From NCBI GenBank assembly GCA_963664705.1, contig OY761556.1, positions 5,664,001 through 5,728,000 of the forward strand: a DNA stretch of 64,000 nucleotides, read 5' to 3'. The notes under the pieces were generated by a model. It saw only the letters and a list, made by a program, of their open reading frames with translations, had not been told where the DNA came from and did no database searches. How positions within the stretch are numbered: the first letter of the stretch is position 1; the number at the start of each line of letters is the position of its first letter. Below are positions 1-64,000 of the stretch, piece by piece. The stretch is from Acidobacteriota bacterium. GTDB lineage: Bacteria > Acidobacteriota > UBA6911. Position numbers and translations under genes: made by a program.

Positions 1-95
1 TATTCCTAGACTTGAGCTTTGCTGCCAGGAAACGACTGTTTCCGGTTTAACAATGAGTAGAGCATTTATCCATGCCGGCCAGACATTACGGGGCA
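1..95 (-). pseudogene. Remnant of an rve-type transposase, same family as 18375-19403
   Basis: Minus strand reads NVWPAWINALLIVKPETVVSWQQ, matching SVWQRWQDSLIVVKPETVVRWHR in the intact copy; no intact ORF. Confidence 0.6.
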
Positions 96-363
96 AAGAC
101 CAATGTTCAAATAAAAACGCCAAAGGTTCGGCCCCCGGCCATTGATTTCAAATGGAAATCCTGTCGCTTTCATTAGCCTAAGAAAATCATGGGTTGCACC
201 ACAACTGTAATCTGTTACGGCGAGTAGCCATCGGACAATTAGGTTTGCTATCGATCACAGGCTGGCTTAAACTGACGCATCGATTCAGCGCTGGCGTTTT
301 GGAGTACCTGAAAGCCATAGGGCCGACCACTCTATTTGCTTGTCCAAAGCTAGGGGAATATCG

Positions 364-3300
364 ATGCCCTCAAATGAAGATTCGGGCTCAAAGCCCAAAG
401 GCAGCATCCGTATTCTGATCCGTCTTATCGTTATAGGATTGGCATACTATTTTTCAAACAAAATATCCTTTTTGTTTCCAGATGATGCCGGGAGTCTTAT
501 GGCTATCTGGCCCGCCGGCGGCATCGGCTTGGCTGCTCTATTACTTACTCCAAAACGGGAGTGGCCGGTCATTTCATTGGTCCTTTTCTTTTCGGGAACA
601 ACAGCCAGCCTATTTGAGGGACGGCCCGTTATTGCAGCCATTGGATATATGGTTGCCAATGTTCTTGAATCACTGATTTGCGCCCACCTGATTCTACATT
701 GGTGCAAAACTTCAATTACTTTTGCCCGCGTAAAGGAAATCTTAGCTTTGCTTCTGGCTGCAACAGCTGGAAATGCCTGCACCGCTTTTGTCGGCGCAGC
801 CGTTGCCGCGATAACTTCACACTCGGCCTTCTGGCATTTTTACGGAACGTGGTTTGTAGCAGATGGACTTGGGATTTTGCTGATCGCCCCGCTGATCGTC
901 TGCTGGCAACCCCAACAACTGCAGTTGCATCGCATTAGCTGGTTCCGACTGGTTGAAGCAACCATTTTGACTGCTTCCGCAGGCTTGTTTGCTAACCTCA
1001 CATTTGGTCCGGTCAATGTCCATTTTGGGATAACCATCACTCCATACATGCTACTTGGAATAGTAGCCTGGGCGGCGCTTCGATTCCGGTTGCGGGGCGC
1101 TTCGATGATCATGGCCATTGTCGCAGCGATTGCTCTCCACTTGACTCTGGTGAAAAGCGGGAACTTCCCGCTGGGCGGTGCCGTTGCGACGCAAAGATTG
1201 CTGATGGTACAAATCTATCTGGGTGTGGTTGGTGCGTCGGGCATGCTACTCGCAGCCAGCCGTTCGGAACAGGAATCAGCCACAAAGCTGCTGAGTGAAA
1301 GCCAGGCACAATATTTCGCTACGTTTCATTCCAGTGCGATGGGCATGATTCTTAACCAGGTCAATGGGCCTATCTTCGAAGTAAATGAGGCGGCCTGCGA
1401 GATCCTGGGATACACACGCGATGAACTTGTCGGGCGCAGCTTCAGAGAACTGGACATTGCAGCGAATCCCGGGGAGCAGGCCGACTTCCCATCCGAACTT
1501 CAGCGGGAAGCCGGCAGGAAGCAATTTGACGCGCAGGTTCGCAGAAAATCAGGCGAAATCCGTGATGTCATGATCGCCTCGGAATGGGCCGAGATGAACG
1601 GCACAACCTGCCTTCTAACCTCCCTGGCTGATGTGAGTGCGCGCAAACGGGCCGAAGAGGCTCTGCGTGCAAGCGAAAATAATCTCAGCGCATTTTTTAA
1701 TACAGTCGATGATTTGGCGGTGGCGGCAACTCTTGATGGACAAATCCTGTTTGCCAATAAGGCTCTAAAAGAAAAACTCGGATACACTCCCGAAGAGCTT
1801 GGAGCAATGCATTTGCTGCAATTGCATCCGGCTGAGCTGAGACAGGAAGCGGAGAGCATTTTTGCGGCAATGTTCCGCGGGGAGCGATCCACATGCCCCC
1901 TGCCTCTTCGAACCAAAAACGGCGATTTGCTGCCGGTAGAGACGCGAGCCTGGTTTGGCGAATGGAATGGGTTGAAGTGCATTTTGGGTCTATGCAAGGA
2001 CTTGACGGTTGAGCAAGAAGCCCATCAGCGATTTGAACGCCTCTTCCAGCATAATCCGGCTCTGATGGCAATGACCAATCTACCAGAAAGACGTTTTTCA
2101 GATGTCAATGAGATATTCCTCAAGACACTTGGTTACAGTCGGGATGAAGTGATCGGGAAAACAGCGGAGGAACTGGGGCTTTTTATAATGCCGTCGCGGC
2201 ATGAAGTTGTTTCAAAGGATTTGAGGGAATCCGGGCATGTCTGCGATGTTGAATTACAGGTGCGCTGCAAGGATGGTCGGATCCTGGATGGCTTATTCTC
2301 TGGCGATCTGATTTCCAGTCAAGGCAAGAGTTATTTCCTGACGGTAATGATCGATATCACTTCGCGCAAGCAGGCAGGACGGGCGTTGCTTGATAGCGAG
2401 GCAAAGCTTGCCAAGATTTTCAACAGTTCCAGTAATGGAATGGTATTTGCCGAATATGAATCCGGAAAGATACTCGATGTCAACAGCACGTGGATTCAGG
2501 AAACAGGAATTGAGCGTGAGGTGGCAATCGGGAAAAATGCAATAGAGTTGGGTATATGCGTAGACTGGATGAATCTGAATTTACGTCTTGCGGAGCTGGA
2601 GCACGAGGGACGTTTTAGGGACCATGAATGTGAACTGCTGGTGAATTCGCGAAAAGTGCCTTATCTGGCGTCCGCCGAAGTCATTGAGCTGCAGAACAAA
2701 CGGTATACGCTGTGGGAGTTTAAAAACATAGCCGAGCGCAAGCAAGTAGAAGAGGCTCTTCTTGCCAGTGAGGCCAGACTTCGTGCGGTGCTGGAAAGCT
2801 CGGTGGATGCTATAGGCGTCCACATCGATGGCATTTGGGAAATGTGTAATCCTGCTGCGGTGAAGCTCTTTGGAGTCGCGTGTTCACAGGATTTGATTGG
2901 ATCCTCAATCCTCAATGTCATTGCTCCGGAGGAGCGAACGCGCATTAGAGCTTATGCAAAGAATCGAGCGCAGGAAAGTGGTGCGCCATCTGCATATATC
3001 ACAAGAGGGCTGCGCGCTGATGGAACAGAATTTGACTTGGATGTGAAAATTACTTCCTTTAACCTGGAAGGCAAAACCTACATCCTTGTCGTTCTGCGCG
3101 ATATCACGGAGGTACTGCAGGCTGAGGAGGCACTGAGAAGAGAGGCAACCTTCCGGCGTTCAATCATCCATCGAGCAACAGAGGGTTTGTGCGTTTGCCA
3201 TCCCGTGCCGGAGTATCCATATCTTCGATTCACCATATGGAACGAGCGCATGAGGCAAATCACGGGGTATTCTCTCGATGAAATTAATCAGCGCGGCTGG

Positions 3301-4191
3301 TATCAGACGCTTTATCCTGATTTAGATGTCCAACATCGGGCTGAGATGCGAATGGAACAAATGCGCAATGGGCAGGATCTGGTTGCTGAGGAGTGGGAGA
3401 TCCGACGGGCAGACGGCCAGATGCGCACAATAAGCATCTCGACGACTGCATTGGAACCCGACGGCAACTCAATACCCGTACTGGCACTGATGTCGGATAT
3501 AACGGAACGTAGGCAGTCGGAAGAAGCGTTAAGAGAACTGCATACATCTGCCGCGCGCGATGCTCAAATCAAGGCGGAGTTAGTTAAGGAGATCAACCAT
3601 CGCGTTAAGAATAATCTGACCTCAATCCTGGGTCTGCTCGTGAGTGAACGTAAAAGAAAACCTGAAGGAGATCAGCCTTTTGTTAATGAAGCTCTGGACC
3701 GATTGTCCAATCGCGTTCGCAGTTTGCTTGATGTTCACCAGATGCTGGCGGAATCCCAATGGGGACCCGTCAGAGTGACTGACCTCGCAGAACACATTAT
3801 TCAGGGAGTAATTGCAGCAGCTCCGGGTTTGAACCCAATTGCCCTGGTAATTGAAAAATCTCCCATGCACGTATCCCCTCGCCAAGCCGGCAACCTGGCA
3901 TTGGTCTTTAACGAGTTGGCGACTAACTCGATCAAACATATGTCTGCTCAGCGACCGTTGACAACCATTCGAATACATGTGGACCAGGATGATGGATTTT
4001 CAAGAATAGTGTATCGCGATGATGGCCCCGGATATCCCGGGAGCGTGCTTTGCAGTGGACAGAAGGCTGTCGGTCTTGGTTTGGTCAAGCAGTTGGTGAC
4101 CGAATCATTGCGAGGCGAGCTCATTCTGACGAATGAGAGCGGGGCGATTGCAAATCTGCGTATCAAAAATGAAGAGGCTGCGCGAACGTAG
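364..4191 (+). CDS. Membrane (MASE1-like) multi-PAS sensor histidine kinase, HisKA_2/PdtaS type
   Basis: Multi-TM N-terminus with IWPAGG motif; about six PAS/PAC repeats; H-box KEINHRVKNNL; N-box ELATNSIKH; DDGPG; GLGL. ATG 364 preferred over TTG 340. Confidence 0.9.
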   Translation: MPSNEDSGSKPKGSIRILIRLIVIGLAYYFSNKISFLFPDDAGSLMAIWPAGGIGLAALLLTPKREWPVISLVLFFSGTTASLFEGRPVIAAIGYMVANVLESLICAHLILHWCKTSITFARVKEILALLLAATAGNACTAFVGAAVAAITSHSAFWHFYGTWFVADGLGILLIAPLIVCWQPQQLQLHRISWFRLVEATILTASAGLFANLTFGPVNVHFGITITPYMLLGIVAWAALRFRLRGASMIMAIVAAIALHLTLVKSGNFPLGGAVATQRLLMVQIYLGVVGASGMLLAASRSEQESATKLLSESQAQYFATFHSSAMGMILNQVNGPIFEVNEAACEILGYTRDELVGRSFRELDIAANPGEQADFPSELQREAGRKQFDAQVRRKSGEIRDVMIASEWAEMNGTTCLLTSLADVSARKRAEEALRASENNLSAFFNTVDDLAVAATLDGQILFANKALKEKLGYTPEELGAMHLLQLHPAELRQEAESIFAAMFRGERSTCPLPLRTKNGDLLPVETRAWFGEWNGLKCILGLCKDLTVEQEAHQRFERLFQHNPALMAMTNLPERRFSDVNEIFLKTLGYSRDEVIGKTAEELGLFIMPSRHEVVSKDLRESGHVCDVELQVRCKDGRILDGLFSGDLISSQGKSYFLTVMIDITSRKQAGRALLDSEAKLAKIFNSSSNGMVFAEYESGKILDVNSTWIQETGIEREVAIGKNAIELGICVDWMNLNLRLAELEHEGRFRDHECELLVNSRKVPYLASAEVIELQNKRYTLWEFKNIAERKQVEEALLASEARLRAVLESSVDAIGVHIDGIWEMCNPAAVKLFGVACSQDLIGSSILNVIAPEERTRIRAYAKNRAQESGAPSAYITRGLRADGTEFDLDVKITSFNLEGKTYILVVLRDITEVLQAEEALRREATFRRSIIHRATEGLCVCHPVPEYPYLRFTIWNERMRQITGYSLDEINQRGWYQTLYPDLDVQHRAEMRMEQMRNGQDLVAEEWEIRRADGQMRTISISTTALEPDGNSIPVLALMSDITERRQSEEALRELHTSAARDAQIKAELVKEINHRVKNNLTSILGLLVSERKRKPEGDQPFVNEALDRLSNRVRSLLDVHQMLAESQWGPVRVTDLAEHIIQGVIAAAPGLNPIALVIEKSPMHVSPRQAGNLALVFNELATNSIKHMSAQRPLTTIRIHVDQDDGFSRIVYRDDGPGYPGSVLCSGQKAVGLGLVKQLVTESLRGELILTNESGAIANLRIKNEEAART

Positions 4192-4223
4192 CATTACGCA
4201 GACCGAACGGAGTCAAAAACACT

Positions 4224-6140
4224 ATGAAACCACTCAATGTTTTGATTGTCGACGACGATTCGCTGGTAAGCGATGTTATTCAAAGCGAACTTGAATCGGT
4301 TGGTCATACGGTGATCGGCCGGGCATCGGATGGCAACCAGGCTGTAGAAATGGCAATGTCCCTTAATCCTGATTTGGTTTTGATGGACATAGCTATGCCT
4401 GAAGTTGATGGATTAGAAGCCACGCGAAGAATTCAACAGTATTGCCCGCGACCTGTCGTATTGCTGACGGCGCACGACTGCGTTGATCTCATTGGGAAAG
4501 CTGGTGAACTCGGAGCCTCCTCCTACCTACTGAAGCCGCCTCGAGCATCGGAACTTTCTAGGACAATGGAAATTGCGCGCGCGCGCTTTGAGGATTGGAG
4601 CGCTATGCAGCGTATGAACCAATCTTTGAACGAGGCTAAGCAATTTGCGGAAGGCGTGATCTCATCCATGCAGGATGGTTTTATTGTTATCGACAATGCT
4701 GGAACTCACCGCACGATTAACGATGCCTTTTGCCGAATGACCGGGTTTTCGAAAGATGAGCTGTTTGGAATTGGCATGCCATACCCGTATTGGCCGCAAT
4801 CAAAGAGTGCTCTGATCGAGCAGGAAATGAAGAGGGCAATGAAGGGCGAGGCAGCGGATATGGATTTTACATTCATGCGCAAGGACGGCACTTTATTTCC
4901 TGCAGAAGTGGCGCTTGCCCCTGTGAAGGCCCGGGATGAAAGTCAGCCCAGTTATTGCTTTACGATTAAAGATCTTACCGAGCGAAAGCGATCAGAGGAC
5001 CAGATCCGGCAGGCTTTGAGAATGCAAGGCATCCAGCATCTGGCGGCAGGGATAGCGCATGAATTTAACAACATCCTGGCAGGCCAGATTATGAGCTTGG
5101 AATTGATGCGGCCTTCCGGCGGTGAAGGATCAGAGGAACATGAACTCATACAGTGCATGAAGGATGGCTGCCAGCGAGCCGCGGGTCTAGTAAAGCAGAT
5201 TATGGCATTAAGCGGTCAATCTCTAATGCAACCGCAGCCGCTTAATTTGTTATCCTGCATCTCAAATCACCTGGAGAACCTGAGGGAATTAGTTGGCGAG
5301 CGCATTTCCTTGAAGTTAACCTGCGCCAAAGCCATCTCCGATGTAAAAGCCGATCCGGCATTGATCCACAGGGTATTGGAATGCCTGTGCGAAAACGCGC
5401 AGAATGCGATGAAGAATGGCGGATTGCTGACGCTTGATTTGGTGGAAGTCGAGATTGGATTGGATCAGGCCAAAGGTCAATCTAATGTTCGATCAGGGCA
5501 ATACATCCGCCTTTCTGTAGCTGATACTGGTTGCGGCATGGATTGTCATACCCTGCAAAACATCTTTGACCCGTTTTTTACCACCAGGAATGTGGGCGAG
5601 GGACATGGGTTGGGTCTGCCTGTAGTTCAAGGGATTGTACATCAGCATAACGGATGGGTTGAAGTTGAGAGCAAGATTGGCGTGGGGACAACGTTCCGCG
5701 TTTTTCTTCCGATACTGAAACCATCTCCAAAATCTTCCGCGATCGCCACAATGGACAAACCGGCGAATCGCTCGGGCGCTATCCTTTTAGTGGAAGATGA
5801 GCCAATGTTGAGAGAGTTAACACGAAAATGTCTGGTCAAGCAGGGTTATAGAGTTCTTGAGGCCGCCACGGGTGAAGAAGCCTTGGCTGTTTGGAAGGCC
5901 AACAGTTTGGAAATTGAGCTTATATATACGGACATGATGATGCCGGGAGAACTCACCGGCCTCCAGGTTGTACAATATCTTTTGGCAGAGAATCCGCGTC
6001 TCAAAGCGATAATTACTACAGGCTATGATGCCACACTGATCAAATTGGATAAATCGCTTGAGAGGACGATAGTCTTGCTTCCAAAGCCATGCCCGATTCA
6101 AGTATTGCTTGGGACCATCAATCAATGTTTCAAGGTCTGA
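4224..6140 (+). CDS. Hybrid REC-PAS-HisKA-HATPase-REC signalling protein
   Basis: VLIVDDD..DLVLMDIAMP..KP receiver; PAS; AGIAHEFNNIL; DTGCG..FDPFFTT..GLGL; C-terminal receiver ILLVEDE..TDMMMP. Confidence 0.92.
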   Translation: MKPLNVLIVDDDSLVSDVIQSELESVGHTVIGRASDGNQAVEMAMSLNPDLVLMDIAMPEVDGLEATRRIQQYCPRPVVLLTAHDCVDLIGKAGELGASSYLLKPPRASELSRTMEIARARFEDWSAMQRMNQSLNEAKQFAEGVISSMQDGFIVIDNAGTHRTINDAFCRMTGFSKDELFGIGMPYPYWPQSKSALIEQEMKRAMKGEAADMDFTFMRKDGTLFPAEVALAPVKARDESQPSYCFTIKDLTERKRSEDQIRQALRMQGIQHLAAGIAHEFNNILAGQIMSLELMRPSGGEGSEEHELIQCMKDGCQRAAGLVKQIMALSGQSLMQPQPLNLLSCISNHLENLRELVGERISLKLTCAKAISDVKADPALIHRVLECLCENAQNAMKNGGLLTLDLVEVEIGLDQAKGQSNVRSGQYIRLSVADTGCGMDCHTLQNIFDPFFTTRNVGEGHGLGLPVVQGIVHQHNGWVEVESKIGVGTTFRVFLPILKPSPKSSAIATMDKPANRSGAILLVEDEPMLRELTRKCLVKQGYRVLEAATGEEALAVWKANSLEIELIYTDMMMPGELTGLQVVQYLLAENPRLKAIITTGYDATLIKLDKSLERTIVLLPKPCPIQVLLGTINQCFKV

Positions 6141-6338
6141 ATGCAGAAGGTTTTCATTTTGCATTGTACCGGTTCGATTTCTGCTTCAAGATATGGGGGT
6201 AAAATATCAAATTACATATTCCCGAGAGTTGGTATTCGCGACGTAATTTGCACGGGTCAGCAGACCATTTGAGAAATCGACCGATCTCTCAAATGGTCTT
6301 GGCTATGGTAGAAAAGAGCGATACTGCTGCAGGCCTGT

Positions 6339-6869
6339 TCAATTTGACTGCGAGCCTTCGCTTGAAATAAGGCACTTTTCGTTCTGTCGTGATTTACCCT
6401 TTCTGTTGACCTTGTCCGATGAGTGGTTCTCGCGCGAAAATAGTTTTCCCAGCAAGGTGCTTTCAAATGAGGAGAAAAGCCGTTCAGAGAAACCGAAAAG
6501 CAGCGCGAGACTCAAAATCACCAGCAGATAAAGAGTCGAAGAACCATCGGGCGTGTTGAAGTTCTTTATAATGGCTCCGATAGACTTCGGCTGCCCATCG
6601 AATGTGAAATTGAAACTGATGGTACCTGAGGCCAGAAAGCCGAAGCCGATCATCGATGCGAGCGCTCCCGTGACAACTCTCCCAAAGATACCAAGCATCG
6701 TTGTCACATTTTCCCCATAATCCATTACGTGTGGGAACTTCAGAAGCACACTGACGCATGCCCCGCAAACTCCGGCTACAAGGAACCCGGGGATCAGGTG
6801 ATTTCGATTAAGCAGCATGACGGAGGCCACCAGACTGCATATGGCGATGGCCGAAGATATAGATTTCAA
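6339..6869 (-). pseudogene. Multi-TM membrane protein, probably 5'-disrupted
   Basis: Hydrophobic helices ending LLFGFSERLF; TTG start shortly after an in-frame stop; IS remnant just upstream. Confidence 0.5.
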
Positions 6870-6948
6870 TATTAATAGCTGCGGTTAGCCCAATCGACAT
6901 AACCTTCCCTGGAATCATGCTCTTCCAAAATACATTCATAGAGATTCC

Positions 6949-7311
6949 TGTGCTCCGCAATAAATACATCCTGCCGTTCCCGGAACGGGTAGGCGACGCT
7001 AGTATGTATTAGCGCGCAAAGGAATTATGTGACATCCTACGGGGCCCATGGACCTGCTCACAACGCTGACACACTTTCTTACGGTATCGGTTCTTCTGCT
7101 TGTGGACATCCTCCGTTTTTGGGCTTTGTCCGCCCGATCAGGCGCAAGCTTAAGAGCTGAAAATCTCTTTCTTCGAAAGCAACTGGCACTCTATGAAGAG
7201 CGGAAGATAAAGCCGCGGCGAGCGAATGACAGTACCCGGCTCGTTTTGGTGCTGCTGTCGAGATTGTTTGACAGCAGGGGGTTTAATTTTAGGATAGCGT
7301 TGCTAGATTGA
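6949..7311 (+). mobile_element. Truncated rve-family IS remnant (left end plus transposase N-terminus 7048-7311)
   Basis: End TGTGCTCCGCAATAA resembles TGTGCCTTGCCAAAA at 18186; LRAENLFLRKQLAL matches LALENLALRQQLAI of the intact transposase. Confidence 0.7.
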
Positions 7312-7561
7312 CACGAGTTTTTGGAATAACTCACCGGATTATCGAAAATCCAATTTGCTATGATTAGGAGAAGAGATACCAAGATAGGTGACATCGCATA
7401 ACTAATATGAGATATGGAAGCTCAAAATCCCGAGTGGCACATCCAGGCGAATCTTGGCTCATATTTCCTTCGCAACATATCCCAATAGAATCCAAGAAAC
7501 GATTGGGCGGCTGCCATATCCGTTGTAAAGAGCATATCGTAATTGAAATTTCGATCCTTGT

Positions 7562-7738
7562 TCACCGGTGCCTATATCGAGCCGCCATCTTGCATATCGA
7601 TAGCGCCAGAAGGGTAAGAGAAATGGTTACGAAACATAAAACAGCATCCTTTGGACCGGCAATCCATTCGCAAAAGAGGTAAAGGCATAGCGCGAGAAAC
7701 TGCAGTTGAACGACTCGAATGACTACTTTGAGTAACAT
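7562..7738 (-). CDS. Small (58 aa) two-TM membrane protein, copy 1
   Basis: GGAGG RBS; paralogue at 21051-21227 keeps protein similarity and stop position where the DNA has diverged. Confidence 0.6.
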   Translation of the reverse strand: MLLKVVIRVVQLQFLALCLYLFCEWIAGPKDAVLCFVTISLTLLALSICKMAARYRHR

Positions 7739-7888
7739 GCGCTTCGTACCTCCATGGTTCGGGCTGCTCAATCTGCTACAAATAGTTTTTTGTAGCAGAT
7801 GTGAAAAGCGATCGCATCCAAGTCAGATGCGGCTTGTAGCGGTGTAGCGGATCTTTCCAGGGGTGCGGAAGGTCCCCCCTATGGCACC

Positions 7889-9103
7889 CTAAGATGCTAC
7901 AGCCTGCTTTCCCGAAATTATTGCGGTTAAGCGTTTGGCCCAAGCCTCCAAGGCCTCTTTCTTCTCCGCATCGTAACTGTGCCGGTCATAGACGGCGGTA
8001 ATATCCCTCTCGACATGATTCAGGATTTTTTTGACTGTAAGGCGTGGAATTCCCATTCCCGTCATCAGACTGGCGGCGGTGCGCCGGAAGTCATGACCAA
8101 CAAATTTGATCTTTGTGGCTCTTTGGATCCGCTCCAGTGCTTTCTGTGGATTGCTTATGTGCGTGTCGCCTTTAGGACTAGGAAAAACAAACCGCGAGTA
8201 CTCGTCCTTTCCTGCAATTGATCTCATTTCTTTAATAATGGATAGCGCTGGCTCACTGAGGGGAACCCGATGAGATAAGCCGTTCTTCGTTTTTGCTCCG
8301 GGGATTGTCCACCACCCGGAGTCAGTGTCAATTTCATCCCATTCTATGCCCATGACCTCAGCTCCTCGCTGAGCGGTCAGGAGTCTCAATTTCATGGTCC
8401 CGGCAGTAATAGCCTTTATCTTTAGATGTGATTCGTTTGTATCTTTCCTGTCGGCTTCTATGGCATCCCAAATGATCTTGATTTCATCTTCTGACAAAAC
8501 TCTGTCCCGCTGGTGCTCTTTTCCGGGTGCAGGTATCAAGTAGACTGGATTACTTTCGACAATGTCGGTGGTGATGGCCCAGTTGAAGATTTTTCGCAGA
8601 AGAGCCCGGATACGATTGGCCATTATTGGCGCAGTTAAGCTTTTACGTTCCAACAAGGCACGAACGTCTTTCCGGGTGATATCCTTGGCATACTGCCTGC
8701 CGAATTCCGGGATGAGGTCCTTTTTAATGACCCGTTCATCCTCCTGCCAGCTTTTCTTTTGGGTTTTGGCATGGCGCTCAATATATTCCAGGGCAACCTG
8801 TCTAAAGGTTAGTGCATGCCGTTCTTCCTGTTTCTCGGTAGCTGGATCCTGTCCGAGTTCTGCATTTCTGAGGGCTTTTGTAGCTTCGTTTCGTGCCTTG
8901 GCTAGACTCAGTAATGGGTAAGTGCCCAGTTTCATACGACGCAGGCGATCGCCGTGGCGATACATAACTCCAAAGCTCTTTTTCCCGTCTTGTGAGACAC
9001 GCAGGAAGAAGCCTGAAAGTGCTTTGTCGAAGTAGTCGACCTGCTTCCCAGGAACACCTTCCAGGAACTTAATTTTGGCGGCTGTGAATTTGATGGAGGG
9101 CAT
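7889..9103 (-). CDS. Tyrosine recombinase/integrase, P4/IntA-like with arm-binding domain, copy 1
   Basis: LTAQRGAEV (R), TKNG (K), HDFRRT, LNH, VYDRHSY (Y); N-terminal arm-binding domain; adjacent to a tRNA fragment. Confidence 0.95.
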   Translation of the reverse strand: MPSIKFTAAKIKFLEGVPGKQVDYFDKALSGFFLRVSQDGKKSFGVMYRHGDRLRRMKLGTYPLLSLAKARNEATKALRNAELGQDPATEKQEERHALTFRQVALEYIERHAKTQKKSWQEDERVIKKDLIPEFGRQYAKDITRKDVRALLERKSLTAPIMANRIRALLRKIFNWAITTDIVESNPVYLIPAPGKEHQRDRVLSEDEIKIIWDAIEADRKDTNESHLKIKAITAGTMKLRLLTAQRGAEVMGIEWDEIDTDSGWWTIPGAKTKNGLSHRVPLSEPALSIIKEMRSIAGKDEYSRFVFPSPKGDTHISNPQKALERIQRATKIKFVGHDFRRTAASLMTGMGIPRLTVKKILNHVERDITAVYDRHSYDAEKKEALEAWAKRLTAIISGKQAVAS

Positions 9104-9126
9104 GGATTATCTCCCTTGATTTTCAA

Positions 9127-9191
9127 AAAGGTAACACAAAGGTAACAAAATATCCATGACTGTAGTGAAACGTAGTGAACCGTAGTGAAAC
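9127..9191 (+). promoter_or_regulatory. Putative integrase arm-type sites (AAAGGTAAC x2) and 3x10-bp tandem repeat GTAGTGAA(A/C)C
   Basis: Direct repeats between integrase start and att core; duplicated at 22616-22680; AAAGGTAAC x2 recurs at 9382-9401. Confidence 0.6.
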
Positions 9192-9299
9192 AACAAAATG
9201 TGATTATAATCAGTATCTATGCGGTGATAGTGCGGGAATAGGTTGTTTCACTGTTGTTCAGGACGTTTCTGTAAGTGTTGACAGGAGAGAAACCGAATT

Positions 9300-9345
9300 A
9301 CTGGCAGTCAGGAGGTCACGAGTTCGATCCTCGTCAGCTCCACCA
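9300..9345 (+). tRNA. 3' half of tRNA-Ala(GGC), attachment-site core (not a functional gene)
   Basis: Anticodon loop CTGGCAG, TCAGG stem strand, T-arm ACGAG-TTCGATC-CTCGT, AGCTCCACCA end; no 5' half upstream. Confidence 0.88.
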
Positions 9346-9778
9346 ATAGAATCAACAACTTACATCCTTTCCGCAAATTCCAAAGGTAACAAAAAGGTAA
9401 CAGCTGCAACAATAATTCACCTAAGGAGGTCACAGCTTTCTCTTGGATAGCCTCTGCAAAGTCAGGCAATCGTGCAACTATCACCGGCCTCCTTTGTTTC
9501 CTGCCTCCTCAGGAATTCAGACTGAAAATTGCGTCATACCGAATGCAAAGGAATGACGCTAGTAGCTTCGGTTGCTCTATCCTCACATCGCAAGGCGCAC
9601 AGAATTTCTAGTCCAGGGCTTTAGGCTCGTCGAGGTGCTTGTAGCCTTCTTTTTCGGCATATGGTTCGGCGGAAGAGGCTTTATGTGCTCCGGGAGCTTT
9701 CTGCAGGATCCTGGGCTCCGTAGGATTTGTTGATAATGTATCGCATCTCGTCACAAAGGTGCTCCAGCGGAAGCCCGA

Positions 9779-10615
9779 CTAGTAATTTTGTTTCTCGAGG
9801 AATGATTCAAGCAGATGATTGAACTCCGATGGTTTTTCCATCATCAGGAAATGGCCGGTTCCGGGAATGCGTGCATAGGTCAAATTGGGGAAACGCTGCT
9901 TCATTTCATCAGGATTGACCGACATTAGCGGATTGTCGGCATAGATGCCTAAAACGGGCATTTTAATAATGGCCTGTTTCCAAATGCCGGGATTCCTGAC
10001 TGCATTCATCGCTTCGACCGCAGCGATTGGCGACGTTCCCAACATCCTCGACAAAATATTCTGTCGCATTACATCAGTTGTAGCTGACGAAAACATATCC
10101 CGAATCATACCTTCGCGGATCCGCAATCCCGCTGGGCTGGAGAATTGTCGGACTGTGTAGGTAGGCGCCTTTTGATTCCAGGGGGATGTTGTTAAGCCTT
10201 CGACAAATACCAGGGCCGCCACATGTTGCGGATACAGGCATGCATATTGAAGAATTACCGCCGTGCCCATGCTGTGCCCAATCAGGATCATCCGGTTTGC
10301 TCTGACGTCGGATCGGACTGCTTCCACGGCGCGAGCAAATAAATCCATGGATAATCTGCCGCTCTTGGGCAACGGGGTTGGCCCGTGGCCTGGTAAATCC
10401 ATCGTGACAACTTGATAACGCTTGGATAGCTCGGGCACCTGAGATTGCCATGATGTCGCATCGCAGGTCCAGCCGTGTACCAGTAAAACCGTTTTGTATC
10501 CATTTCCGGTGACAGTGAAGTGGATTGGTATTCCGTCTACCGTGGCGGCGAAAACTGATGTGGGCAGCATTGAGCAGACCAGGACCATCCAAAGCAGGTT
10601 ATATCCAATCTTCAT
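9779..10615 (-). CDS. Secreted alpha/beta hydrolase
   Basis: Signal peptide, LVHGW, GHSMG nucleophile elbow, GTGHFLMME. Confidence 0.9.
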   Translation of the reverse strand: MKIGYNLLWMVLVCSMLPTSVFAATVDGIPIHFTVTGNGYKTVLLVHGWTCDATSWQSQVPELSKRYQVVTMDLPGHGPTPLPKSGRLSMDLFARAVEAVRSDVRANRMILIGHSMGTAVILQYACLYPQHVAALVFVEGLTTSPWNQKAPTYTVRQFSSPAGLRIREGMIRDMFSSATTDVMRQNILSRMLGTSPIAAVEAMNAVRNPGIWKQAIIKMPVLGIYADNPLMSVNPDEMKQRFPNLTYARIPGTGHFLMMEKPSEFNHLLESFLEKQNY

Positions 10616-11271
10616 ATCCTTCCTCGGATTGCTTTGTTCAATAGAGGATAAGGGTCTCGATAACCATCCTATCATATCGCGCATATTGCAGAATTGGGCT
10701 CATCCTCAGACTAAGTATAACCTCGACGGATTTTGTCTTCCCGACCTATTTCGTAGGTCAATTCTTCCGTGGCATCAGGCCGGAAGCGGAAAGCTCAATG
10801 AACGGAGAGGGATACTGCTGGAAAACTGTCCTCGGAAAATTCAGTCCTTTTGCATCCCGCCTTTAGGATGTGAACGGGACGGAGAAGGGAAAACCGGAAT
10901 CCTACTGCATGACTGGGCAAATGAGGCTGGCCGACGCACGGGTTAGTCGGACCACTAACTATCCGCTGCAGGACACTTGCGGGGTGATCCTATTAATAGC
11001 GGCATCTGAATCCTGCGATTGTCGGTTGGATGGAAAACATGCATAGTGCAGAGGATCAGGCTTAATTGGGCAGTCTCCATGTTTTCAGTAATAATAGAGA
11101 AATGGCAAAATAGCCTATATTGCTTTGCATTATTTCTCCCATTGAACTAAGGTAGCCGCACCCCTACCTTTTATATATGCGCTTTGGTAAAGGCGCCGTT
11201 CAGAACAACCATATTTCGAGCAGAAGAGCGTAATTTCCTGGGCTCTATGTTCCTGTTTTTAGTTGCTAAAT

Positions 11272-14200
11272 ATGCCAGCCAGAAAAAAGACCAGCAAAGC
11301 GTTAAAAGATAGCAAGAATCGGTATCGTGCCTATTTTAATCTCCCGACAGCAGGGATTGCGATCACCTCTCCTGACAAAGGATGGGTGGACGTGAATTCG
11401 GCCCTTTGTGAGATGCTTGGATACACACAGGAGGAATTGAGTTGCCGGACCTGGAGTGAGCTGACGTATCCAGAGGATCTGGAAGCAGACGTTCTCCGGT
11501 TTGAAAGAGTGCTGACAGGCGAAATCGACAGTTACAGCCTTGAAAAGCGCTTTATCCGCAAGGATCAGACAATTATCTGGGTTGACCTGTCCGTGCATTG
11601 TGTGCGCTCGGAAACCGGAGCCGTCAGCTATTTCATTGCTTTGCTAAAAGATATCACCGGCCGCAAGACAGCTGAGCAGGCTCTCAGAGAAAACGAAGCA
11701 CAACTCCGCGGGATCATCGATAATCTTCAGGATGCATATTTCCGGGCGGATCTATCCGGGCATCTCACCGTAGTTAGTCCGTCTGCAGTGCAGATGTTCC
11801 GCTATGAATCGGTCGAGGAAATGATTGGTCTGGCTGCCAAAACATTATATGCCCGGCAGGAGGACCGAAAATCGCTGCTCGAGGAGGTGCGTAGGTGTAA
11901 GCGCGTAAATGACTGGGTGAGTGTAGCGAAAAGAAAGGATGGCTCAAAATTCTGGGTCTCCATGAGCGTCCAGATTTACTGCGACAGCTCTGGCAAAGTT
12001 TCCGGCAGCGAAGGAATTGTTCGTGACATCACGGAACGCAAGGTTGCAGAGGAGACGCTTCGTTTAAATGAGGAGCGGTTGAGCCTGGCACAGACAGTTG
12101 CACATGTCGGTACGTTCAATTGGGACCTAATCACGGGGGTAAATACTTGGACATCAGAGCTGGAGGCAATGTATGGATTGCAGCCTGGCAGTTTTGCTCA
12201 AACGCAGCCTGCCTGGGAAAACCTTGTGCATCCGGAAGACCGTGAGCAGGCTGTAAAAAGGGTTAATAGCGCATTTGAGACTGGTCATCCAACAGAGGGT
12301 GAATGGCGGGTGATCTGGCCGGACCAGAGTATCCACTGGATTGCCGGCCGTTGGCAGGTCCTCAAAGACGAATCGGGAAAGCCGATCCGGATGGTTGGCG
12401 TAAATATCGACATGACAGAACGCAAACGGATCGATGAGGAAACGGCGCGATTAGCCTCCTTTCCGATCCTGAATCCAAATCCGATCATAGAAGCGGATTT
12501 GGAAGGTAACGTGCTATATGCAAACCCTTGTGCCCAAAGGCTATTTCCGAAACTTCAGGTGCTTGGTCAAAAGCATCCGTATCTGATGGGCTGGACGAAC
12601 CTGCAAAACATTAATGCCAAGGACGGACGAGCTGTTGCGCGGGATGTTATGGTGACTGACCGCTGGTATAATCAGACAATTCACTTTCTTCGGGATTCTC
12701 AAAGAATCCGAATTTATGGTTTGGATATTACCGAGCGGAAGATCGCTGAACATGCTCTCCGCGAAAGCGAAGAACGTTTCCGCAACATGGCCGACAGCTC
12801 GCCTGTGATGATCTGGGTGACGGAACCGGAAGGCGAGTGCTCCTTCCTGAGCAAATCCTGGGAGGAATTTACCGGGCAGACGCTCTCCGAAGGATTGGGT
12901 TTCGGCTGGGTTCAAGCAGTACATCCGGAAGACCGTCCGAATGTCGAATTGGCTTTCCGGCGCGGCAACGACGCACACGGCCATTACCAGATTGAATATC
13001 GGCTAAAACGCAAGAACGGACTCTATGGCTGGGTAATCGACACTGCCGCACCACGGTTCGATGCTCAGAAAACATTTCTGGGATACGTCGGTTCAGTGGT
13101 CAATATCACTGAGCGCAAGCAGAAAGAAGAAGAGCTATTCAATTCCCGCCAGTATCTGCAAACACTGATGAACGCAATTCCGGTAGGCATTGCAATCTCT
13201 GCAGATACAACCTGCAATAAAATAACAGGCAATCCGGCGATGCTTGCGCAGTTTGAGGTCGCACCGGGTGCCAATATATCCGCATCAGCTACAGATCCTG
13301 CCGAGGCAGGATCCTCCATACGATACTTTAAAAATGGACGCGAACTCACAGGCGGCGAGTTGCCGATGCAGCGGGCCATTGCAGAAAATCGCGACATCCC
13401 GCGAATGGAACTGGATATCGAATTGCCGAGCGGCCGCCGTATTTCAACTATTGCCTCCGGCGTACCTATAAGAGACCAGGGTGGAAATATCATAGGTGCC
13501 GTTGCCGTGAGCATGGATATCACCGAGCGAAAGCAGGCAGAAGATATTATCCGCCGAGCTAATGAGGAACTCGAAGCACGAGTGCAGGAGAGAACAAGCG
13601 AACTCGCTGTTCGCGCTAATCAACTCCGCGCACTGGCGGGTGAACTGACCATCTCAGAACAACGCGAACGAAAGCGCCTGGCAAATCTTCTCCATGATCA
13701 CCTTCAACAATTGCTCGTGGGGGCCAAGTATCGCCTGACGGTGCTAAGCAATAGAGTTGCGGATGATGGGACAAAACTCGCTGCAAAGGAAATTGAAGCT
13801 CTGATTGATGAAGCCATCAGGTCTTCACGATCTCTTACGGCGGAATTGAGCCCTCCAATTCTGCATGATGCGGGCTTGACTGCCGGGCTTGAATGGCTTG
13901 GCAGGCGAGTGGCTGATACGCATGGACTATTCGTGTATCTGAAAGCAGAACAAATCGGACCGCTGCCAGAAGATTTGACCATCGTTCTTTTTGAGGCAGT
14001 ACGCGAACTATTATTCAATGTGACAAAACATGCCGACACAAATTCAGCTGCAGTCATATTGCGTCAGATTGACAACTTCCTGGAGATCGCTATCACTGAC
14101 CAAGGCGTAGGCTTTGACCCGAATGATATACCGCCGGCAGGCGGCACGGGAAGTGGCTTTGGACTTTTCAGCCTCCGAGAGCGGTTGGAGTTGTTCGGAG

Positions 14201-14742
14201 GGAAACTGATGATCGACAGTGCTCCAGGACGAGGCAGCCGATTTATGATCGCAGTACCAATAACTAAGGTCGAATCAAAACCATCCGGGTTGGCGGAGTT
14301 GCCGGGAGAAATCCCTCCCAAGCTTATGCCTATACGCCAGTCAGAGAAGAAAATTCGAGTCCTGCTAGCCGATGATCATGGAGTGGTTCGGCAAGGAATT
14401 GCAAACCTGCTTAGCGATGAAGAGGACTTGGAGGTTGTCGGCGCAGCGATAGACGGCCAAGATGCGGTTAACCTGGCTGCCAAGTTAGTGCCCGATGTGA
14501 TCCTGATGGATATGAATATGCCGAGATTGAATGGAGTTGAAGCAACGCGCATTATCCACAGAGATTACTCCAACATTTGCATCATCGGTTTATCCATGTT
14601 CGAAGAAGCGGAAAAAGCTCAGGCGATGCGCGATGCCGGAGCGGTGAATTACTTGACTAAGAGCGGGCCAGCGGAGGAACTGATTAGCGCAATTAGAGCA
14701 GTAGTTGGTCGCTCTCAAAAAGCGTTTGCGGCAAAAAGTTAG
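11272..14742 (+). CDS. Cytoplasmic multi-PAS hybrid histidine kinase (HisKA_3/NarX type) with NarL-type receiver
   Basis: About six PAS/PAC; ERKRLANLLHDHLQQ; ELLFNVTKHA; DQGVGF; GFGLFSLRER; VLLADDH..LMDMNMP. Confidence 0.92.
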   Translation: MPARKKTSKALKDSKNRYRAYFNLPTAGIAITSPDKGWVDVNSALCEMLGYTQEELSCRTWSELTYPEDLEADVLRFERVLTGEIDSYSLEKRFIRKDQTIIWVDLSVHCVRSETGAVSYFIALLKDITGRKTAEQALRENEAQLRGIIDNLQDAYFRADLSGHLTVVSPSAVQMFRYESVEEMIGLAAKTLYARQEDRKSLLEEVRRCKRVNDWVSVAKRKDGSKFWVSMSVQIYCDSSGKVSGSEGIVRDITERKVAEETLRLNEERLSLAQTVAHVGTFNWDLITGVNTWTSELEAMYGLQPGSFAQTQPAWENLVHPEDREQAVKRVNSAFETGHPTEGEWRVIWPDQSIHWIAGRWQVLKDESGKPIRMVGVNIDMTERKRIDEETARLASFPILNPNPIIEADLEGNVLYANPCAQRLFPKLQVLGQKHPYLMGWTNLQNINAKDGRAVARDVMVTDRWYNQTIHFLRDSQRIRIYGLDITERKIAEHALRESEERFRNMADSSPVMIWVTEPEGECSFLSKSWEEFTGQTLSEGLGFGWVQAVHPEDRPNVELAFRRGNDAHGHYQIEYRLKRKNGLYGWVIDTAAPRFDAQKTFLGYVGSVVNITERKQKEEELFNSRQYLQTLMNAIPVGIAISADTTCNKITGNPAMLAQFEVAPGANISASATDPAEAGSSIRYFKNGRELTGGELPMQRAIAENRDIPRMELDIELPSGRRISTIASGVPIRDQGGNIIGAVAVSMDITERKQAEDIIRRANEELEARVQERTSELAVRANQLRALAGELTISEQRERKRLANLLHDHLQQLLVGAKYRLTVLSNRVADDGTKLAAKEIEALIDEAIRSSRSLTAELSPPILHDAGLTAGLEWLGRRVADTHGLFVYLKAEQIGPLPEDLTIVLFEAVRELLFNVTKHADTNSAAVILRQIDNFLEIAITDQGVGFDPNDIPPAGGTGSGFGLFSLRERLELFGGKLMIDSAPGRGSRFMIAVPITKVESKPSGLAELPGEIPPKLMPIRQSEKKIRVLLADDHGVVRQGIANLLSDEEDLEVVGAAIDGQDAVNLAAKLVPDVILMDMNMPRLNGVEATRIIHRDYSNICIIGLSMFEEAEKAQAMRDAGAVNYLTKSGPAEELISAIRAVVGRSQKAFAAKS

Positions 14743-14820
14743 ATATCACAAAAGGCCGAATGGACTTTTTGACATTTTATTCAGACTGACACGACTGGAT
14801 CTATTCAGTGTCTAACAATT

Positions 14821-15291
14821 TCAGAGTGGTTGATCACGCACAACTGTCTCATGTGCGGCTATCTTCCATTCTCCATTGATCTTTTTCAGCACGATTAAAA
14901 TGCGACCGTCGACTGTTACGCCGGCATTGGTTGCCTCGTAGATGCCTGCACAATAGGCAAGATCCCCGCTATGATAGACCGTCAGAGGTCTTATAAAATC
15001 GATATGGCCTCCAGCCCGGATGCCGCGCTCCCAATAAGATTGAATCGCCTGTCTCCCATTGGCCAAGATGTGTGCTGATAGATAGTAGCCGTCTTCCGTA
15101 TACAATTCAGCAACCGCGGACGCATTTCCATTGTTGTATAACCTGACCCATTCTTCCGGGATCTGTCGTATGGCTATATCATCAGGAATAATCTGTTTTT
15201 GACTGGGTTGAGGATTCGGCGCGGTAGCCTGGGGTACGGCAATCCTCGAGGCCAACATCAACACAACAGCGAGCTCAAGTATCAGTTTCAT
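14821..15291 (-). CDS. Exported NTF2/SnoaL-like (DUF4440) protein
   Basis: Signal peptide; YNNGNASAVAELYTED, GRQAIQSYW, GDLAY, WKIAAH. Confidence 0.8.
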   Translation of the reverse strand: MKLILELAVVLMLASRIAVPQATAPNPQPSQKQIIPDDIAIRQIPEEWVRLYNNGNASAVAELYTEDGYYLSAHILANGRQAIQSYWERGIRAGGHIDFIRPLTVYHSGDLAYCAGIYEATNAGVTVDGRILIVLKKINGEWKIAAHETVVRDQPL

Positions 15292-15408
15292 GGCTTGAAC
15301 GATAACATAGAAGAGATTGACGCTTCACCTTCGATAAAATAGCGTTTGTCTGCTTTTGCAAAGTATGAATAATGTGAACAGGCTTCTTTTGTGAAACGGA
15401 CTGACTCC

Positions 15409-18180
15409 ATGGCCGACAAAGATCGCAATAAGACTGCATTGCCTGAGAGGATTGACCAAATAGAAACTCAGAACGGGTCTGATCGGACTAAAATTGATAT
15501 TTACAATCAACTTGCATCCGACGATACACTCGGCCGGAATCGTTATGAGATGCTATTGCAGTTGAGCCGCGACGTTATCCTGTTCATCCGGCGCAGTGAT
15601 ACTCGGATTGTTGACTTCAACAGCGCAGCCCTTAAAGCCTACGGCTATTCGCGAGATGAACTATTGTCTCTGAACATTGGCGATTTGCGGGCCCCGCAAA
15701 CAATTTCACTGACTCCAGCGCAGTTGAATCAAGCCGATCAATCAGGAATTCTATTCGAGACAATCCACAGACGTAAAGATGGCACTCTGTTCCCGGTGGA
15801 GGTCAGCTCAGTAGGAACTGAAATTGAAAGCGAGCGCATACTCATCAGTATAGTCAGGGACATTACCGCGCGCAAAAAGACGCAGGGAGAGCTTGCAGAA
15901 GCAAATCGTCTATTAAGGATGACGATTGATGCCATTCCCGATCTGATGTTTGAGGTTGACGCGGATGGACGATTTTATAGCTACCATATGCTTTCGGGTG
16001 ACACCTTGTATGCCCCTCCAGAGGTTTTTCTTGGGAAAACAGTACAGGATGTACTACCCGCAGAACCCGCCAGAATCATAATGACAGCTCTTGCCCAGGC
16101 TGTGGAAAAGGGCAGACATCGAGGAGCTACATACTCATTGGCTTTGCCGGGTGGACAATACTGGTTTGAACTGTCCATATCGGCAACGCCGGGAGAAAAG
16201 TTGCAGAGTTCACGATATATTGTTCTGGCCCGCAATATTACTGAACGAAAGAGAACCGAGGAATCACTGAGGGAAAATGGTCGGCTGCTATCGGAATCAC
16301 AGAGGATCGCGCACCTGGGAAATTGGGAACTGGATATATGTACCAATGAGGTAACCTGGTCTGATGAGACGTACCGGATTTTCGAAACCGATCCGAAAAC
16401 AAGGATTTCCTACGAAACATATGTCGATGCTATTCACCCGGATGATCGCGATAGGATAACGGCTGCTTACGCGCGGTCTCTGAAGACGCATGAACCTTAC
16501 GAGATCGGTTATCGAATCCTTTTGCCGGGCGGGCGGATTAAGCATGTGCAGGGACATTCCCAATCCTTCTACAACCCGGAAGGAAAGCCGATCCGCTCCA
16601 TAGGGACGGTACAGGATATCACTGAACGAACGCGATCGGAGGATGCGCTCCGAACCAGTGAACTCAAATATCGTTCGCTGTTCGAGGCTGCCGAGGACGG
16701 AATTATATTGCTGGATTCGACAGGCTTCGTAGATTGCAATGATGCCGGTGCGCGCATGTACGGGATTTCCAAATGGGAAGTGATCGGGAAAGCGCCCACA
16801 GACTTCTGTCCGGAAAATCAGCCTGATGGCCGTCCATCAACAGAAGTGGCTCTGGAAAAAATATCCGCGGCCCTGAAAGGAACCACACAGAAGTTTGATT
16901 GGGTATCTCGGCGCCCCGATGGGACTCTTTTCGATGTCGAGATCACTTTGAGCCGGATTGGTGATCCGGGAAGTACGCTGATGTTGTCGATTGTCCGGGA
17001 CGTTACCGACCGCAGACGGGAATCGGAGAAAAACGCAAGGCTTGCCGCTCAATTGCAACAGGCTCAAAAAATGGAATCGGTGGGCAGGCTTGCAGGTGGA
17101 GTGGCGCATGATTTCAACAATATGCTCGGCGTGATCCTCGGGCACACGGACCTGGCTCTGGAACAGGTTGATCCGGAGGATCCGATTAATGAGGACCTTC
17201 GGGGAATTCAAATGGCAGCCAGAAGATCTGCCGATTTGACTCGGCAACTACTGGCCTTCGCCCGCAAGCAGACCATCGCGCTTCAAATCCTGGACCTTAG
17301 TGAAACCATCACCGGCGCTCTCAACATGCTCCAACGCTTGATCGGCGAAAATATTCAGCTGAAATGGAGTCCGACCGCGGATCTGTGGCCGGTCAAGGCA
17401 GACCCCTCGCAGATTGAGCAGATTTTGACAAATTTATGCGTAAACGCGCGCGATGCAATACAAGATGTCGGCGAAATTGTCCTCACTGCAGGGAATTGCA
17501 TGGTTGATGATCACTATTGCTCGACAAGAGAAGGGTTGACTCCCGGAGAATATGTGCGGCTTGAAATAAGAGACACCGGCGGCGGCATGGAAAAGGAAGT
17601 TCTTGAGCATATATTTGAGCCCTTTTTCACAACCAAGCAAATGGGGAAAGGTACCGGACTTGGGCTTGCGATGGTTTACGGAGCGGTAAGGCAGAACAGC
17701 GGCTTTATCTATGTTGCTAGCGAACTGGGATACGGAACAACTTTCTCTATCTACCTACCCAGGCAGGAGGCCTCTCCAAGGCAACCGGCGGCGGCGAAAA
17801 GGCCCGCCCGGCAAGGCAAGGAGACCGTTCTGCTGGTGGAGGATGAGCCGGCTATATTGAATCTGGCAGCAAGGTTGCTTCGAAAGCAAGGCTACGGAGT
17901 ATTGGCCACTAAAAGCCCGACGGATGCCTTGCGTTTGGCTGCAGAGCATGAAGGAGATATTCATCTGCTCTTAACCGATGTCATCATGCCTGAGATGAAC
18001 GGGCGTGTCCTGGCCGATAATCTGCGAGCCAGATATCCACACATCAAGTGTCTTTTTATGTCCGGATACACGGCTGATGTTGTGGCAAAGCAGGGCATAC
18101 TGGATGAAGATGTTAGCTTCCTTCAGAAACCGTTTTCAGCGGAAGAACTTGCGGACAAAATGGAGCTTGTTCTTGGCTGA
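15409..18180 (+). CDS. Multi-PAS hybrid histidine kinase/response regulator (CckA-like architecture)
   Basis: Four PAS; [15 protein letters not shown]; NLCVNARDA; [14 protein letters not shown]; C-terminal receiver. Confidence 0.93.
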
Positions 18181-18185
18181 TTGCC

Positions 18186-19484
18186 TGTGCCTTGCCAAAA
18201 TTCCAAACTTCGGCGAAATGGCGCCCGGCGGTCTACCGATAAGTTTGGATATCGCAATGGCATGGTGATTTGGATAAGCGCCTATTGGTGTTTGCAACGG
18301 TTGAATTGCGGGCACGAGCGAAAAGAGACCGGTCGATCCGGTTCTTTTTGCAGGGAACAAGATGAATTTCGTACCTATGCAGCACGGCGTCCGTAATGAT
18401 GATGAAGGCCGCCGACCTCAGGAATCTCTATCACTTCAGCAAGTTTTGCATCCTGAATTGGCCGTCGTTCTGGCGCATCCTTATCGAGTGAGAGATGGGT
18501 ACGATATTTATGATAATAATAAAAATACCGTGCCAGGATTTTTCGCAAATGCGATTCCCCGAGAATAATTACGTGATTCAGGCAGTCCCGACGTACGGAT
18601 CCGATTAAGCGTTCGCAGAAAGGATTTTGCCAAGGGCTCCGCGGTGCCGTCATGATTTGCTCGATGCCAATCGCCTGAATCCGTTCTCGAAACTCCTCTC
18701 CATAAATGCTATCTCGATCGCGCAGCAGATACTTCGGTTCCGTCCCATCGGGAAATGCCTGAATCAGCTGCTCCCCAGTCCAGCGCGCTGTCGGATGCTC
18801 CGTCACATTGAAATGCACAATGCGCCGACGATCATGGGCAAGAACGACGAGGACAAACAGGGTTCGAAAGGTGGCCGTGGGAACCACGAAAAAGTCGATG
18901 GAGACCAAGTCCTTGACGTGATTGTTCAGAAAAGTATGCCATGTCTGGGAAGGAGGTTTTCTCCTTTTCGGCATCAATCGAGCGACAGTCGGTTCCGATA
19001 TTTTTATTCCGAGTTTAAGTAATTCCCCGTGGATTCTCGGACTTCCCCAGGTTGAGTTTGCATTGGCCATTTTGCAGACCAACTTGCGGATTTCGTTGTC
19101 TGTTCCCGGCCGACCGGCTCCGCAATGTTTTGAGAGGCGGGTCCAATATAATGCAAATCCTTTCCGATGCCACCGGACGACCGTTTCGGGTTTGACTACG
19201 ATGAGGGAATCTTGCCATCTCTGCCAGACCGAGGAAAGGAATCCCCAGAAAAGCCGATCTCTCCGTCTTAAACGTGCATGGGAACGCTCGCGTTTCAGGA
19301 TTGCCAGCTGTTGCCGCAGCGCCAGATTTTCGAGGGCCAGCTCAGTTCGATTTCTAAACCCGGATTTTAAGAATGAAAACAACAAAGACAGTGCCTCAAT
19401 CATGATTCAGAAGATTCAGAAGCCTGCTTGCTGGTGACGCTAATGTCAATATTTTCAATGCGGGCGGAATTCTGGCAAAGGACA
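18186..19484 (-). mobile_element. IS-like element with TG...CA imperfect terminal inverted repeats
   Basis: TGTGCCTTGCCAAAATTCC (18186) versus GGAATTCTGGCAAAGGACA (ending 19484) flanking an rve transposase; no target duplication seen. Confidence 0.75.
18375..19403 (-). CDS. DDE transposase, integrase core (rve) domain, IS3/IS481-like
   Basis: WGSPRIHGEL, IDFF (D), RDRD (D), PWQNPFCERLIGSVRR (E), GGLHHHY. Confidence 0.9.
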   Translation of the reverse strand: MIEALSLLFSFLKSGFRNRTELALENLALRQQLAILKRERSHARLRRRDRLFWGFLSSVWQRWQDSLIVVKPETVVRWHRKGFALYWTRLSKHCGAGRPGTDNEIRKLVCKMANANSTWGSPRIHGELLKLGIKISEPTVARLMPKRRKPPSQTWHTFLNNHVKDLVSIDFFVVPTATFRTLFVLVVLAHDRRRIVHFNVTEHPTARWTGEQLIQAFPDGTEPKYLLRDRDSIYGEEFRERIQAIGIEQIMTAPRSPWQNPFCERLIGSVRRDCLNHVIILGESHLRKILARYFYYYHKYRTHLSLDKDAPERRPIQDAKLAEVIEIPEVGGLHHHYGRRAA

Positions 19485-19702
19485 GGGCTGCATCACCGCT
19501 ATGATTGGCAGCAAACAGCGTAGCAATCAATTGCAGAGACGCCCAAATTCCTGGAAACGGAACCGCTCTTATCCTCCGCATTATATGCAAAAATCAAAGA
19601 CTTACAAATTTCTCCAGATTCAGGGATTTGGCGTCTTTATAGAATTTTATTCAAGCCTTCCTAATTCCCGTCGATGGCATTATGGCGACACACAAAGCTA
19701 CA

Positions 19703-20938
19703 CTAAACAAAGAACGGAAGTATGGATGATGCGCTGGAGACAACCAATGTTGCATCACCAACCCGGTACCGGGCTTGATAATTGGGCTGTTTGATTACTT
19801 GCAGAGCAAGCGGGCAATTTAGGTGCGGCAGAAAACGTTTGAAATGTGGAGAAGGTTGCGTGTCGTTCTCCTTAACCTCCACCGGCAGCCAGGGCTTCTT
19901 ATCTTTCACAATCAGGAAGTCAATTTCCTGTTTTTCTTTTGTCCTCAAATAAAACAATTCAAACAGGCCTTCTCCTGTATCCGTCCAATAGTGGCATGCC
20001 TTAAGAAGATGGGCCGCAACCAGGTTTTCGAATTTCGCAGCAGGATTGGTGATCTCCGAATAATCCCAGAGATAGAGTTTGCCTTCTCTTTTCAATGAAC
20101 GTGAAATTTTGGAGGTGAAGGGTTTGATCTCAAATGCATAATAGAGTTCAAATAAATACTGCATCCAGCGGCGAATAGTATCGAAACTGACCTCGAGGTC
20201 TTCTCGAAGCGAAGCGCGACTGAAAAGTGATCCGACTCTTTCCGGCAAAAGGGAGACCAATGCCTCAATCTGGCTCAGTTCGGGAATGCGCGATAAATCC
20301 CGCAGATCTTCTCGGATGACTTTCTCTATGCGGCCCCGGCGCCACAAAGTCAATCGCCTTTCTTCGCCGGCTAGAAAAGGCTCGGGGAAGCCTCCCAATC
20401 GAATGAGATCCTCCAACAGGGCCTGATCCCCCTTCCTATGGTGGCTGCTATCCTCCAGTATCCGTCTGCGAACCTGGTCCGGCGGCAATAGGGGATAACT
20501 GCCAACCTCCGCCAAGGTTAGGGGGTGCAGTCTGAAATGATAATAACGGCCCATCAGGCTGTCACTCCCCTTCCGGTAGATGCTCAATCTGGCGCTGCCG
20601 GTTACGAGAATGTCCGCGTGTAGATCCATAGTGTCGTAAACGCCTTTCAGCGTCTGTTTCCACTTCTTGGCTTTGTGAATTTCATCGAGCACCAAGAGAG
20701 GAACCTGCTGGCCGGATTTTTCGATGCGGTCGGATAAGAAGATCGATTTTGGTGACTTTGTCCAGAGACGACGGAATTCTGTCTCGTCCCAATTAAAATA
20801 TGCTCCGATTCTCCGGTCCTTCAGCAGCATTTTTCCAAGCGTTGTCTTGCCGCATTGGCGCGGCCCGGAAACGAATGACATTTTCCGATGTGCAAAGGAA
20901 AGATTTGTAAGTGCGTTTTCGATATACCGATGCAACAT
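19703..20938 (-). CDS. AAA_14 ATPase with C-terminal DUF4143 nuclease-like domain
   Basis: GPRQCGKTT, VLDEIHK, VTGSA, SLMGR, GGFPEP, KLYLWD, EIDF..VEVK. Confidence 0.88.
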   Translation of the reverse strand: MLHRYIENALTNLSFAHRKMSFVSGPRQCGKTTLGKMLLKDRRIGAYFNWDETEFRRLWTKSPKSIFLSDRIEKSGQQVPLLVLDEIHKAKKWKQTLKGVYDTMDLHADILVTGSARLSIYRKGSDSLMGRYYHFRLHPLTLAEVGSYPLLPPDQVRRRILEDSSHHRKGDQALLEDLIRLGGFPEPFLAGEERRLTLWRRGRIEKVIREDLRDLSRIPELSQIEALVSLLPERVGSLFSRASLREDLEVSFDTIRRWMQYLFELYYAFEIKPFTSKISRSLKREGKLYLWDYSEITNPAAKFENLVAAHLLKACHYWTDTGEGLFELFYLRTKEKQEIDFLIVKDKKPWLPVEVKENDTQPSPHFKRFLPHLNCPLALQVIKQPNYQARYRVGDATLVVSSASSILPFFV

Positions 20939-21050
20939 GTGACCATACTACGATGTGTCCGCAGTATGGTCAATATCGAACAGCGTCCAAATTGCGGGTT
21001 CATCGCAGTTTGGTCAAAATAGGTGATGGCTTTTATATCGGGCGCTTCCG

Positions 21051-21227
21051 TCACCGATGCCGGTATCGATTCACCCTTGCTAAAATCGTCCAAATCAGCA
21101 GGACTAAGGAAATAGTTACAAACCACAAAACGGCCTCCTTTGGACCGGCAATCCATTCGCAAAAGAGGTAAAGGCATAGCGCGAGAAACTGCAGTTGAAC
21201 GACTCGAATGACTACTTTGAGTAACAT
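21051..21227 (-). CDS. Small two-TM membrane protein, copy 2
   Basis: Identical N-half and diverged C-half relative to 7562-7738. Confidence 0.6.
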   Translation of the reverse strand: MLLKVVIRVVQLQFLALCLYLFCEWIAGPKEAVLWFVTISLVLLIWTILARVNRYRHR

Positions 21228-21377
21228 GCGCTTCGTACCTCCATGGTTCGGGCTGCTCAATCTGCTACAAATAGTTTTTTGTAGCAGATGTGAAAAGCGA
21301 TCGCATCCAAGTCAGATGCGGCTTGTAGCGGTGTAGCGGATCTTTCCAGGGGTGCGGAAGGTCCCCCCTATGGCACC

Positions 21378-22592
21378 CTAAGATGCTACAGCCTGCTTTC
21401 CCGAAATTATTGCGGTTAAGCGTTTGGCCCAAGCCTCCAAGGCCTCTTTCTTCTCCGCATCGTAACTGTGCCGGTCATAGACGGCGGTAATATCCCTCTC
21501 GACATGATTCAGGATTTTTTTGACTGTAAGGCGTGGAATTCCCATTCCCGTCATCAGACTGGCGGCGGTGCGCCGGAAGTCATGACCAACAAATTTGATC
21601 TTTGTGGCTCTTTGGATCCGCTCCAGTGCTTTCTGTGGATTGCTTATGTGCGTGTCGCCTTTAGGACTAGGAAAAACAAACCGCGAGTACTCGTCCTTTC
21701 CTGCAATTGATCTCATTTCTTTAATAATGGATAGCGCTGGCTCACTGAGGGGAACCCGATGAGATAAGCCGTTCTTCGTTTTTGCTCCGGGGATTGTCCA
21801 CCACCCGGAGTCAGTGTCAATTTCATCCCATTCTATGCCCATGACCTCAGCTCCTCGCTGAGCGGTCAGGAGTCTCAATTTCATGGTCCCGGCAGTAATA
21901 GCCTTTATCTTTAGATGTGATTCGTTTGTATCTTTCCTGTCGGCTTCTATGGCATCCCAAATGATCTTGATTTCATCTTCTGACAAAACTCTGTCCCGCT
22001 GGTGCTCTTTTCCGGGTGCAGGTATCAAGTAGACTGGATTACTTTCGACAATGTCGGTGGTGATGGCCCAGTTGAAGATTTTTCGCAGAAGAGCCCGGAT
22101 ACGATTGGCCATTATTGGCGCAGTTAAGCTTTTACGTTCCAACAAGGCACGAACGTCTTTCCGGGTGATATCCTTGGCATACTGCCTGCCGAATTCCGGG
22201 ATGAGGTCCTTTTTAATGACCCGTTCATCCTCCTGCCAGCTTTTCTTTTGGGTTTTGGCATGGCGCTCAATATATTCCAGGGCAACCTGTCTAAAGGTTA
22301 GTGCATGCCGTTCTTCCTGTTTCTCGGTAGCTGGATCCTGTCCGAGTTCTGCATTTCTGAGGGCTTTTGTAGCTTCGTTTCGTGCCTTGGCTAGACTCAG
22401 TAATGGGTAAGTGCCCAGTTTCATACGACGCAGGCGATCGCCGTGGCGATACATAACTCCAAAGCTCTTTTTCCCGTCTTGTGAGACACGCAGGAAGAAG
22501 CCTGAAAGTGCTTTGTCGAAGTAGTCGACCTGCTTCCCAGGAACACCTTCCAGGAACTTAATTTTGGCGGCTGTGAATTTGATGGAGGGCAT
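21378..22592 (-). CDS. Tyrosine recombinase/integrase, copy 2 (identical protein)
   Basis: 404 aa identical to 7889-9103. Confidence 0.95.
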   Translation of the reverse strand: MPSIKFTAAKIKFLEGVPGKQVDYFDKALSGFFLRVSQDGKKSFGVMYRHGDRLRRMKLGTYPLLSLAKARNEATKALRNAELGQDPATEKQEERHALTFRQVALEYIERHAKTQKKSWQEDERVIKKDLIPEFGRQYAKDITRKDVRALLERKSLTAPIMANRIRALLRKIFNWAITTDIVESNPVYLIPAPGKEHQRDRVLSEDEIKIIWDAIEADRKDTNESHLKIKAITAGTMKLRLLTAQRGAEVMGIEWDEIDTDSGWWTIPGAKTKNGLSHRVPLSEPALSIIKEMRSIAGKDEYSRFVFPSPKGDTHISNPQKALERIQRATKIKFVGHDFRRTAASLMTGMGIPRLTVKKILNHVERDITAVYDRHSYDAEKKEALEAWAKRLTAIISGKQAVAS

Positions 22593-22788
22593 GGATTATC
22601 TCCCTTGATTTTCAAAAAGGTAACACAAAGGTAACAAAATATCCATGACTGTAGTGAAACGTAGTGAACCGTAGTGAAACAACAAAATGTGATTATAATC
22701 AGTATCTATGCGGTGATAGTGCGGGAATAGGTTGTTTCACTGTTGTTCAGGACGTTTCTGTAAGTGTTGACAGGAGAGAAACCGAATT

Positions 22789-22834
22789 ACTGGCAGTCAG
22801 GAGGTCACGAGTTCGATCCTCGTCAGCTCCACCA
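22789..22834 (+). tRNA. 3' half of tRNA-Ala(GGC), second att core
   Basis: Same sequence as 9300-9345. Confidence 0.88.
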
Positions 22835-22977
22835 ATAACCTCTTAAAATACAATCATTTACAATCGGAGAAAAAGAATCAGATAATGCATCTTTCGTTGG
22901 GTGCGCCTGGGGTGCGGATTACTTTTAACGCCGATGTGAATAGATAAGACCTGATTAGTAAAATGGGACATACTGCA

Positions 22978-23025
22978 AACCCAACCAAGAGGGCTCCATT
23001 TAAGGCAGAGCCTCTTGGTTGGGTT
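22978..23025. terminator. Long stem-loop downstream of the minus-strand gene 23063-23269
   Basis: AACCCAACCAAGAGG...CCTCTTGGTTGGGTT, a 15-bp perfect inverted repeat; only a weak U tract. Confidence 0.5.
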
Positions 23026-23062
23026 GGTGAGCCTGAGGTGCCCACTTATTTCTAACCTCCTA

Positions 23063-23269
23063 TTACTCCTCTTCTTTCCACTGGCCGTTTGCAATTGCGT
23101 CTCCAACAGATTGGCCACTGTTCACCTGCAGCTTTAGGACTTCGCCTGTATCCGTATTCTCTATAAGCTCTGTTGTGCCGTATAGTAGCGAGAACGGGAA
23201 AGATAGTGCATTTGCCAACGATTGGCTTGCGTCGGGATCTTCGCCGAGGTGCTTATATTTTTCTGCCAT
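23063..23269 (-). CDS. Small acidic hypothetical protein (68 aa)
   Basis: GGAG RBS, ATG start, downstream hairpin. Confidence 0.65.
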   Translation of the reverse strand: MAEKYKHLGEDPDASQSLANALSFPFSLLYGTTELIENTDTGEVLKLQVNSGQSVGDAIANGQWKEEE

Positions 23270-23460
23270 AGTTTATACTCCAATAAAACCTAAGAGAGAT
23301 CGGAGCTTGTTATACTATTCTCCTCTGCTCTTCTCTCTGGATGGATTGATTACCAGGAACAAACAACCGATTCTCAGAATCGCCTTGTGTTTCCCCGGCC
23401 GCTTTCAAACCAATTTGAATCGATAATGTGCCTGTCGATCCGATTGGCTAGTGGTTAAAA

Positions 23461-23490
23461 CCGAAGCTCCTCAAAAGTGAGGAGCTTCGG
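23461..23490 (-). terminator. Rho-independent terminator
   Basis: CCGAAGCTCCTC-6 nt-GAGGAGCTTCGG followed by TTTT on the minus strand. Confidence 0.75.
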
Positions 23491-23505
23491 CGATCACTTC
23501 TGTGG

Positions 23506-23595
23506 TTAATTGTCTACTTCAGGACTATCAGCGTTGCTGTCCTCACTGTAATCATCAGAAGAAACGGACTCGTCGTCCGCGGAAAAATGGATCAT
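23506..23595 (-). CDS. 29-aa acidic peptide MIHFSADDESVSSDDYSEDSNADSPEVDN (absent from ORF track)
   Basis: GGAGG 8 nt upstream of ATG; terminator 15 nt after the stop; alternative in-frame ATG at 23610. Confidence 0.55.
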   Translation of the reverse strand: MIHFSADDESVSSDDYSEDSNADSPEVDN

Positions 23596-23779
23596 GGTGT
23601 CGTCCTCCATTTAACGAGTGGTGGTAACGCTTCTATGTTGCTTTAATCGGACCCTTCCGTTATCTTGCCCCGAAATGACATCCGACGTGAAAAGGTATAG
23701 CTTGCTTCCGCCCGCGTTCTCAAGGCATGGAAAGGTCATAAAAAGGACAACTTGCACATCGTTTACACGAGGTTAAAAA

Positions 23780-25336
23780 ATGGCAAGAAAAAGACATAGT
23801 GCGAGGTCTCCTTCAAATGGCAGAAAAACGATGAGGACTTGTAAAAAAGAGGTGGTTTCACATCGGGAATGGGGGGACCATTTTAACAAAATTCGCAAAG
23901 AACTTGCGTGGACGATAGAACAAACGGCTTTACATGTGGACCTAAGCACTGGCTGGGTTAAAAGAGCCATCAGCGGACAAAGCTTAATTGGATCCTTGCG
24001 TACGAGCGCTGAAGAAATCCTGAGAGATGAATGGAAGAGGAAATTTCCAGACAGACCATTTCTCGAATTTCCATATTGGATGCCCTGGTCGGAAACGGAG
24101 ATCAGTAATGATTTCGAGAATACATCAAAATTCGATCAGGCTATTTTGCAACAAGAAGAGGGTCTCGTTGATATCTCACCATATTCAACACGGACGGATG
24201 CTGTTTCTGTTAATTGTGAGAACAAGGTTCATCCTCTCGTCGAGGCGCTTAATATTCCCTTGACTAATGATTTCAGAACCGACCCGCTTCTGCTAAGGTC
24301 ACTTGATTTAGAGAAGACAATCGTAATTGGACACGTGATCGAGATTGCAAGTTATCATAAGTACAAAGGAATTACTGGGGCGGAGATCTTAGTCAGTATT
24401 GAGGGTAAAGCCATCCAATACCTTTCGCCTACTGTTCGTGATTTGGTTAGTGAAAGCCGCGCTAATTTGGTCAGTATTGGGAAAAAGGCGGCGAAGGAGT
24501 CCCGCGAAAAACAAGCAGTATTTGAGAGGGATCAATGCGAAACAAAGCTGCATTTAAAACCACCACATGGATTAGGAGGATTCATTCTAGATTCGGGGAA
24601 TGCCCACATTCACCTGTGCCGAAATGATTGGTTCACATGGCTTGCAATGAAGCAATTCACGAATGATATAAAGCGAGATGTGGCTAAAAATGGGCTGGAC
24701 TCTTTCCCTAATCGCCTGGATGTAGTATTGGGCATCTTGAGTGCATCTCAAGATAAAATTCTTATGGGGCTTCGCAGCCGCGATTCCGAATGTCTGGAAT
24801 CTGAGGTAGGTGTATGGGCATTGCCGGGTGAGCAAATGATCTTAGAAGAAAAGAATGGCATGCTCGTTGATGCTGACCCTGCTGGGATTCCAATGCCTGA
24901 AAAAACTGTTAGAAGGGCATTGCATGAACCCGATGAGACGGGATTTCCGGGCAAGTGGGCAAACGACCCCAACGTCACAGTTAGGTTTGTCGCCGCAGCA
25001 ACAGAATGGAATTATTTAATGACCAACCTTTTCGCGGTGGTATCGCTGGCCGAGTACATGTCTGAAGAGCGCTGCAATAATTTCCTGCCGAAAAAGGGCG
25101 AGCACGTAATGTGGGATTGGTTTCCGCTTAATGTGGAATCAATCGTGGATCTGATATGCAGAGGAACGTACGAAAAATTTGGTGTGGTTAATTCGAAAGC
25201 TCCATTGGCAGATTTCGCCAGATATGGACTACTTGTTGCAGCCTTTAACAAATTTGGGTATGAGGCCGTCTCTGAGTACATACTCCGGAGAGGTGAGAAT
25301 AAACAATTTGGGCTTAAGCCTTCGTCGTCTCTTTAA
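23780..25336 (+). CDS. XRE-type HTH fused to a divergent NUDIX-like C-terminal domain
   Basis: KIRKELAWTIEQTALHVDLSTGWVKRAISG (HTH); KILMGLRS..GVWALPGE..TVRRALHEPDETG (degenerate Nudix box). Confidence 0.6.
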   Translation: MARKRHSARSPSNGRKTMRTCKKEVVSHREWGDHFNKIRKELAWTIEQTALHVDLSTGWVKRAISGQSLIGSLRTSAEEILRDEWKRKFPDRPFLEFPYWMPWSETEISNDFENTSKFDQAILQQEEGLVDISPYSTRTDAVSVNCENKVHPLVEALNIPLTNDFRTDPLLLRSLDLEKTIVIGHVIEIASYHKYKGITGAEILVSIEGKAIQYLSPTVRDLVSESRANLVSIGKKAAKESREKQAVFERDQCETKLHLKPPHGLGGFILDSGNAHIHLCRNDWFTWLAMKQFTNDIKRDVAKNGLDSFPNRLDVVLGILSASQDKILMGLRSRDSECLESEVGVWALPGEQMILEEKNGMLVDADPAGIPMPEKTVRRALHEPDETGFPGKWANDPNVTVRFVAAATEWNYLMTNLFAVVSLAEYMSEERCNNFLPKKGEHVMWDWFPLNVESIVDLICRGTYEKFGVVNSKAPLADFARYGLLVAAFNKFGYEAVSEYILRRGENKQFGLKPSSSL

Positions 25337-25479
25337 TTCGCTGCGCTCCTGCTTTCCGGTCAGCCCCAGCAACCAAATGCCCCATTAACCATGCAAATTG
25401 CAACAAAAGGCACGACAGGATTTAAGTTGATTGTCATCGAGTGGCTATTTTTTTTTCTTAGCTGGATGACAGGTTTTCG

Positions 25480-26223
25480 TCAGCTGAGATCCGGGGCGTC
25501 TTTAGTGTTCTTTCCCGAAATAATTTCGGAATACTTTGACAAATGAGCTTCTGCCCCTTGAACACTATCAAGGTGCTCTGCAATCTCAGAATCATCCAAA
25601 AGCCTGGCAGCCAATTTGTTGCCGGAGGAATTAGCCAAAACAGCTATCTGCTGGGGTCCCTTAATTCCTCCTGGATTTACATCGATTGCATGCTCTAATG
25701 CCCAAGATACCGCGAAAACACCCTCGTTCAGCCGAGGAATAGTGTTTTTCCAAAAAACCCTTCTCATTAGCCCTAAGAATGGATCAGTGATAGGTTGTCC
25801 ACTGCCCATTGATACATACCACATATTCGTATCCTTAAATTCGGGCTGAAAATCAGTAATTGATAACTCACACAAATAGGGCTTGTCTCTATAGGGAAAT
25901 GCTACCAATGCGCCATAAGCACCCTGATTGGCTCGGGTGAATGAGAAATCCGAAATGCCGCTGGCGCATAACTGCTTTCCAATATCTATGTACGATTTTT
26001 CTTTAGAAAAGATGTGTCGATCCCACAAATCCTGAACAACTGTCCTAAAACGTTGGCCGAGTCCCACTTGTCCCGTTCCAGCGACTATTATGGAATTTTC
26101 AATTATTGATATTTTTTTTACGGGCTGCTCAATTGTAGAAACGGTACCGGCGCCAAATGTTGCAGAACTATCTGAACCAATGACAACTCCATCCTGGCAC
26201 ATCAAACCAAGTAGGACGGTCAT
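25480..26223 (-). CDS. Proteasome beta-subunit/HslV-like Ntn hydrolase
   Basis: M-T1VLLG..DGVVIGSD17S, KKI (Lys33 equivalent), AGTG, SMGSG; catalytic Thr exposed by Met removal. Confidence 0.8.
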   Translation of the reverse strand: MTVLLGLMCQDGVVIGSDSSATFGAGTVSTIEQPVKKISIIENSIIVAGTGQVGLGQRFRTVVQDLWDRHIFSKEKSYIDIGKQLCASGISDFSFTRANQGAYGALVAFPYRDKPYLCELSITDFQPEFKDTNMWYVSMGSGQPITDPFLGLMRRVFWKNTIPRLNEGVFAVSWALEHAIDVNPGGIKGPQQIAVLANSSGNKLAARLLDDSEIAEHLDSVQGAEAHLSKYSEIISGKNTKDAPDLS

Positions 26224-26228
26224 ATACA

Positions 26229-26669
26229 CTAGCCCTGGAAAACGCTGTTGGCTTTCATTTCTGGGTAGGCTTTGTAAATTGCCGAAACCAGGTCTGCGAA
26301 AGAAAGGCTACGAACTATGTTTGATAATCTTGTAATAGTCTGAACCACCTCTGGGTCCAGAGAAGAAAGCACACTTTCTCCGACTACCTGTCCAGCGGAA
26401 GTAGTGCGGTATTTTCTCAATCGCATACTAGGTGATTTTATTATTTCAACCAACCCGGAATCTGCTAGTACATCCAGAATGTCATAAACATCCCGGTCAA
26501 ATGGCCCATAATCATATGGTTCGAAGTTGAAATGCGGGCCGTCTAGTTCCTTCGATAACTTACGATCGAGTAGAAAGAGGAGTTTTTGCATCTGCACCGG
26601 CGAATGCAATGCTCCTTTTGAAACGGCCATTGCTGCCAAAACCAGATCGCGGTTACCCATAACTCCCAA
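26229..26669 (-). CDS. Panacea/SocA (DUF4065)-like or YwgA-like winged-helix protein
   Basis: VQMQKLLFLL..FNFEPYDYGPFDRDVY..GLV, IYKAYP. Confidence 0.7.
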   Translation of the reverse strand: MGVMGNRDLVLAAMAVSKGALHSPVQMQKLLFLLDRKLSKELDGPHFNFEPYDYGPFDRDVYDILDVLADSGLVEIIKSPSMRLRKYRTTSAGQVVGESVLSSLDPEVVQTITRLSNIVRSLSFADLVSAIYKAYPEMKANSVFQG

Positions 26670-27250
26670 GATACCATATTTTTGTTATGGTACGACTAAC
26701 TTATCGGCATACTCATCATATTCCATGGACTTTGGAGTTACTGATGCCACTGAGGATTTACAGCATGCCTTTTAGTATTACTGTGTCATAAATATATATC
26801 AAACCCGCATAAACAGCGGGTTTGATGCGTTTTCACGCTCCAGAGCGACCATGCTGAAACCCGCACCAGGCAAGGGTTAGTATTAGACCCCCAATACAAA
26901 ATGCCCTTAAACGTCGAATGGTGATTTTGATGCTGAATGCCCAAGCTGTTCTTTAACGTAAGTCAGTGGTTCATGCAAATGTTTAGCGTAGGTCGCGGGA
27001 AAAGGATTCGCGGTAGCTCGGATGTTTCCGACACTTGGGGACTCTTGAGAATTCTGGGTTTTGCTTTATAAAATCAGAATTTATATAGACCCCGATTCCG
27101 ATGCCGGGCAGGGCTTTCATTATTTTCAAGGTATACCCCCCAGTGGTGACGGGCACCTATTGAGATTGCATTTCAGATTTGCTGAAGGGAAGCTGGAGGC
27201 AACTGGCTCCCTCCAATTTAGTTTTTGGGGAGCCACGTCGTCGGATGTGA

Positions 27251-28552
27251 TCAAAGTCTTCCTGGTGTGTTGCTAAATACAATTGGTGCGCTTGTCACCA
27301 ACAATTGCGGAATGCCTGTTCCGGTCAGTTTAGAAACGGCAGTACCTTCGAAACCATGTGATCGTGCGCTTGTGAGCTTCTGAATTTGCATCGTGGCAAT
27401 GGTCGGCTGATCTACCGCGGTCTGCACGATATTGAGGTGGGGCAGACGGTTCACTGCTTGCCGGTTTGCGCCAGGCACCAAATGGCCGTAAATATCCACG
27501 GTGATTTTGATGCTGGAATGCCCAAGCTGCTCTTTAACATAGGTCAGGGATTCCCCATTCTGAAGAAGCAATGAGGCGAATGTGTGCCTTAGATCGTGAA
27601 ATCTGATGCTGCGCAGGCCGGCTTTCTCCAGACATTTCTGAAAATGCCGCTTCTTTAAATTTTTCATGTCCCGGAAGCCACCATTTTGGTTGGGAAAGAT
27701 CCAGTCTGTTTCTGGTAATTCGTTTTTGCCTTGGGCTAGAAACAATTCCTTTCGCTTACGTCGCAAGTCCAAAAGCGCTGATAGCAGCGCATCTGAAACA
27801 TCAACCTTCCTGATCTTACCTGATTTTGTGAGGTTGATTTTTCCGCGGACAATTCCTCTCCGAATAATCAGGAATTTGCCATTTTTATCGAAGTCGCCCC
27901 ATTGAAGTCCGGCCAGTTCTCCAGAGCGCAAACCCGTGTGAATGGCGCAGAGGAAAAGAGCAAAATGTTTTGGTGAATGCTTATTGACAGCCTCAAGGAA
28001 TTTTATAACTTCATCATTTGTAAGTGGCTGGATCTCTCTGTGTCGTATTGGTGCCTGCCTGTAAAATTCACCCAAGCGGGTTGCCGGGTTGTCTGCAATC
28101 AGTCGCGCCCGCAGCGCTTTATTCAGCATTTTTCGAAGTGTTGCCAGTGTGAGCCTGATTGTATCCTTAGCAAGTCCCTTGCTTACAAGAGAGGAGACAA
28201 ATTCCTCCACACGCTCCCGGGTTATTTCATCAAGGCGCAGCGCTCCTAATTCCTCCCTGAGGTCAACATTGTAGCGTCCCTCGTAACAGTTCCGGGTTGA
28301 TTCGCGAACGGAACCATCCAGCGTTTTCTTGAACCGCTCAAAATATGCATCCAGAGTCGGGGCTGGGGGAGAATCCTTTTTCTTTTCATCTTCTATTGTC
28401 TGGCCTAGTTTGAGCCGAGCTTCGATGTGTTCCTTTACCTTCAGCGCTGCCTTTTCCGAGCCAACTCGTTTGGATTTGCGCTTACCGTGGTGGTTTATAA
28501 ATACCCACCAAGTACCGGAACCTTTAACCTTTTCCCTGATTTGAACTCCCAT
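27251..28552 (-). CDS. Phage-type tyrosine integrase (second family)
   Basis: HTGLRSGEL, TKSG, FHDLRHTFAS, QLGHSSIKITVDIYGH. Confidence 0.95.
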   Translation of the reverse strand: MGVQIREKVKGSGTWWVFINHHGKRKSKRVGSEKAALKVKEHIEARLKLGQTIEDEKKKDSPPAPTLDAYFERFKKTLDGSVRESTRNCYEGRYNVDLREELGALRLDEITRERVEEFVSSLVSKGLAKDTIRLTLATLRKMLNKALRARLIADNPATRLGEFYRQAPIRHREIQPLTNDEVIKFLEAVNKHSPKHFALFLCAIHTGLRSGELAGLQWGDFDKNGKFLIIRRGIVRGKINLTKSGKIRKVDVSDALLSALLDLRRKRKELFLAQGKNELPETDWIFPNQNGGFRDMKNLKKRHFQKCLEKAGLRSIRFHDLRHTFASLLLQNGESLTYVKEQLGHSSIKITVDIYGHLVPGANRQAVNRLPHLNIVQTAVDQPTIATMQIQKLTSARSHGFEGTAVSKLTGTGIPQLLVTSAPIVFSNTPGRL

Positions 28553-28710
28553 CCGTCACCGCCCTTCCATGCCGGATAGGCATAACAGATGAGTGAATTG
28601 CAGATGCAATACGGGTAGAATGGACTCAGCCATCTCTTCCTCCTTAGTAGGAAGACTGGTTAGGGGCCGATGGATGCTCGCTACATCCTCCGGTCCCGCT
28701 TTCCAGCGGA

Positions 28711-28896
28711 TTATTTGGAATGCTTCTTGATTGCCATTGTGATCCCCTCGCGCACGAAATAGGACACCGGCAAACCCTCCCTTTCTGAAATCTTTTCCAG
28801 CTGTTTCAATTCCGATTCGGTTAACCGGACGCCGATTTGGTGCTTCTTTCTGTCGACGTCCGGAATCAATCGAAGTCCTTTGCGAGGAGCCATCAA
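28711..28896 (-). CDS. Ribbon-helix-helix DNA-binding protein
   Basis: QIGVRLTESELKQLEKISEREGLPVSYFVREGI. Confidence 0.75.
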   Translation of the reverse strand: MMAPRKGLRLIPDVDRKKHQIGVRLTESELKQLEKISEREGLPVSYFVREGITMAIKKHSK

Positions 28897-29120
28897 TTAT
28901 GTTTACCATTATGATTACCACTTTGTCAATCAGATAATGAAAGATAATTTCCTACGCGTAAACTGTCTGGCTTTCATTTTGAATTTGGATTTCCGCACCC
29001 CCCGCGCACCCGGCGGGTGGTTGCAAGTTTGTTTGACTAGGCTGTTGTTGGGCAACTTTTGCTAAATCAGGTGGTTAGCATTTCCGGCTGTGATAGTGAC
29101 CCCCTGACTACGTATTATTT

Positions 29121-29399
29121 TCAATCCAAAAGCCCTTCCATTACTTCGTCTACCATGAGATCGAGATCGGGCCAGTCGTTTTTCTCTATGTGTTTCTCCA
29201 TCCATTTCTCTAGGTCTGATTTCTTAAACAGCAGCTTAGATCCGACACGATGATGCTTGATCTCGGGCAGGAGCTTTCTGATAGTTCTTTCGGATAAATT
29301 GAGGTATTCAATCGCCTCGGAAAGGGACAGATATCGATCCTGGTTCAAATACGCAATGACTTCTTTGACCGATACCAAACCCTGCAGAACTTGGTCCAT
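29121..29399 (-). CDS. Excisionase-like HTH protein
   Basis: YLSLSEAIEYLNLSERTIRK..RVGSKLLFKKSDLEKW. Confidence 0.85.
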   Translation of the reverse strand: MDQVLQGLVSVKEVIAYLNQDRYLSLSEAIEYLNLSERTIRKLLPEIKHHRVGSKLLFKKSDLEKWMEKHIEKNDWPDLDLMVDEVMEGLLD

Positions 29400-29456
29400 G
29401 CCCGACAGACTCCTAAACGAGAGACCCGATCTTTTGACTTTTTGATTTGATGATTG

Positions 29457-29981
29457 TTAGGACAGCCGTTCGTGTTTCTTTATTTGTTCAATTCTTTGCG
29501 CTAATTCCAAAAGGTTCTTCAGCCTTTCATCCGAAAGGACATCCCGGCCTGGATCCTGCACTTTGAGTTCTCGTTGGAGACTGCCGGAGATTTCTGTCGA
29601 TACTCTTTCACGGTACTTCTCGGGTTTGACGGCTTTGAGAAGAAAGATAAGAAGAGTTGTCGACCCCGGGTCGCGCTTGTCCTGCGCTCGCTCAAAGGCG
29701 AGTGACTCAAGATTATCGCCGGCTATTTCCTGCGCATACTCGAAGGCTTTTCTGTATTCGGGATCCTTCAGCCAATGGTAGTGGCTCGAACGGTCGACCC
29801 CGGCAATCTGGGCAGCCCTGGTCAACATGCCGGTTGTTGAGAAGGCTACCAGGAAAGCCCTTTTTTTAGGATGTGGAATATAGCTGAAGAGCTGGTTTTC
29901 CTTTGGTTGAACCCATTCTTCTCCTAGTGGCTCGACCGATTGGGCTGCTTCATATTTTACGAGGCTTATGGCATTAGTCAT
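29457..29981 (-). CDS. Terminase small subunit-like HTH protein
   Basis: KKRAFLVAF..TRAAQIAGVDRSSHYHW..DPEY..LLIFLLKAVKPEKYRE; strong GGAGG RBS before ATG 29981. Confidence 0.7.
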   Translation of the reverse strand: MTNAISLVKYEAAQSVEPLGEEWVQPKENQLFSYIPHPKKRAFLVAFSTTGMLTRAAQIAGVDRSSHYHWLKDPEYRKAFEYAQEIAGDNLESLAFERAQDKRDPGSTTLLIFLLKAVKPEKYRERVSTEISGSLQRELKVQDPGRDVLSDERLKNLLELAQRIEQIKKHERLS

Positions 29982-30146
29982 TTGATACTCCCTCCTCCTG
30001 ATTGGTGGTTTCGGTGGCAAGCGTATGCTCTTTGTTTTGTTGAAGTTAGTCTGGTTGGATTTGACTACTGGACAAGTATTGTGACTGTATTCATGAAGGC
30101 TTGTCTGCAGACCTGAACTTCAGTACGCTATCTTTTTACTTTCGGA

Positions 30147-30422
30147 TGCGAACCTTGCTATCCCCCGCGAACGTTATCCCTCGCTGGTTCGCAAGCCGTA
30201 AATCTTTATTTCCTAATTGCATATAGATTGTTTGCGAACGTGCGAGCCAAAATTCGATTTCCACCAATAATTACTAATAAATGAAAGCCCAGAGAATACT
30301 TCTCTCACCAGTAGAAAGAAGTTCGCAGGTTCGCACAAATAGTATTAATAGTGAAAATAGAATGATTTAGCGCATGCGAACCTCTGGTGATGAAGGTTCG
30401 CATAGGTTCGCAGGTTCGAGGC
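30147..30422. repeat. Cluster of GTTCGC/GCGAAC repeats in both orientations, putative replication origin
   Basis: About nine copies with AT-rich spacers immediately 3' of the helicase-like gene. Confidence 0.65.
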
Positions 30423-30427
30423 ATAGG

Positions 30428-32002
30428 TCATTGCTTTTCGGGTGATTCAATGCCCCGATCGGCTTTCATCAGCTTCCATTGTGGGTACCCTTTCCGAACG
30501 GTAGCTTCTGTGATTTGTAAGCCACCAATGATACAGTCACGTTTCTTTTGCAAAAGAGTCCCGAGACGCGTGGCAGCTGAATGATCAGAACCATCGCCTA
30601 AACCGAAACCGTCCGCACATACAACAAGCTCCCCGGCCTTAACTGGGCAATCCCTGTATTTATCCCACCAACTCAGTAGGAATTTTGTCCAGAGAGCAGT
30701 TTCGGAGTCGGTTTGATCATAAAAGTTTTCACGATTTTCCAAAAATCCCGGGATTTCGGCGCACTCAAGTATGCCGCCAATAATATCGCTCCAGCTTTCG
30801 AAACTGCCGAGCCGATGCCCATTAAATTTAGGACGACCTCGAGCAACCCAGTTTTGGATTAGAGTGAGTACCGCCCATACGAGTTGTGGGCGATTTTCAG
30901 AGACCCAGCCACGCAGGTCGGGGTGCTTAAAGTCTTTTTCGGATCTCTCATAAGGACGCTCCATCTTGGCATCCATTCGAATCTGAATCGTCCTTCGTGA
31001 TAGCTCTTTTGAAAACTGTAGGTTATTCCCGGTTATAACGCATGCACATCTATTTGGAACTCTTTGTACATCGGAGCTGCCTACACGGCGGTCAACATAG
31101 TATTCGGAGGTTGTAATGGCAGAAAGAGCCGCAGAATCAAGCACACGACCAACATTATCAATGATCAGCATTTCCGGACTGCTTAAAAGCATTGAGAATA
31201 ATGTTCGGCGCATTTCGCTTTCATCGGGAGGAGCTGACATATTAGAAGGCCTTTCTCCAGAGATGACATAAGCCAACGTATCACAAAGCAGGCTTGCTCC
31301 GGTTCCTGGGGTTGGCTTATCAATCCCATATAAAGGAGTTGGCCCTGATATCATTTCTCGGGCAGGCTGTTGCAGGATAAGCGCGATGGCATTTGCAAGA
31401 TCGGAACGATTTGTAAACGGAAAATCGAAAAGCAATTCCTCAATTAATAGCCGACGTGCCTCCGTCACCTCCAATGCGGATGGATTTTGAGATACGGAAG
31501 GTAATACGAACCCTGGCATTTGATAATAGTAGATGTTTGCCGCCGGATTATATCCAGGACAAGTCTGTTGGATTCCATCAGCGGCAAAGATAGGGGATCT
31601 AGTAATCCTTTTGAGCGGCGGAAACTCGATCCATGGAAGGGACATAATATCCCTAATTACTTCCAATGGAGGGAAGGCAGGAATTTCATCATCCCCTTTG
31701 AAGGTATAATACTCGGCAGCGCGTGCCGCTTCCCCTCTCATTCCGTCAATCCCTAATTTTGATATCTGGGGGGCTCCTGTCTCGTCGTACCCAATACGGA
31801 CAATGGAGCTACCTCGAGAAAAAATTCGTACAGGCGAATTAGCCAGATGGAGGGCATCTAATGTCTCTCGGACTGCAGACGCTAAATCTTTGTTGCCGGC
31901 ATAAATTCTTGGCAGACCAAAGTTATCTGGATTAAGGGAAATACATTTCATCTTTGTCTCTAGTTGTTCCGACGTGGAACAAGGATGTTCGAGAGAATTC
32001 AT
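30428..32002 (-). CDS. Primase-associated P-loop helicase-like replication protein
   Basis: KPTPGTGASLL (Walker A variant), LIIDNV (Walker B), ITGNN, ELSRR, SFESWS. Confidence 0.7.
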   Translation of the reverse strand: MNSLEHPCSTSEQLETKMKCISLNPDNFGLPRIYAGNKDLASAVRETLDALHLANSPVRIFSRGSSIVRIGYDETGAPQISKLGIDGMRGEAARAAEYYTFKGDDEIPAFPPLEVIRDIMSLPWIEFPPLKRITRSPIFAADGIQQTCPGYNPAANIYYYQMPGFVLPSVSQNPSALEVTEARRLLIEELLFDFPFTNRSDLANAIALILQQPAREMISGPTPLYGIDKPTPGTGASLLCDTLAYVISGERPSNMSAPPDESEMRRTLFSMLLSSPEMLIIDNVGRVLDSAALSAITTSEYYVDRRVGSSDVQRVPNRCACVITGNNLQFSKELSRRTIQIRMDAKMERPYERSEKDFKHPDLRGWVSENRPQLVWAVLTLIQNWVARGRPKFNGHRLGSFESWSDIIGGILECAEIPGFLENRENFYDQTDSETALWTKFLLSWWDKYRDCPVKAGELVVCADGFGLGDGSDHSAATRLGTLLQKKRDCIIGGLQITEATVRKGYPQWKLMKADRGIESPEKQ

Positions 32003-32131
32003 TCAATACTCCACAGTTTGTTTTAGTGGTTAATGGATGGATGGGAGAGCTTCTGATGTCGCCGGTGCGTTTGCCGAGCTTTACTGTAGAATAACAACCT
32101 AAACCCAATTAGCTTGGATTTGTTGTCATTT

Positions 32132-32749
32132 TTACGTCGGGTCTACCGGCCTGGGGGCAACACCTATGATGTAGTAGATGTAAACGTCACAACCATAGAC
32201 GAGAAGATCCCTCAACAACGGGTATTCAGCGCTATTATTTTCAAATCTATTCTCCTCCGCCCAGTCTATAGGTATATCCAGAATTGGATTAAGTAACGAC
32301 ACAACGGCCGGCAGAATGCGCCACAATCCGGTCTCCTTGTCGCGCTCAAGAATTTTGGGCTTATCGGGCCCGGTAGCTAAGCGATACCGCCAAATTAGCG
32401 CAAGCAGCCAATCCGGGTAAAAAATCATTTCTCCGTCCAGCCCAATGAAGGTTGAATATTCCGTTTTCGGTGCAGGAAATGTTCGGAGATACTCTTTTAG
32501 GGCTGAGCGGTATTGGTCTTCTGATCGAAAATTATCTCTTTGGGGAATCCCGACGATATCAAGATTTTGGTGCAGAGCTTTTAATCCTGCCATTATCCGG
32601 CGTGCCTGGCAAATCCCTTCAATGTCATTTCTGCGCGCCCTAAAAAATGATTTTGTATCAATCGAATTTTCCGTTCTTCTGCTTTTAGTATGATTGTCTT
32701 TACGATCACTGCTACGGCTGTAAATATCGTTTGTCTGTTTATTTTTCAT
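32132..32749 (-). CDS. Hypothetical protein
   Basis: 205-aa ORF with GAGG RBS, co-oriented with the module. Confidence 0.55.
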   Translation of the reverse strand: MKNKQTNDIYSRSSDRKDNHTKSRRTENSIDTKSFFRARRNDIEGICQARRIMAGLKALHQNLDIVGIPQRDNFRSEDQYRSALKEYLRTFPAPKTEYSTFIGLDGEMIFYPDWLLALIWRYRLATGPDKPKILERDKETGLWRILPAVVSLLNPILDIPIDWAEENRFENNSAEYPLLRDLLVYGCDVYIYYIIGVAPRPVDPT

Positions 32750-32919
32750 ACGGAAAACCTCAGAATTGTGTTTGTGAAATTATCTCTCTGGACCATCCAG
32801 AGCAATGTGTCATGCTTTTGAAGCCTGGAAGTCGGAACAAGAGAAGCAGCCTCTTTGCCGATGATAGGGAATTGGCTATGTGGACTCGTATAGACCCGGG
32901 TATTCAGAATTCCTCTAGG

Positions 32920-33171
32920 TTAGCTTCTTTTTTGTCCCGGAGCATAGGTTGCCCTTGGGTCTCGACTGTTGCCATTCCACCAAAGCACGTTTCCACGATT
33001 CTTTCGAAATTCAAATTCCGCTTGTCTCTGAATTTGATTCTCTTCAGAAAAAAGTAGCTTTCCCTTTTCAATCCGGGCAATGCCACGGCGAACAAAATCA
33101 AGTGCTCGCTTGTTGGTTGTATATCTTTTCCCACCCTCAATCGGGTTCATAATTTCTATTATTCTGGACAT
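32920..33171 (-). CDS. Small hypothetical protein
   Basis: AGAGG RBS before MSRIIEIMNP. Confidence 0.55.
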   Translation of the reverse strand: MSRIIEIMNPIEGGKRYTTNKRALDFVRRGIARIEKGKLLFSEENQIQRQAEFEFRKNRGNVLWWNGNSRDPRATYAPGQKRS

Positions 33172-33378
33172 ACCTCTAACCTCCTGCTGAGCAAACTCGG
33201 CTTTGATCCGGTGCCGGGTGACCGTGCTAGGTTCAAACAAGCGCAGTATCCTCAGGGACAAAATTCGTGTACAGTTTCTTTATTTCTAAATTAGTGAAGA
33301 AAATTGAAAGTGCTTTTTATTGTGTGATTTACGAGTAGGAATAAGTTAAAAAGGGGAACTGGACATAATTGGACAGAA

Positions 33379-33888
33379 TTATTTGGTTCTCCTACGAGTA
33401 AGCTGTTTTCGTAGAGATTCGCGCACAGATTTCAGCTCTTCTGATTTTTCTGGATTGTCGAACAAGGCAAGCCAATCCTTACCGCCAACGCCGGGAATTT
33501 CTGCTTTATTTTCTCTTTCCAGTTGAGCAAAGACATTCCGCAATTTAGCTGAATCGCGAAGTTCGATGGGCTCCTTTATTCCCGCTGAGTGAAGGGTTTG
33601 AACAATCAAAGTGACATTCCCCTCTTTGGGTCGTCCGGCTTTGAGCATTTTCCTTGTCTTTTGTCGTGGTTTTCTGGTTTTTTCGTCGACCGTGCGCATA
33701 GGCAGAATCAGTGCTTTGAGGTTCCAAGCCGTTTCTACTATGGAATCCAGCTTATCTTTAAGTCTCGCACGTAGGTCTTGAGCACCGGGAACTTTTTTTA
33801 ACTCGTGTAGCCTTTTCCTAATATCTTCCTCTTCATCAGCGAGCTTGTTCAGTTCGTCCATGTAATTTGATGACAATGCCGTCTCCAT
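33379..33888 (-). CDS. Hypothetical basic/coiled-coil protein
   Basis: 169-aa ORF containing KAGRPK. Confidence 0.6.
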   Translation of the reverse strand: METALSSNYMDELNKLADEEEDIRKRLHELKKVPGAQDLRARLKDKLDSIVETAWNLKALILPMRTVDEKTRKPRQKTRKMLKAGRPKEGNVTLIVQTLHSAGIKEPIELRDSAKLRNVFAQLERENKAEIPGVGGKDWLALFDNPEKSEELKSVRESLRKQLTRRRTK

Positions 33889-34058
33889 AATTTAGTTTCT
33901 ACGAATATAACGGCGATCATAAACCTTCGTTGTATCTGTCTCAACGAGATTCAAGTTTACATGGAATTGAGTGTTCTCCCAGAGGTCTGAAAATATCGGC
34001 AATGCTCCTAGTCAAATTCTGCTAAATACGTGCTTTTATAATTGTAAAAAGTTTGAGT

Positions 34059-34087
34059 TTGACTGCTGGTCAAGGAAATTGGATAAT
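34059..34087 (+). promoter_or_regulatory. Sigma70-type promoter
   Basis: TTGACT-17 nt-GATAAT; predicted start site coincides with the riboswitch P1 5' strand. Confidence 0.65.
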
Positions 34088-34091
34088 AAAA

Positions 34092-34198
34092 GTGCATCAG
34101 GAGTGGTCCCGAGGGACCCGGCAACCGGCAAGGAGACGCACGGTGCCTTGAACCCCATACGGGTTCGATGCGCGGATATAAGGCCGAAACGAGTCTCC
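34092..34198 (+). ncRNA. SAM-I/IV-type riboswitch aptamer
   Basis: P1 GTGCATC(34092)/GATGCGC(34167); ATCAGGAG junction; short P2 GGTCC-CGAG-GGACC; P3 GGCAACC...GGTGCC; P4 GAACCC/GGGTTC; pseudoknot GGAGAC(34132)/GTCTCC(34193). Confidence 0.82.
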
Positions 34199-34205
34199 GA
34201 AATAC

Positions 34206-34239
34206 GCCGCCGCAATCTGATGGGCGGCATTTTTGTTTT
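34206..34239 (+). terminator. Intrinsic terminator, riboswitch expression platform
   Basis: GCCGCC...GGCGGC followed by ATTTTTGTTTT directly after the aptamer. Confidence 0.75.
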
Positions 34240-34300
34240 ACCTCACCGGCGGCTGTTCCTCCTGATGCCGAATTGTTCATTTTCATGCGGGAGAATAGAT

Positions 34301-34705
34301 ATGTGTGCCGATGGTCAACCCAAACGGAAACGCAAGACCAGGGAAAATCAGGAACCCAGCGAAACCAGCATTGAATATATCCAGCAGGTCCTGCTGCGCC
34401 GGAAAGAGCTGATGGACATATACGGATTTGGGAGTTTAAAGAGGGCCGAAAGGAAACTATTGGAGCAATTACTCCGTGCTCCAAAAATGGATGAGTTAGA
34501 AAAATATCTCCAGGTTGAGGCGGAAATAAAGAAGTTATCTGATCAAATTGCTTTTTGTGACGATCAGTGTGCAGTTTTACCAAAGAGCATTGATTTTTTG
34601 GTAGTGAACATATCGATGCAGGATGGGCATCACCCGTCGTCACGGTGTCCTTGCGGCCCCGATATCCTACTGTATGTGAACGGAGAAGTTGTGGTTCACA
34701 AATAG
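34301..34705 (+). CDS. Hypothetical protein with C-terminal His/Cys motif (HHPSSRCPCGP..VVH)
   Basis: GGGAG RBS before ATG 34301; the longer GTG start at 33971 would run through the riboswitch. Confidence 0.55.
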   Translation: MCADGQPKRKRKTRENQEPSETSIEYIQQVLLRRKELMDIYGFGSLKRAERKLLEQLLRAPKMDELEKYLQVEAEIKKLSDQIAFCDDQCAVLPKSIDFLVVNISMQDGHHPSSRCPCGPDILLYVNGEVVVHK

Positions 34706-34734
34706 CACTGTATGTCCTCATTGGAGTGTTGGTG

Positions 34735-34980
34735 ATGGTCGTAATCGTTAAGAACGGTAAGATCGAAACAATCGATGTCGAGCTTGAAAATTACGATAGC
34801 ATCGATTTGTTCTGGTTGTTGTCAGACAAAGCCAGAAGTTGGATAAAGGGCAATGTGCATGTCGAGGACTGGCAAAGGTTCGGGAATGCGCTGGCAGTGG
34901 AGCACAGAATGGCCGGTGATCTTACTCAGGGGATGCTGAATAGCGGACTGATTGTGAAAACCTCAGAACCGGGGACGTGA
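34735..34980 (+). CDS. Small phage-like hypothetical protein
   Basis: GGAG RBS; ENYDSIDL..ARSWI..WQRFGNALAVEHR. Confidence 0.6.
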   Translation: MVVIVKNGKIETIDVELENYDSIDLFWLLSDKARSWIKGNVHVEDWQRFGNALAVEHRMAGDLTQGMLNSGLIVKTSEPGT

Positions 34981-35024
34981 TCGTGATGTAACACCCCATA
35001 AAGTCGCCACGCACTGCTCCCTGC

Positions 35025-35240
35025 TCACACACGCGACATCAGTTGTGAAATGGTCATATCGAATGCAATAGCGAGGACTTCCAGATTGCGGAGGCAGATT
35101 TCTTTTTTCCCGTTTTCCAGATCAGAGATGAAGCTGCGGTCAATGCCAACGTGCTCGGCCATGTAGACCTGGGTCCAGCCACGGCTTTTCCGTAGTTGGC
35201 GTAGCCGTTTTCCAAATCTGATACAAATATCGTTCGACAC
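35025..35240 (-). CDS. XRE-family (controller-protein-like) HTH regulator
   Basis: FGKRLRQLRKSRGWTQ..GIDRSFISDLENGKK; imperfect palindrome TAGTCGAT-AA-ATCGGCTA at 35266-35283 upstream. Confidence 0.88.
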   Translation of the reverse strand: MSNDICIRFGKRLRQLRKSRGWTQVYMAEHVGIDRSFISDLENGKKEICLRNLEVLAIAFDMTISQLMSRV

Positions 35241-35328
35241 GCTACATATAATGCTTTGTAGGCTTTAGTCGATAAATCGGCTATAGACGACAATGATGAA
35301 ACAGGATACTTGTTTGCCGGGAGGTTCT

Positions 35329-35826
35329 ATGTCGGCCAATTGGATTTGTGGATTTCGCAGAATCGGACTTGTCATTTCATTTCCAATAACGGCACTGATT
35401 GTTTTAACTTGGTACGATCAAATCACGGAATACTCTCCATCCAATTACCAACCTGAGCTAATGGATGACCGCGAAATAAAAGAGACGTCGATCAATACAC
35501 AAATTATTGGAATGGGAAATGATCGTGCATATTTCAATCAAGACGTGCCCAAGAATGTAGCCCAGAAAGTTGCAGGAGATTTTTTGGCAAAACATACCAG
35601 CAAGGACAAGAATGATCTTCTTATGCAAAAGTTTGACAAGGCGGGTCTTCATCCGCCGCCCCTGCCCGGAGAACCAATCAACCTTAACTGGGTATTTACT
35701 ATTGGCAAGAGGGTCAATTATCTTAAATTCGCAGTGCTGATTCTCGGGTCTTTAGGTTGCGTAACATTGACAATCCAAGGCTGCATTTCAGTGGCTGCAT
35801 GGGCCATTGAGGGTTTTAGAAGATAG
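35329..35826 (+). CDS. Hypothetical two-TM membrane protein
   Basis: GGAGG RBS; GFRRIGLVI N-terminal TM and AWAIEGF C-terminal TM. Confidence 0.65.
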   Translation: MSANWICGFRRIGLVISFPITALIVLTWYDQITEYSPSNYQPELMDDREIKETSINTQIIGMGNDRAYFNQDVPKNVAQKVAGDFLAKHTSKDKNDLLMQKFDKAGLHPPPLPGEPINLNWVFTIGKRVNYLKFAVLILGSLGCVTLTIQGCISVAAWAIEGFRR

Positions 35827-35887
35827 ACCAACGTGCACCTGGACCATACACCGTTTTACCGAATACTTTTGATATTTCAAGCTGAGA

Positions 35888-38482
35888 TCATGTTCCTCCA
35901 GACGTTGCGGTGGAAACGGTAACCACTTCCGAAATGCTTTCGGTCTGACCGGTCATCAGATTTAAACGGATCTGGCGACTCACGCCGTTTATGGGTTCTA
36001 TGCACTTTGCCGCTACCATCCAAGACATGCCGTTTGCTCGATCTCTTTGTGGTTCCAGCTCAATCATTAACCCGCGTGGCGTAAATCGTGTTCCTATCAC
36101 TGTCACCTCGTTATAGCCGTCTTCGCTCCGGTACATTGCCTTTTCTCCCGGCGCGATTGTCACGACCCAATCTCCTTCCCCGGAAATTACAGCGCTTCCC
36201 GACGGCTCAGCTACAGCCAAACTTAAAATGTTTCTCTTTAAAAGCATGAGATTACGATCAAATGCAGTATTTTGGTATTCCAGCTGTAAGTCGCATGCTT
36301 TATCAATGACCTCCACAAATCTGGATGCAAGCTGTTGAGTTAATCTCAGACTGCCATTAGTTGAATCATAGACGCAGATTCCTTTGCATTGCTGTAGTCC
36401 GATTGGATTCTGTCGAGAATGAAATACTCCAACGCCTAGTTCACGTTCCTGAACACCGCACAGAATGCAAAATGCTTCACGCAGTGCAGAAGCCATCGGT
36501 TCTGAGACTAATGTGGGTTCGGGGAAATACCAACACACTCCAGTGGTGAGAAAAAACCTCGTAATAGGCGCACGACAAAAGTCGGAATTAGGCCCATATT
36601 CGTATCTCGTCTTGTTTCTACCTCTCATTTCATCGAATCCAAGTACTCGCTCACTCACTTGCAGTTCAGCTTCCGCCAGAAAGCCTTTGTCCGACTTTGC
36701 CAGACATAGTATTCCTCCAGGGAATTTGGGAAATACCATCGATTGGGCCAGCGGTTTGGTAGTCCAGTATTTTGAGCGGACCACTTTTATCTCACCGGTT
36801 CGGTAATTGAATCGTTTAACCCTCAGCGGACGAGCCATGTAGTAATAGATCGCGCCCGGGTACGCTTCTCGAAGCGCCTGCGGAAATGAAAGATTACCAA
36901 AAGGCCTACCTGGATAGTCAGTGACCTTAAACTCCTGTTCCATTTGACTGCGGATTGGAAACTCGTGATGCGGACTTCCCGCTGCAGCTCTTTGCTTCAA
37001 TGGGTATAAATCAGATGGCACATCTTCAGTTGGGTCAAGTTCATTCAGAAGTAGACGGACAAAATCTGCGGGCAAGTTATCGAAAACTCCAGGCAAAGGG
37101 GAACTTCTCCCAATCGAACCGTGTTCTCGTGCTGCGCATAGCGCGTTCGCGTACTGAATGTAACGATTATCAAGGTACAACCAGCTGGGCTCCATTTTAC
37201 GCCTGCAGTATTCATTCAGAGAGGTTATTGCCCCCTGATCATCCAGGATCAAGCAGACGGCGGGATGCGTTCGACCAGCTCTTCCTAATCGTTGATAAAA
37301 TGACTTAACGGATGGAGGTGTGCTCATTAGGACAACGATCCGGATTTCACCAATATCCAAACCAAGCTCCAGAGCACTTGTGGAAACAACGCCCGAGAGG
37401 CCACCGTGCGATAAGGAATTCTGAATTTCTTTCCTGTCTTCAACCTCGTACCCTGCCCTGTACGGAAGAATTCGGGACATGATTTCTGGTGGACCCAAAT
37501 CGGTAATTTCCTCTTCCTTATCATCACCGTCTTCTTCTTCACCTATTTCCGGATCGATTCCGGAGTCATCCCGCTTTCGAAGAGCGGCAGCAACCATTCG
37601 CTCCACCATCCTGCGAGAGTCTCCAAAAGCCAAAAATCTGCCTTCGCCCAGTTCCGCCAGCTGAACCAGAAGCTGGACGGTCTTATCGAAGGTGTCGCCG
37701 CCAACACTCCTGCACAACAAAAGCGTTTTCTCCGGACGAGCACTCGTATCATCAGATTCATCGAAAACGCGCATTGTACGTCCAGTCAGTATGTTCATCA
37801 GGTTTTTCGGCTCACCTATTGTTGCTGTGCTACAGATGAACTGAGTCCTGTTTGTCATAGACTGAAAACGACGGATGAAATAGGCCATATTGGTTCCAAA
37901 TACTCCGTCATAAACATGGGCTTCGTCCAGGATCACCAATCGGATTGAATCCAGAAACCGCTTAACTGGCCCTTCGGATACACTGCTCATCATCCATGCA
38001 TGGGCGACATCTGGTGTCATTAGGAGCACACGAGCCTTGGATATAATCTGGTTTCGACTAAGGACCGGTACTCCTCCATCGATGAATCTATGCTGAATTC
38101 CAAAGGGCTTTAGAATCTCTTCCCATTTTTCGAGTTGGTCCTGAATCAATGCCTTTACAGGGTAGAGGGCAATTACGGTGGAACCAGGATCTGCCAGCAA
38201 TTTATTTAGAGCCGCCACCATGAAAACAAGGCTTTTGCCAGATGCCGTAGAAGTCGCCAGGCAAACATCCTCGCCTGCGAGAGCACTAGATATGGCTTGA
38301 CTCTGATGTGCATACAAGCCCTTTGGATATCTTGCCTGAACCAAGTTTTTCAAACGTGAGTCCAGACCTGAAGGAATCGGCTCATAACTTGCCTCTCGGT
38401 GCGGTATTGAACTTCGTTCAGCAATGGAAAATCCGCTTTCCTCCGCCAAGCCAGCTAACAGTTCCGACGTAATCTCTGGCAT
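35888..38482 (-). CDS. SF2 DEAD/DEAH helicase, SftH/MrfA/Hrq1-like
   Basis: LYAHQ, TASGKS, LDEAHVY, STATI, YRAGY, TSALELGLDIG, QRLGRAGR, EAYPGAIY. Confidence 0.9.
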   Translation of the reverse strand: MPEITSELLAGLAEESGFSIAERSSIPHREASYEPIPSGLDSRLKNLVQARYPKGLYAHQSQAISSALAGEDVCLATSTASGKSLVFMVAALNKLLADPGSTVIALYPVKALIQDQLEKWEEILKPFGIQHRFIDGGVPVLSRNQIISKARVLLMTPDVAHAWMMSSVSEGPVKRFLDSIRLVILDEAHVYDGVFGTNMAYFIRRFQSMTNRTQFICSTATIGEPKNLMNILTGRTMRVFDESDDTSARPEKTLLLCRSVGGDTFDKTVQLLVQLAELGEGRFLAFGDSRRMVERMVAAALRKRDDSGIDPEIGEEEDGDDKEEEITDLGPPEIMSRILPYRAGYEVEDRKEIQNSLSHGGLSGVVSTSALELGLDIGEIRIVVLMSTPPSVKSFYQRLGRAGRTHPAVCLILDDQGAITSLNEYCRRKMEPSWLYLDNRYIQYANALCAAREHGSIGRSSPLPGVFDNLPADFVRLLLNELDPTEDVPSDLYPLKQRAAAGSPHHEFPIRSQMEQEFKVTDYPGRPFGNLSFPQALREAYPGAIYYYMARPLRVKRFNYRTGEIKVVRSKYWTTKPLAQSMVFPKFPGGILCLAKSDKGFLAEAELQVSERVLGFDEMRGRNKTRYEYGPNSDFCRAPITRFFLTTGVCWYFPEPTLVSEPMASALREAFCILCGVQERELGVGVFHSRQNPIGLQQCKGICVYDSTNGSLRLTQQLASRFVEVIDKACDLQLEYQNTAFDRNLMLLKRNILSLAVAEPSGSAVISGEGDWVVTIAPGEKAMYRSEDGYNEVTVIGTRFTPRGLMIELEPQRDRANGMSWMVAAKCIEPINGVSRQIRLNLMTGQTESISEVVTVSTATSGGT

Positions 38483-38724
38483 ACGCCAAATCCTCGTTAA
38501 ATGGAAGCCATACCCGACATATCTCGGAGCAGTAGAAATAAATAAGAGAATTCTAACCTATAGCCTAATAGGATCAACAACTTTGTCTTTCGGAAATTGA
38601 TTTGCGCGTCGGGTGCAATTTAAGGCGCTTGATTATTTCCGGGGTGTCCAGCTATGAATTCCAAAGCGGTACAACCGTTTCACGTTTCCCGATCATCGAG
38701 GTACTCTTTATAGAGGTCGATTGT

Positions 38725-38928
38725 TTGAATGCCAGCATAAAATTGTATCGTTCACGAAAGCATCGAATCATAGCGGGTGTGTGTGGCGGCATTGCAGAGA
38801 AGTACAATATGTCACCCACAACGGTACGGCTATTAGCACTCCTCTCGTGCCTACTGCCGGGGCCGCAGTTTGTGATCTACATTGTGTTATGGATTGTGAT
38901 TCCTAATGCCCCTGAATACTCCGCCTGA
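38725..38928 (+). CDS. PspC-domain protein
   Basis: LYRSRKHRIIAGVCGGIAE..YIVLWIVIP; start uncertain. Confidence 0.85.
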   Translation: MNASIKLYRSRKHRIIAGVCGGIAEKYNMSPTTVRLLALLSCLLPGPQFVIYIVLWIVIPNAPEYSA

Positions 38929-38945
38929 TACGGATTTAAACTTCC

Positions 38946-39656
38946 ATGCCGGACCACCCTGATTTTGCCCAAGAGTTGCTGCATATCAGCAGGCAAGAAT
39001 TGATAGAAATTCAAGAGCAGCTGGGCAATGCCCATCCTACTCCCTGGCAATTAGAAGATGGAATGAACTCTGTTGCCGGGTGCTTTATTTGTTTTCCAAA
39101 AGGACATGAAGGAAAGGGATCAACCGGTGATCTCTGCTGGGCTGCCGTGGCGATGATAAAGAATGGCCTGCTTACAGCAGTTGAAGTTATCAGGGGAGCT
39201 GTTTCTGCCCCATATGAGCCCGGCTTACTCGCATTACGTGAAGGCCCTTTCCTTAAGAGAGTCGTGCAACTCCTTCCAGAAATGCCCGATGTTCTTCTGG
39301 TAAATGCAACGGGGCGCGACCATCCACGCAGAGCTGGGTTAACGGTGCACCTTGGCGCGGCGTTATCGATACCAACAGTCGGCATCACCCGAAATCCGTT
39401 AATTGCTGAGGGAGCCTTGCCTTCAGATGAGCGTGGGGCAAACTCCCCTCTGCGAATCGGTGATCAGACCGTTGGCTGCTGGTTGCGAACGAAACGCGGC
39501 GTGCCGCCACTCGCAATTCATGCCGGGTGGCGTACAACGCCTGAAACCGCCACGATGGTTGTAATGGCGGTTACTGGTCGCTGGCGAACCCCTGAACCGC
39601 TGAGGCAAGCACGAAGTGCTGCCCGCCTCGCACGCACAATGGAACCAGATTCTTAG
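38946..39656 (+). CDS. Endonuclease V-like protein with divergent active site
   Basis: PYEPGLLALREGP, PDVLLVNATGRDHPRRAGL, HLG..PTVG, RTPEPLRQA. Confidence 0.8.
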   Translation: MPDHPDFAQELLHISRQELIEIQEQLGNAHPTPWQLEDGMNSVAGCFICFPKGHEGKGSTGDLCWAAVAMIKNGLLTAVEVIRGAVSAPYEPGLLALREGPFLKRVVQLLPEMPDVLLVNATGRDHPRRAGLTVHLGAALSIPTVGITRNPLIAEGALPSDERGANSPLRIGDQTVGCWLRTKRGVPPLAIHAGWRTTPETATMVVMAVTGRWRTPEPLRQARSAARLARTMEPDS

Positions 39657-39683
39657 AATAGGTAATGCTCCCTGTTTACGCCT

Positions 39684-40586
39684 ATGAAAAAGAAAACACA
39701 AGAAGCCGGAAGTGATGAGGAGGTTGATGCTTTGTATCAGCTCCCTTTGAATGAATTCACCAATGCCAGAAATGCACTTGCAGTCCGTTTGAAGAAAGCC
39801 GGGCAAGGCAGCAAATGGGCCAAGGTGAAGAGTCTCATAAAGCCATCTTTGGCAGCCTGGGCCGCAAACCAGCTCTATTGGAAGCACAAGGAGGCTTTCG
39901 AGAATCTAATTACAACCGGCCAGAATTTGCTCCAAGCGCAACTATCCCAGCTCACTGGAAAGCCTGCGGAAATGGATAAGGCACATTCTGAGCAAATTGC
40001 AGCTATTTCTGTTTTGTTGAACTTGTCTGCTGAGCTGGTTCGGGAGAGCGGTCATAACGAGACTCCCCAAATGACTCGCCGCATGAGCAGGACTCTTGAT
40101 GCCCTGTCCATATATCCTGAAGGTGCTGACGCTCCAACCCCGGGAAGGCTAACGGCAGATGTGGAACCGCTGGGCTTTGAGACAATCTCGGCCATGATCC
40201 CGATCAAAGGGTTGGATAAGCCACAGGTCAAAACGAAGAAAGTTATCCCCCTTAAGCCACCGATTGAGAAAGAAACAAAACAGGAGAGAGCGGGTCAATC
40301 ATCCGCAATAGCAAAGACAGCATTGCTCGATGCAGAAAAAAAGGTGCAGGCAATTCGAAAGAAGGTGCAGTCGTTAAACGCTGCCCGAGAAAAGGCAGCG
40401 GCTGAGGTCAATGCGGCAGAAAAGGCGAAGGCTGACGCGGAAGAACGTTACCAAAAGGCAAAGCTATCCGAAGAAGAAGCCCGGAGCCGGTTTGAAATTG
40501 CAGCAACCGAGGCCGATATAGCGGCAACGGAGTTAACTGAAGCTCTACGAAAGATCGAAGATGTACGTCGGAGATTTGAATCATGA
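39684..40586 (+). CDS. Hypothetical protein with C-terminal coiled coil
   Basis: LYQLPLNEFTNARNALA..KPSLAAWAANQL..PGRLT. Confidence 0.75.
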   Translation: MKKKTQEAGSDEEVDALYQLPLNEFTNARNALAVRLKKAGQGSKWAKVKSLIKPSLAAWAANQLYWKHKEAFENLITTGQNLLQAQLSQLTGKPAEMDKAHSEQIAAISVLLNLSAELVRESGHNETPQMTRRMSRTLDALSIYPEGADAPTPGRLTADVEPLGFETISAMIPIKGLDKPQVKTKKVIPLKPPIEKETKQERAGQSSAIAKTALLDAEKKVQAIRKKVQSLNAAREKAAAEVNAAEKAKADAEERYQKAKLSEEEARSRFEIAATEADIAATELTEALRKIEDVRRRFES

Positions 40587-40667
40587 GGAACTCGCCCTCC
40601 GTACGATGCCGCTATTCTCATTTGTGACTATTACCTGATTCAGTTTCATGCATGAAACAACTTTCCA

Positions 40668-41720
40668 TTATTTATGATTTCGGGGACTTTTCTGCCCTTT
40701 GGGTTCGAGTGTGAATTGTAGATTTGGTTCTAGGGGATAGGGGTATCCCTCGGCATACACATACTGGAAATCCTCGTATGGTTGGCCACCGTCAGCGAAT
40801 CTGCAATAGATGTGCGGCTGTGGATAGCATTCGTCGCCTGTTGAATCAACTTCCACGATATTGCGGAATGGAATCCTTCCAAGTCTATATAGTTTAATTT
40901 TACGATATTTTTTATTATCAAATTCCTGTCCGTAATCAATTATCGACCACTGACCTTCACAATTTTGTATGCCTTCCTCGACCCGAAGGATAAAAGCAAT
41001 TCCATTGAAGTAAAAATCCCATACCTCCAGTTTAAACCACCCGCCTATTCCTGGTTTTTGGGAGTCGACATCGGGATACGAGTTGTCATCAATAGAGTGG
41101 ATTATGGCCTCAGAATGAGCAAACTTCTCATAAGGGTGACCCGTTACCTTTTTCCAATCAACTTCTTTGGGAATTTTCAGCAACTCAGTCTTCAACCGTC
41201 TCTTTATGGCTAAGTTTCTGGTGATGGATGCCTCGCGTTGCCTGGCTTCTCTAACGGCAGATATATCGAAATACGAGAATAGAAGATCTTTACGCTCGGC
41301 GTAAAGCCGTGCCTCCAATACCGAGGCAGTCCACAAAAATGGAGTGGCAATGCCTTTTCCTTTCGCATATTTATCGAAAGCCTCATGTGCGGCTCTCGTT
41401 ACATCGCAGGCAACAACAACCAAAAGTACTTCTGGTATGACTTCTGCCTTTTCCAGCGAATCATCAACCGCTTGTTTCAAAGTGCTCTGGTGCGCTGCTA
41501 AATAACGACGACACTGGATATACCAAGCACGATTTGTGTTTTCCTCAACACGTTCGATTGCAAAGATATCTACACCACCATCGCTTCCAAGGCGACCATA
41601 ATGTCTAATATCTATCCACGGACGCATGGAGAAAATTAGCCCCAGACATAAGTCCTCAAATCTTGAAGGGTCCAAATCGGAGAAATGAAGCCTATTTGTA
41701 CTTCGTGTCGGTTTTACCAA
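40668..41720 (-). CDS. Mrr-like restriction-endonuclease domain plus unknown C-terminal domain
   Basis: FEDLC..GSDGGVDI..WYIQCRRY (D-QxK-like motif). Confidence 0.75.
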   Translation of the reverse strand: MVKPTRSTNRLHFSDLDPSRFEDLCLGLIFSMRPWIDIRHYGRLGSDGGVDIFAIERVEENTNRAWYIQCRRYLAAHQSTLKQAVDDSLEKAEVIPEVLLVVVACDVTRAAHEAFDKYAKGKGIATPFLWTASVLEARLYAERKDLLFSYFDISAVREARQREASITRNLAIKRRLKTELLKIPKEVDWKKVTGHPYEKFAHSEAIIHSIDDNSYPDVDSQKPGIGGWFKLEVWDFYFNGIAFILRVEEGIQNCEGQWSIIDYGQEFDNKKYRKIKLYRLGRIPFRNIVEVDSTGDECYPQPHIYCRFADGGQPYEDFQYVYAEGYPYPLEPNLQFTLEPKGQKSPRNHK

Positions 41721-41967
41721 GTCTCTTCCTCGCAGAGCTCTATTTTTTTAATCAGCTTCAGTAAATACTCTGATTCGAAACGACAGTGTTTTCGTAAATG
41801 AATTATCACCTCTACGGCTGCAAAGCTGTCGCAATCAGGACCGTGCTGTATTATATTCGTCATTTCATTGTAAAACTCTCATTCTTTGGACTTTCTCTGT
41901 ATCGAAGTTTAGTGCTGCCTGATCAGGCCTCTGCCTTTCGACATGGCGCACCAATTCGGAGTTGATC

Positions 41968-44367
41968 GTGGCTATCAAAAAATCGGAAATATATACGTCT
42001 TTGTGGCAGAGCTGCGACGAGCTACGCGGCGGTATGGATGCCAGCCAATACAAAGACTACGTTCTCGTTCTACTGTTTATCAAATACATCAGTGACAAAT
42101 ATGCAGGGGTACCGTATGCGCCGATCACCATCCCACCCGGCGCCAGCTTCAAAGATATGGTTGCCCTCAAAGGGAAATCGGACATAGGCGACCAGATCAA
42201 TAAAAAGATCCTCGCCCCGCTGGCAAAGGCTAATCAGCTGTCTGACATGCCGGATTTCAATGACGCAACCAAGCTCGGCAGCGGCAAGGACTTGGTGGAA
42301 CGGCTCACCAATCTAATCGCCATTTTCGAGAACAAGGCGCTAGATTTCTCAAAAAACCGCGCTGATGGTGATGACATCCTTGGCGATGCCTACGAGTATT
42401 TGATGCGGCACTTCGCATCCGAAAGCGGCAAAAGCAAAGGTCAGTTTTACACCCCAGCTGAGGTCAGCCGCATTATGGCGCAGATCCTCGGTATCCGAGA
42501 TGCGAAGATCACCAGTGCTACCACCGTTTATGATCCTACCTGCGGTTCAGGTTCGCTCTTATTGAAGGTTAGCGATGAGGCCGGGGTGAGGGTCACCCTG
42601 TATGGGCAGGAAAAGGATGCGGCTACCAGCGGTCTTGCCCGTATGAACATGATCCTGCACAACAATCCTACGGCACTCATAAAGCAGGAAAACACGCTGA
42701 CCAATCCTCAGTTCAAAAACGGCGAGATGCTCAAAACCTTCGACTATGTCGTTGCAAATCCGCCGTTTTCCGATAAGCGGTGGAGTACCGGTCTCGATCC
42801 GCTGAACGACCCCTATCAGCGCTTCCAGCTCTTTGGCACGCCGCCCAATAAACAGGGCGATTATGCCTATCTTCTGCACATTGTCGCCTCTCTCAAGAGC
42901 ACCGGCACAGGTGCTTGCATATTGCCGCACGGTGTCCTGTTCAGAGGTAATGCTGAGGCGGATATCCGCCGGAATCTCCTCCGAAAGGGCTATATCAAAG
43001 GGATCATTGGCCTGCCGACGAATCTCTTTTACGGCACGGGAATTCCTGCCTGCATCGTTGTGGTCGACAAGAAGAATTCCCACGCAAGAAAGGGCATTTT
43101 TCTAATCGATGCCAGTGCGGGTTTTATGAAAGACGGCCCCAAGAACAGGCTGCGGGTTCAAGATATTCACAAGATTGTCGATATATTCAACCGGCAGCTC
43201 GAAGTCCCCGGGTATGCCCGCATGATCTCCTTAGAGGAGATCGAGAAAAATGAGTTTAACCTCAACATTCCGCGCTATATCGACAGCCAGGAACCTGAGG
43301 ACATCCAGGATATCGAGGGACATCTCAAGGGCGGCATTCCCATTGCTGACGTTGAAGCCCTTCATCGTTATTGGGAAGTCTGTCCAAAACTGCGGCAGAC
43401 TCTGTTCAAGAAAAATCGCGCTGGTTATGTGGATCTCGCTGTGGACAAGGCGGCTATTAAGTCCACGATCTACGAGCACCCAGAATTTGCCGCCTTCATC
43501 ACGGGCATGAACTCTCATTTTGCCGCTTGGTCTCAGGAAAATGGCAAGTCCCTGCGGCAATTGAAGTCCGGATGTCATCCAAAGGAAATCATCGTCAAGC
43601 TCTCCGAGGATCTACTGGCCTATTACTCCGGCAAGCCGTTGATCGACAACTACGACGTTTATCAGCATCTCATGGACTACTGGGCCGAGACTATGCAGGA
43701 CGATTGCTACATCATCGCCGCTGACGGCTGGAGAGCAGAGACGACCCGCATCGTTGAGAAGGACAAGAAAGGCAATGAAAAGGACAAGGGCTGGACGTGC
43801 GATCTCGTGCCCAAGTCCCTCATCGTTGCCCGCTACTTCGCCAAGGAACAGGCGGCACTAACCCAACTGGAAGCCGAGTTGGAAGCCGTTACGGCCCGGC
43901 TGACGGAGATGGAGGAAGAACACGGTGGGGAGGAGGGAGCTTTCTCCGAGCTCGAAAAGGTGAACAAGGCCAACGTTACTGCCCGGCTAAAGGAGATTAA
44001 AGGGGATAAGGAGGCCAAAGACGAATCCGCCGTTCTCAACGAATGGATGAAGCTCAGCAACGAGGAAGCTGACCTCAAGAAACGCGTCAGGGACGCCGAG
44101 GTGGCATTGGATGCCAAAGCCTATGCCCATTACCCCAAGCTCACAGAAAATGACACCAAGGCGCTCGTAGTGGATGATAAATGGCTTGCAGCTCTGGATG
44201 CCGCAATCCACGGCGAGATGGACAGCATCAGCCAAGGGCTAACCCAGCGAGTGAAGGAACTTGACGAACGCTACGAAACACCGATACCGGGAATGGTTAG
44301 CCGGGTGGCCGAGCTGGAGTCGAAAGTGAACCGGCACCTGGAAGAGATGGGTTTTACATGGAAGTGA
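41968..44367 (+). CDS. hsdM: Type I R-M methyltransferase subunit
   Basis: LRGGMDASQYKDY, GQFYTP, YDPTCGSG, ANPPF, LPHGVLFRG. Confidence 0.97.
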   Translation: MAIKKSEIYTSLWQSCDELRGGMDASQYKDYVLVLLFIKYISDKYAGVPYAPITIPPGASFKDMVALKGKSDIGDQINKKILAPLAKANQLSDMPDFNDATKLGSGKDLVERLTNLIAIFENKALDFSKNRADGDDILGDAYEYLMRHFASESGKSKGQFYTPAEVSRIMAQILGIRDAKITSATTVYDPTCGSGSLLLKVSDEAGVRVTLYGQEKDAATSGLARMNMILHNNPTALIKQENTLTNPQFKNGEMLKTFDYVVANPPFSDKRWSTGLDPLNDPYQRFQLFGTPPNKQGDYAYLLHIVASLKSTGTGACILPHGVLFRGNAEADIRRNLLRKGYIKGIIGLPTNLFYGTGIPACIVVVDKKNSHARKGIFLIDASAGFMKDGPKNRLRVQDIHKIVDIFNRQLEVPGYARMISLEEIEKNEFNLNIPRYIDSQEPEDIQDIEGHLKGGIPIADVEALHRYWEVCPKLRQTLFKKNRAGYVDLAVDKAAIKSTIYEHPEFAAFITGMNSHFAAWSQENGKSLRQLKSGCHPKEIIVKLSEDLLAYYSGKPLIDNYDVYQHLMDYWAETMQDDCYIIAADGWRAETTRIVEKDKKGNEKDKGWTCDLVPKSLIVARYFAKEQAALTQLEAELEAVTARLTEMEEEHGGEEGAFSELEKVNKANVTARLKEIKGDKEAKDESAVLNEWMKLSNEEADLKKRVRDAEVALDAKAYAHYPKLTENDTKALVVDDKWLAALDAAIHGEMDSISQGLTQRVKELDERYETPIPGMVSRVAELESKVNRHLEEMGFTWK

Positions 44368-45650
44368 AGCGCGGATACAAACAGACAGAGGTAGGAGTAA
44401 TTCCGGAGGATTGGCATCTTCGGCCACTGTTGACCGTAGTTCGTGTGGCAAGTGGTCAGGTTGACCCAAGGATTGAGCCCTACCATTCGATGACTCTCGT
44501 CGCACCCGACCATATAGAGAGCAGCAGCGGACGCTTGCTATTAAAGCAGACAGCAGGTGAACAACGAGCAATTAGCGGTAAATACCTCTTCGCACCTGGT
44601 GACGTTGTTTACAGCAAAATTCGTCCGTATCTGAGGAAAGCAATTCTGGCTGATTTTGAAGGGCTCTGCAGCGCGGATATGTATCCACTGAAGCCCGCAG
44701 CCGAGGTCTCAGCCGGGTTTGTATTTTCTGCACTGCTTGGACATCATTTTTCCAAATATGCTGAGTCGGTGTCGGTTCGAAGCGGGATGCCGAAGATCAA
44801 CAGAGCTGAATTAGCTGAATATACGATGGCACTCCCGCCCACTAGAGCCGAACAAGAAGCCATTGCCGACGCATTGAGCGATGCAGATGCCCTCATCGAA
44901 TCCCTGGAGCAACTCATTGCCAAGAAAAGCCAGATCAAACAAGGGGCCATGCAGGAATTGCTAACGGGCAATAGGCGTTTGCCGGGTTTTACATCCAAAT
45001 CGGGTTATAAACAGACCGAAGTGGGGATGATTCCGGAGGATTGGAATACAGTAACATTGGAATACGCTGCCGTTCCTGGGGGCCTCGTTAGGGGTCCGTT
45101 TGGCGGAACCTTAAAAAAACAATTTTTCGTAAGAGACGGCTACAAGGTCTATGAACAAAGAAACGCTATTTACGGGACAGTTGATAAGGGCGATTACTTT
45201 ATCTCTAGAACCAAGTTTAAAGAGTTGGAACGCTTTCGCGTCCGTCCTGGGGATTTAATAGTAAGTTGCTCGGGAACAATTGGGTGCATTTACAGGATTC
45301 CCCAGGAAGCACCAGAAGGAATAATAAATCAGGCTCTCCTCAAAATCTCCTTGAACGAGGAGAAAGTAAATCATGGATTCTTTCTTGCTGTTTTCGGATC
45401 CAAACAGTTTCAGGCGCGTATCAAAGAGAATACTCATGGTGGGGCAATGCAAAACCTCGTTGGAATGGATGTTTTTATGAAAACATTATTCCAAATCCCT
45501 CCCCAAAAAGCCGAACAAGAAGCTATTGCAGCCATTATTGGCGATATGGATGATGAGATTACTACATTGGGATCAAAGTTAAATAAAGCCCGCCAAATCA
45601 AACAAGGCATGATGCAGGAACTCCTAACCGGAAGGATACGTCTCGTATGA
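44358..45650 (+). CDS. hsdS: Type I R-M specificity subunit
   Basis: Two TRDs with duplicated GYKQTEVG.IPEDW and AEQEAIA..KQG.MQELLTG. Confidence 0.96.
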   Translation: MEVKRGYKQTEVGVIPEDWHLRPLLTVVRVASGQVDPRIEPYHSMTLVAPDHIESSSGRLLLKQTAGEQRAISGKYLFAPGDVVYSKIRPYLRKAILADFEGLCSADMYPLKPAAEVSAGFVFSALLGHHFSKYAESVSVRSGMPKINRAELAEYTMALPPTRAEQEAIADALSDADALIESLEQLIAKKSQIKQGAMQELLTGNRRLPGFTSKSGYKQTEVGMIPEDWNTVTLEYAAVPGGLVRGPFGGTLKKQFFVRDGYKVYEQRNAIYGTVDKGDYFISRTKFKELERFRVRPGDLIVSCSGTIGCIYRIPQEAPEGIINQALLKISLNEEKVNHGFFLAVFGSKQFQARIKENTHGGAMQNLVGMDVFMKTLFQIPPQKAEQEAIAAIIGDMDDEITTLGSKLNKARQIKQGMMQELLTGRIRLV

Positions 45651-46564
45651 AAAACTACTACCGAGTCATGCTTGGAAAAAAAAGCGCTCATGCGGCGGAA
45701 TGTTTTGCAGGCAACTTCATTGGTGCTAATTTCGGTATCAAGCAGGACCTGTCACATAAGCTGCCGGAGGAATGGCGTGCCTTTAATGAGGAATTCATTC
45801 CTGTATATCTCAATCTCTTTCCCGGTAAGACAAAGATCAGCGCTGGATTGGCATGCGGCGCACTGTGGACTGTCTGCAAAGGAATCAGGAAAGGTGACAT
45901 AGTGCTTTGTCCCGACGGAGAGGGTGGCTACCGTGTTGGTGAGGTAAGCGGAGAATACAGCTACGAACAAGGAGAAATCCTTTGTCATAGACGGCCAGTT
46001 TCCTGGTCAAACGTCACGATCGATAAATCTACGATGAGTGAGCCTTTGAGACACTCCGCAGGTTCAATTGGAACCGTAAGCACGATTACTCGGCATAGCG
46101 ATGAAATCGAAAAGCTGATCAGCGGAAATTCAAAACAAAAGGCCGATGACGAAATAGTAGAGGACCCTTCTGCATTCGCATTAGAGGAGCATCTGGAGGA
46201 TTTTCTCGTAAAAAACTGGGCTCACACTGAGCTTGGCAAAGACTATGACATTTACGAGGAGGATGGAGAAAAAGCACAACAGTACCAAACCGATACTGGT
46301 CCACTCGATATTCTTGCCGTCAGTAAAGATAGAAAGAAGCTGCTGGTTATTGAGTTGAAAAAGGGTCGTGCCAGTGACGCGGTAGTGGGCCAGATCCTTC
46401 GCTACATGGGGTTTGTTCAGGAAATGCTTGCGGAAAAAGATCAGAGTGTACATGGATTAGTAATCGCCCTGGAAGATGATCAGAGGATCCGTCGAGCATT
46501 GGCGATGGTAAAGAATATCCAATTCTATCGATATCAAATCAGCTTCAAATTAGTGAAAGCATAA
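45647..46564 (+). CDS. NucS/DUF91-like endonuclease-domain protein inside the hsd operon
   Basis: FALEEHLEDFL, GPLDILA, IELKKGRASDAVVGQILRYMG. Confidence 0.85.
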   Translation: MKNYYRVMLGKKSAHAAECFAGNFIGANFGIKQDLSHKLPEEWRAFNEEFIPVYLNLFPGKTKISAGLACGALWTVCKGIRKGDIVLCPDGEGGYRVGEVSGEYSYEQGEILCHRRPVSWSNVTIDKSTMSEPLRHSAGSIGTVSTITRHSDEIEKLISGNSKQKADDEIVEDPSAFALEEHLEDFLVKNWAHTELGKDYDIYEEDGEKAQQYQTDTGPLDILAVSKDRKKLLVIELKKGRASDAVVGQILRYMGFVQEMLAEKDQSVHGLVIALEDDQRIRRALAMVKNIQFYRYQISFKLVKA

Positions 46565-46565
46565 G

Positions 46566-49500
46566 ATGACTCCAATAGGCCAGGCAGAACGCGCTACACA
46601 GGACCGCGTCATTGCTCTATTTCGGAACGAACTGAAATACAAATATCTCGGCGATTGGACAGACCGAGACGGCAATAGCAATATCGAGGAGGGGCTCCTT
46701 ACCGATTACCTGACTAAATGCGGTTACGGTCAAGCACAGATCAGTAGGGCCATTTACCTCCTTCATACCGAAGCCGATAACCACAATCGTGGTCTTTATG
46801 GCAACAATAAGGCTGTATATAACCTGCTGCGGTATGGCGTGCCGGTTAAGATAGAAGCAGGCAAAGTCACAGAAACCGTTCACCTCATCGACTGGAAAGA
46901 ACCAAAGAAGAATGATTTCGCTATTGCTGAAGAGGTTACTCTTCACGGGAATAACGAACGGCGACCGGACATAGTCCTTTCCGTGAACGGCATTGCTATC
47001 GGAGTGCTCGAACTGAAGAACAGCCGAATCTCCATCGGCGATGGCATCCGTCAAAACCTTTCCAATCAGCAGCCAGAATTCAATGAATGGTTCTTCAGTA
47101 CGGTTCAGTTCATCTTTGCTGGCAATGATTCAGAAGGGCTGCAGTACGGGACAATTGGTACACCGGAGAAGTATTTCCTGAAATGGAAAGAAGAGGAGGA
47201 AGATAACAGCCGTTTTAAGCTCGACAAATACCTGCTGAAGATCTGCGTCAAAGAGCGCCTGATCGAGCTGATGTACGACTTCGTGCTATTCGATGGAGGC
47301 GTGAAGAAGCTGCCACGGGCACACCAGTATTTTGGGATCAAGGCTGCGCAGCGACATGTAAATGAAAGCAAGGGCGGCATCATTTGGCATACACAGGGCA
47401 GCGGTAAGAGCATTGTCATGGTGCTTCTGGCGAAGTGGATTCTGGAGAATAATCCCAACGCCCGAGTTGCCATCATCACAGACCGGGATGAATTGGACAA
47501 GCAGATTGAGCGGGTCTTCACAGAAGCGGGAGAAGCCATAAAGCGCACCGGCAGCGGTCGTGACCTGATGAACCAGCTCAGCCAGGCTGCCCCACGCCTC
47601 TTATGCTCTCTGATCCACAAGTTCGGCAGGAGAGACGTAGATGACCTCGACGCGTTCATCAAGGAACTGGAAGCTCAACCGAGCCAGACTGTGGGAGAGG
47701 TTTTTGTTTTCGTGGACGAATGTCACCGGACCCAGAGTGGACGACTGCACCGGGTGATGAAGGCGATGATGCCCAACGCGATCTTCATCGGCTTTACTGG
47801 CACACCTCTATTGAAAAAGGATAAGCAGACGAGCCTGGAGGTTTTTGGCGGCTACATCCACACCTATAAGTTCAGCGAAGGCGTTGAAGACAATGTCATA
47901 CTCGATTTGATTTATGAGGCGAGGGATATTGACCAGCATCTCGGGTCGGTAGACAAAATCGATGCCTGGTTCGAGGCCAAGACCAAAGGCCTGAACGATT
48001 GGCAGAAGGATGAGCTGAAAAAGCAGTGGGGCACGATGCAGCATGTGCTCAGCTCAAAATCCCGCATGGATCGGGTGGTGAGCGACATCATCTTCGATTT
48101 CGGTACTAAGCCACGCCTTTCGAGCCAACGCGGAAACGCCATCCTGGTTGCCTCCAGCATTTATGAGGCTTGTAAGTATTTCTCACTATTCCAGAAAACA
48201 CCGTTTAAGGGCAGGTGCGCGGTGGTTACCTCCTACAACCCGCAAGCACAGGACGTGACCAAGGAGGAGATCGGAGCCCATACTGAGACCGACAAACAGT
48301 TCATCTTCAACACCTACACTGAACTGTTGACGGATGTTGCGCCCAAACCGGGCATGACAAAGACTGAGACTTACGAGGAGACTGCCAAAACGCTGTTCAC
48401 GAAGGAGCCTGCGAATATGAAGCTCCTCGTCGTTGTGGACAAGTTGCTGACTGGTTTTGACGCACCGCCCTGCACCTACCTCTATATCGATAAATCAATG
48501 CAGGATCACGGGCTGTTCCAGGCCATATGCCGTGTTAACCGGCTGGATGGGGACGACAAAGATTTCGGCTATATCGTCGATTACAAGGATCTGTTCAAGA
48601 AAGTCGAAAACGCCATTGCTGTTTACTCGTCAGAATTAGATCACAGCTCTGGAGGCGCTGCTCCGGAGGTGCTGCTGCAAGATCGTCTGAAGAAAGGGAG
48701 GGAACGGCTGGATGATGCGCTTGAAGCTCTTTTCCTCCTTTGTGAGCCCGTCGAAAAGCCGAAAGGCGAGTTGGAGCACATTCATTCCTTCTGCGGAAAT
48801 ACTGAAATTCCGGCAGACCTGAAGGAACGAGAGCCACGACGCTCTGCACTATATAAAGCTGTGGTAACCCTCGTAAGAGCATATGCCAACATCTCGGATG
48901 AGCTGGATGCAGCCGGATACAGCGGCGCTGAAATAAATCGAATCAAGAAGCAGGTTGAAGAGTATTTGAATCTTCGGGAAATCATTCGCAAAGCCAGCGG
49001 CGAGAGCTTAGATCTGAAGGCGTACGAAGCTGATATGCGGCACCTCATCGATACGTATATTGAGGCTGACGAGCCGAGAAAGATCTCGCCTTTCGAGAAT
49101 ATCGGGTTATTAGACCTTATCGTAAAAACCGGAATTGCCAATGCCATTGCGAATCAGCTCAGCAGCCTTAAAGGTAATAAGGACGCAATTGCGGAAGTGA
49201 TTGCAAATAATGTCCGCAGCAAAATTATTAGAGAGCATCTGAACGATCCGGCTTTCTATAACAAAATGTCCGCATTATTGGACGAAATCATTGCAGCCAG
49301 GAAGGCCAAGGCAATTGAATACGAAGAATACCTGAGACGCATTGCGGAATTGGCTAAGAAAGTGCAGGCCGGACACTCAGATGAGCTGCCGGAACAGCTC
49401 GATACGCCAGGCAAACGTGCTCTGTACAACAACCTCAAAAAGGAAGCCGGGGCTGCTGTTGCGGAGGCTGGTGCAAGCTATTCCCCTGAGAATGACAACG

Positions 49501-49676
49501 ATCTGCTCGAATTAGTCCTCAGAATTGATGATGCCGTGAAAAGCACCAGGCCAGACGAATGGCGTGGAGTGCAATCCAGGGAGCAGGTGATCAAGGCTGC
49601 TCTTTATGGCATCTTACAGGATCCTGCCGAAGTGGAGCGTATTTTCCTAATCATCAAAGCACAGAGTGAATACTGA
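46566..49676 (+). CDS. hsdR: Type I R-M restriction subunit
   Basis: RPDIV..ELK, WHTQGSGKS, VDECHR, GFTGTP, LLTGFDAP, QAICRVNR. Confidence 0.97.
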   Translation: MTPIGQAERATQDRVIALFRNELKYKYLGDWTDRDGNSNIEEGLLTDYLTKCGYGQAQISRAIYLLHTEADNHNRGLYGNNKAVYNLLRYGVPVKIEAGKVTETVHLIDWKEPKKNDFAIAEEVTLHGNNERRPDIVLSVNGIAIGVLELKNSRISIGDGIRQNLSNQQPEFNEWFFSTVQFIFAGNDSEGLQYGTIGTPEKYFLKWKEEEEDNSRFKLDKYLLKICVKERLIELMYDFVLFDGGVKKLPRAHQYFGIKAAQRHVNESKGGIIWHTQGSGKSIVMVLLAKWILENNPNARVAIITDRDELDKQIERVFTEAGEAIKRTGSGRDLMNQLSQAAPRLLCSLIHKFGRRDVDDLDAFIKELEAQPSQTVGEVFVFVDECHRTQSGRLHRVMKAMMPNAIFIGFTGTPLLKKDKQTSLEVFGGYIHTYKFSEGVEDNVILDLIYEARDIDQHLGSVDKIDAWFEAKTKGLNDWQKDELKKQWGTMQHVLSSKSRMDRVVSDIIFDFGTKPRLSSQRGNAILVASSIYEACKYFSLFQKTPFKGRCAVVTSYNPQAQDVTKEEIGAHTETDKQFIFNTYTELLTDVAPKPGMTKTETYEETAKTLFTKEPANMKLLVVVDKLLTGFDAPPCTYLYIDKSMQDHGLFQAICRVNRLDGDDKDFGYIVDYKDLFKKVENAIAVYSSELDHSSGGAAPEVLLQDRLKKGRERLDDALEALFLLCEPVEKPKGELEHIHSFCGNTEIPADLKEREPRRSALYKAVVTLVRAYANISDELDAAGYSGAEINRIKKQVEEYLNLREIIRKASGESLDLKAYEADMRHLIDTYIEADEPRKISPFENIGLLDLIVKTGIANAIANQLSSLKGNKDAIAEVIANNVRSKIIREHLNDPAFYNKMSALLDEIIAARKAKAIEYEEYLRRIAELAKKVQAGHSDELPEQLDTPGKRALYNNLKKEAGAAVAEAGASYSPENDNDLLELVLRIDDAVKSTRPDEWRGVQSREQVIKAALYGILQDPAEVERIFLIIKAQSEY

Positions 49677-50392
49677 TGCCAAGGCAGATCAAGTTAGGTG
49701 ACATCACAATAGAAGTGTTTTTGAAGGACATCAAAAATGTCCATCTCAGTGTCTATCCCCCAACCGGCAAAGTGAAGATTTCAGCTCCGAAACGCATGAG
49801 CCTCGACACAATACGCCTGTTTGCAATTTCGAAACTTGCCTGGATTAAGCAGCAGCAGAGGAAACTGCGAGAACAGGAACGTGAAACTCCTCGGGAGTAC
49901 ACTGATCGGGAGAGCCATTATCTTTGGGGAAAGCGTTACCTTCTGAATGTAGTAGAGGAAAATGTGCCGCCAAGACTTGAAATTAAGCATGGCACGATGA
50001 TCCTTAATGTTCGTCCCGGGTCAACGACAGATGAGAAACAGGAAATTGTAGCCCACTGGTATAGAGAACAAATAAGGGCTGCCATTCCTCAGCTAATCGC
50101 CAAATGGGCTCCGAGAATGAAGGTAAAGGTGGAACGGGTTTTCATACAAAAAATGAAGACCAAATGGGGCAGCTGTAATCCAAATACCAAGAGCATTCGG
50201 CTCAATACTGACCTGGCAAAAAAGCCGCAGGATTGCCTGGAATATATTGTCGTGCATGAGTTGGCTCACCTGCTTGCATCGACTCATAACGACCGTTTTG
50301 TTGCGATAATGGACCGGCTGATGCCGGACTGGCATTTACGCCGGGAGCAACTTAACCGGCTGCCGGTTCGACATGAAGAATGGGCATATTGA
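49676..50392 (+). CDS. YgjP/DUF45 (M48-like) metal-dependent hydrolase
   Basis: KWGSC, YIVVHELAHL..HNDRF; typical position after hsdR. Confidence 0.9.
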   Translation: MPRQIKLGDITIEVFLKDIKNVHLSVYPPTGKVKISAPKRMSLDTIRLFAISKLAWIKQQQRKLREQERETPREYTDRESHYLWGKRYLLNVVEENVPPRLEIKHGTMILNVRPGSTTDEKQEIVAHWYREQIRAAIPQLIAKWAPRMKVKVERVFIQKMKTKWGSCNPNTKSIRLNTDLAKKPQDCLEYIVVHELAHLLASTHNDRFVAIMDRLMPDWHLRREQLNRLPVRHEEWAY

Positions 50393-50665
50393 TCACAATT
50401 GATGAATGAGAGAGACGCTTCTTTAGAAAAATGGAGATTGAATGCAGGTGCTTGACCTGATCACCTCTTACATCCAATATTCATCAACAAAGCCTTACCT
50501 AAATCAAACTTAGCTCGGCCCGACTGCCTCCGCTCCATGCCGTGGAGTAGAAGCCAGCTCACTATTTTTATGGAAGTGGCCTGGAAGCCCACATTCCTTT
50601 TCTATAGGATCAGGGCCACCCCACCCTTGTAGGCCAAGCAACAAACGCGTAGTGCTAAAGCCTTG

Positions 50666-52462
50666 CTATGTTTTTGCAGAAAATGAATTGGGAAACGACC
50701 AAAGCGCCAAAATCTCCTTTGTCAATGCAATCGTTCGATTCTGTATTTTGATTTCGTCCCAAATCCGATCACCACCATCAAACACATCAACGATATCGTC
50801 TTTTGTAACGGACAGATCCGCATAAGACTTTATTCCCTTTTTTTTGCCTTCTCCCAAGACCTTTTTTTCAAATGGGTAATTCCTAAGTGCAGAATTGAGA
50901 GAACTAGTAAGCAATGTCATATTTCCGATAGAATATATTTTTGATACGCGTATCCTTTTGGCCTGTTCTGTATCTATGATTGTCGTTCCATCGTCATTCC
51001 TAACAGGAACAATGCTCCAATGCTCTTCCCATTTCTGAGGCATGACATGCTCCAATGAGTAGCAGAATTTTAGGTCTTTAATAGGGAATTTTTTGTCGTT
51101 ATCCCTCCGATATAACTCAATCCAGAATAAAATAAGCGCAGCATATTTATTCGCAATATTCTGGAGACCGCCTATCACTGCATTGTCATCGACTTCAGAT
51201 AGTTTTGTGTCAAGCAATGTTTCGTCTACGATTAACTCTTTACAGAACTTGTTATAACTTTTAGTTTCGCTTTTAGCGATCATTCTTCTCATAATAAACT
51301 TTTCTAACTTTTTCAATGTCTCATTCAAGAGGGGTCCATCCGCCTTGTGCTTTTTTAGCGCACAAAGAATGAAGGGGTGAAAAGTAGTAATCTCTAGAAC
51401 ATATAAAATGTGAAGCAGCCTCTGTAGGTCATCGCTAAAGGAGAAGAGAGTAGTTCGGTTAAATGACGAGATTTTATTCCTGTATAATTGTGCATATTCT
51501 TTTATGTCAGAGATAAATGACTGCAACTCGTATTTTGTTTTCTTTGCAATCTCAGCTTTATATAAGGAGGAGAGGCCAGATAACGTGTCCTTATCAGGAT
51601 CAAAAAAACCCTTTATTACGGCAATGCTATGCAGAAGAATTTCGATGTTATCGCGCATCAGACGGCCAGTCGATCTTTGAGAATCCCAGAATGCGGTTGC
51701 ATCGTCATCTGACGCAAACACTGCTTCCCAATCGTTTTGGTACATCATATGGACATCATCTTGGCTTTCGAATACATCGAGGGCTCGTTGAAATAGCGAA
51801 TTTTTGATAATATCTGCCGCACTTAACCGTACCCCGGCGCTGTTGATGGTATCAAAAATGGCTTGTTCATCCTCCTTTTCTCCGAGGTCGATAATTACAA
51901 GTATTTTGTTTTCTGTGTCGAAAATCCGATTGAAAAGACTTTCCAACTCAGCTTGAGGGTGTTTCTGCAACTCTTCATAAAAGTATTTATAGCATTGGAG
52001 AATTTTGCTGCTGCTATCGGTTATAACGGACAATTCCTGTGGATCGATGCCGGGATCAATAACCTGATGATAGTATTGCGAATCTAACTTGGAATGTTGA
52101 ATTTTGACATGAAACTTTTTATCAGTTTGCTGCTGTTTATAGAATAAATAGGTTTTGATGGAATTTTCACAGTTGTTTTTGGTGTCTTCTGGGAATAGGT
52201 CATAAAGTGCTTTAATCAGCACGCTTAGCGTTGTCAGTCGTTGTTGCCCGTCAATGACAACAACCTCTTTTGGCTTACCAGTCTGCTTTTCTTGTTGTTT
52301 TAGGATGAGAGAGCCGAGGAAATGGTTTTTTCTGTCATCGAGAAGGTCGATAAGCAGATCTTCCCAATTGTTTTTTTTCCATACGTAGCCCCTTTGGAAG
52401 AATGGAATTTTGACAACTCCCTCATTTCCTAGAAATGTGAATGACATCGCTTCTGCTTTCAT
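50666..52462 (-). CDS. DUF262-DUF1524 GmrSD-type nuclease
   Basis: IPFFQRGYVW, IDGQQRLTT, IFDTINSAG, SLEHVMPQ, GNMTLL..NS. Confidence 0.92.
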   Translation of the reverse strand: MKAEAMSFTFLGNEGVVKIPFFQRGYVWKKNNWEDLLIDLLDDRKNHFLGSLILKQQEKQTGKPKEVVVIDGQQRLTTLSVLIKALYDLFPEDTKNNCENSIKTYLFYKQQQTDKKFHVKIQHSKLDSQYYHQVIDPGIDPQELSVITDSSSKILQCYKYFYEELQKHPQAELESLFNRIFDTENKILVIIDLGEKEDEQAIFDTINSAGVRLSAADIIKNSLFQRALDVFESQDDVHMMYQNDWEAVFASDDDATAFWDSQRSTGRLMRDNIEILLHSIAVIKGFFDPDKDTLSGLSSLYKAEIAKKTKYELQSFISDIKEYAQLYRNKISSFNRTTLFSFSDDLQRLLHILYVLEITTFHPFILCALKKHKADGPLLNETLKKLEKFIMRRMIAKSETKSYNKFCKELIVDETLLDTKLSEVDDNAVIGGLQNIANKYAALILFWIELYRRDNDKKFPIKDLKFCYSLEHVMPQKWEEHWSIVPVRNDDGTTIIDTEQAKRIRVSKIYSIGNMTLLTSSLNSALRNYPFEKKVLGEGKKKGIKSYADLSVTKDDIVDVFDGGDRIWDEIKIQNRTIALTKEILALWSFPNSFSAKT

Positions 52463-52923
52463 GATTAGGCCCTCTGCTGTTTGCTATTTTACTTATATGA
52501 AGTAACTGCGCTTATCGTCCAAAAGGAGGTCTGGAGTATAACAATTTTTGCCGAATCCAACTACAGGTTGAATGGATTCAAGTACTTTGCATTATACTTC
52601 CGCAAAGTGGTTAACCGACCACTTGTCAGTGCAGGTCGTGATAGGTTGACATAAAATTGCTTCCTTCGCCGAGCCATGTCTTGCCTTTCACTTATAACCG
52701 ACAATTACGCGGTCGCTCAATGTGGTTAGCGGCAAGAACATACCTCCGGGCAAAACGATCTCCCTTGTAAGATCCTGTACGCAATCCCAGAAGGTCTGCT
52801 CAATTGTGATCGGATGAAGGGCAAAGAATAATGATTGTCTCCTTGGAGGTATTTTTGTACTTCAGTGAGTGCCATCGACTTTGCCTCCGTATGCCCAGTA
52901 CAATGAAATCTTCCGACATATGC

Positions 52924-53580
52924 CTACACAAAAGCAGCGATGAAATCCTTAAAACTTGATATGTGTTCGCTTGATTGAACCCGTTTCTGGATCTCGTTAA
53001 AGAATTTATGGTGTGTCACAAACCGAGGAGATCCTTTTGAATAACCGATGTTGCAATTGCGTTCATTGATTGCAGCTTTAAGATATTTATATGCGAACTG
53101 TGCACGGTTCCAATCATATTGGGGCAATTCTGGTAGAAGTGCAGGATCAAGAGTTATAACATCGTGAATATTAATGTACTCCCTTAAGCGGATATCGTGA
53201 GCATGTCTGCGAACTAATTTTCTATTGCCCAATGCCCATGTTTCGAAACAAAAATGCTGAATAATTGTGTGAATTGGAACCTTGCACGGATGAGAATCGA
53301 GAAACGCTTTTATCTCACTTGCCTTTTCAGCGTAGCTCATATCCTCAGAATCAACGGCCACCACAAGCCGATCAAAAATCTGCAAGTCATTTATGTCACT
53401 AATAGCATCCCTAATAACATCAAAGTAGTAGGGATATCCCATCCCCGATATCAGATAATAATTATTACTGACAACATCAGAAATAATTTGCACTTGTGAC
53501 AAGCTGCTATTTACGATTGAAATCCACGCAGGATAAACGATACGTTCGGCTTTGCCTTCAACTACTAAGTATATATTCAT
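52924..53580 (-). CDS. TOPRIM-fold (DUF4276/RloB/DUF4435-like) protein
   Basis: YLVVEG..E, VAVDSED, CFETWALG; 4-bp overlap with the ATPase. Confidence 0.7.
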   Translation of the reverse strand: MNIYLVVEGKAERIVYPAWISIVNSSLSQVQIISDVVSNNYYLISGMGYPYYFDVIRDAISDINDLQIFDRLVVAVDSEDMSYAEKASEIKAFLDSHPCKVPIHTIIQHFCFETWALGNRKLVRRHAHDIRLREYINIHDVITLDPALLPELPQYDWNRAQFAYKYLKAAINERNCNIGYSKGSPRFVTHHKFFNEIQKRVQSSEHISSFKDFIAAFV

Positions 53581-54704
53581 TCAACGCCTTCACGATAAAT
53601 CGGATCATTGATCAGTTTCGTAAAGGCTTGTTGCTTGGATTTGCCATAGCGGTCGATAAGCTGTTCTCCATAATCGATCTGCACTTCGGAGCCTCGTCGG
53701 TGAAATACATACCAATTCTGAAGGGGGAATTTATTTATGATGTATGGATGATGGCTTGTGATGAAAAACTGCATATCTTTTTCGGTTTCAAGTAAATACT
53801 CTGGCAGAAACTCTATCGCATTGATTCCAAGAGAATTTTCATACTCATCAATTAGGTAAATAGTTCCATTCGTCAGTAGCTCAATATCCGTGAGAATCAA
53901 TAAGACCTTTATCATCCCAGAGGACAAACTTTGAACCTTAATCCACTCGGCAACATGTTTTTCCCGAATACAAAAGACTGGTATTAATCCAGGAAGTCCC
54001 ACTCTCGGTTCAAGATCGGAAAACTGCTTCAAGGCTATATTTGTAATGAAGGGAAATATCTTCTGAAAAGTATCGCAGATTTTCTCGAATTTATCGGGAA
54101 AATGTTTTGAAAGCAGATATAGGGCTGCACTCAGAGATATATCACTGTTAAGTATAATTTGAGTGTCCTTTGTATTTGTAAGGTCCTCTTCAAGAGCATT
54201 TGGAAAGCCGCTAAGCTCAACAGCGTGTTCTAATGCATTTTTATCGAATAGACGTCTTAGGATTTTACAAAATCCATCAAAGATCGGGCGTACACGCTCT
54301 TCATTCCTAAGCAGAGAAATACTTGTTTGAGAAATCGGCAGTTTTGGAGTTTGCTTCTCATTGAATATGAACGCTTCTGGGGTGCGATCAACAATTATTT
54401 GTTCGACTCCATCTTTAATTATCGACACCTGTTCCCGCTGAATATGAGGGGTTGCATTCTTTGAGTCTGCCTCTAATATCCAACGATACTCTGATTCTTC
54501 ATGACTAAAGCTGACATCCCATGATCCGCTTACAACGTTTTCCGCTCGTGCTACGATCCTGCCGAGATTGAATATTGTGTAAAGCAGACTGCTTTTGCCT
54601 GAACTCGAACCGCCAACCAAAAGATTGATGTTCTTGAACTCTACCGGACTATAGTTCCATCCGGTTTTTTCAAGATCTCGGAACTGATACTTTGATATTT
54701 TCAT
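53577..54704 (-). CDS. ABC-type (AAA_15/AAA_21) ATPase
   Basis: GGSSSGKS, LSSG signature, LIDEYENSL, ITSHHP. Confidence 0.88.
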   Translation of the reverse strand: MKISKYQFRDLEKTGWNYSPVEFKNINLLVGGSSSGKSSLLYTIFNLGRIVARAENVVSGSWDVSFSHEESEYRWILEADSKNATPHIQREQVSIIKDGVEQIIVDRTPEAFIFNEKQTPKLPISQTSISLLRNEERVRPIFDGFCKILRRLFDKNALEHAVELSGFPNALEEDLTNTKDTQIILNSDISLSAALYLLSKHFPDKFEKICDTFQKIFPFITNIALKQFSDLEPRVGLPGLIPVFCIREKHVAEWIKVQSLSSGMIKVLLILTDIELLTNGTIYLIDEYENSLGINAIEFLPEYLLETEKDMQFFITSHHPYIINKFPLQNWYVFHRRGSEVQIDYGEQLIDRYGKSKQQAFTKLINDPIYREGVE

Positions 54705-54827
54705 AGCGGAATGCCTCTTGGTCGGCTGTTTTGATTGAAAGGTTCTATTTTAACACCTTCTAATTAGTCAAAATAAAAATCCTTGGTTTTTTTTGGGTTT
54801 TTCCCATTCGACCAATCTTATGAGTTT

Positions 54828-55541
54828 TCATTGGCTTGGTAATTGTAATGGTAAGGGGCGCGGACAGCGTTCACACGGCCCAATGAAGCGCTTGCTAACC
54901 CGATTAATCAAGACAAGAAAATATGGAGCAATGGGCCATCCGGTGTGCATAGCGGCTGAACTGGGTTGCGCCCGAATCCCGTCGGGCTGAGATTTGTGGA
55001 TTCGGTTTGCATTGAGTAGGACCGCAATCGCCTGTGGAAAGACTTCCAGGCATTCCCAGTATTGCCGCAAAACGCGGAAGAGGGCGAAACCCACAAGCAT
55101 CCACAGCTGGTTGGCTCCAGGAAGGCGTGACTCTGGTCCGCCTTGTTCCAAGTGTTTGCGGGCGCGGTTGCGTATAATGTCAAATCGGGTTGAGTCGGGC
55201 GTAGTGATACATCCTATGTGACGCCTGTCCAGTTCGAATTCTGCTTTCCGTCTTGGTGTTCCGGGCGCGCAGGGGGAACTTGGAGCATCGATTGCTATAC
55301 GGCGGATCAGTACGGCATATTCGGATTCAACGTCCCGAATGTAAGCTACCGAGGCGGCAGCAAACGCTTCAACGAGGCTGGTATTGAGAATCCCCGCATT
55401 GCCGGAACCTTGAGGTGGCTTTGCTTTTGCTGTTCGAAGTGGCGGCGGCACAAGCCGCGAGCCCTCTCGGCAAGAAACCACCACGGGAAGCCGTTTTTTC
55501 TTATCGAAAGCGAGATCGATTCCAGCGTATGCTTCGGTCAT
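54828..55541 (-). pseudogene. DUF429-like RNase H-fold protein, apparently C-terminally truncated
   Basis: AGIDLA, IAIDAP, RKAE, EVFP present; the expected C-terminal acidic (DA) helix is absent after HTGWP. Confidence 0.6.
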
Positions 55542-55888
55542 ATGTACTCCTCGATCCAATCTGGGAGTCCCCAACGTACCATATGCGCAAAATCCAAGTT
55601 AAAAGCTCAGTTCAAATAACCACTTACAGCTCGGAGGACGAGCAGCATTTCTTTAGAACACGCGCAATCGAATCAGATTTAGGGCTCTTGACGAAAGCAC
55701 CAGGAGACCATGACTTGGTATCAAAACACCCCCGCTGAGTCGGCCGAACTATGTCGAATCAGAATAGTAGACCGGCCGCCAAACTGCCTTATTAAACGTC
55801 TGTCAGCCTGGGCCGAAAATATTGCGGAATAGCTCGGCCATGAGTAACCACCGATCTTGCCTGATTGTAAGGATCGATGCAACTCGGT

Positions 55889-58800
55889 TCAACCGCGCCC
55901 TTGCAAATGTAGCCCTTTCAGGAATGACAATAATTGGCTGGTTTGAAGTTTCGGATTGCGGAACCAGTCAGTAGACCAGATCCTATAGAGCTTCCATCCA
56001 TATTTCTCAAGAATCTCCTGTCGTAATCTATCTCTTTCCCGGACAGAGCGAGCGCTGTGATAAGTCGCACCATCGCACTCAACTCCGCAGAGAAAAACAC
56101 CGGGTTTCGATGGATGTCTTACTCCGATATCTATTCGATAGCCACAAACACCGACCTGTGGAACGCCTTGGTATCCATGAGTGCGCAAAACTTCCAGAAC
56201 CCACTGTTCAAACTCGCTCTCACACTCCTCCCCATCCCCATTCTGGCCAGTAGGAAGAGATACTAGGCCATCACGGGCGAATTTAAGATATCCCTTCAAC
56301 GCTTTTACTCCCCAGTGCTTGCCCTCTTCCTGAATGTCCTCTGGGCACATAGATGTGAACACCGCGACTCGCTTCTTTGCACGAGTAAATAATACATTTA
56401 GACGACGATGGCCATAGATGCCGTTAATCGGCCCAAAGCGCTGGTAGAAGCTCCCGTTCTTATCCTTGCCATACACAGTGGAGATAAAAATCACGTCTCG
56501 CTCATCTCCCTGAACGTTCTCAAGATTCTTGACGAAAAGCGATTCCAATGTGGGATCCCAACTCTGCACGTATGCGGCAGCCTGCGTGTCCGTTGCCACT
56601 GCTCGATCCAATTGTTCACGTATAAACTCAGTCTGTTTGGCGTTTATAGCTACGATGCCGAGCGATTGCTTGGGACACTTTTTCATGAAATCGATGGCTG
56701 CCTCGACCACAGCATTGCCTTCGTTTTCATTAAGTCCGGCCTCATAAACACCGCCAGTCTGTACCAGCGAGACGCCGAACTCTGGGTGGTCGTAATATGG
56801 TGACGGAAATACAGTCAACTGGTTATCGTAAAACTCTGCATTTGAGAAACTGATTAAGGAGCCGTGCTCTGAACGGTAGTGCCACTTTAAGCGCCTGGAT
56901 GGGTGGAAGCGGCCCGCAGCTGCCTCAAGAACAGAGTCCTGCTTCGTTTCTTCGTCGAATTCATCGTCATCGGTTGCACTACCCGCCGACAGTTTCTGGA
57001 AAAATGGAGTGGGCGGTAGCTGCATCTGGTCTCCCACAACCACGGCCTTCTTTCCCCGAGCAATCCCTCCAAGTGCTTCTTCCGGCCGAATCTGAGATGC
57101 TTCGTCCATGATGACCAGGTCAAATTGAAGATTACCCGGATCCAAGTATTGAGCCACGGACATCGGACTCATCATCCAGCAGGGCTTAAGCGCCTGCATC
57201 GCTTTGCCGGCTCGGGAGATAAGGTCCCGGACCGTAATTCGGGGTCTAGTTTGACCGGCAACGCGGGCTACCAGGGCATATTCGGTCAATTCGGCTACCG
57301 GTCCGAATGAATTGCCCGAAGGACAGGGACGATGGGTCAAACTAGTGGCCAACTGTTTACGGCGAAGTTCGATATATTCGCGATCGAGCGACTGGAATTG
57401 TTTACGCAATTGTTGGTGAGTTGCACCGGAATGGGTTCGCAGCCGAGGATCAGCTTTTAGCAGCATTTCCGCGGCCGAACGGTAAAATACGAACTCTACT
57501 GCTCGAGACAATTGATAATAGTCAAGATTGTTACCTGAATACGCAGACAGGACAGGGCCAAGACCCTGATTCGAAGCTGCATTCTCTGCAAGAAGAAAAT
57601 TCAGGTAATCCCGCAACGCAGAAAAGTTATCCAATGCTCTCTGGTTTCGCTTACTTATTTCTTGTACTGGCACCCGTTCCAGATCAGCAGCCCCGCACCA
57701 TAGCACTGGATCGAAGTGTGCCAATGCCTTTGCCTTTTCTTGACAGCCATTCAGAGCCGAGCAGGCGCCCTTCAAATTGATTACCATCGACTGGAGTTCA
57801 GCAATGTGCGACGGATCAGCAAAGAAGTATTCGATAACGTAGGTAGGTAGGTTCCATGATGATACCGCGTCTGCAAAGCTCAAGGTCGCATCCAAGGGCT
57901 CATAGTCTGCCCGCAAACTATTCGGAGTGCCCCCAACGAGTTCAAGACCATCCTTATTTAACGCTATCTCGGCACTTATTTGTTCTATGGATTCGAGTTC
58001 ATTTGCAATTGACTTTATGCCGCTCTGGCTGCAGCTGTTCTCCAGCCCCGCTTTTTCCAAAACGTCGGCTACCGCACTCAGTTTATCGGCACGGATACGT
58101 TGTTTTTGAACCAGATCGCTCCAGGAGGCGTAGTCATCATCGATTATCGCCTCAAGGAGGCCCGTTAGCGAACTGAATGAGGATTGTCTACCTATAGCTG
58201 CCAATTTTTCGAGTTGATCTGGTTCCGCATTGAAGAGGAAATCCCGAAGCCGAATGCCGGGCGTACTGAAGATTGCCATTGCCTTCCGAACCTCATCGGC
58301 CCACTCTGCTACATTCAGCAGTTCATCAAATTGAGTTTCCAGACCAGCAAACTGGACGCCGCAAGTCATCTTCAACTCTGAGTTTTGGATGAAAGCCTCA
58401 GAATCGGTTAGATATTGGGCACACCGAAGGAGTCCAGCGGCCATCTCGGGTCGCCCCATTTTCCCTTTATTTTGAGCGATGCTGCGATACATGCGTTTTG
58501 CATCCCGGCATGCCGAACTGAAGAGCATACTGAAGCTATTGCTGGTCTTCAGCGAAATGGCACTTCGGCGGAGCTCGCCAACTGGTGGTAGCAGCTGTAA
58601 ATCAAATACAGATTGAACTTCCGTGCGCCGTCGCCGAAGTGCATCACACTGCTCCACCGCTTTCTCCAGAATCCTTCGGTTCCCTTGGTCGAGAACTGAA
58701 TTGGACCGGTTTGCCCACCGCAGTCGGGGCAATTTGCCGAGCAGTTCAATTGCGCTAATAGCAGCCCTCATTGAGCCGATGGTTGAGTCGGGGAGAGCGG

Positions 58801-61060
58801 CTGCTCTCTGTAATTCAGAACAAAACGAATCAAGGCCGGCCATCTGAGTGGCTAGTTGCAGTTGCTGCCCCTTTAGCTCCATTATGGACGAAACAGTAAA
58901 CTGGTCGACACCGAGGTCGGCCAATACCCTTAGGGCATCCCGGCACGCATGACTTCCGACGGCACGCGCTTTAGCCAGTTTTTGGGCGGACATGCCGACC
59001 TTCGCCTCGTGCTCGAGGAGTGCTTCATGCTCTTTTAGCATTTGACGCAGGAGGTTTCGTTTCTTTGTATGAGCGCATTCTTTATAAGTCTCGAGATTCA
59101 AATTCAGTGGTGGGAGCTTGCTTGCACCCATTCTAGAACAGAATTCCTCGAGCCCGACTCTTGTGTCGGGCATAATAGTTTCGGTAACTTCCGATATTTT
59201 TGTCGCAGTATCCAGCAGGTACCTTATTGAATCATTCCATTCTGAAAGCACTGCCATTAGCCGCGACTCATCCAATTCTGTGATCTCAATATTCTGGATG
59301 CCTCGCCATGGATGATTTGCCAGTTTTCCGAAAACAGCCAACGGCTCCATTTGATTTTCGAGCGTTGCGGCGGCATCAATCATCTGACGGTATGTATGAG
59401 GTGAAATCTTAAGAGAGTCGGTAAGCCGGGCATCAGCAATTGTAGGCGGCAAGTCAGCTCGGAGGCTTTCTCGAATAGCGCTGCCCAATAAAACATCATA
59501 GATTTTCAGTCCTGTCTCCCCGGCCGCATCATTTACCCGCTGGACGTAATAGAGAAGCTCTTCTTTGGCAGCATTCAATGCTTTGGCATTGCTTTGAATC
59601 AGACTTAGCCCTAATGCTGGAGGCTGGTAGGTGAGACGGTGGGCCAGTGATTGAGTAACCGCTGTTTTTGATATTTTGCTCGAATGCAGTTCAAGGCAGA
59701 AGGCTTCAAGCCCTGCGGAGTCAAGCCGCTTCTTCACGACTTCCAGTGCGGCCATCTTCTCCGCGACAAATAGGACTGATAACCCTTCATTCAGAGCCGC
59801 GGAGACGATGTTAGTAATGGTCTGTGATTTGCCTGTTCCTGGCGGTCCTTGGATCACCTGTGAAGACTTACCCCGGAGCACATCCACGACCGCACTGTGC
59901 TGGGAGGAATCTGCATCTGTAATTAGCAGGGGCTCAGGGCCATCAAGAGAATCGATTTCATAATCTTCCGCGTATTGGATATTGCTGCTCTCGGCCCCGG
60001 CAATCAGGGTTCGTAACACGGGCTGTTGCTCAAGAGCTGCTTCTGCAGGCCAGCGCTGCGGATCGAGATCCTTATACATTGCCAGGGTTGAAAAAGTGAA
60101 CAAGCCGATCGTGACATAACGCCTCAATTTCCAGTCGCGCTTGCCCGAAATAGCTCTTTCGATCAGGCCAAGGTAAGTTCCAAGTGGATTCTCATTGTCT
60201 TCATTCTCTATCCACGCCGGAATATCAACGGACATTGCCTTCAACAGCTCTGCCACGGCGACATTAACCGTAACATCCTCATTGCGTGTTTTGATGAAAT
60301 ACTGGTATTGCTGTTCAACAAGCACTCGGTCCAACGACACGGGGATAAATACGAGTGGGGCAAGGCGCTTTCCTTCCGCCTGCTCAGATTCGTAATACTC
60401 CAAGAAACCGAATGCGCAGTAGAGGGCGTTAAACCCGGCATCCTTTTCCAACACACGGGCGGCATCGCGCAAACCGCTGAGCTTGCGTTCGAGATCATCT
60501 GAAAAAAACATAGTCTGGATCTTCGAATCCGTATGTCGCCGGGCGGTCTGACCGTTCATTTTGGGGAGTTCATAATCGGGATTGAGTCCAAGTTCCCGCG
60601 CCCGTTTGGTAGGATCCCAAGTTGGCTGGAATGTGTCCCAGCCAAACTTTGCGCGCACTCGGTTGCGGAGTTCCCGTTCAATTTTTTGTTTTTGCCTTGC
60701 CGAAGCATTGGGCCCCAGTTCTGACAAGGATTCCTTGTATTTTGAATCCTCTCCTTTTGCTCGCCGGAGGTCGTTCACAAAAAAGGGGGCACTTTCGTCT
60801 TGGGGTGTCAGCTCGGGATCTGGAAGCGGCTCGAAGGACAATTGCTTCCCTATAACAAGTTTATTGAACAGAAATTCGGGAATCTCATCAATCACCCGGA
60901 TATGGTTGCGGGACCTCTCCGAATGTTTAAAGCTTATCAAGGGATTACGGCTAGTAAGATCCAGCAGTTTGGTCCGGTATTGCTGGATTACCTGCCGTAC
61001 AAAAGCGTCCGTTGCCGTTTGTTTTGTGACTGTCGCCTGTGCCATTTCACGTCGAGCCAA
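55889..61060 (-). CDS. DUF4011-SF1 helicase-Vsr-like nuclease (Hhe-type defence protein)
   Basis: KLLDLTSRNPLI, DADSSQ, QGPPGTGKSQT, MDEASQ, VGDQMQLPP, WHYRS, ENVQGDERD, RLNVLFTRA, ESEFE..RIDIG..ECDG..H..WSTDW. Confidence 0.9.
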   Translation of the reverse strand: MARREMAQATVTKQTATDAFVRQVIQQYRTKLLDLTSRNPLISFKHSERSRNHIRVIDEIPEFLFNKLVIGKQLSFEPLPDPELTPQDESAPFFVNDLRRAKGEDSKYKESLSELGPNASARQKQKIERELRNRVRAKFGWDTFQPTWDPTKRARELGLNPDYELPKMNGQTARRHTDSKIQTMFFSDDLERKLSGLRDAARVLEKDAGFNALYCAFGFLEYYESEQAEGKRLAPLVFIPVSLDRVLVEQQYQYFIKTRNEDVTVNVAVAELLKAMSVDIPAWIENEDNENPLGTYLGLIERAISGKRDWKLRRYVTIGLFTFSTLAMYKDLDPQRWPAEAALEQQPVLRTLIAGAESSNIQYAEDYEIDSLDGPEPLLITDADSSQHSAVVDVLRGKSSQVIQGPPGTGKSQTITNIVSAALNEGLSVLFVAEKMAALEVVKKRLDSAGLEAFCLELHSSKISKTAVTQSLAHRLTYQPPALGLSLIQSNAKALNAAKEELLYYVQRVNDAAGETGLKIYDVLLGSAIRESLRADLPPTIADARLTDSLKISPHTYRQMIDAAATLENQMEPLAVFGKLANHPWRGIQNIEITELDESRLMAVLSEWNDSIRYLLDTATKISEVTETIMPDTRVGLEEFCSRMGASKLPPLNLNLETYKECAHTKKRNLLRQMLKEHEALLEHEAKVGMSAQKLAKARAVGSHACRDALRVLADLGVDQFTVSSIMELKGQQLQLATQMAGLDSFCSELQRAAALPDSTIGSMRAAISAIELLGKLPRLRWANRSNSVLDQGNRRILEKAVEQCDALRRRRTEVQSVFDLQLLPPVGELRRSAISLKTSNSFSMLFSSACRDAKRMYRSIAQNKGKMGRPEMAAGLLRCAQYLTDSEAFIQNSELKMTCGVQFAGLETQFDELLNVAEWADEVRKAMAIFSTPGIRLRDFLFNAEPDQLEKLAAIGRQSSFSSLTGLLEAIIDDDYASWSDLVQKQRIRADKLSAVADVLEKAGLENSCSQSGIKSIANELESIEQISAEIALNKDGLELVGGTPNSLRADYEPLDATLSFADAVSSWNLPTYVIEYFFADPSHIAELQSMVINLKGACSALNGCQEKAKALAHFDPVLWCGAADLERVPVQEISKRNQRALDNFSALRDYLNFLLAENAASNQGLGPVLSAYSGNNLDYYQLSRAVEFVFYRSAAEMLLKADPRLRTHSGATHQQLRKQFQSLDREYIELRRKQLATSLTHRPCPSGNSFGPVAELTEYALVARVAGQTRPRITVRDLISRAGKAMQALKPCWMMSPMSVAQYLDPGNLQFDLVIMDEASQIRPEEALGGIARGKKAVVVGDQMQLPPTPFFQKLSAGSATDDDEFDEETKQDSVLEAAAGRFHPSRRLKWHYRSEHGSLISFSNAEFYDNQLTVFPSPYYDHPEFGVSLVQTGGVYEAGLNENEGNAVVEAAIDFMKKCPKQSLGIVAINAKQTEFIREQLDRAVATDTQAAAYVQSWDPTLESLFVKNLENVQGDERDVIFISTVYGKDKNGSFYQRFGPINGIYGHRRLNVLFTRAKKRVAVFTSMCPEDIQEEGKHWGVKALKGYLKFARDGLVSLPTGQNGDGEECESEFEQWVLEVLRTHGYQGVPQVGVCGYRIDIGVRHPSKPGVFLCGVECDGATYHSARSVRERDRLRQEILEKYGWKLYRIWSTDWFRNPKLQTSQLLSFLKGLHLQGRG

Positions 61061-61379
61061 TAGGAGATTGATAATACCAATTCATAAATGCAACGTAGTT
61101 ACTGGGATTACGTTATTCTAATCGGTTATAAGATAATAAACCTGAAACTTTTGGTTGAATTTCACAGGGTTTCCCAATGCTAAAGCCCTCTTATCCCCCA
61201 GAGCGCCTAGAATAGCCCTGCCGCGAAGTAGCAATAATTTCAATCCGTAGAGGCTCCACTACCCTTGGGGCGGAGGTTTGGTCGTACCCCCCAGGCGCCA
61301 GAATTGAAAACCTGGAGAGCTTATAACTGTTATATGGCAGCCGCGGAGAACCTGTTTGGATGACTTAGTGCTGCTCGCT

Positions 61380-61565
61380 TCAATTCATCAGCCAATTCCA
61401 AACACCGTTGTTGGGCGTCAGGGAAAGCCTGATCTGGTACCTAGGCCTATATTGTTGCGGATGATCCACAAATTGGAATGCCATCATTACAATGCCTTCG
61501 GCAACCGATTCTGTATTCCATTCGGTTACGGGCTGCAAAAACGAAAGATCATTCGTATCTGTCAT
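61380..61565 (-). CDS. Small hypothetical protein
   Basis: TAAGGAG RBS before MTDTNDL. Confidence 0.45.
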   Translation of the reverse strand: MTDTNDLSFLQPVTEWNTESVAEGIVMMAFQFVDHPQQYRPRYQIRLSLTPNNGVWNWLMN

Positions 61566-62590
61566 TGCTACTCTCCTTAAACTTGGGGGGGCGCAGATTG
61601 CGGAATCGTATTCAAAATATTGCATAATTCTAATTCAAACCAGCTATGAGATCTACATTTTTGGTGTTTAAATAATTCAGAGAAACTTGACCGCGAGTCA
61701 CAGAGCTCGCTTTGTCCGGGGACGAGACAGATTTCGACAGAAATCCCCAAAATTATATCGGAAACTTGATCGCAGCTTGCCTACGAATTGGTTTAGGACT
61801 TTGGATTTATAAAATAGACAGTTATTTGATATATCGGCAAACCTATTTCGAAGACATATATTCGAGTCGCGGTCTTGGTCGAACTAGAATGATACCGTAT
61901 GAGCGGCTGACGATTTGAATACCATTTCAATGAATGGCTTATTTCGCCTGATCCCATTGCTCCAGCTTTAACTTAATAAGATCTGAGCCTCCTTAGAGAA
62001 AGGAATCCAAGGCTCGACTCAACTTATCCAAACGTACGTCTATTTCAAGTTGCCTACCGGCTTCTGTAATTCGTTTCGTATCTTCGTGAATTTCTAGATC
62101 GTAGTCGTCATGCCCAACTTTATAGGGCTGTCGCATATTCGACATATTTAACCTTTTTCCCCTATCCCATGGTTGGATAACATCGCATAATGCCGAAAAG
62201 TTTGCGAAAGGTTCGCGTTGCACGCTTTGTCGGGCATGAATACCTGTTGGTGCCTCTCTGATTCAACGTTAGATGATCAAATGTCCGATAATGCAGAATT
62301 CGCCAAGAAGAATGTTAAGCAGGTTAGCGGGTTAAGGCCAAAATTCCACTAAATGATGGATTGTTAAATTGACTTAAAGGTCAGCCGGGTCTTTCTAAAC
62401 TCGGTTTCTGTGCCAAAATAATCTTGCTTTCTATTGCGGATTGGCTGATCATCATACCAATCCAAGTTATAGATTCAGTCTCCCGATAGCACAACTTTTC
62501 TAGCAGTGAAGTTCTTCACATTTTACCTCGACTAGACTAGCTAGTGCTAGTTGACATTATAAGGCCGCGGGACGAAGGAGTGACCTCATC

Positions 62591-63382
62591 GTGACTGAAT
62601 TGCAGCAGCCATCGGCAATGGATCTCGTATCGATGGAATCGTTGCCGCCCACTTTGGAAGCAGCGGCAGCGGCACGGCTCGCCAGCGTCGCGGGCGGGAT
62701 TGGCGCGTATGAACTGAATATCAAGCCGCGGCGCGTAATCAACCAGGGCGACTTACCGTGCTGCGTTTCGTGTGCGCTGACGGCGGCTCTGGAAGCGCTC
62801 AATTTCGATTGCCCAGTATTGGCGCCGATGTTCCACTACTTCGTCACACGTTACGAACAGGCAGGCGGGGCTAATGCCGACGGATTCCTGTTTCTCGATA
62901 GCGGCATTTCAACCATCCAGGGTGTTGGTGTCTGTAAGCAGTCCCTGTATCTGGAGACAAACCGTTTGCCATCGACTACCGACCGACCGCCGCAAGCTGC
63001 GTTCGACGATGCGGAAGCGCGAAAGCTGTCGTCGTTCGGCTTTTCGCGCGTGCAGGAGATCAACGCGATATCGCGCAGCGTTGTAATCAAGGAGCGGTTG
63101 CGCGCGGATTATCCAGTGGTGGTCGGATTTACGTTGCCGATGGAATATCCCGCAAAGATTGACACCGAGAAGCGATGGATGGATCCGGAGGGATTTACGG
63201 CTTCCTCCATCGGGCACTGTGTGTTGCTCGTTGGGTACGATGACCTACAGGGCGGCGGATCCGGCGCCGTCCGAGTGCAGGACAGCCGCGGCATGCAGTT
63301 CGCAGACGGCGGGTGCTGGTGGATGGGATATCGGGTTCTGGACAGCGCATTTGTGCAGGCTGCTGTGTATCTCACGCGTTGA
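62591..63382 (+). CDS. Papain-like (C1) cysteine peptidase
   Basis: NQGDLPCC, GHCVLLVGYDD, QDSRG..ADGG..W; AAGGAG RBS. Confidence 0.82.
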   Translation: MTELQQPSAMDLVSMESLPPTLEAAAAARLASVAGGIGAYELNIKPRRVINQGDLPCCVSCALTAALEALNFDCPVLAPMFHYFVTRYEQAGGANADGFLFLDSGISTIQGVGVCKQSLYLETNRLPSTTDRPPQAAFDDAEARKLSSFGFSRVQEINAISRSVVIKERLRADYPVVVGFTLPMEYPAKIDTEKRWMDPEGFTASSIGHCVLLVGYDDLQGGGSGAVRVQDSRGMQFADGGCWWMGYRVLDSAFVQAAVYLTR

Positions 63383-63393
63383 AAGGAGCGGTG

Positions 63394-64000
63394 ATGAGGA
63401 AGAAAGGATTGCTGCTATTGCTGGCAGTGGTGGCGCTTGGGGGCTGCGCCAAGATCAAGGTTGTGAAGCTGACACCAGGATTGCCGAAGCCGCCGAGCGC
63501 GAATGGTCTGTTTTATGCGTTGCCGAAGACGATCATGCGCGTGGCTCTGACGGTCGAACAGACGAAGCGCACAGGTGCGCCATTCATTGATTTTGCGCCG
63601 ATCTTCGTTCCCGGCGCCGATGTCGCATGTGAGACGCCAAACTGCGCGAGCGAGAAGATGAAGATATTTGCGTTGAAAAAGGGCGTGACGCTAACGACGT
63701 TTGGCACACCAGACCCGGAGCAGGTCTACATGGTGAATTTCGTGGGGGGCGGCGTGCAAGACCAATCGCTGAGCCTGGCGTGGACCGACACAGGAATTCT
63801 ATCATCGGTGAGTACTTCGGTGACAAACAGGACGACGGACATTGCGGTCTCTCTGGCGAAGCTGAGTGCGGGAGTAGCTTCGAGAGCTGCATTTGGTGCG
63901 GCGAAAGCAGTTGCCATACCCGGTACAGCGACCGCATGTGGAGAGTCCTCTTCCAGGGATCCAGTCTATCTGCCGATCTTGTACGTTCCGTCGATGCTCT
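63394..64000 (+). CDS. Lipoprotein (DUF4831-like), runs off the window
   Basis: AAGGAG RBS; MRKKGLLLLLAVVALGGC lipobox; GLFYALPKT motif; absent from the ORF track, presumably because no stop lies in the window. Confidence 0.7.
   Translation, partial: MRKKGLLLLLAVVALGGCAKIKVVKLTPGLPKPPSANGLFYALPKTIMRVALTVEQTKRTGAPFIDFAPIFVPGADVACETPNCASEKMKIFALKKGVTLTTFGTPDPEQVYMVNFVGGGVQDQSLSLAWTDTGILSSVSTSVTNRTTDIAVSLAKLSAGVASRAAFGAAKAVAIPGTATACGESSSRDPVYLPILYVPSML

Follow-up and report, generated by a model that had tools for sequence, protein, structure and literature searches.

Genomic islands that use a tRNA gene as their target are catalogued in Islander, where the 'A' subsite (crossover in the anticodon loop) accounts for 2,083 of 3,919 islands, and where tandems number 125 with at least two members and 4 with at least three (PMC4383910). 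Tandem elements have been described as excising both singly and jointly (PMC3218068), and SXT/R391 elements in arrays give rise to hybrids that are joined to a parental ICE (PMC2786100). The locus considered here was studied in a 64,000-nucleotide stretch of DNA from an Acidobacteriota bacterium (the window). It belongs to an island array of a known kind and unusual length, which gives a clear picture from nature of how islands accrete and elements recombine in a bacterial family that has received little study.

Islands stacked at tRNA-Ala(GGC)

The preliminary description of this DNA predicted that an intact tRNA gene would lie to the left of the window, and an upstream search located tRNA-Ala(GGC) at G000:C1:5584226-5584301, about 79.7 kb from the window. 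Downstream of it are five 3′ tRNA fragments on the same strand. The boundaries of the units can be read from the arm repeats, the same pair being found at the start and end of each unit: in order, the types are A-A, A-A, B-B, C-C and D-D, followed by an A relic. The array comprises five bounded units over 169 kb, with sizes of 5.4-89 kb, and a relic sixth. These fragments, with an arm pair for each unit, bear out the proposal of a tandem array of tRNA-Ala-targeting islands with further copies beyond the window; the proposal that a single element family built it was not upheld, as the arm repeats in the array are of four types and its full-length integrases of three unrelated kinds. Units 1, 2, 3 and 5 have a full integrase, and unit 4 has a C-terminal fragment only. 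Core copies number at least two in 21 of 50 relatives and at least three in 14 of the 50, and the tRNA-Ala site is a family-wide hot spot.

Unit 1 has several features expected of an ICE, namely an integrase with matching att ends (AAAGGTAAC pairs at both), a TrwC/MOBF relaxase (NF041492 at 197.6 bits against a cut-off of 100, with PF08751 also above cut-off), a TrwB-type coupling protein and VirB4 (PF10412, PF19044 and PF03135, all above cut-off). Matches of VirB4/6/10/11 type and VirB9 type (CagX) were likewise above cut-off, whilst ORFs at the VirB2, B3, B5 (partial) and B8 positions had no matching Pfam. Outside the window, where its relaxase, coupling protein and VirB genes also lie, unit 1 encodes ArdC and a Rep protein of DUF3854-DUF3631 type (PF12307, 148 bits; no PHROG match), and the single AlpA match in the whole genome lies directly upstream of this rep gene. 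Judged by its gene content, unit 1 is a conjugative-type element. Relic arms are stacked at its left end, and for this reason the 89-kb unit may have arisen from several older elements that fused.

Unit 2 is far smaller, and its scan covered seven ORFs of >140 aa (those not overlapped by a longer ORF), the 58-aa ORF discussed below and four further short ORFs. No replication, relaxase, excisionase or T4SS genes were found among these, and whole-genome searches for HTH_17 and AlpA gave no match within the unit. The idea of 'integrase-only cassettes', complete without replication or transfer genes, thus suits unit 2 (13.5 kb) and fails for unit 1 (89 kb with relaxase, coupling protein, T4SS, AlpA and Rep). 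The candidate oriT region of unit 1 scored 24 against unit 2 (shuffled mean 25), and a relaxed oriT motif had one match in the whole array, in unit 1, and none in unit 2. Unit 3 is an unrelated island with its own integrase (27251-28552), an excisionase, a small terminase, a primase-like gene and defence cargo. The features in the window are collected in Table 1.

Table 1. Features of the island array in the window (positions count from its first nucleotide)
Feature	Position	Strand	Remarks
Unit 1, right-hand 9.3 kb in window	1..9299	.	whole unit 89,044 bp, G000:C1:5584256-5673299
Two PAS histidine kinases, unit 1	340-4191, 4224-6140		
58-aa hydrophobic ORF, copy 1	7562..7738	-	left end of identical tract after codon 30
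Copy 1 of the identical block, closing unit 1 on the right	7647..9348	.	sequence comparison; collapsed contig
Repeat triple past the integrase stop, spaced as one TGTAGC.. repeat, 44 bp, then a double	7791..7849	+	
Tyrosine integrase IntA, 404 aa, copy 1	7889..9103	-	PF00589, PF13356 (arm-binding), PF22022
AAAGGTAAC direct-repeat pair, inferred P arm	9127..9146	+	inferred integrase arm site; copy 2 at 22616-22635
Three 10-bp direct repeats GTAGTGAA(A/C)C	9162..9191	+	sequence; copy 2 at 22651-22680
Unit 2, 13,489 bp, integrase and cargo	9300..22788	.	
att1 core, 46-bp tRNA-Ala(GGC) 3′ fragment from anticodon loop	9300..9345	+	unit 1/unit 2 junction
AAAGGTAAC pair, P′ arm, left end of unit 2	9382..9401	+	36 bp from core
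Alpha/beta hydrolase, unit 2 cargo	9779..10684	-	
Multi-PAS hybrid histidine kinase (HisKA_3, receiver), unit 2 cargo	11263..14742	+	
DUF4440/SnoaL-like protein, unit 2 cargo	14821..15291	-	
Multi-PAS hybrid histidine kinase, unit 2 cargo	15391..18180	+	
DDE (rve) transposase, unit 2 cargo	18375..19403	-	IS3/IS481-like below cut-off
AAA_14-DUF4143 ATPase, unit 2 cargo	19703..20938	-	
58-aa ORF, copy 2	21051..21227	-	
Copy 2 of the identical block, closing unit 2 on the right	21136..22837	.	sequence comparison; collapsed contig
Repeat triple, copy 2	21280..21338	+	
IntA, identical copy 2, 404 aa	21378..22592	-	sequence
att2 core	22789..22834	+	unit 2/unit 3 junction
Unit 3, most of 51,649 bp	22789..64000	.	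ends 10.4 kb right of window
GGGTGCG pair, left arm of unit 3	22899..22917	+	recurs before att3

The identical block and its origin

Two apparently identical integrase/att modules of 1.7 kb had been noted 13,489 bp apart, and comparison of the sequences confirmed 100% identity over 1,702 bp at that offset. In order, the block contains the 5′ half of the 58-aa ORF, the repeat triple, the integrase, the P arm and the att core. Both IntA ORFs are intact, with the catalytic residues R246, K273, H337, R340, H363 and Y372 present. The AAAGGTAAC pairs are found at 9127/9138, 9382/9393 and 22616/22627, and none lies to the right of the second att; the att1 core is flanked by arm pairs on left and right, in agreement with the earlier view of the first junction as attP-like; the second, with a pair on the left only as already noted, is attR-like. 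The GTAGTGAA(A/C)C repeats are putative binding sites of the excisionase AlpA. At the left ends the arm-to-core spacing is 36 bp in unit 2 versus 45 bp in unit 1, and because their left arms differ in both sequence and spacing, units 1 and 2 are taken to be distinct relatives.

The arm pair is kept upstream of related integrases, and the closest named records to IntA are from Acidobacteriota MAGs. At 36 core sites examined in 13 relatives, no other such identical block turned up; the closest approach is in G010, which has a partial copy with 93% identity. Members of the IntA family retarget among tRNA-Ala, -Lys, -Ile2/Met(CAT), -Arg and -Thr; with arms mapped and several tRNA targets, the family is of use in integrase engineering.

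The left end of the identity falls within the 58-aa ORF. Its first 30 codons show no differences between the copies (0/30), whereas 22 of the 28 codons from 31 to 58 differ, 11 of these 22 synonymously, and beyond 7647/21136 the bases agree at 53 of 85 positions (~62%) up to the stop codon. The cargo to the left of the copies, described as 'unrelated', is not entirely so, since diverged homology continues for these 85 bp. The ORF has no match in Pfam, NCBIfam or PHROG; homologues are present in 7 of 50 other family genomes, being kept behind related integrases in G006 and G024 and lying 2.7 kb away in G010. Such a step in identity within the ORF suggests that two diverged relatives underwent homologous recombination, with the crossover, after codon 30, in sequence common to two tandem relatives. 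Successive integration, as first proposed, fails by itself to account for the identity, the left end of which lies within a shared gene. Our preferred reading, to which we give a probability of roughly 65%, is that the two blocks close, on the right, the first two islands of a stack of five or more, and that homologous recombination made them identical by copying the integrase end of one island onto its diverged neighbour. The crossover point is here fixed to one codon in a naturally occurring island stack.

In the mechanism that we propose, each island would have come in at the anticodon loop through recombination by a tyrosine integrase. Unit 1, which is closest to the tRNA and has AlpA, Rep, relaxase and T4SS, would be the newest and autonomous, and unit 2 would be a stripped relative. 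A RecA-type event between the 58-aa gene and the tRNA core, either gene conversion or an unequal crossover after which the extra copy was lost, would then have turned unit 2 or unit 1 into a hybrid. IntA together with the AlpA of unit 1 is predicted to excise unit 1, unit 2 or both jointly (102.5 kb), and from the joint circle unit 2 could be carried by the conjugation system of unit 1 (cis-mobilisation); RecA acting on the 1.7-kb repeat is predicted to free an identical 13,489-bp unit 2 circle. Excision of the units, as first suggested, is plausible.

The block might instead have been common to both elements before they integrated in succession, the exchange having taken place earlier, between circles or in another host, with the units or a composite of units 1 and 2 integrating afterwards. 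We regard this as unlikely, even though the final sequence would be identical and composite transfer of tandem elements has been described (PMC5704250). In its favour, X5, a sample from a second study, also yielded pieces of the unit 1 cargo, of the block and of units 2 and 3 at low depth (share 0.43), so that the combination occurs beyond one sample. Homologous recombination would nevertheless still be required for the break within the 58-aa gene, and the absence of any difference in 1,702 bp implies that the event is very recent, which is most readily explained if it took place between neighbours. Among 50 relatives, no integrase is more than 82% identical to IntA.

The public k-mer contigs bear on whether the assembly itself is at fault. 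In runs X1-X4, which are from one sample that is possibly the source of the assembly, the block is one collapsed contig at about twice the flanking depth and with zero variants, and the contigs of all four runs break exactly at 7647/21136. The depths of the contigs agree with a 1:2:1:1 ratio across unit 1, the block, unit 2 and unit 3 (in the same order, 8.7/17.9/8.7 in X1 and 18.8/50.8/21.9/24.4 in X3; in X4, 47.9 for the block, 23.2 for unit 2 and 22.2 for unit 3). The repeat is real. The k-mer contigs end within the 46-bp core and none bridges the whole block with both flanks, so that the tandem order rests on the genome assembly, which is one contig with an estimated contamination of 6.18%; a single raw-read run gave 0 reads from the locus. 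An artefact in which unit 2, as a free circle or from another strain, was threaded in via the block, or in which polishing equalised two similar copies, would fit the lack of a bridging contig and the estimated contamination, and a chromosome without unit 2 plus a one-copy circle would yield an identical k-mer graph. We hold it to be improbable: polishing is excluded by the independent, variant-free k-mer contigs of the four runs, with their doubled depth and their breaks, whilst unit 2 has the same depth as units 1 and 3, lacks a rep gene to hold a free circle at one copy per cell, and sits in a genome assembled as a single contig.

An integron-like system at this locus, as the preliminary description supposed, with cargo cassettes taken up and rearranged by a single integrase family, can be set aside as highly improbable, for although several cargo-bearing units stand in a row, two of them with the same integrase, and att1 has arms on both sides, IntA has the PF13356 arm-binding domain and no TIGR02249 or PRK15417 match at E<=0.001, the units are islands of 5.4-89 kb between tRNA fragments with four arm types and three full integrases, unit 1 is of conjugative type, and neither an IntI-type integrase nor short cassettes served by one integrase were found.

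The repeat triple and the Rep protein

Elsewhere in the genome, a triple of the TGTAGCGG type is found only at the 3′ end of the DUF3854-DUF3631 rep gene of unit 1 (G000:C1:5637405-5637533). The triple is conserved beside related integrases in relatives, and in G010, G017 and G063 it is present with no match to the Rep query. It is likely to be a site that the family's own DUF3854-DUF3631 Rep binds and that elements lacking rep have kept. Its occurrence next to the integrase is a new detail of this system. The two repeat sites, at the integrase side and at the rep 3′ end, may resemble ori1 and crr of P4. The DUF3854 domain has been described as Toprim-related (PMC10079941).

A more speculative extension, which we consider doubtful, is that IntA elements form a helper-satellite family. 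Unit 1 would be its complete member (AlpA, Rep and conjugation), whilst the stripped ones, among which we count unit 2 and the elements of G006, G010, G017, G024 and G063, would keep a functional Rep-binding origin beside the integrase and be replicated or controlled in trans by the helper Rep after excision; through recombination over the block, their integrase, att arm and origin would continue to suit whichever helper is resident. If the triple is a working Rep site, a satellite strategy would be defined in which the origin is kept and the initiator borrowed, and a direct test of the binding target of DUF3854-DUF3631 would be offered. Without a working Rep site, the locus serves well to illustrate biology that is already known.

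Comparison with described systems

The array resembles the tandem tRNA islands of Islander in its intact tRNA, its displaced 3′ fragments in one orientation, its tyrosine integrases with anticodon-loop crossover, and its members with their own integrase and fragment; it differs from those described there in being longer than usual and in having two neighbours with an identical integrase end (PMC4383910). As in SXT/R391 arrays, related elements sit in tandem at one site and have probably recombined, whereas the integrase is another one, the target is the tRNA-Ala anticodon loop, the conjugation module is of MOBF/VirB type, and the second partner is a 13.5-kb element without transfer genes (PMC2786100).

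With ICE-CIME and ICE-IME accretion the locus shares a conjugative and a decayed or non-autonomous element in tandem, a chimeric internal att and an expected joint excision (PMC5704250). Unit 2 was considered for both of the smaller classes. As a CIME it fits in its att sites and its absence of transfer genes, but its integrase is intact, whereas that of a CIME, as outlined in the same source, is lost; an IME needs a relaxase or an oriT-like site, and in unit 2 the scan found no relaxase and there was no match to the candidate oriT of unit 1 (PMC5704250).

Like P4-like satellites and PICIs, unit 1 has an integrase with an arm domain, AlpA and a replication gene of primase type, all oriented the same way; unlike the P4-like satellites, it has a conjugation module instead (PMC10085698). 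Psu, Sid, Delta, capsid and terminase had no match among the scanned proteins of units 1 and 2, and Psu, Delta, Sid, Ash and the alpha primase-helicase had no Pfam match in 48 unit 1 proteins left of the window, a set that leaves out ORFs across locus borders and the second copy of the recombinase trio. Tycheposons are alike in being cargo-carrying, tRNA-stacked elements, many with little beyond an integrase (bioRxiv 10.1101/2020.12.28.424599). The RepAM (DUF3631) replicons of actinomycete integrative elements such as pMEA300 likewise have a DUF3631 protein whose gene itself ends, on the 3′ side, in multiple 8-bp repeats; here, by contrast with the replicons as those accounts present them, DUF3631 is fused to DUF3854 and a second set of repeats lies behind the integrase, even in elements without rep (PMC2440964, PMC3218068).

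The island stack behind tRNA-Ala(GGC)

The window falls within a stack of five islands (units 1 to 5, numbered outward), in which the start and end of every unit are marked by one and the same direct-repeat pair (Table). An intact tRNA to the left of the window, with further copies, had been anticipated in the preliminary description, and indeed tRNA-Ala(GGC) lies upstream and is accompanied by five 3' fragments. Full integrases of three kinds are found in units 1, 2, 3 and 5, whilst unit 4 (G000:C1:5738438-5743916, L005) carries an integrase as a C-terminal fragment alone. The last tRNA fragment is followed by a sixth left arm of the AAAGGTAAC type, and a P-arm relic (79.5% identical) with neither core nor integrase is located at 5791923-5792048. 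An orphan AAAGGTAAC arm, near-identical to the left arm of unit 1 and lacking the tRNA core, is present at G000:C1:5761261, and in a putative sixth unit a group II intron reverse transcriptase adjoins an IS3-type transposase (L006:6255-8673). An Rfam scan of window positions 1-30000 returned just sub-threshold tmRNA-model matches, on the two tRNA fragments. At least two copies of the core 17-mer were detected in 21 of 50 other genomes of the family, and at least three in 14; the source genome has the most (six), many of the compared genomes being fragmented. The core site is a hot spot within the bacterial family.

Unit 3 (window 22789-64000, continuing to G000:C1:5738437) has a PICI-like head made up of the integrase, excisionase, small terminase and primase-like genes (Table), followed by dense defence-type cargo, including a type I restriction-modification (R-M) system, GmrSD, an AAA_21 ATPase pair, a DUF4011 helicase-nuclease, a DEAD helicase, a NucS-like protein and a proteasome-fold protein. 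A copy of the Fic gene of unit 4, 80% identical, immediately follows the homologue of the IntA integrase in the relative G010. The integrase fragment and the arm pair of unit 4 match the element at tRNA-Arg(ACG) near 6708100, which could act on unit 4 in trans.

The islands had been described as integrase-only cassettes, which does not apply to unit 1. Among the 48 proteins of this unit scanned to the left of the window, with those crossing locus borders omitted, are a TrwC/MOBF relaxase, a TrwB-type coupling protein, ArdC, RadC, VirB4-, B6-, B9-, B10- and B11-type proteins, and a 732-aa DUF3854-DUF3631 protein (Rep, encoded by rep). Pfam returned no corresponding family for the ORFs at the VirB2, B3, B5 and B8 positions, so the mating apparatus may be incomplete. 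The single AlpA match of the genome lies directly upstream of rep, on the same strand as the integrase. Sequence downstream of trwC is kept in three other elements and is a candidate oriT, which we take to resemble the R388 nic site. In the relative G014, a rep gene 79% identical to that of unit 1 comes after a AAAAGGTAAC-type arm at tRNA-Lys, a pairing that places this Rep in the same arm family. At the left end of unit 1 (G000:C1:5584300-5585150, L001:2300-3150) there are stacked relic arms, comprising three AAAGGTAAC-type pairs and a GGGGCAAC pair, one arm being preceded by a tRNA-Arg(ACG) 3' fragment; their arrangement suggests the fused remains of earlier elements. The defence-type cluster at the left of the unit (G000:C1:5585384-5602685, L001) contains a dCMP deaminase, a type I R-M system, a Prok-E2/ThiF pair, a second ThiF, an IrrE-like peptidase and a helicase. 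The two PAS histidine-kinase genes of the unit are bracketed by a direct repeat, and there are two copies of a multi-recombinase element, presumably a RIT element.

Unit 2 encodes a hydrolase, two PAS hybrid kinases, a SnoaL-like protein, a DDE transposase, an AAA_14-DUF4143 protein and IntA, and searches of it found no AlpA, HTH_17 or oriT-like match. A non-coding stretch at its left end is 72% alike to one upstream of the unit 1 kinase gene, with no further copy in the source genome or the loci examined.

Features of the array; positions refer to the window or, where prefixed G000:C1, to the source genome
Feature	Position	Details
Window	G000:C1:5664001-5728000	
Intact tRNA-Ala(GGC)	G000:C1:5584226-5584301	
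tRNA-Ala(GGC) 3' fragments	G000:C1:5673300, 5686789, 5738438, 5743871, 5753487	
Unit 1		89,044 bp; arm pair at both ends AAAGGTAAC
Unit 2		13,489 bp; arm pair at both ends AAAGGTAAC
Unit 3		51,649 bp; arm pair at both ends GGGTGCG
Unit 4		5,433 bp; arm pair at both ends TGGGGG(T/C)
Unit 5		9,616 bp; arm pair at both ends TGGTGGCA
Block copies	7647-9348 and 21136-22837	1,702 bp; 100% identical; offset 13,489
58-codon hydrophobic ORF	7562-7738 and 21051-21227	in both units; left end of identical tract inside
Triple	7791-7849	behind integrase stop; TGTAGC(A/G) once, then 44 bp on, twice
97-bp non-coding stretch	9527-9622 and G000:C1:5663925-5664020	
686-bp direct repeat	6249-6933 and G000:C1:5663180-5663863	85.7%
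Multi-recombinase element	G000:C1:5618114-5621593 and 5622451-5625930	3,480 bp; 99.7%
Unit 3 integrase	27251-28552	
Unit 3 excisionase	29121-29399	
Unit 3 small terminase	29457-30020	
Unit 3 primase-like	30428-32002	

The identical blocks of units 1 and 2

The two identical integrase/att modules noted from the sequence are confirmed as a block that forms the right end of both units (Table). Each block encodes IntA, a minus-strand tyrosine integrase of 404 aa that matched PF00589, PF13356 and PF22022 and has all of R246, K273, H337, R340, H363 and Y372, and each carries a AAAGGTAAC pair, three 10-bp repeats and a 46-bp 3' fragment of tRNA-Ala(GGC) (the core) that begins at the anticodon loop. 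Arm pairs had been placed on both sides of the first att and on the left alone of the second, and this holds: a second AAAGGTAAC pair lies right of the fragment at the unit 1/2 junction (att1), and none right of that at the unit 2/3 junction (att2). The attP-like appearance of att1 follows from the right end of one IntA element meeting the left end of another. The gene-arm-core layout is retained in relatives of IntA (L009-L015, L055-L064), the targets of which, identified by eye from anticodon loops and by BLAST, are tRNA-Ala(GGC), -Lys, -Ile2/Met(CAT), -Arg and -Thr; arm pairs vary by integrase clade (AAAGGTAAC, GGGGTTCCA, GGGGTACCA, TTTGGTTCCA, GGGGTAGCA).

The stretch was found in five public sequencing runs, four from one sample (X1-X4), which may be the one used for the assembly, and a fifth from a second study at low depth. 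In X1-X4 the block appears as a single 1,683-bp contig, free of variant letters and beginning precisely at 7647/21136. Neighbouring contigs have roughly half its depth (17.9 vs 6.5-8.7 in X1, 14.4 vs 3.2-8.4 in X2, 50.8 vs 18.8-24.4 in X3 and 47.9 vs 22.2-23.2 in X4), contig depth being used for consistency and not as copy number. These contigs exclude polishing as the cause of the identity. X1, X3 and X4 each give unit 2 as a single contig of 11,847 bp, and X3 and X4 also give unit 3 as a single contig of 51,659 bp. No contig covers a block plus both flanks, which leaves the flanks unphased by contigs, and the tandem order therefore rests on the single-contig genome. The contig joints 9364>9125 and 22838>22614 were rejected as a circle, as they represent the tRNA-side attL contig, which shares the core and arm; joint 22837>9360 is the att1 junction itself.

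Homology runs on past the left end of complete identity, which lies inside a hydrophobic ORF. The two ORF copies match throughout codons 1-30; among codons 31-58 there are 22 differences, 11 of them synonymous, and the likeness stops at the common stop codon. Homologues occur in 7 of 50 relatives, and in G006, G024 and G010 the ORF sits behind IntA-family genes. The distance from left arm to core is 45 bp in unit 1 vs 36 bp in unit 2. The partial identity of the ORF and the unlike left arms point to two diverged relatives that share one recently copied tract, extending from the conserved 58-codon gene as far as the tRNA core, where homology ends. As read from the sequence, this pattern is the one left by homologous recombination rather than by site-specific integration. 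Such a block structure would result from gene conversion, or from an unequal crossover after which one copy was lost. Outgroup copies of the 58-aa protein did not distinguish donor from recipient. No second case of an identical block was seen at 36 core sites of 13 relatives, where 100% matches were overlaps between the extracted regions and six sites had less than 3 kb upstream; G010 has a partial second copy, 93% identical.

The repeat triple and the Rep protein

Each block contains a spaced set of TGTAGC-type repeats (the triple), which occurs at three sites in the 6.9-Mb genome, namely the two blocks and the 3' end of rep in unit 1, and at none in three shuffled genomes. A slightly wider pattern gave 13 matches in 51 family genomes, vs two with a reversed control: nine behind IntA-family genes, three at rep 3' ends and one near neither. 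As the pattern was derived from the same sequences these counts are partly circular, the informative part being that 12 of the 13 are at two gene types. Alignments to rep 3' ends were better than all 100 shuffles for 6 of 19 integrase-downstream stretches (z 6-20). The triple is present at seven of nine loci with an integrase at least 57% identical to IntA and at none of ten at 45-52%; its repeats and spacing are conserved and its spacers diverged. At L089 (G064:C14:4634-4691) there is a triple with converging repeats, and neither an integrase nor a rep gene lies within 1.5 kb of it.

No support emerged for the triple being the remnant of a lost rep gene: no rep C-terminal coding relic lies upstream of any of the nine integrase-side sites, and no rep gene converges on an IntA gene in the 16 stretches examined. 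DUF3631 defines the RepAM initiator family (PMC3218068), RepAM is reported to bind repeats of 8 bp that lie at the 3' end of the gene encoding it (PMC2440964), and cyanobacterial Rep proteins contain DUF3854 (PMC10079941). Given this precedent, the conserved repeats and the match to rep 3' ends, the triple is likely to be a binding site for Rep of the unit 1 type. That the integrase-side triple is a Rep origin of stripped elements, with Rep supplied by a helper, we consider improbable. The sample shows no amplification of unit 2, and G010, G017 and G063 (97, 84 and 95% complete) have the triple with no match to the Rep query; both observations count against a working helper system. If true, such a satellite origin would be of considerably greater interest than the array itself. 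Phage P4 replication uses two cis sites, ori1 and crr. By analogy, the predicted Rep-binding triple may be one of two such sites, and unit 2 would then not replicate on its own. No Rep site beside an integrase is described in the portions of the DUF3631/DUF3854 literature available to us.

Proposed behaviour and comparison with known systems

Integration at the anticodon loop would restore the tRNA and shift older islands outward, an order suggested by the position of the complete unit beside the tRNA and of decayed units at a distance from it. IntA and AlpA are predicted to excise units 1 and 2, singly or together; a joint 102.5-kb circle would move unit 2 via the conjugation system of unit 1, and RecA acting on the repeat would free the same unit 2 circle. 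In the public runs the unit depths are equal, and contigs break off in the 46-bp core. Both independent and joint excision are reported for Frankia tandem elements (PMC3218068), and cis-mobilisation for ICE-CIME pairs (PMC5704250).

By the definition in the accessible text of PMC4383910, which counts four tandems of at least three among 3,919 islands, the locus is a tandem tRNA island array. Unit 1 is ICE-like, and unit 2 does not strictly qualify as an IME or as a CIME. Tests for an integron were negative, and the term 'integron-like' is not retained. Identical-integrase tandem tRNA islands are absent from the accessible part of PMC12084326, and Islander/TIGER tables could already contain the array. 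SXT/R391 arrays are described as having the same product, a hybrid coupled to its parent (PMC2786100). Tycheposon stacks (10.1101/2020.12.28.424599) and P4-like elements (PMC10085698) appear alike in layout, but differ in that no packaging genes are among the scanned proteins of units 1 and 2. The array is thus a known kind of island stack in a new variant form.

Follow-up and report, generated by a model that had tools for sequence, protein, structure and literature searches.

A two-gene unit on a tRNA-associated island

The DNA analysed here is a 64,000-nt stretch (hereafter the window) of contig OY761556.1 from an Acidobacteriota bacterium of the UBA6911 lineage (GenBank assembly GCA_963664705.1, positions 5,664,001 to 5,728,000 of the forward strand), to which coordinates refer unless a locus is named. 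An original prediction made from the sequence had pointed to a two-gene unit with a 5-nt gap, in which a Panacea/SocA-like gene precedes a stand-alone proteasome-beta-like protease, and both minus-strand open reading frames are found there, separated by the gap described (Table 1). The upstream gene, hereafter the partner, more likely starts at the ATG at 26660, which agrees with Met1 of the family, than at the TTG at 26669. Its last codons contain an AGGG stretch resembling a ribosome-binding site for the protease gene, which together with the short gap makes translational coupling of the two genes likely on sequence grounds. A Shine-Dalgarno-like 4-mer precedes the protease start in 64 of 128 pairs, a set in which both genes cover at least 85% of their profiles and which is therefore biased towards intact copies.

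Table 1. Features of the protease-partner locus and of the element that carries it.
Feature	Position in window	Strand	Remark
Protease gene (P0001)	25480..26223	-	Proteasome-beta-like Ntn hydrolase, 247 aa
Partner gene (P0002)	26229..26660	-	Winged-helix, DarG-C-terminal-domain/Panacea-like, 143 aa
Intergenic gap, 5 nt	26224..26228	-	Upstream stop 26229-26231, protease ATG 26221-26223
Protease C-terminal amphipathic helix, residues 211-235	25519..25593	-	Anbu H5-like
Terminator-like hairpin	26826-26798	-	Consensus match only; number not above shuffles
Weak sigma70-like site, after hairpin	26802-26774	-	Consensus match only; number not above shuffles
Decayed second copy of integrase 3' end	26896..26972	-	82% identical to 27477-27553
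Tyrosine integrase of the pair-carrying phage-satellite-like element	27251..28552	-	
Satellite-like core, excisionase to Cro/CI-like regulator	29121..35240	-	
Excisionase of satellite-like core	29121-29399	-	
Terminase small subunit of satellite-like core	29457-30020	-	
Primase-like protein of satellite-like core	30428-32002	-	
Cro/CI-like regulator of satellite-like core	35025-35240	-	
att copy, 3' half of tRNA-Ala GGC; left end of island	22789..22838	+	

The pair sits between the tRNA-Ala att copy and the integrase of the satellite-like element. The island as a whole measures 51.6 kb, its right att copy lying outside the window at offset 74438, and its cargo also includes a type I restriction-modification system, GmrSD, Mrr, an AbiL/PARIS-like ATPase and a DUF4011 helicase. 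An assembly artefact was rejected: runs X1 and X3, both from one sample, each provided one read-derived contig that covers 22809-30000 with 0 differences, the 51,659-nt contig of run X3 beginning at 22809.

Several other features of the region were recorded. An integrase-plus-att unit of 1,734 bp is duplicated at 7615-9348 and 21105-22837 (99.6% identity), and at least five copies of the tRNA-Ala(GGC) 3' end (offsets 9300, 22789, 74438, 79870 and 89488) delimit a tandem island array of ~170 kb. A dense defence cluster at 35888-61060 holds a DEAD-box helicase, endonuclease V, Mrr, GmrSD, an AbiL/PARIS-like ATPase pair, a type I restriction-modification system with an embedded PDC-S02 nuclease and YgjP, and a DUF4011 helicase (PDC-S37/Hhe). 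Convergent on the protease gene lies a 518-aa orphan (23780-25336, plus strand) that matches nothing in Pfam, NCBIfam, PADLOC or PHROG; visual inspection suggests a putative HTH-like stretch at its N-terminus and a putative Nudix-like one at its C-terminus. It was rejected as a member of the unit, having 0 relatives in 239 fetched loci.

The protease has a proteasome fold and no propeptide

The catalytic residues and the missing propeptide were correctly foreseen: the protease begins with Met-Thr, its T2, D18, K37 and G51 are the equivalents of Thr1, Asp17, Lys33 and Gly47, and G140-S141-G142 is present. In the 128 intact pairs, T2 is retained in 127 (Ser in the remaining one), D18 in 127, K37 in 127, G51 in 128 and G140 in 127, S141 in just 103. 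The protein passes the Pfam Proteasome cut-off (PF00227; 31.4 bits, cut-off 22.4), and the alpha-beta-beta-alpha fold, the N-terminal Thr and the Asp17, Lys33 and Gly47 equivalents that mark this class are all found in it. Its predicted structure (pLDDT 92.7) bears out the proposed likeness to proteasome beta, aligning with proteasome subunits at Z 21.5 (rmsd 3.4, 205 residues) and with Anbu at Z 20.5 (rmsd 3.6, 216 residues, C-terminal helix included; with Anbu 5loy, model residues 2-240 are spanned), followed by HslV (Z 18.2), BPH (Z 17.9) and Connectase (Z 11.7). The Ntn fold is thus common to the protease, HslUV, the 20S proteasome, BPH and Connectase.

In the family, N183-P-G-G occupies the place of the Asp166-Ser169 segment of the proteasome, and the C-terminal helix has heptad-spaced hydrophobic positions (214/221/224/228/231/235). 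By sequence offset, the S1 pocket would be formed by Gly45 (100/128), Gly52 (81/128) and Gln53 (123/128), which suggests a roomy, uncharged pocket when judged against those described in PMC5666114.

As had also been predicted, no alpha subunit, HslU or Pup gene is found among the 38 window proteins scanned. The host genome (98% complete) has two PF00227 matches: the protease and an hslV that adjoins hslU at C1:1.058 Mb. A search of this genome for a Pup ligase was negative. The archaeal beta model is weakly matched by all 70 aligned family members and the alpha model by 26 of them. A canonical 20S beta subunit was rejected, as the protein scores far below the cut-off (29.2 bits vs 224 for NCBIfam proteasome beta), has no cognate alpha subunit and shares its genome with hslV as the only other PF00227 gene. 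HslV identity was likewise rejected, given no linked HslU, a separate host hslUV operon, the presence of helix 211-235 and weak matches to HslV models, again far under NCBIfam cut-offs, in just 3-4 of the 70 members.

Anbu (PDB 5LOY, 5NYG; PMC5666114) is similar in its fold including the C-terminal helix, its Met-Thr start and the lack of an AAA+ partner, but its operon has transglutaminase, ATP-grasp and Alpha-E genes, none of which recurs beside the pair, and identity is 10-12%; membership of Anbu was therefore rejected. Judged by published description, the family seems to belong with the group II/WPH-type homologues that Fuchs, Alva and Lupas reported in 2021 (PMC8665760). In that paper, the group II homologues (WPH, PHI, ACC, PMI-1 to 6 and PHD) likewise have Thr1/Asp17/Lys33/Gly47 and no propeptide, similarity to archaeal beta as well as alpha, a long C-terminal helix, and a distribution over bacteria plus Euryarchaeota. 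The authors report finding no genomic context or co-occurrence for them, whereas the present family has an obligate partner.

At 90% clustering the family has 947 relatives; at 50% it has 1,563 representatives, and 547 of these reach E <=1e-30. None of the best 150 of the 1,563 exceeds 314 aa. A scan of 7,994 candidates between 477 and 2000 aa gave no fused or longer form, although as evidence this is weak, and a 370-aa cluster member considered as a fusion proved to carry a C-terminal extension instead.

The partner resembles the C-terminal domain of DarG

The partner is predicted to fold as a winged helix (pLDDT 95.6), and its top structural match is DarG in the DarTG crystal (PDB 7YK3; Foldseek E 3.9e-4; Z 11.3, rmsd 4.0, 137 residues aligned), the next best match reaching Z 8.7. 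The C-terminal domain of DarG is the closest solved fold, the QKL and YGP motifs align, and an acidic surface is found in both; the partner differs in having neither a macrodomain nor a DarT, and stands alone, at 143 aa, beside a protease. The DarG C-terminal domain occludes the DarT active site, according to PMC11481870, which cites Deep et al. 2023.

Nine residues of the partner are invariant (Q25, K26, F29, F46, G52, P53, F121, P133 and S139). G52-P53 is present in 128/128 and F54 in 125/128, so that YGPF stands where Panacea proteins have GPV, their signature motif (PMC8832971). F141 is kept in 126/128 and is followed by a tail of 1-5 residues modelled with low confidence. The helix at residues 55-68 is net acidic in 69/70 partners and the wing is mildly basic. 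No shared operator was detected in 122 upstream regions, where the best dyad (17/122) resembles a -35 box.

Profile searches place the partner near several antitoxin-like families. The 70 partners match PADLOC models of DarG (65), the N-terminal part of PDC-M19A (70) and LmuC (4); in NCBIfam they match DarG (43) and SocA (25), all weakly, and in Pfam, at E <=0.01, Panacea (PF13274; 20) and PadR (22). No literature on PDC-M19 was found. The partner in the window itself scores 21.2 bits against PF13274, under the cut-off of 25.7, and 17.5 bits against NCBIfam SocA (NF047745), cut-off 190. Some relatives bear a precomputed PF13274 label, and a profile comparison between the partner family and one canonical Panacea protein gave a probability of 1%, which is not significant. 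The Panacea/SocA-like label of the original prediction therefore stands for the wider winged-helix group and falls for canonical membership: distant relatives adjoin other genes, and with YGPF and sub-cut-off scores the partner is a member of a promiscuous antitoxin-like group, not a canonical Panacea protein.

Among the distant relatives, sampled across the phylum, several lie beside other gene types (L220, L222, L216, L217, L214, L219 and L212). Labelled by eye, the neighbours read as HD hydrolases and membrane proteins, with some DUF488-like fusions; some relatives overlap the starts of HD-hydrolase-like genes or precede small membrane proteins. These may be further undescribed toxin-antitoxin-like pairs.

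The pair is a strict, mobile two-gene unit

Among genome loci found through the protease (the best 80 of 149), the partner is adjacent in 78, the two remaining loci being a pair split by a contig end (L022) and a protease with a broken 5' end (L057). The partner lies directly upstream in 72 of the 78, and the gap ranges from -4 to +17 nt in the 71 loci for which it was tallied. Because three genomes contribute eight of the 80 loci, the counts cannot be treated as wholly independent. When the search begins with the partner instead, the best 80 of 275 metagenome loci include 75 with an adjacent protease (72 in tandem, 3 convergent) and five without one. In viral sequences, 12 of 19 partner loci have the protease, six do not (three of them identical) and one ends at a contig edge; in each of the 7 viral loci where the protease occurs, the partner accompanies it. 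The neighbourhood check proposed with the original prediction thus shows the two genes together well beyond the window. No third gene recurs beside the pair, the commonest neighbour being an IS1595 transposase (9 loci), and no AAA+ gene recurs near it.

The genes are convergent in six of the 80 genome loci, all from Alphaproteobacteria (L046, L054, L055, L064, L072 and L078), with stop codons overlapping by 4-8 nt, and in three of the 80 metagenome loci (L146, L147 and L163); coupling is therefore not essential. Since the convergent loci fall in a mostly alphaproteobacterial clade that has tandem copies too, one gene has been inverted while the two stayed together. The distances between members are correlated for the two genes (r 0.47; none of 2,000 permutations is as high), nearest neighbours agree in 24 of 70 cases, and mean identity is 45% for both genes, an equal degree of conservation. 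The distance correlation shows co-inheritance, not molecular co-evolution; inter-chain covariation gave no signal, with a top z of 7.8 vs 8.8-9.6 in three shuffled pairings, in an underpowered set of 128 pairs (effective number 116).

The suggestion that the pair is mobile accessory cargo also holds. The 70 aligned rows, arranged in a quick tree, span 18 phylum-level groups, methanogens included. The protease was found in 0 of 60 relatives, and among 401 genomes of the host phylum it has matches in seven: four have full pairs, one has nothing but fragments, and in two the match is a weak, N-terminal one to another proteasome-like protein with no such partner nearby. In one genome the pair is the sole passenger of a 2,476-bp transporter element of the IS1595 family (L049:4490-6965). 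Its terminal inverted repeats measure ~25 bp, and one copy shows an 8-bp target duplication. Four intact and three decayed copies of this element lie in that genome, with copies at L049, L050, L069, L229, L240 and L241, and some have lost the partner and the protease N-terminus. The carriers of the pair are this transposon, prophages, the tRNA-integrated phage satellite of the window, and genomic islands. The protease had no match in plasmid or GenBank phage collections, and the partner none in GenBank phages.

Some further occurrences deserve record. At the edge of detection, other proteasome-like proteins (L234:880-1674, L235:1387-2361) stand in a mobile-looking context without this partner. 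Orphan partners in phages (two paralogues at L094:4001-5220; L082-L084, L096 and L099), some of them between apparent packaging genes, are possibly antitoxin mimics. In Caulobacteraceae, the pair is followed by a 508-525-aa gene of the dCMP/dCTP-deaminase family (L065:6620-8143, L079:7078-8652). Cultured Legionella and Stenotrophomonas strains have the pair sporadically (including L059 and L060), annotated as hypothetical proteins.

Loss pattern and defence context

The two genes are lost in different ways. The partners without a protease in the metagenome (5/80) and viral (6/19) loci are intact, and intact partners also stand beside broken proteases at L068, L076, L081, L139, L152 and L229. 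The proteases without a partner (L057, L233, L237, L240 and L241) all lack the catalytic N-terminus. Set against the rule that a toxin is not kept without its antitoxin, we find five 5'-truncated partner-less copies and two counter-examples: at L048 and L075, a frameshifted partner lies beside an apparently intact protease reading frame, with no second partner copy in the assembly. These may be sequence errors, or the protease may be silenced through lost coupling. The asymmetry itself could be due partly to operon geometry, because the promoter disappears together with the first gene.

Within two open reading frames of the pair at 70 loci lie 212 frames of at least 110 aa, of which 182 were scanned and 30, mostly short or doubtful, were dropped by eye. 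By our own classification (E <=1e-12), 23 of the 182 belong to defence or toxin-antitoxin Pfam families, distributed over 18 of the 70 loci. The control, drawn from 20 arbitrary regions in 7 genomes of the host's class only, gave 0 of 81 frames (Fisher p 2e-4), or 3 of 81 once Sir2, Lhr and MazG are counted (p 0.025), and any accessory gene would show the same effect. The remaining 52 loci have no defence-family neighbour within two frames, and many copies of the pair stand alone among housekeeping genes.

The pair was not recognised as a named system in the original prediction, and it was not found as one here. The protease matches 0 PADLOC families, the partner gives partial-domain matches only (PDC-M19A, type I S and DarG) and the two together match no single anti-phage system of PADLOC 2.0. 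No description of the pair was found among the papers listed by full-text searches, which take in few subscription journals, and no known toxin with a proteasome-beta fold was found there. The terms proteasome, Ntn, HslV and Anbu are absent from the supplements of PMC8832971 and PMC10440598 and from the main text of bioRxiv 2025.01.08.631966, but large tables of defence predictions could include these genes. The pairing is real, widespread and apparently undescribed.

A candidate toxin-antitoxin-like module with a threonine-protease effector

We give a probability of about 0.5 to the reading that the pair is a type II toxin-antitoxin-like defence module, in which a threonine-protease effector is blocked by its winged-helix partner. 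Gene order, loss pattern, mobility and a partner whose closest structure is an active-site plug favour it, as do the near-fixed pairing, the acidic helix, the defence neighbours and the sporadic spread, and the pair is, as such systems are, a conserved two-gene mobile unit with no third gene. More tentatively, it would be the first toxin-antitoxin or abortive-infection system with a proteasome-family threonine protease as effector and a stand-alone DarG/Panacea-type sensor, carried through bacteria and archaea on transposons, satellites and prophages.

The steps that follow are inferred and go further than the fold, the pairing and the mobility. Methionine aminopeptidase would expose Thr1 of the protease, the C-terminal helix would dimerise it in the manner of the antiparallel coiled-coil dimer of Anbu, and the partner would occupy or distort its active site, much as the DarG C-terminal domain does with DarT. 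A phage protein acting on the conserved QK/YGPF surface of the partner, or a shut-off of host expression, would then free the protease, which would cleave a single specific protein or a small number of them, probably behind a residue that is bulky and uncharged given the roomy pocket of Gly45, Gly52 and Gln53 (sequence numbering), and this cleavage would arrest the cell or the phage. The transposon or satellite bearing the pair would be stabilised by this lock as well.

PanAT (type II) and SocAB (type VI; PMC8832971, PMC10440598) likewise combine a small helical antitoxin-like gene with a second gene in a mobile module, but 78% of Panacea pairs are toxin-first and here the antitoxin-like gene comes first. 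PanA proteins have been proposed as sensors, and PanA antitoxins neutralise independently of ClpXP or Lon (PMC8832971). RosmerTA (PMC10440598) is also a two-gene phage-defence module containing a protease; its protease is an antitoxin of the ImmA family, whereas ours is an Ntn threonine enzyme whose loss pattern suggests the opposite polarity.

Some observations weigh against this toxin-antitoxin reading. The apparently intact proteases at L048 and L075, each beside a frameshifted partner, count against a freely lethal toxin, and the 52 of 70 loci that have no defence-family neighbour count against a role in defence. Nor does the missing propeptide imply danger, since isolated proteasome subunits are inactive until assembly (PMC8665760) and Anbu is inactive on standard substrates (PMC5666114). 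The convergent copies, the part that operon geometry may play in the loss asymmetry and the lack of a known toxin of this fold among the papers searched weigh the same way. Finally, the partner is conserved at the level of an enzyme, which exceeds the needs of a simple plug.

This last point is better explained by the main rival, a self-contained adaptor and protease, which we consider unlikely. A SocA-like partner would here deliver a foreign target, either a phage protein or the toxin of another element, to its own ATP-independent protease, and neither protein would be toxic. SocA is a Panacea-domain proteolytic adaptor (PMC8832971), and 25 of 70 partners weakly match it; the many invariant residues of the partner would be expected, convergent genes and partner-broken copies would be tolerated, orphan partners could use host proteases, and no AAA+ gene recurs nearby. 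The adaptor reading thus accounts for the high partner conservation, the convergent copies and the two counter-examples better than the toxin-antitoxin reading does. It is weakened by a SocA score far under the cut-off, by an inhibitor domain as the closest partner structure and by the lack of a linked third, target-like gene, and a folded target would require an unfoldase or a very specific cut.

A further possibility, an improbable one in our estimation, is that the partner is a dedicated substrate, cleaved or transpeptidated in the manner of Connectase, for example at its C-terminal S-V-F-x-x tail, and thereby switched on or attached to other proteins. Connectase, itself homologous to the proteasome, has a single specific substrate (PMC7980362), F141 is nearly always kept and followed by the short low-confidence tail, and the S1 pocket seems roomy. 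Yet a similar C-terminal motif occurs in distant relatives that have no protease neighbour, DarG aligns over the motif, and the tail codons double as the ribosome-binding site of the protease gene; the protease also retains helices H1/H2, absent in Connectase, to which its match is weaker than to the other folds compared.

More improbable still is a partner that acts as an activator or assembly cap in place of an alpha subunit or HslU, making the pair a small stress protease with no role in conflict. The lack of a linked alpha subunit or ATPase and the many copies between housekeeping genes agree with a cap, but a sporadic mobile distribution, frequent decay and defence-rich neighbourhoods at a quarter of loci fit conflict cargo better, and orphan partners would have no use. 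Least probable of all is a PadR/MarR-like repressor cut by its own protease in an ImmR/ImmA-type switch controlling mobile-element genes, as the winged-helix fold, weak PadR matches and mildly basic wing are offset by the acidity of the helix at the recognition position, the lack of a shared operator and the lack of a conserved regulated gene nearby.

Implications for proteasome homologues and Panacea-type domains

Twenty-two proteasome homologues were described in 2021 without a genomic context that would point to a function (PMC8665760), and the obligate partner of the present family makes the question of their function testable. If true, the toxin-antitoxin reading would give a function to one orphan group II proteasome homologue and would make the proteasome fold a weapon in the conflict between phage and host. 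The Panacea papers do not decide between a plug, a sensor and a proteolytic adaptor as the role of the Panacea-type domain, which in this family is encoded next to a protease of its own. A toxin with the proteasome fold would be new, and so would a cassette of adaptor and ATP-independent protease; a specific, switchable threonine protease or ligase could serve as a tool, as Connectase does.

What the first reader, a model, noticed from the sequence alone, without database searches (positions are those of the whole stretch)
34059..34980. SAM-I/IV riboswitch gating two phage-like genes of unknown function inside a satellite
Seen: a complete unit of promoter (TTGACT-17-GATAAT), aptamer (P1-P4, AUCAGGAG, GGCAACC/GGUGCC, GGAGAC/GUCUCC pseudoknot), terminator, and ORFs 34301-34705 and 34735-34980. 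Neither ORF resembles a Met, Cys or SAM enzyme or transporter. Known: SAM-I superfamily switches are usually OFF with SAM bound and control sulfur metabolism, and phage SAM lyases such as T3 SAMase deplete SAM to defeat Type I R-M and BREX. Inference: this could be an RNA sensor that turns on effector genes when SAM collapses. It could guard the Type I R-M 7 kb away, or act as a metabolic cue for the satellite.
Basis: partly seen in the sequence, partly recalled or inferred. Interest (0 to 1): 0.88.

Follow-up and report, generated by a model that had tools for sequence, protein, structure and literature searches.

The report
SAM-shortage switch on a phage satellite
An RNA switch of a known SAM-sensing family sits on a phage-satellite-like element in front of two small unknown genes, one from a phage protein family, and is predicted to turn them on when the methyl donor SAM runs short, likely letting mobile DNA react to a SAM drop of the kind some phages cause.

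Summary
Observation confirmed. 34089-34202 is a SAM-I/IV riboswitch (Rfam RF01725, 55.9 bits, cut-off 41.1) with all SAM-pocket positions intact. It has a two-layer platform: copies of the P1 3' strand in the terminator loop (34217) and in a hairpin over the ribosome site (34259). Prediction: OFF with SAM, ON without. The leader is homologous from -35 to the ATG in close relatives, but with different cargo genes. Of 80 classifiable relatives, 48 front non-sulfur genes. ORF1 has no homologue anywhere searched. ORF2 belongs to an unnamed phage family, and none of its 17 homologue loci carries the switch. It lies at the end of a PICI-like element inside a 51.6-kb defence island. The guard idea is not excluded: 5 of 9 host-family loci lie within 10 kb of R-M/BREX/DISARM/Hma genes. 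Outside the family the figure is 4 of 31 versus 0 of 16 (p=0.28), and neither ORF matches a known effector. Best reading: a shuffled SAM-shortage cassette with phage-type cargo. This scan has reported the same pattern on other DNA many times; my paper searches did not find it in print.

The parts
34059..34087 (+). sigma-70-type promoter TTGACT-17-GATAAT; predicted start about 34094, directly at P1
   Evidence: 10 of 12 consensus matches; not above chance alone; position conserved, TTG at -39..-32 in 71 of 93 relatives vs 8.3 control
34089..34202 (+). SAM-I/IV aptamer: P1 34094-34098/34167-34171, continuous P2, P3, P4, P5, pseudoknot PK2 34132-34137/34193-34198
   Evidence: Rfam RF01725 55.9 bits; covariation across 8 close relatives
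34206..34239 (+). intrinsic terminator GCCGCC/GGCGGC with U-rich tail; its loop holds CUGAUG (34217-34222), complementary to the P1 5' strand (predicted antiterminator pairing)
34252..34303 (+). hairpin covering the Shine-Dalgarno GGGAG (34289-34293); its 5' arm holds CUCCUGAUGC (34259-34268), a perfect 10-nt complement of the transcript's 5' end (predicted translational layer)
   Evidence: same design in relatives that front metK and unknown genes
34301..34705 (+). ORF1, 134 aa orphan; predicted helical middle, Cys/His-rich C-terminus (C86 C90 H110 H111 C116 C118 H133)
   Evidence: start codon in register with relatives' start codons; no homologue; AlphaFold pLDDT 40.6
34735..34980 (+). ORF2, 81 aa, member of an unnamed ~65-aa phage protein family (invariant W36); own SD GGAG 34723-34726
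   Evidence: no Pfam family
35025..35240 (-). XRE HTH regulator, convergent on the operon; 80% identical copy at the edge of another satellite-like element (G018)
33379..33944 (-). divergent promoter-like site (33944-33916) and first orphan gene (33379-33888) of the satellite's leftward operon, back to back with the switch promoter
30428..32002 (-). primase/helicase-type replication protein (covers only the C-terminal part of the PHROG profiles)
   Evidence: phrog_10537 1e-86, phrog_19930 6e-34; a relative in G025 is 750 aa
29457..30020 (-). terminase small subunit
   Evidence: phrog_4044 2e-15, phrog_309 9e-15
28711..29399 (-). Arc-like repressor (28711-28896) and excisionase-type HTH (29121-29399)
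27251..28552 (-). tyrosine integrase of the satellite-like element
   Evidence: PF00589 8.5e-29; phrog_1
41962..49676 (+). Type I R-M (hsdM, hsdS, inserted NucS-like gene, hsdR), in the same att-bounded interval as the switch
22789..22838 (+). tRNA-Ala(GGC) 3'-half att repeat; left border of the 51.6-kb interval (right border at 74438, outside the window)

Best explanation
This is a SAM-I/IV riboswitch leader that is predicted to keep two small accessory genes off while SAM is plentiful and to turn them on when SAM falls, and it likely moves among mobile islands as a promoter-to-start-codon cassette that picks up changing cargo. Shown: family membership, an intact pocket, conserved platform elements, different genes behind near-identical leaders, and the phage kinship of ORF2. 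Predicted, SAM bound: P1 and PK2 hold, the terminator forms, and any read-through RNA keeps its ribosome site paired. Predicted, SAM low: the freed 5' strand GCAUCAGGAG pairs first with CUGAUG in the terminator loop (read-through) and then with CUCCUGAUGC (which loosens the ribosome site). Inferred: the output is a non-lethal response of mobile and defence DNA to SAM shortage, whether from methionine starvation or from a phage SAM lyase. Here it is carried out by an orphan and a phage-type small protein whose target is not identified; elsewhere it includes a spare metK.
For: Rfam hit. The residues within 5 A of SAM in SAM-I numbering (6-8, 11-12, 44-47, 57-59, 87; PMC6890682 passages) have the same letters here as in this genome's SAM-I switch and in a sister switch that fronts metK (mapping by motif). 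Compensatory changes: 7 of 29 pairs change on both sides among 8 close relatives, 0 of 500 shuffles reach that, and slid controls give 0-2; three such changes are in this copy. A copy of the P1 3' strand follows the aptamer in 70 of 93 switches (10.0 expected) and two copies in 21 (0.6 expected). Duplexes with the 5' strand: P1 -8.1, loop copy -8.6, anti-RBS copy -18.7 kcal/mol. The ligand-free full leader folds best in the ON form, -83.0 vs -77.6. The leader aligns from -35 to ATG with relatives that carry other genes. 48 of 80 classifiable switches front non-sulfur genes and 32 front metK/metH/metX-like/Cys genes. Unknown cargo shares an operon with metK in L090 and in three related genomes (L251, L253, L255). 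Transposase, resolvase, TA or restriction markers lie within 4 kb of 10 of 34 non-canonical vs 0 of 16 canonical loci, p=0.02. ORF2 homologues lie in runs of small phage genes.
Against: No binding, termination or expression data (no RNA holder was available). This copy shows drift: one broken pair in P5 (A34176-G34183) and a weaker terminator than its seven relatives (-12.3 vs -14.8). Its ribosome-site hairpin is not more stable than shuffles (144 of 1000), and its OFF-ON opening difference is 3.7 kcal/mol, below 7 of 8 relatives (5.7-14.5). ORF1 has no homologue at all and a language-model recognition score below the known-family range. ORF2 homologues never carry the switch (0 of 17). The satellite's own att sites were not found. 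Kin are not independent in the counts, and the GTDB scan stopped at 120 rows. What the cargo does is inferred from company only.
Confidence: 0.45

Rival explanations
1. Guard system: a phage SAM lyase empties the SAM pool to disable Type I R-M or BREX, the switch senses the drop, and ORF1/ORF2 arrest or kill the infected cell as a second line of defence.
For: T3 SAMase lowers SAM and shuts off EcoKI and BREX (bioRxiv 2023.02.27.530186, passages). PARIS and PrrC are precedents for anti-anti-restriction, and satellites carry such systems (PMC9122126, passages). In the host family 5 of 9 loci lie within 10 kb of such systems: Type I R-M (here), DISARM DrmD/DrmMI at 2.9 kb, BREX BrxL/PglZ at 1.8 kb, HmaC/DUF499 at 3.3 kb, HmaA at about 9.5 kb. 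In this genome about 1% of bases and 0 of 19 tyrosine-recombinase loci are that close. Double repression would suit a toxic product. The genome also holds BREX and a second Type I R-M.
Against: Outside the family only 4 of 31 vs 0 of 16 (p=0.28; 5 of 31, p=0.15, counting a DrmD-like helicase). No DNA methyltransferase or SAM-lyase Pfam family at E<=1e-12 within 4 kb of the 34 non-canonical loci scanned. Neither ORF has a PADLOC or Pfam effector match. The same double platform fronts metK (L007, L123, L124), so it does not mark toxicity. A lethal output would also fire in plain methionine starvation (inference). One of the five family cases (L016) fronts metK, not an unknown gene.
Confidence: 0.2
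2. Stranded or decaying switch: the cassette landed here by shuffling, its original cargo was replaced, and the present ORFs are passengers with no SAM-related role.
For: 0 of 17 ORF2-homologue loci have the switch. ORF1 is an orphan. Drift in P5, the terminator and the translation layer. Broken examples exist among close relatives: an insertion cuts the platform in L163/L167 and the cargo frame is short in L166 and L235. The satellite has no recognisable att sites and a truncated-looking replication gene.
Against: P1, the pocket, PK2 and the terminator base are unchanged, and three paired changes in P2/P4 keep pairing in this copy. The anti-RBS/SD hairpin is re-paired around ORF1's own SD, with the ATG in register. 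ORF2 is an intact member of a real family with its own SD.
Confidence: 0.18
3. Life-cycle cue for the satellite: low SAM signals helper-phage infection or weak host restriction, and the phage-type proteins help the element to excise, replicate or counter host defence at that moment.
For: The operon is back to back with the satellite's leftward promoter and ends at an XRE regulator that also caps another satellite-like element. ORF2's relatives sit in phage small-gene runs beside DUF6876, DUF7222 and SprT-like genes. Eight viral contigs carry Rfam-positive SAM-I/IV switches.
Against: Most sister switches are not on satellites. Neither ORF resembles an antirepressor or excisionase. Flat contig depth and no excision joint (contigs drop rare forms).
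Confidence: 0.1
4. Altered ligand: the RNA is a variant that senses a SAM-related compound (SAH, dcSAM, MTA, a polyamine or a SAM-derived signal), which would explain the odd genes.
For: A SAM-I variant senses spermidine and was found through odd gene links (PMC10853860, passages). The GAGA-type L3 loop is commoner before non-canonical genes (36 of 49) than before canonical ones (7 of 32) (the 49 include L104).
Against: The spermidine variants change J1/2 and P3 pocket nucleotides; none of those is changed here. Near-identical leaders front metK. The L3 difference tracks lineage and PK2, not the pocket. Caveat: the survey pattern fixed most pocket letters, so it could not find pocket variants.
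Confidence: 0.05

Closest known systems
SAM-I/IV riboswitch (Rfam RF01725; 'variant SAM-I/SAM-IV' of Weinberg et al. 2010, PMC2864571, passages; architecture as summarised in PMC6890682, passages)
   Same: Scores above the family cut-off; continuous P2 without internal loop, P4, P5, PK2, and all listed SAM-contact positions.
   Different: Fronts an orphan and a phage-family gene on a satellite-like element instead of metK/metH/metX. It has a two-copy anti-P1 platform (termination plus ribosome-site control) that I did not find described; Trausch 2014 and Weinberg's Additional File 1 were not read.
SAM-I (S-box, RF00162), e.g. this genome's single copy at C1:3201599
   Same: Same pocket letters; predicted OFF with SAM by termination.
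   Different: That copy fronts a Cys/Met PLP enzyme (recognised by eye) in the core genome. SAM-I has a kink-turn and PK1, and its antiterminator classically uses the P1 3' strand (recalled); here the 5' strand is the switching strand.
Spermidine riboswitch (SAM-I variant, PMC10853860, passages)
   Same: A SAM-clan fold in front of unexpected genes.
   Different: It has changed pocket nucleotides and polyamine genes; neither is seen here.
PARIS and PrrC anti-anti-restriction systems (PMC9122126, passages)
   Same: Logic of the guard rival: respond when a phage disables the first line; often on satellites.
   Different: Those sense a phage protein with a protein sensor and have known toxic effectors. 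Here the sensor is an RNA for a metabolite and no effector activity is known.
PICI-type phage satellites (PMC10085698, passages)
   Same: Integrase, small regulators, primase-type gene and terS in about 8 kb, with cargo at the far end.
   Different: No capsid-morphogenesis gene, no AlpA/MerR/Stl hit, no att sites found; Acidobacteriota host (inferred from named records of the same family).

Membership tests
SAM-I/IV riboswitch (RF01725) | Covariance-model score above the gathering cut-off | tested here: met
   55.9 vs 41.1 bits
SAM-I/IV riboswitch (RF01725) | SAM-pocket nucleotides (SAM-I 6-8, 11-12, 44-47, 57-59, 87) | tested here: met
   AUC 34096-8, GA 34101-2, CAAC 34122-5, UGC 34144-6, A 34168; same letters in L002 and L007
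SAM-I/IV riboswitch (RF01725) | Continuous P2 with no internal loop or PK1; P4 present | tested here: met
SAM-I/IV riboswitch (RF01725) | P5 and pseudoknot PK2 (L3 with 3' tail) | tested here: met
   GGAGAC/GUCUCC 6 of 6 complementary; P5 present with one A-G mismatch. PK2 was not in the covariation count because its columns were out of register.
SAM-I/IV riboswitch (RF01725) | Binds SAM selectively and changes expression | not testable with these tools
   needs in-line probing and transcription assays
SAM-I/IV riboswitch (RF01725) | Typical (not structural) trait: leads Met/SAM/Cys genes | tested here: not met
   no Pfam or PHROG match for either ORF; ORF2 is a phage-family protein
Spermidine riboswitch (SAM-I variant) | Changed nucleotides in J1/2 and the P3 internal loop; polyamine genes downstream | tested here: not met
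   pocket unchanged; definition
PICI satellite | Integrase | tested here: met
   27251-28552
PICI satellite | Regulation module (AlpA, MerR or Stl) | tested here: inconclusive
   Arc-like repressor, excisionase HTH and XRE found, but none of the three named families
PICI satellite | Primase-replicase module | tested here: met
   30428-32002, C-terminal part of primase/polymerase PHROGs only
PICI satellite | Small terminase subunit | tested here: met
   29457-30020
PICI satellite | Capsid-morphogenesis gene (absent in many true PICIs) | tested here: not met
   no head PHROG other than terS among the ORFs scanned; three orphans remain unassigned
PICI satellite | Own att repeats and excision on helper induction | tested here: inconclusive
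   no element-specific repeat found; no joint in contigs
Anti-anti-restriction guard (PARIS/PrrC-like) | Recognisable toxic effector domain | tested here: not met
   no PADLOC hit at 1e-8 and no Pfam hit for ORF1 or ORF2
Anti-anti-restriction guard (PARIS/PrrC-like) | Growth arrest triggered by a phage anti-restriction protein | not testable with these tools
   needs co-expression with a SAM lyase and phage challenge
SAM lyase (PF23780) | Profile match | tested here: not met
   no hit for either ORF or in the genome (the search's controls were also silent, so absence from the genome is not shown)

The most novel reading that the evidence does not exclude
Mobile islands across Acidobacteriota, Verrucomicrobiota and other phyla use a shuffled SAM-I/IV cassette as an RNA alarm for SAM collapse caused by phage SAM lyases. 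It switches on interchangeable effectors (here an orphan plus a phage-family protein) that back up neighbouring SAM-dependent defences such as Type I R-M, BREX and DISARM. This would be a riboswitch-triggered layer of bacterial immunity, and the switch would be a sequence tag for finding dozens of new effector families.
Probability: 0.2. Interest if true: 0.9.

Novelty: new variant of a known kind. Interest (0 to 1): 0.62.

Why it matters
SAM riboswitches are textbook feedback controls of sulfur metabolism. Here, and in 48 of 80 sampled relatives, an intact SAM-type switch fronts genes with no link to that pathway, often on mobile DNA and in the host family often beside methylation-linked defence genes. 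So some unknown biology is gated by SAM shortage. Because phages destroy SAM to beat R-M and BREX, the question whether cells or their satellites sense that loss becomes directly testable with a 250-nt leader, a reporter and a SAM lyase. The two-copy anti-P1 design (one RNA strand controlling both termination and ribosome access) is also a compact, testable switch architecture.

Tried and rejected
ORF1 homology: nothing in the 5.8-billion set, the 1.84-billion representatives, the ESM Atlas, viral contigs, GenBank phages or PDB (best E 0.9). Single-sequence AlphaFold models were too poor to use (pLDDT 46.8 and 40.6); the viral fold search for ORF2 gave no hit under E 0.3. ORF2 word searches first found only itself or chance hits; the family appeared only through tblastn of GenBank phages. 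An ORF2 profile gave no PDB hit under E 0.1. A remembered likeness of ORF1's H-H-x-C-x-C-G-P tail to small phage proteins found no support. A 237-aa antisense frame (34008-34721) was set aside: it overlaps the switch and scores lower for codon use (-0.17 vs -0.01); the shuffle z-scores of that test did not discriminate and are not used. The first viral pattern scan gave 7 hits, all chance. Satellite att sites were not found. No RNA holder listed; the four runs laid showed no variants (one had no reads). The host metK leader has no Rfam hit. Trausch et al. 2014 is not held. Paper searches for a prior description of SAM switches gating mobile or defence genes gave none in the listings seen; subscription papers and Weinberg's Additional File 1 were not seen and may bear on this.

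Full report
1. Observation. The aptamer at 34089-34202 is the only Rfam match in the window: RF01725 SAM-I/IV, 55.9 bits against a cut-off of 41.1. It is the genome's only SAM-I/IV. The genome's one SAM-I switch fronts a Cys/Met PLP enzyme that I recognised by eye, and the single metK has no Rfam leader. The promoter alone is within chance (2 found, 2.6 expected), but TTG lies 32-39 nt before P1 in 71 of 93 related switches against 8.3 in control windows, so transcription is predicted to start at P1.

2. The aptamer. The positions within 5 A of SAM in SAM-I numbering (PMC6890682, passages) map by motif to AUC 34096-8, GA 34101-2, CAAC 34122-5, UGC 34144-6 and A 34168. The letters are the same in the genome's SAM-I and in a sister switch before metK. 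P2 is continuous, and P4, P5 and the 6-bp PK2 are present, as described for SAM-I/IV (PMC2864571 and PMC6890682, passages). Among 8 close relatives, 7 of 29 pairs change on both sides; 0 of 500 shuffles reach this and slid controls give 0-2 (kinship inflates this test, and PK2 and the RBS hairpin were left out because their columns were out of register). This copy has two compensatory changes in P2 and one in P4, but also one broken pair in P5 and a terminator of -12.3 against -14.8 kcal/mol in the other seven.

3. The platform has two layers. CUGAUG in the terminator loop (34217-34222) and CUCCUGAUGC (34259-34268) are both complementary to the 5' strand of P1. The second forms the 5' arm of a hairpin over the SD sequence of ORF1. 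Such a copy follows the aptamer in 70 of 93 switches (10.0 expected) and twice in 21 (0.6 expected). Duplex energies with the 5' strand are -8.1 (P1), -8.6 (loop) and -18.7 (anti-RBS). Up to the terminator the OFF fold is ahead by 4 kcal/mol; for the whole leader the ON fold is ahead by 5.4 (neither SAM nor the pseudoknot is modelled). Prediction: SAM bound, termination plus a blocked ribosome site; SAM low, read-through and translation. Against: the RBS hairpin alone is matched by 144 of 1000 shuffles, and the OFF-ON opening difference here (3.7 kcal/mol) is below 7 of 8 relatives.

4. The genes. ORF1's ATG is in register with the start codons of relatives whose leaders align from the -35 box onward, but ORF1 has no homologue. 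ORF2 is real. Three GenBank phage proteins match weakly (E 1e-3 to 4e-2). Their alignment found 13 viral loci, about 9 distinct, and one copy beside an integrase remnant in a same-family genome (1 of 136 other genomes of the class). W36 is invariant in 11 sequences. The family has no Pfam name. It lies mostly in runs of small phage genes, next to DUF6876, DUF7222, SprT-like and gp32-like genes, and occurs as a domain in two large phage proteins. None of 17 homologue loci has a SAM switch within the 1.5-2.5 kb held. Neither ORF hits PADLOC or the SAM-lyase family.

5. The setting. Leftward lie three orphans, a primase-type gene, terS, an excisionase, an Arc-like repressor and an integrase. That is three of the five PICI core components for certain and a regulator of another type (definition: PMC10085698, passages). 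Rightward the operon ends at an XRE gene with an 80% identical copy at the edge of another satellite-like element. No att sites of its own were found, and contig depth is flat with no excision joint. 3'-half repeats of tRNA-Ala(GGC) at 9299, 22789 and 74438 put the satellite core, the switch, the Type I R-M (7.8 kb from the aptamer), GmrSD and an Hhe-like helicase in one 51.6-kb interval. Named records of the same family are Acidobacteriota.

6. Relatives. In 61 related genomes, 11 have the switch; of the 13 matches outside this genome 1 fronts metK, 11 front other genes and 1 is at a contig end. A GTDB pattern scan stopped at 120 loci; 96 passed my structural filter (not all checked by Rfam). 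Of these, 15 were too short to classify and one lies in an unpublished genome (L104, G245) and is left out. Of the other 80, 32 front metK, metH, metX-like or Cys genes and 48 do not: a Verrucomicrobia-rich miniprotein (19), a Cys-rich 'FDGFPY' family, MoxR ATPases, an ADP-ribosylglycohydrolase and orphans. The closest leaders (6 real among 9 metagenome hits) carry other cargo or are broken. Unknown cargo shares an operon with metK in L090 and in three related genomes, which argues for SAM as the ligand. In viral contigs 8 of 11 candidates tested (from 53 pattern hits) pass the Rfam cut-off; one fronts metK.

7. Test of the guard idea. Within 4 kb, transposase, resolvase, TA or restriction families occur at 10 of 34 non-canonical and 0 of 16 canonical loci (p=0.02). 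Six miniprotein loci and four canonical loci were not scanned, and no DNA methyltransferase or SAM-lyase family reached E 1e-12. Within 10 kb, the host family shows R-M, DISARM, BREX or Hma genes at 5 of 9 loci with usable context (one of the five fronts metK, and for Hma the methyltransferase itself was not seen). In this genome about 1% of bases and 0 of 19 integrase loci lie that close, by a ten-protein tblastn panel that underestimates cluster size. In other genomes the figure is 4 of 31 against 0 of 16 (p=0.28; many contigs end before 10 kb). So non-canonical switches favour mobile DNA, and the link to SAM-dependent defence is suggestive in one family and unproven in general. The premise is sound: T3 SAMase lowers SAM and disables EcoKI and BREX (bioRxiv 2023.02.27.530186, passages), and anti-anti-restriction systems occur on satellites (PMC9122126, passages).

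8. Verdict. Most likely (0.45) this is a working SAM-OFF cassette that shuffles among mobile islands and here drives an orphan and a phage-family protein as a non-lethal response to SAM shortage. Rivals: lethal guard 0.20, stranded switch 0.18, satellite life-cycle cue 0.10, other ligand 0.05 (precedent PMC10853860, passages). The RNA is a member of a known class by every sequence test; its use and its two-copy platform make it a new variant. Seven paper searches showed no prior description in their listings. Trausch 2014 was not held, PMC11477058 (passages) added nothing, and Weinberg's supplement was not read. Earlier notes of this scan report the same pattern in many other genomes; they are unchecked notes, not independent evidence, and none covers this leader or ORF2. 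Interest 0.62.

Noticed in passing
window 7615-9348 and 21105-22838: A 1734-bp block with an identical integrase is duplicated (99.6%); each copy ends in a tRNA-Ala(GGC) 3'-half repeat. Five such repeats follow the tRNA gene over 170 kb: a tandem array of islands.
   Followed up: partly
window 52924-54704 (-): ABC-type ATPase (AAA_21; weak PADLOC AriA/AbiLi hits) followed by a 218-aa gene with a faint TOPRIM hit: a possible PARIS-like pair in the same island as the Type I R-M.
   Followed up: no
window 25480-26669 (-): SocA/Panacea-like gene overlapping a proteasome/HslV-like gene just left of the satellite integrase; a proteasome-like gene also follows a SAM-I/IV switch in L003.
   Followed up: no
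window 26896-26972: Remnant of a second integrase 3' end, 82% like 27477-27553, suggesting an earlier related insertion.
   Followed up: no
window 35888-38482, 40668-41720, 45647-46564, 50666-52462, 55889-61060: Other defence-type genes of the island: DEAD helicase with weak MrfA Zn domain, Mrr-type nuclease, NucS-like PDC-S02 inside the hsd operon, GmrSD, Hhe/DUF4011 helicase.
   Followed up: partly
G000 C1:1034971-1044500: A second small element with a 49% identical integrase at tRNA-Val, with primase-, terminase-, capsid- and portal-like genes (read by eye): possibly a capsid-forming satellite.
   Followed up: no
G000 C1:5.588 Mb and 6.33-6.35 Mb (L282, L281): A second Type I R-M methyltransferase and a BREX cluster (PglX, PglZ, BrxL) in the same genome, neither with a SAM-I/IV hit nearby.
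   Followed up: partly
L251, L253, L255: SAM-I/IV switch, then MoxR ATPase, unknown genes and metK on one strand in three related genomes.
   Followed up: partly
L020 15720-16309 and L027: Two back-to-back switches (G032) and two switches in series (G036), fronting a shared unknown ~360-aa family and a MoxR ATPase.
   Followed up: no
L188 3996-4248; L184 3996-4092: Viral contigs: SAM-I/IV plus SAM-V in tandem before metK (L188); a SAM-I/IV before an 84-aa unknown gene next to terminase- and portal-like genes (L184, read by eye).
   Followed up: no
L163/L167; L235 9607-9819: Damaged cassettes: a transposase-like insertion cuts the platform (L163/L167); a three-recombinase element follows a short cargo frame beside BREX (L235).
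   Followed up: no
L301 3327-3405: Type II hammerhead ribozyme (40.5 bits, cut-off 37) in a phage small-gene run 0.7 kb from an ORF2 homologue.
   Followed up: no
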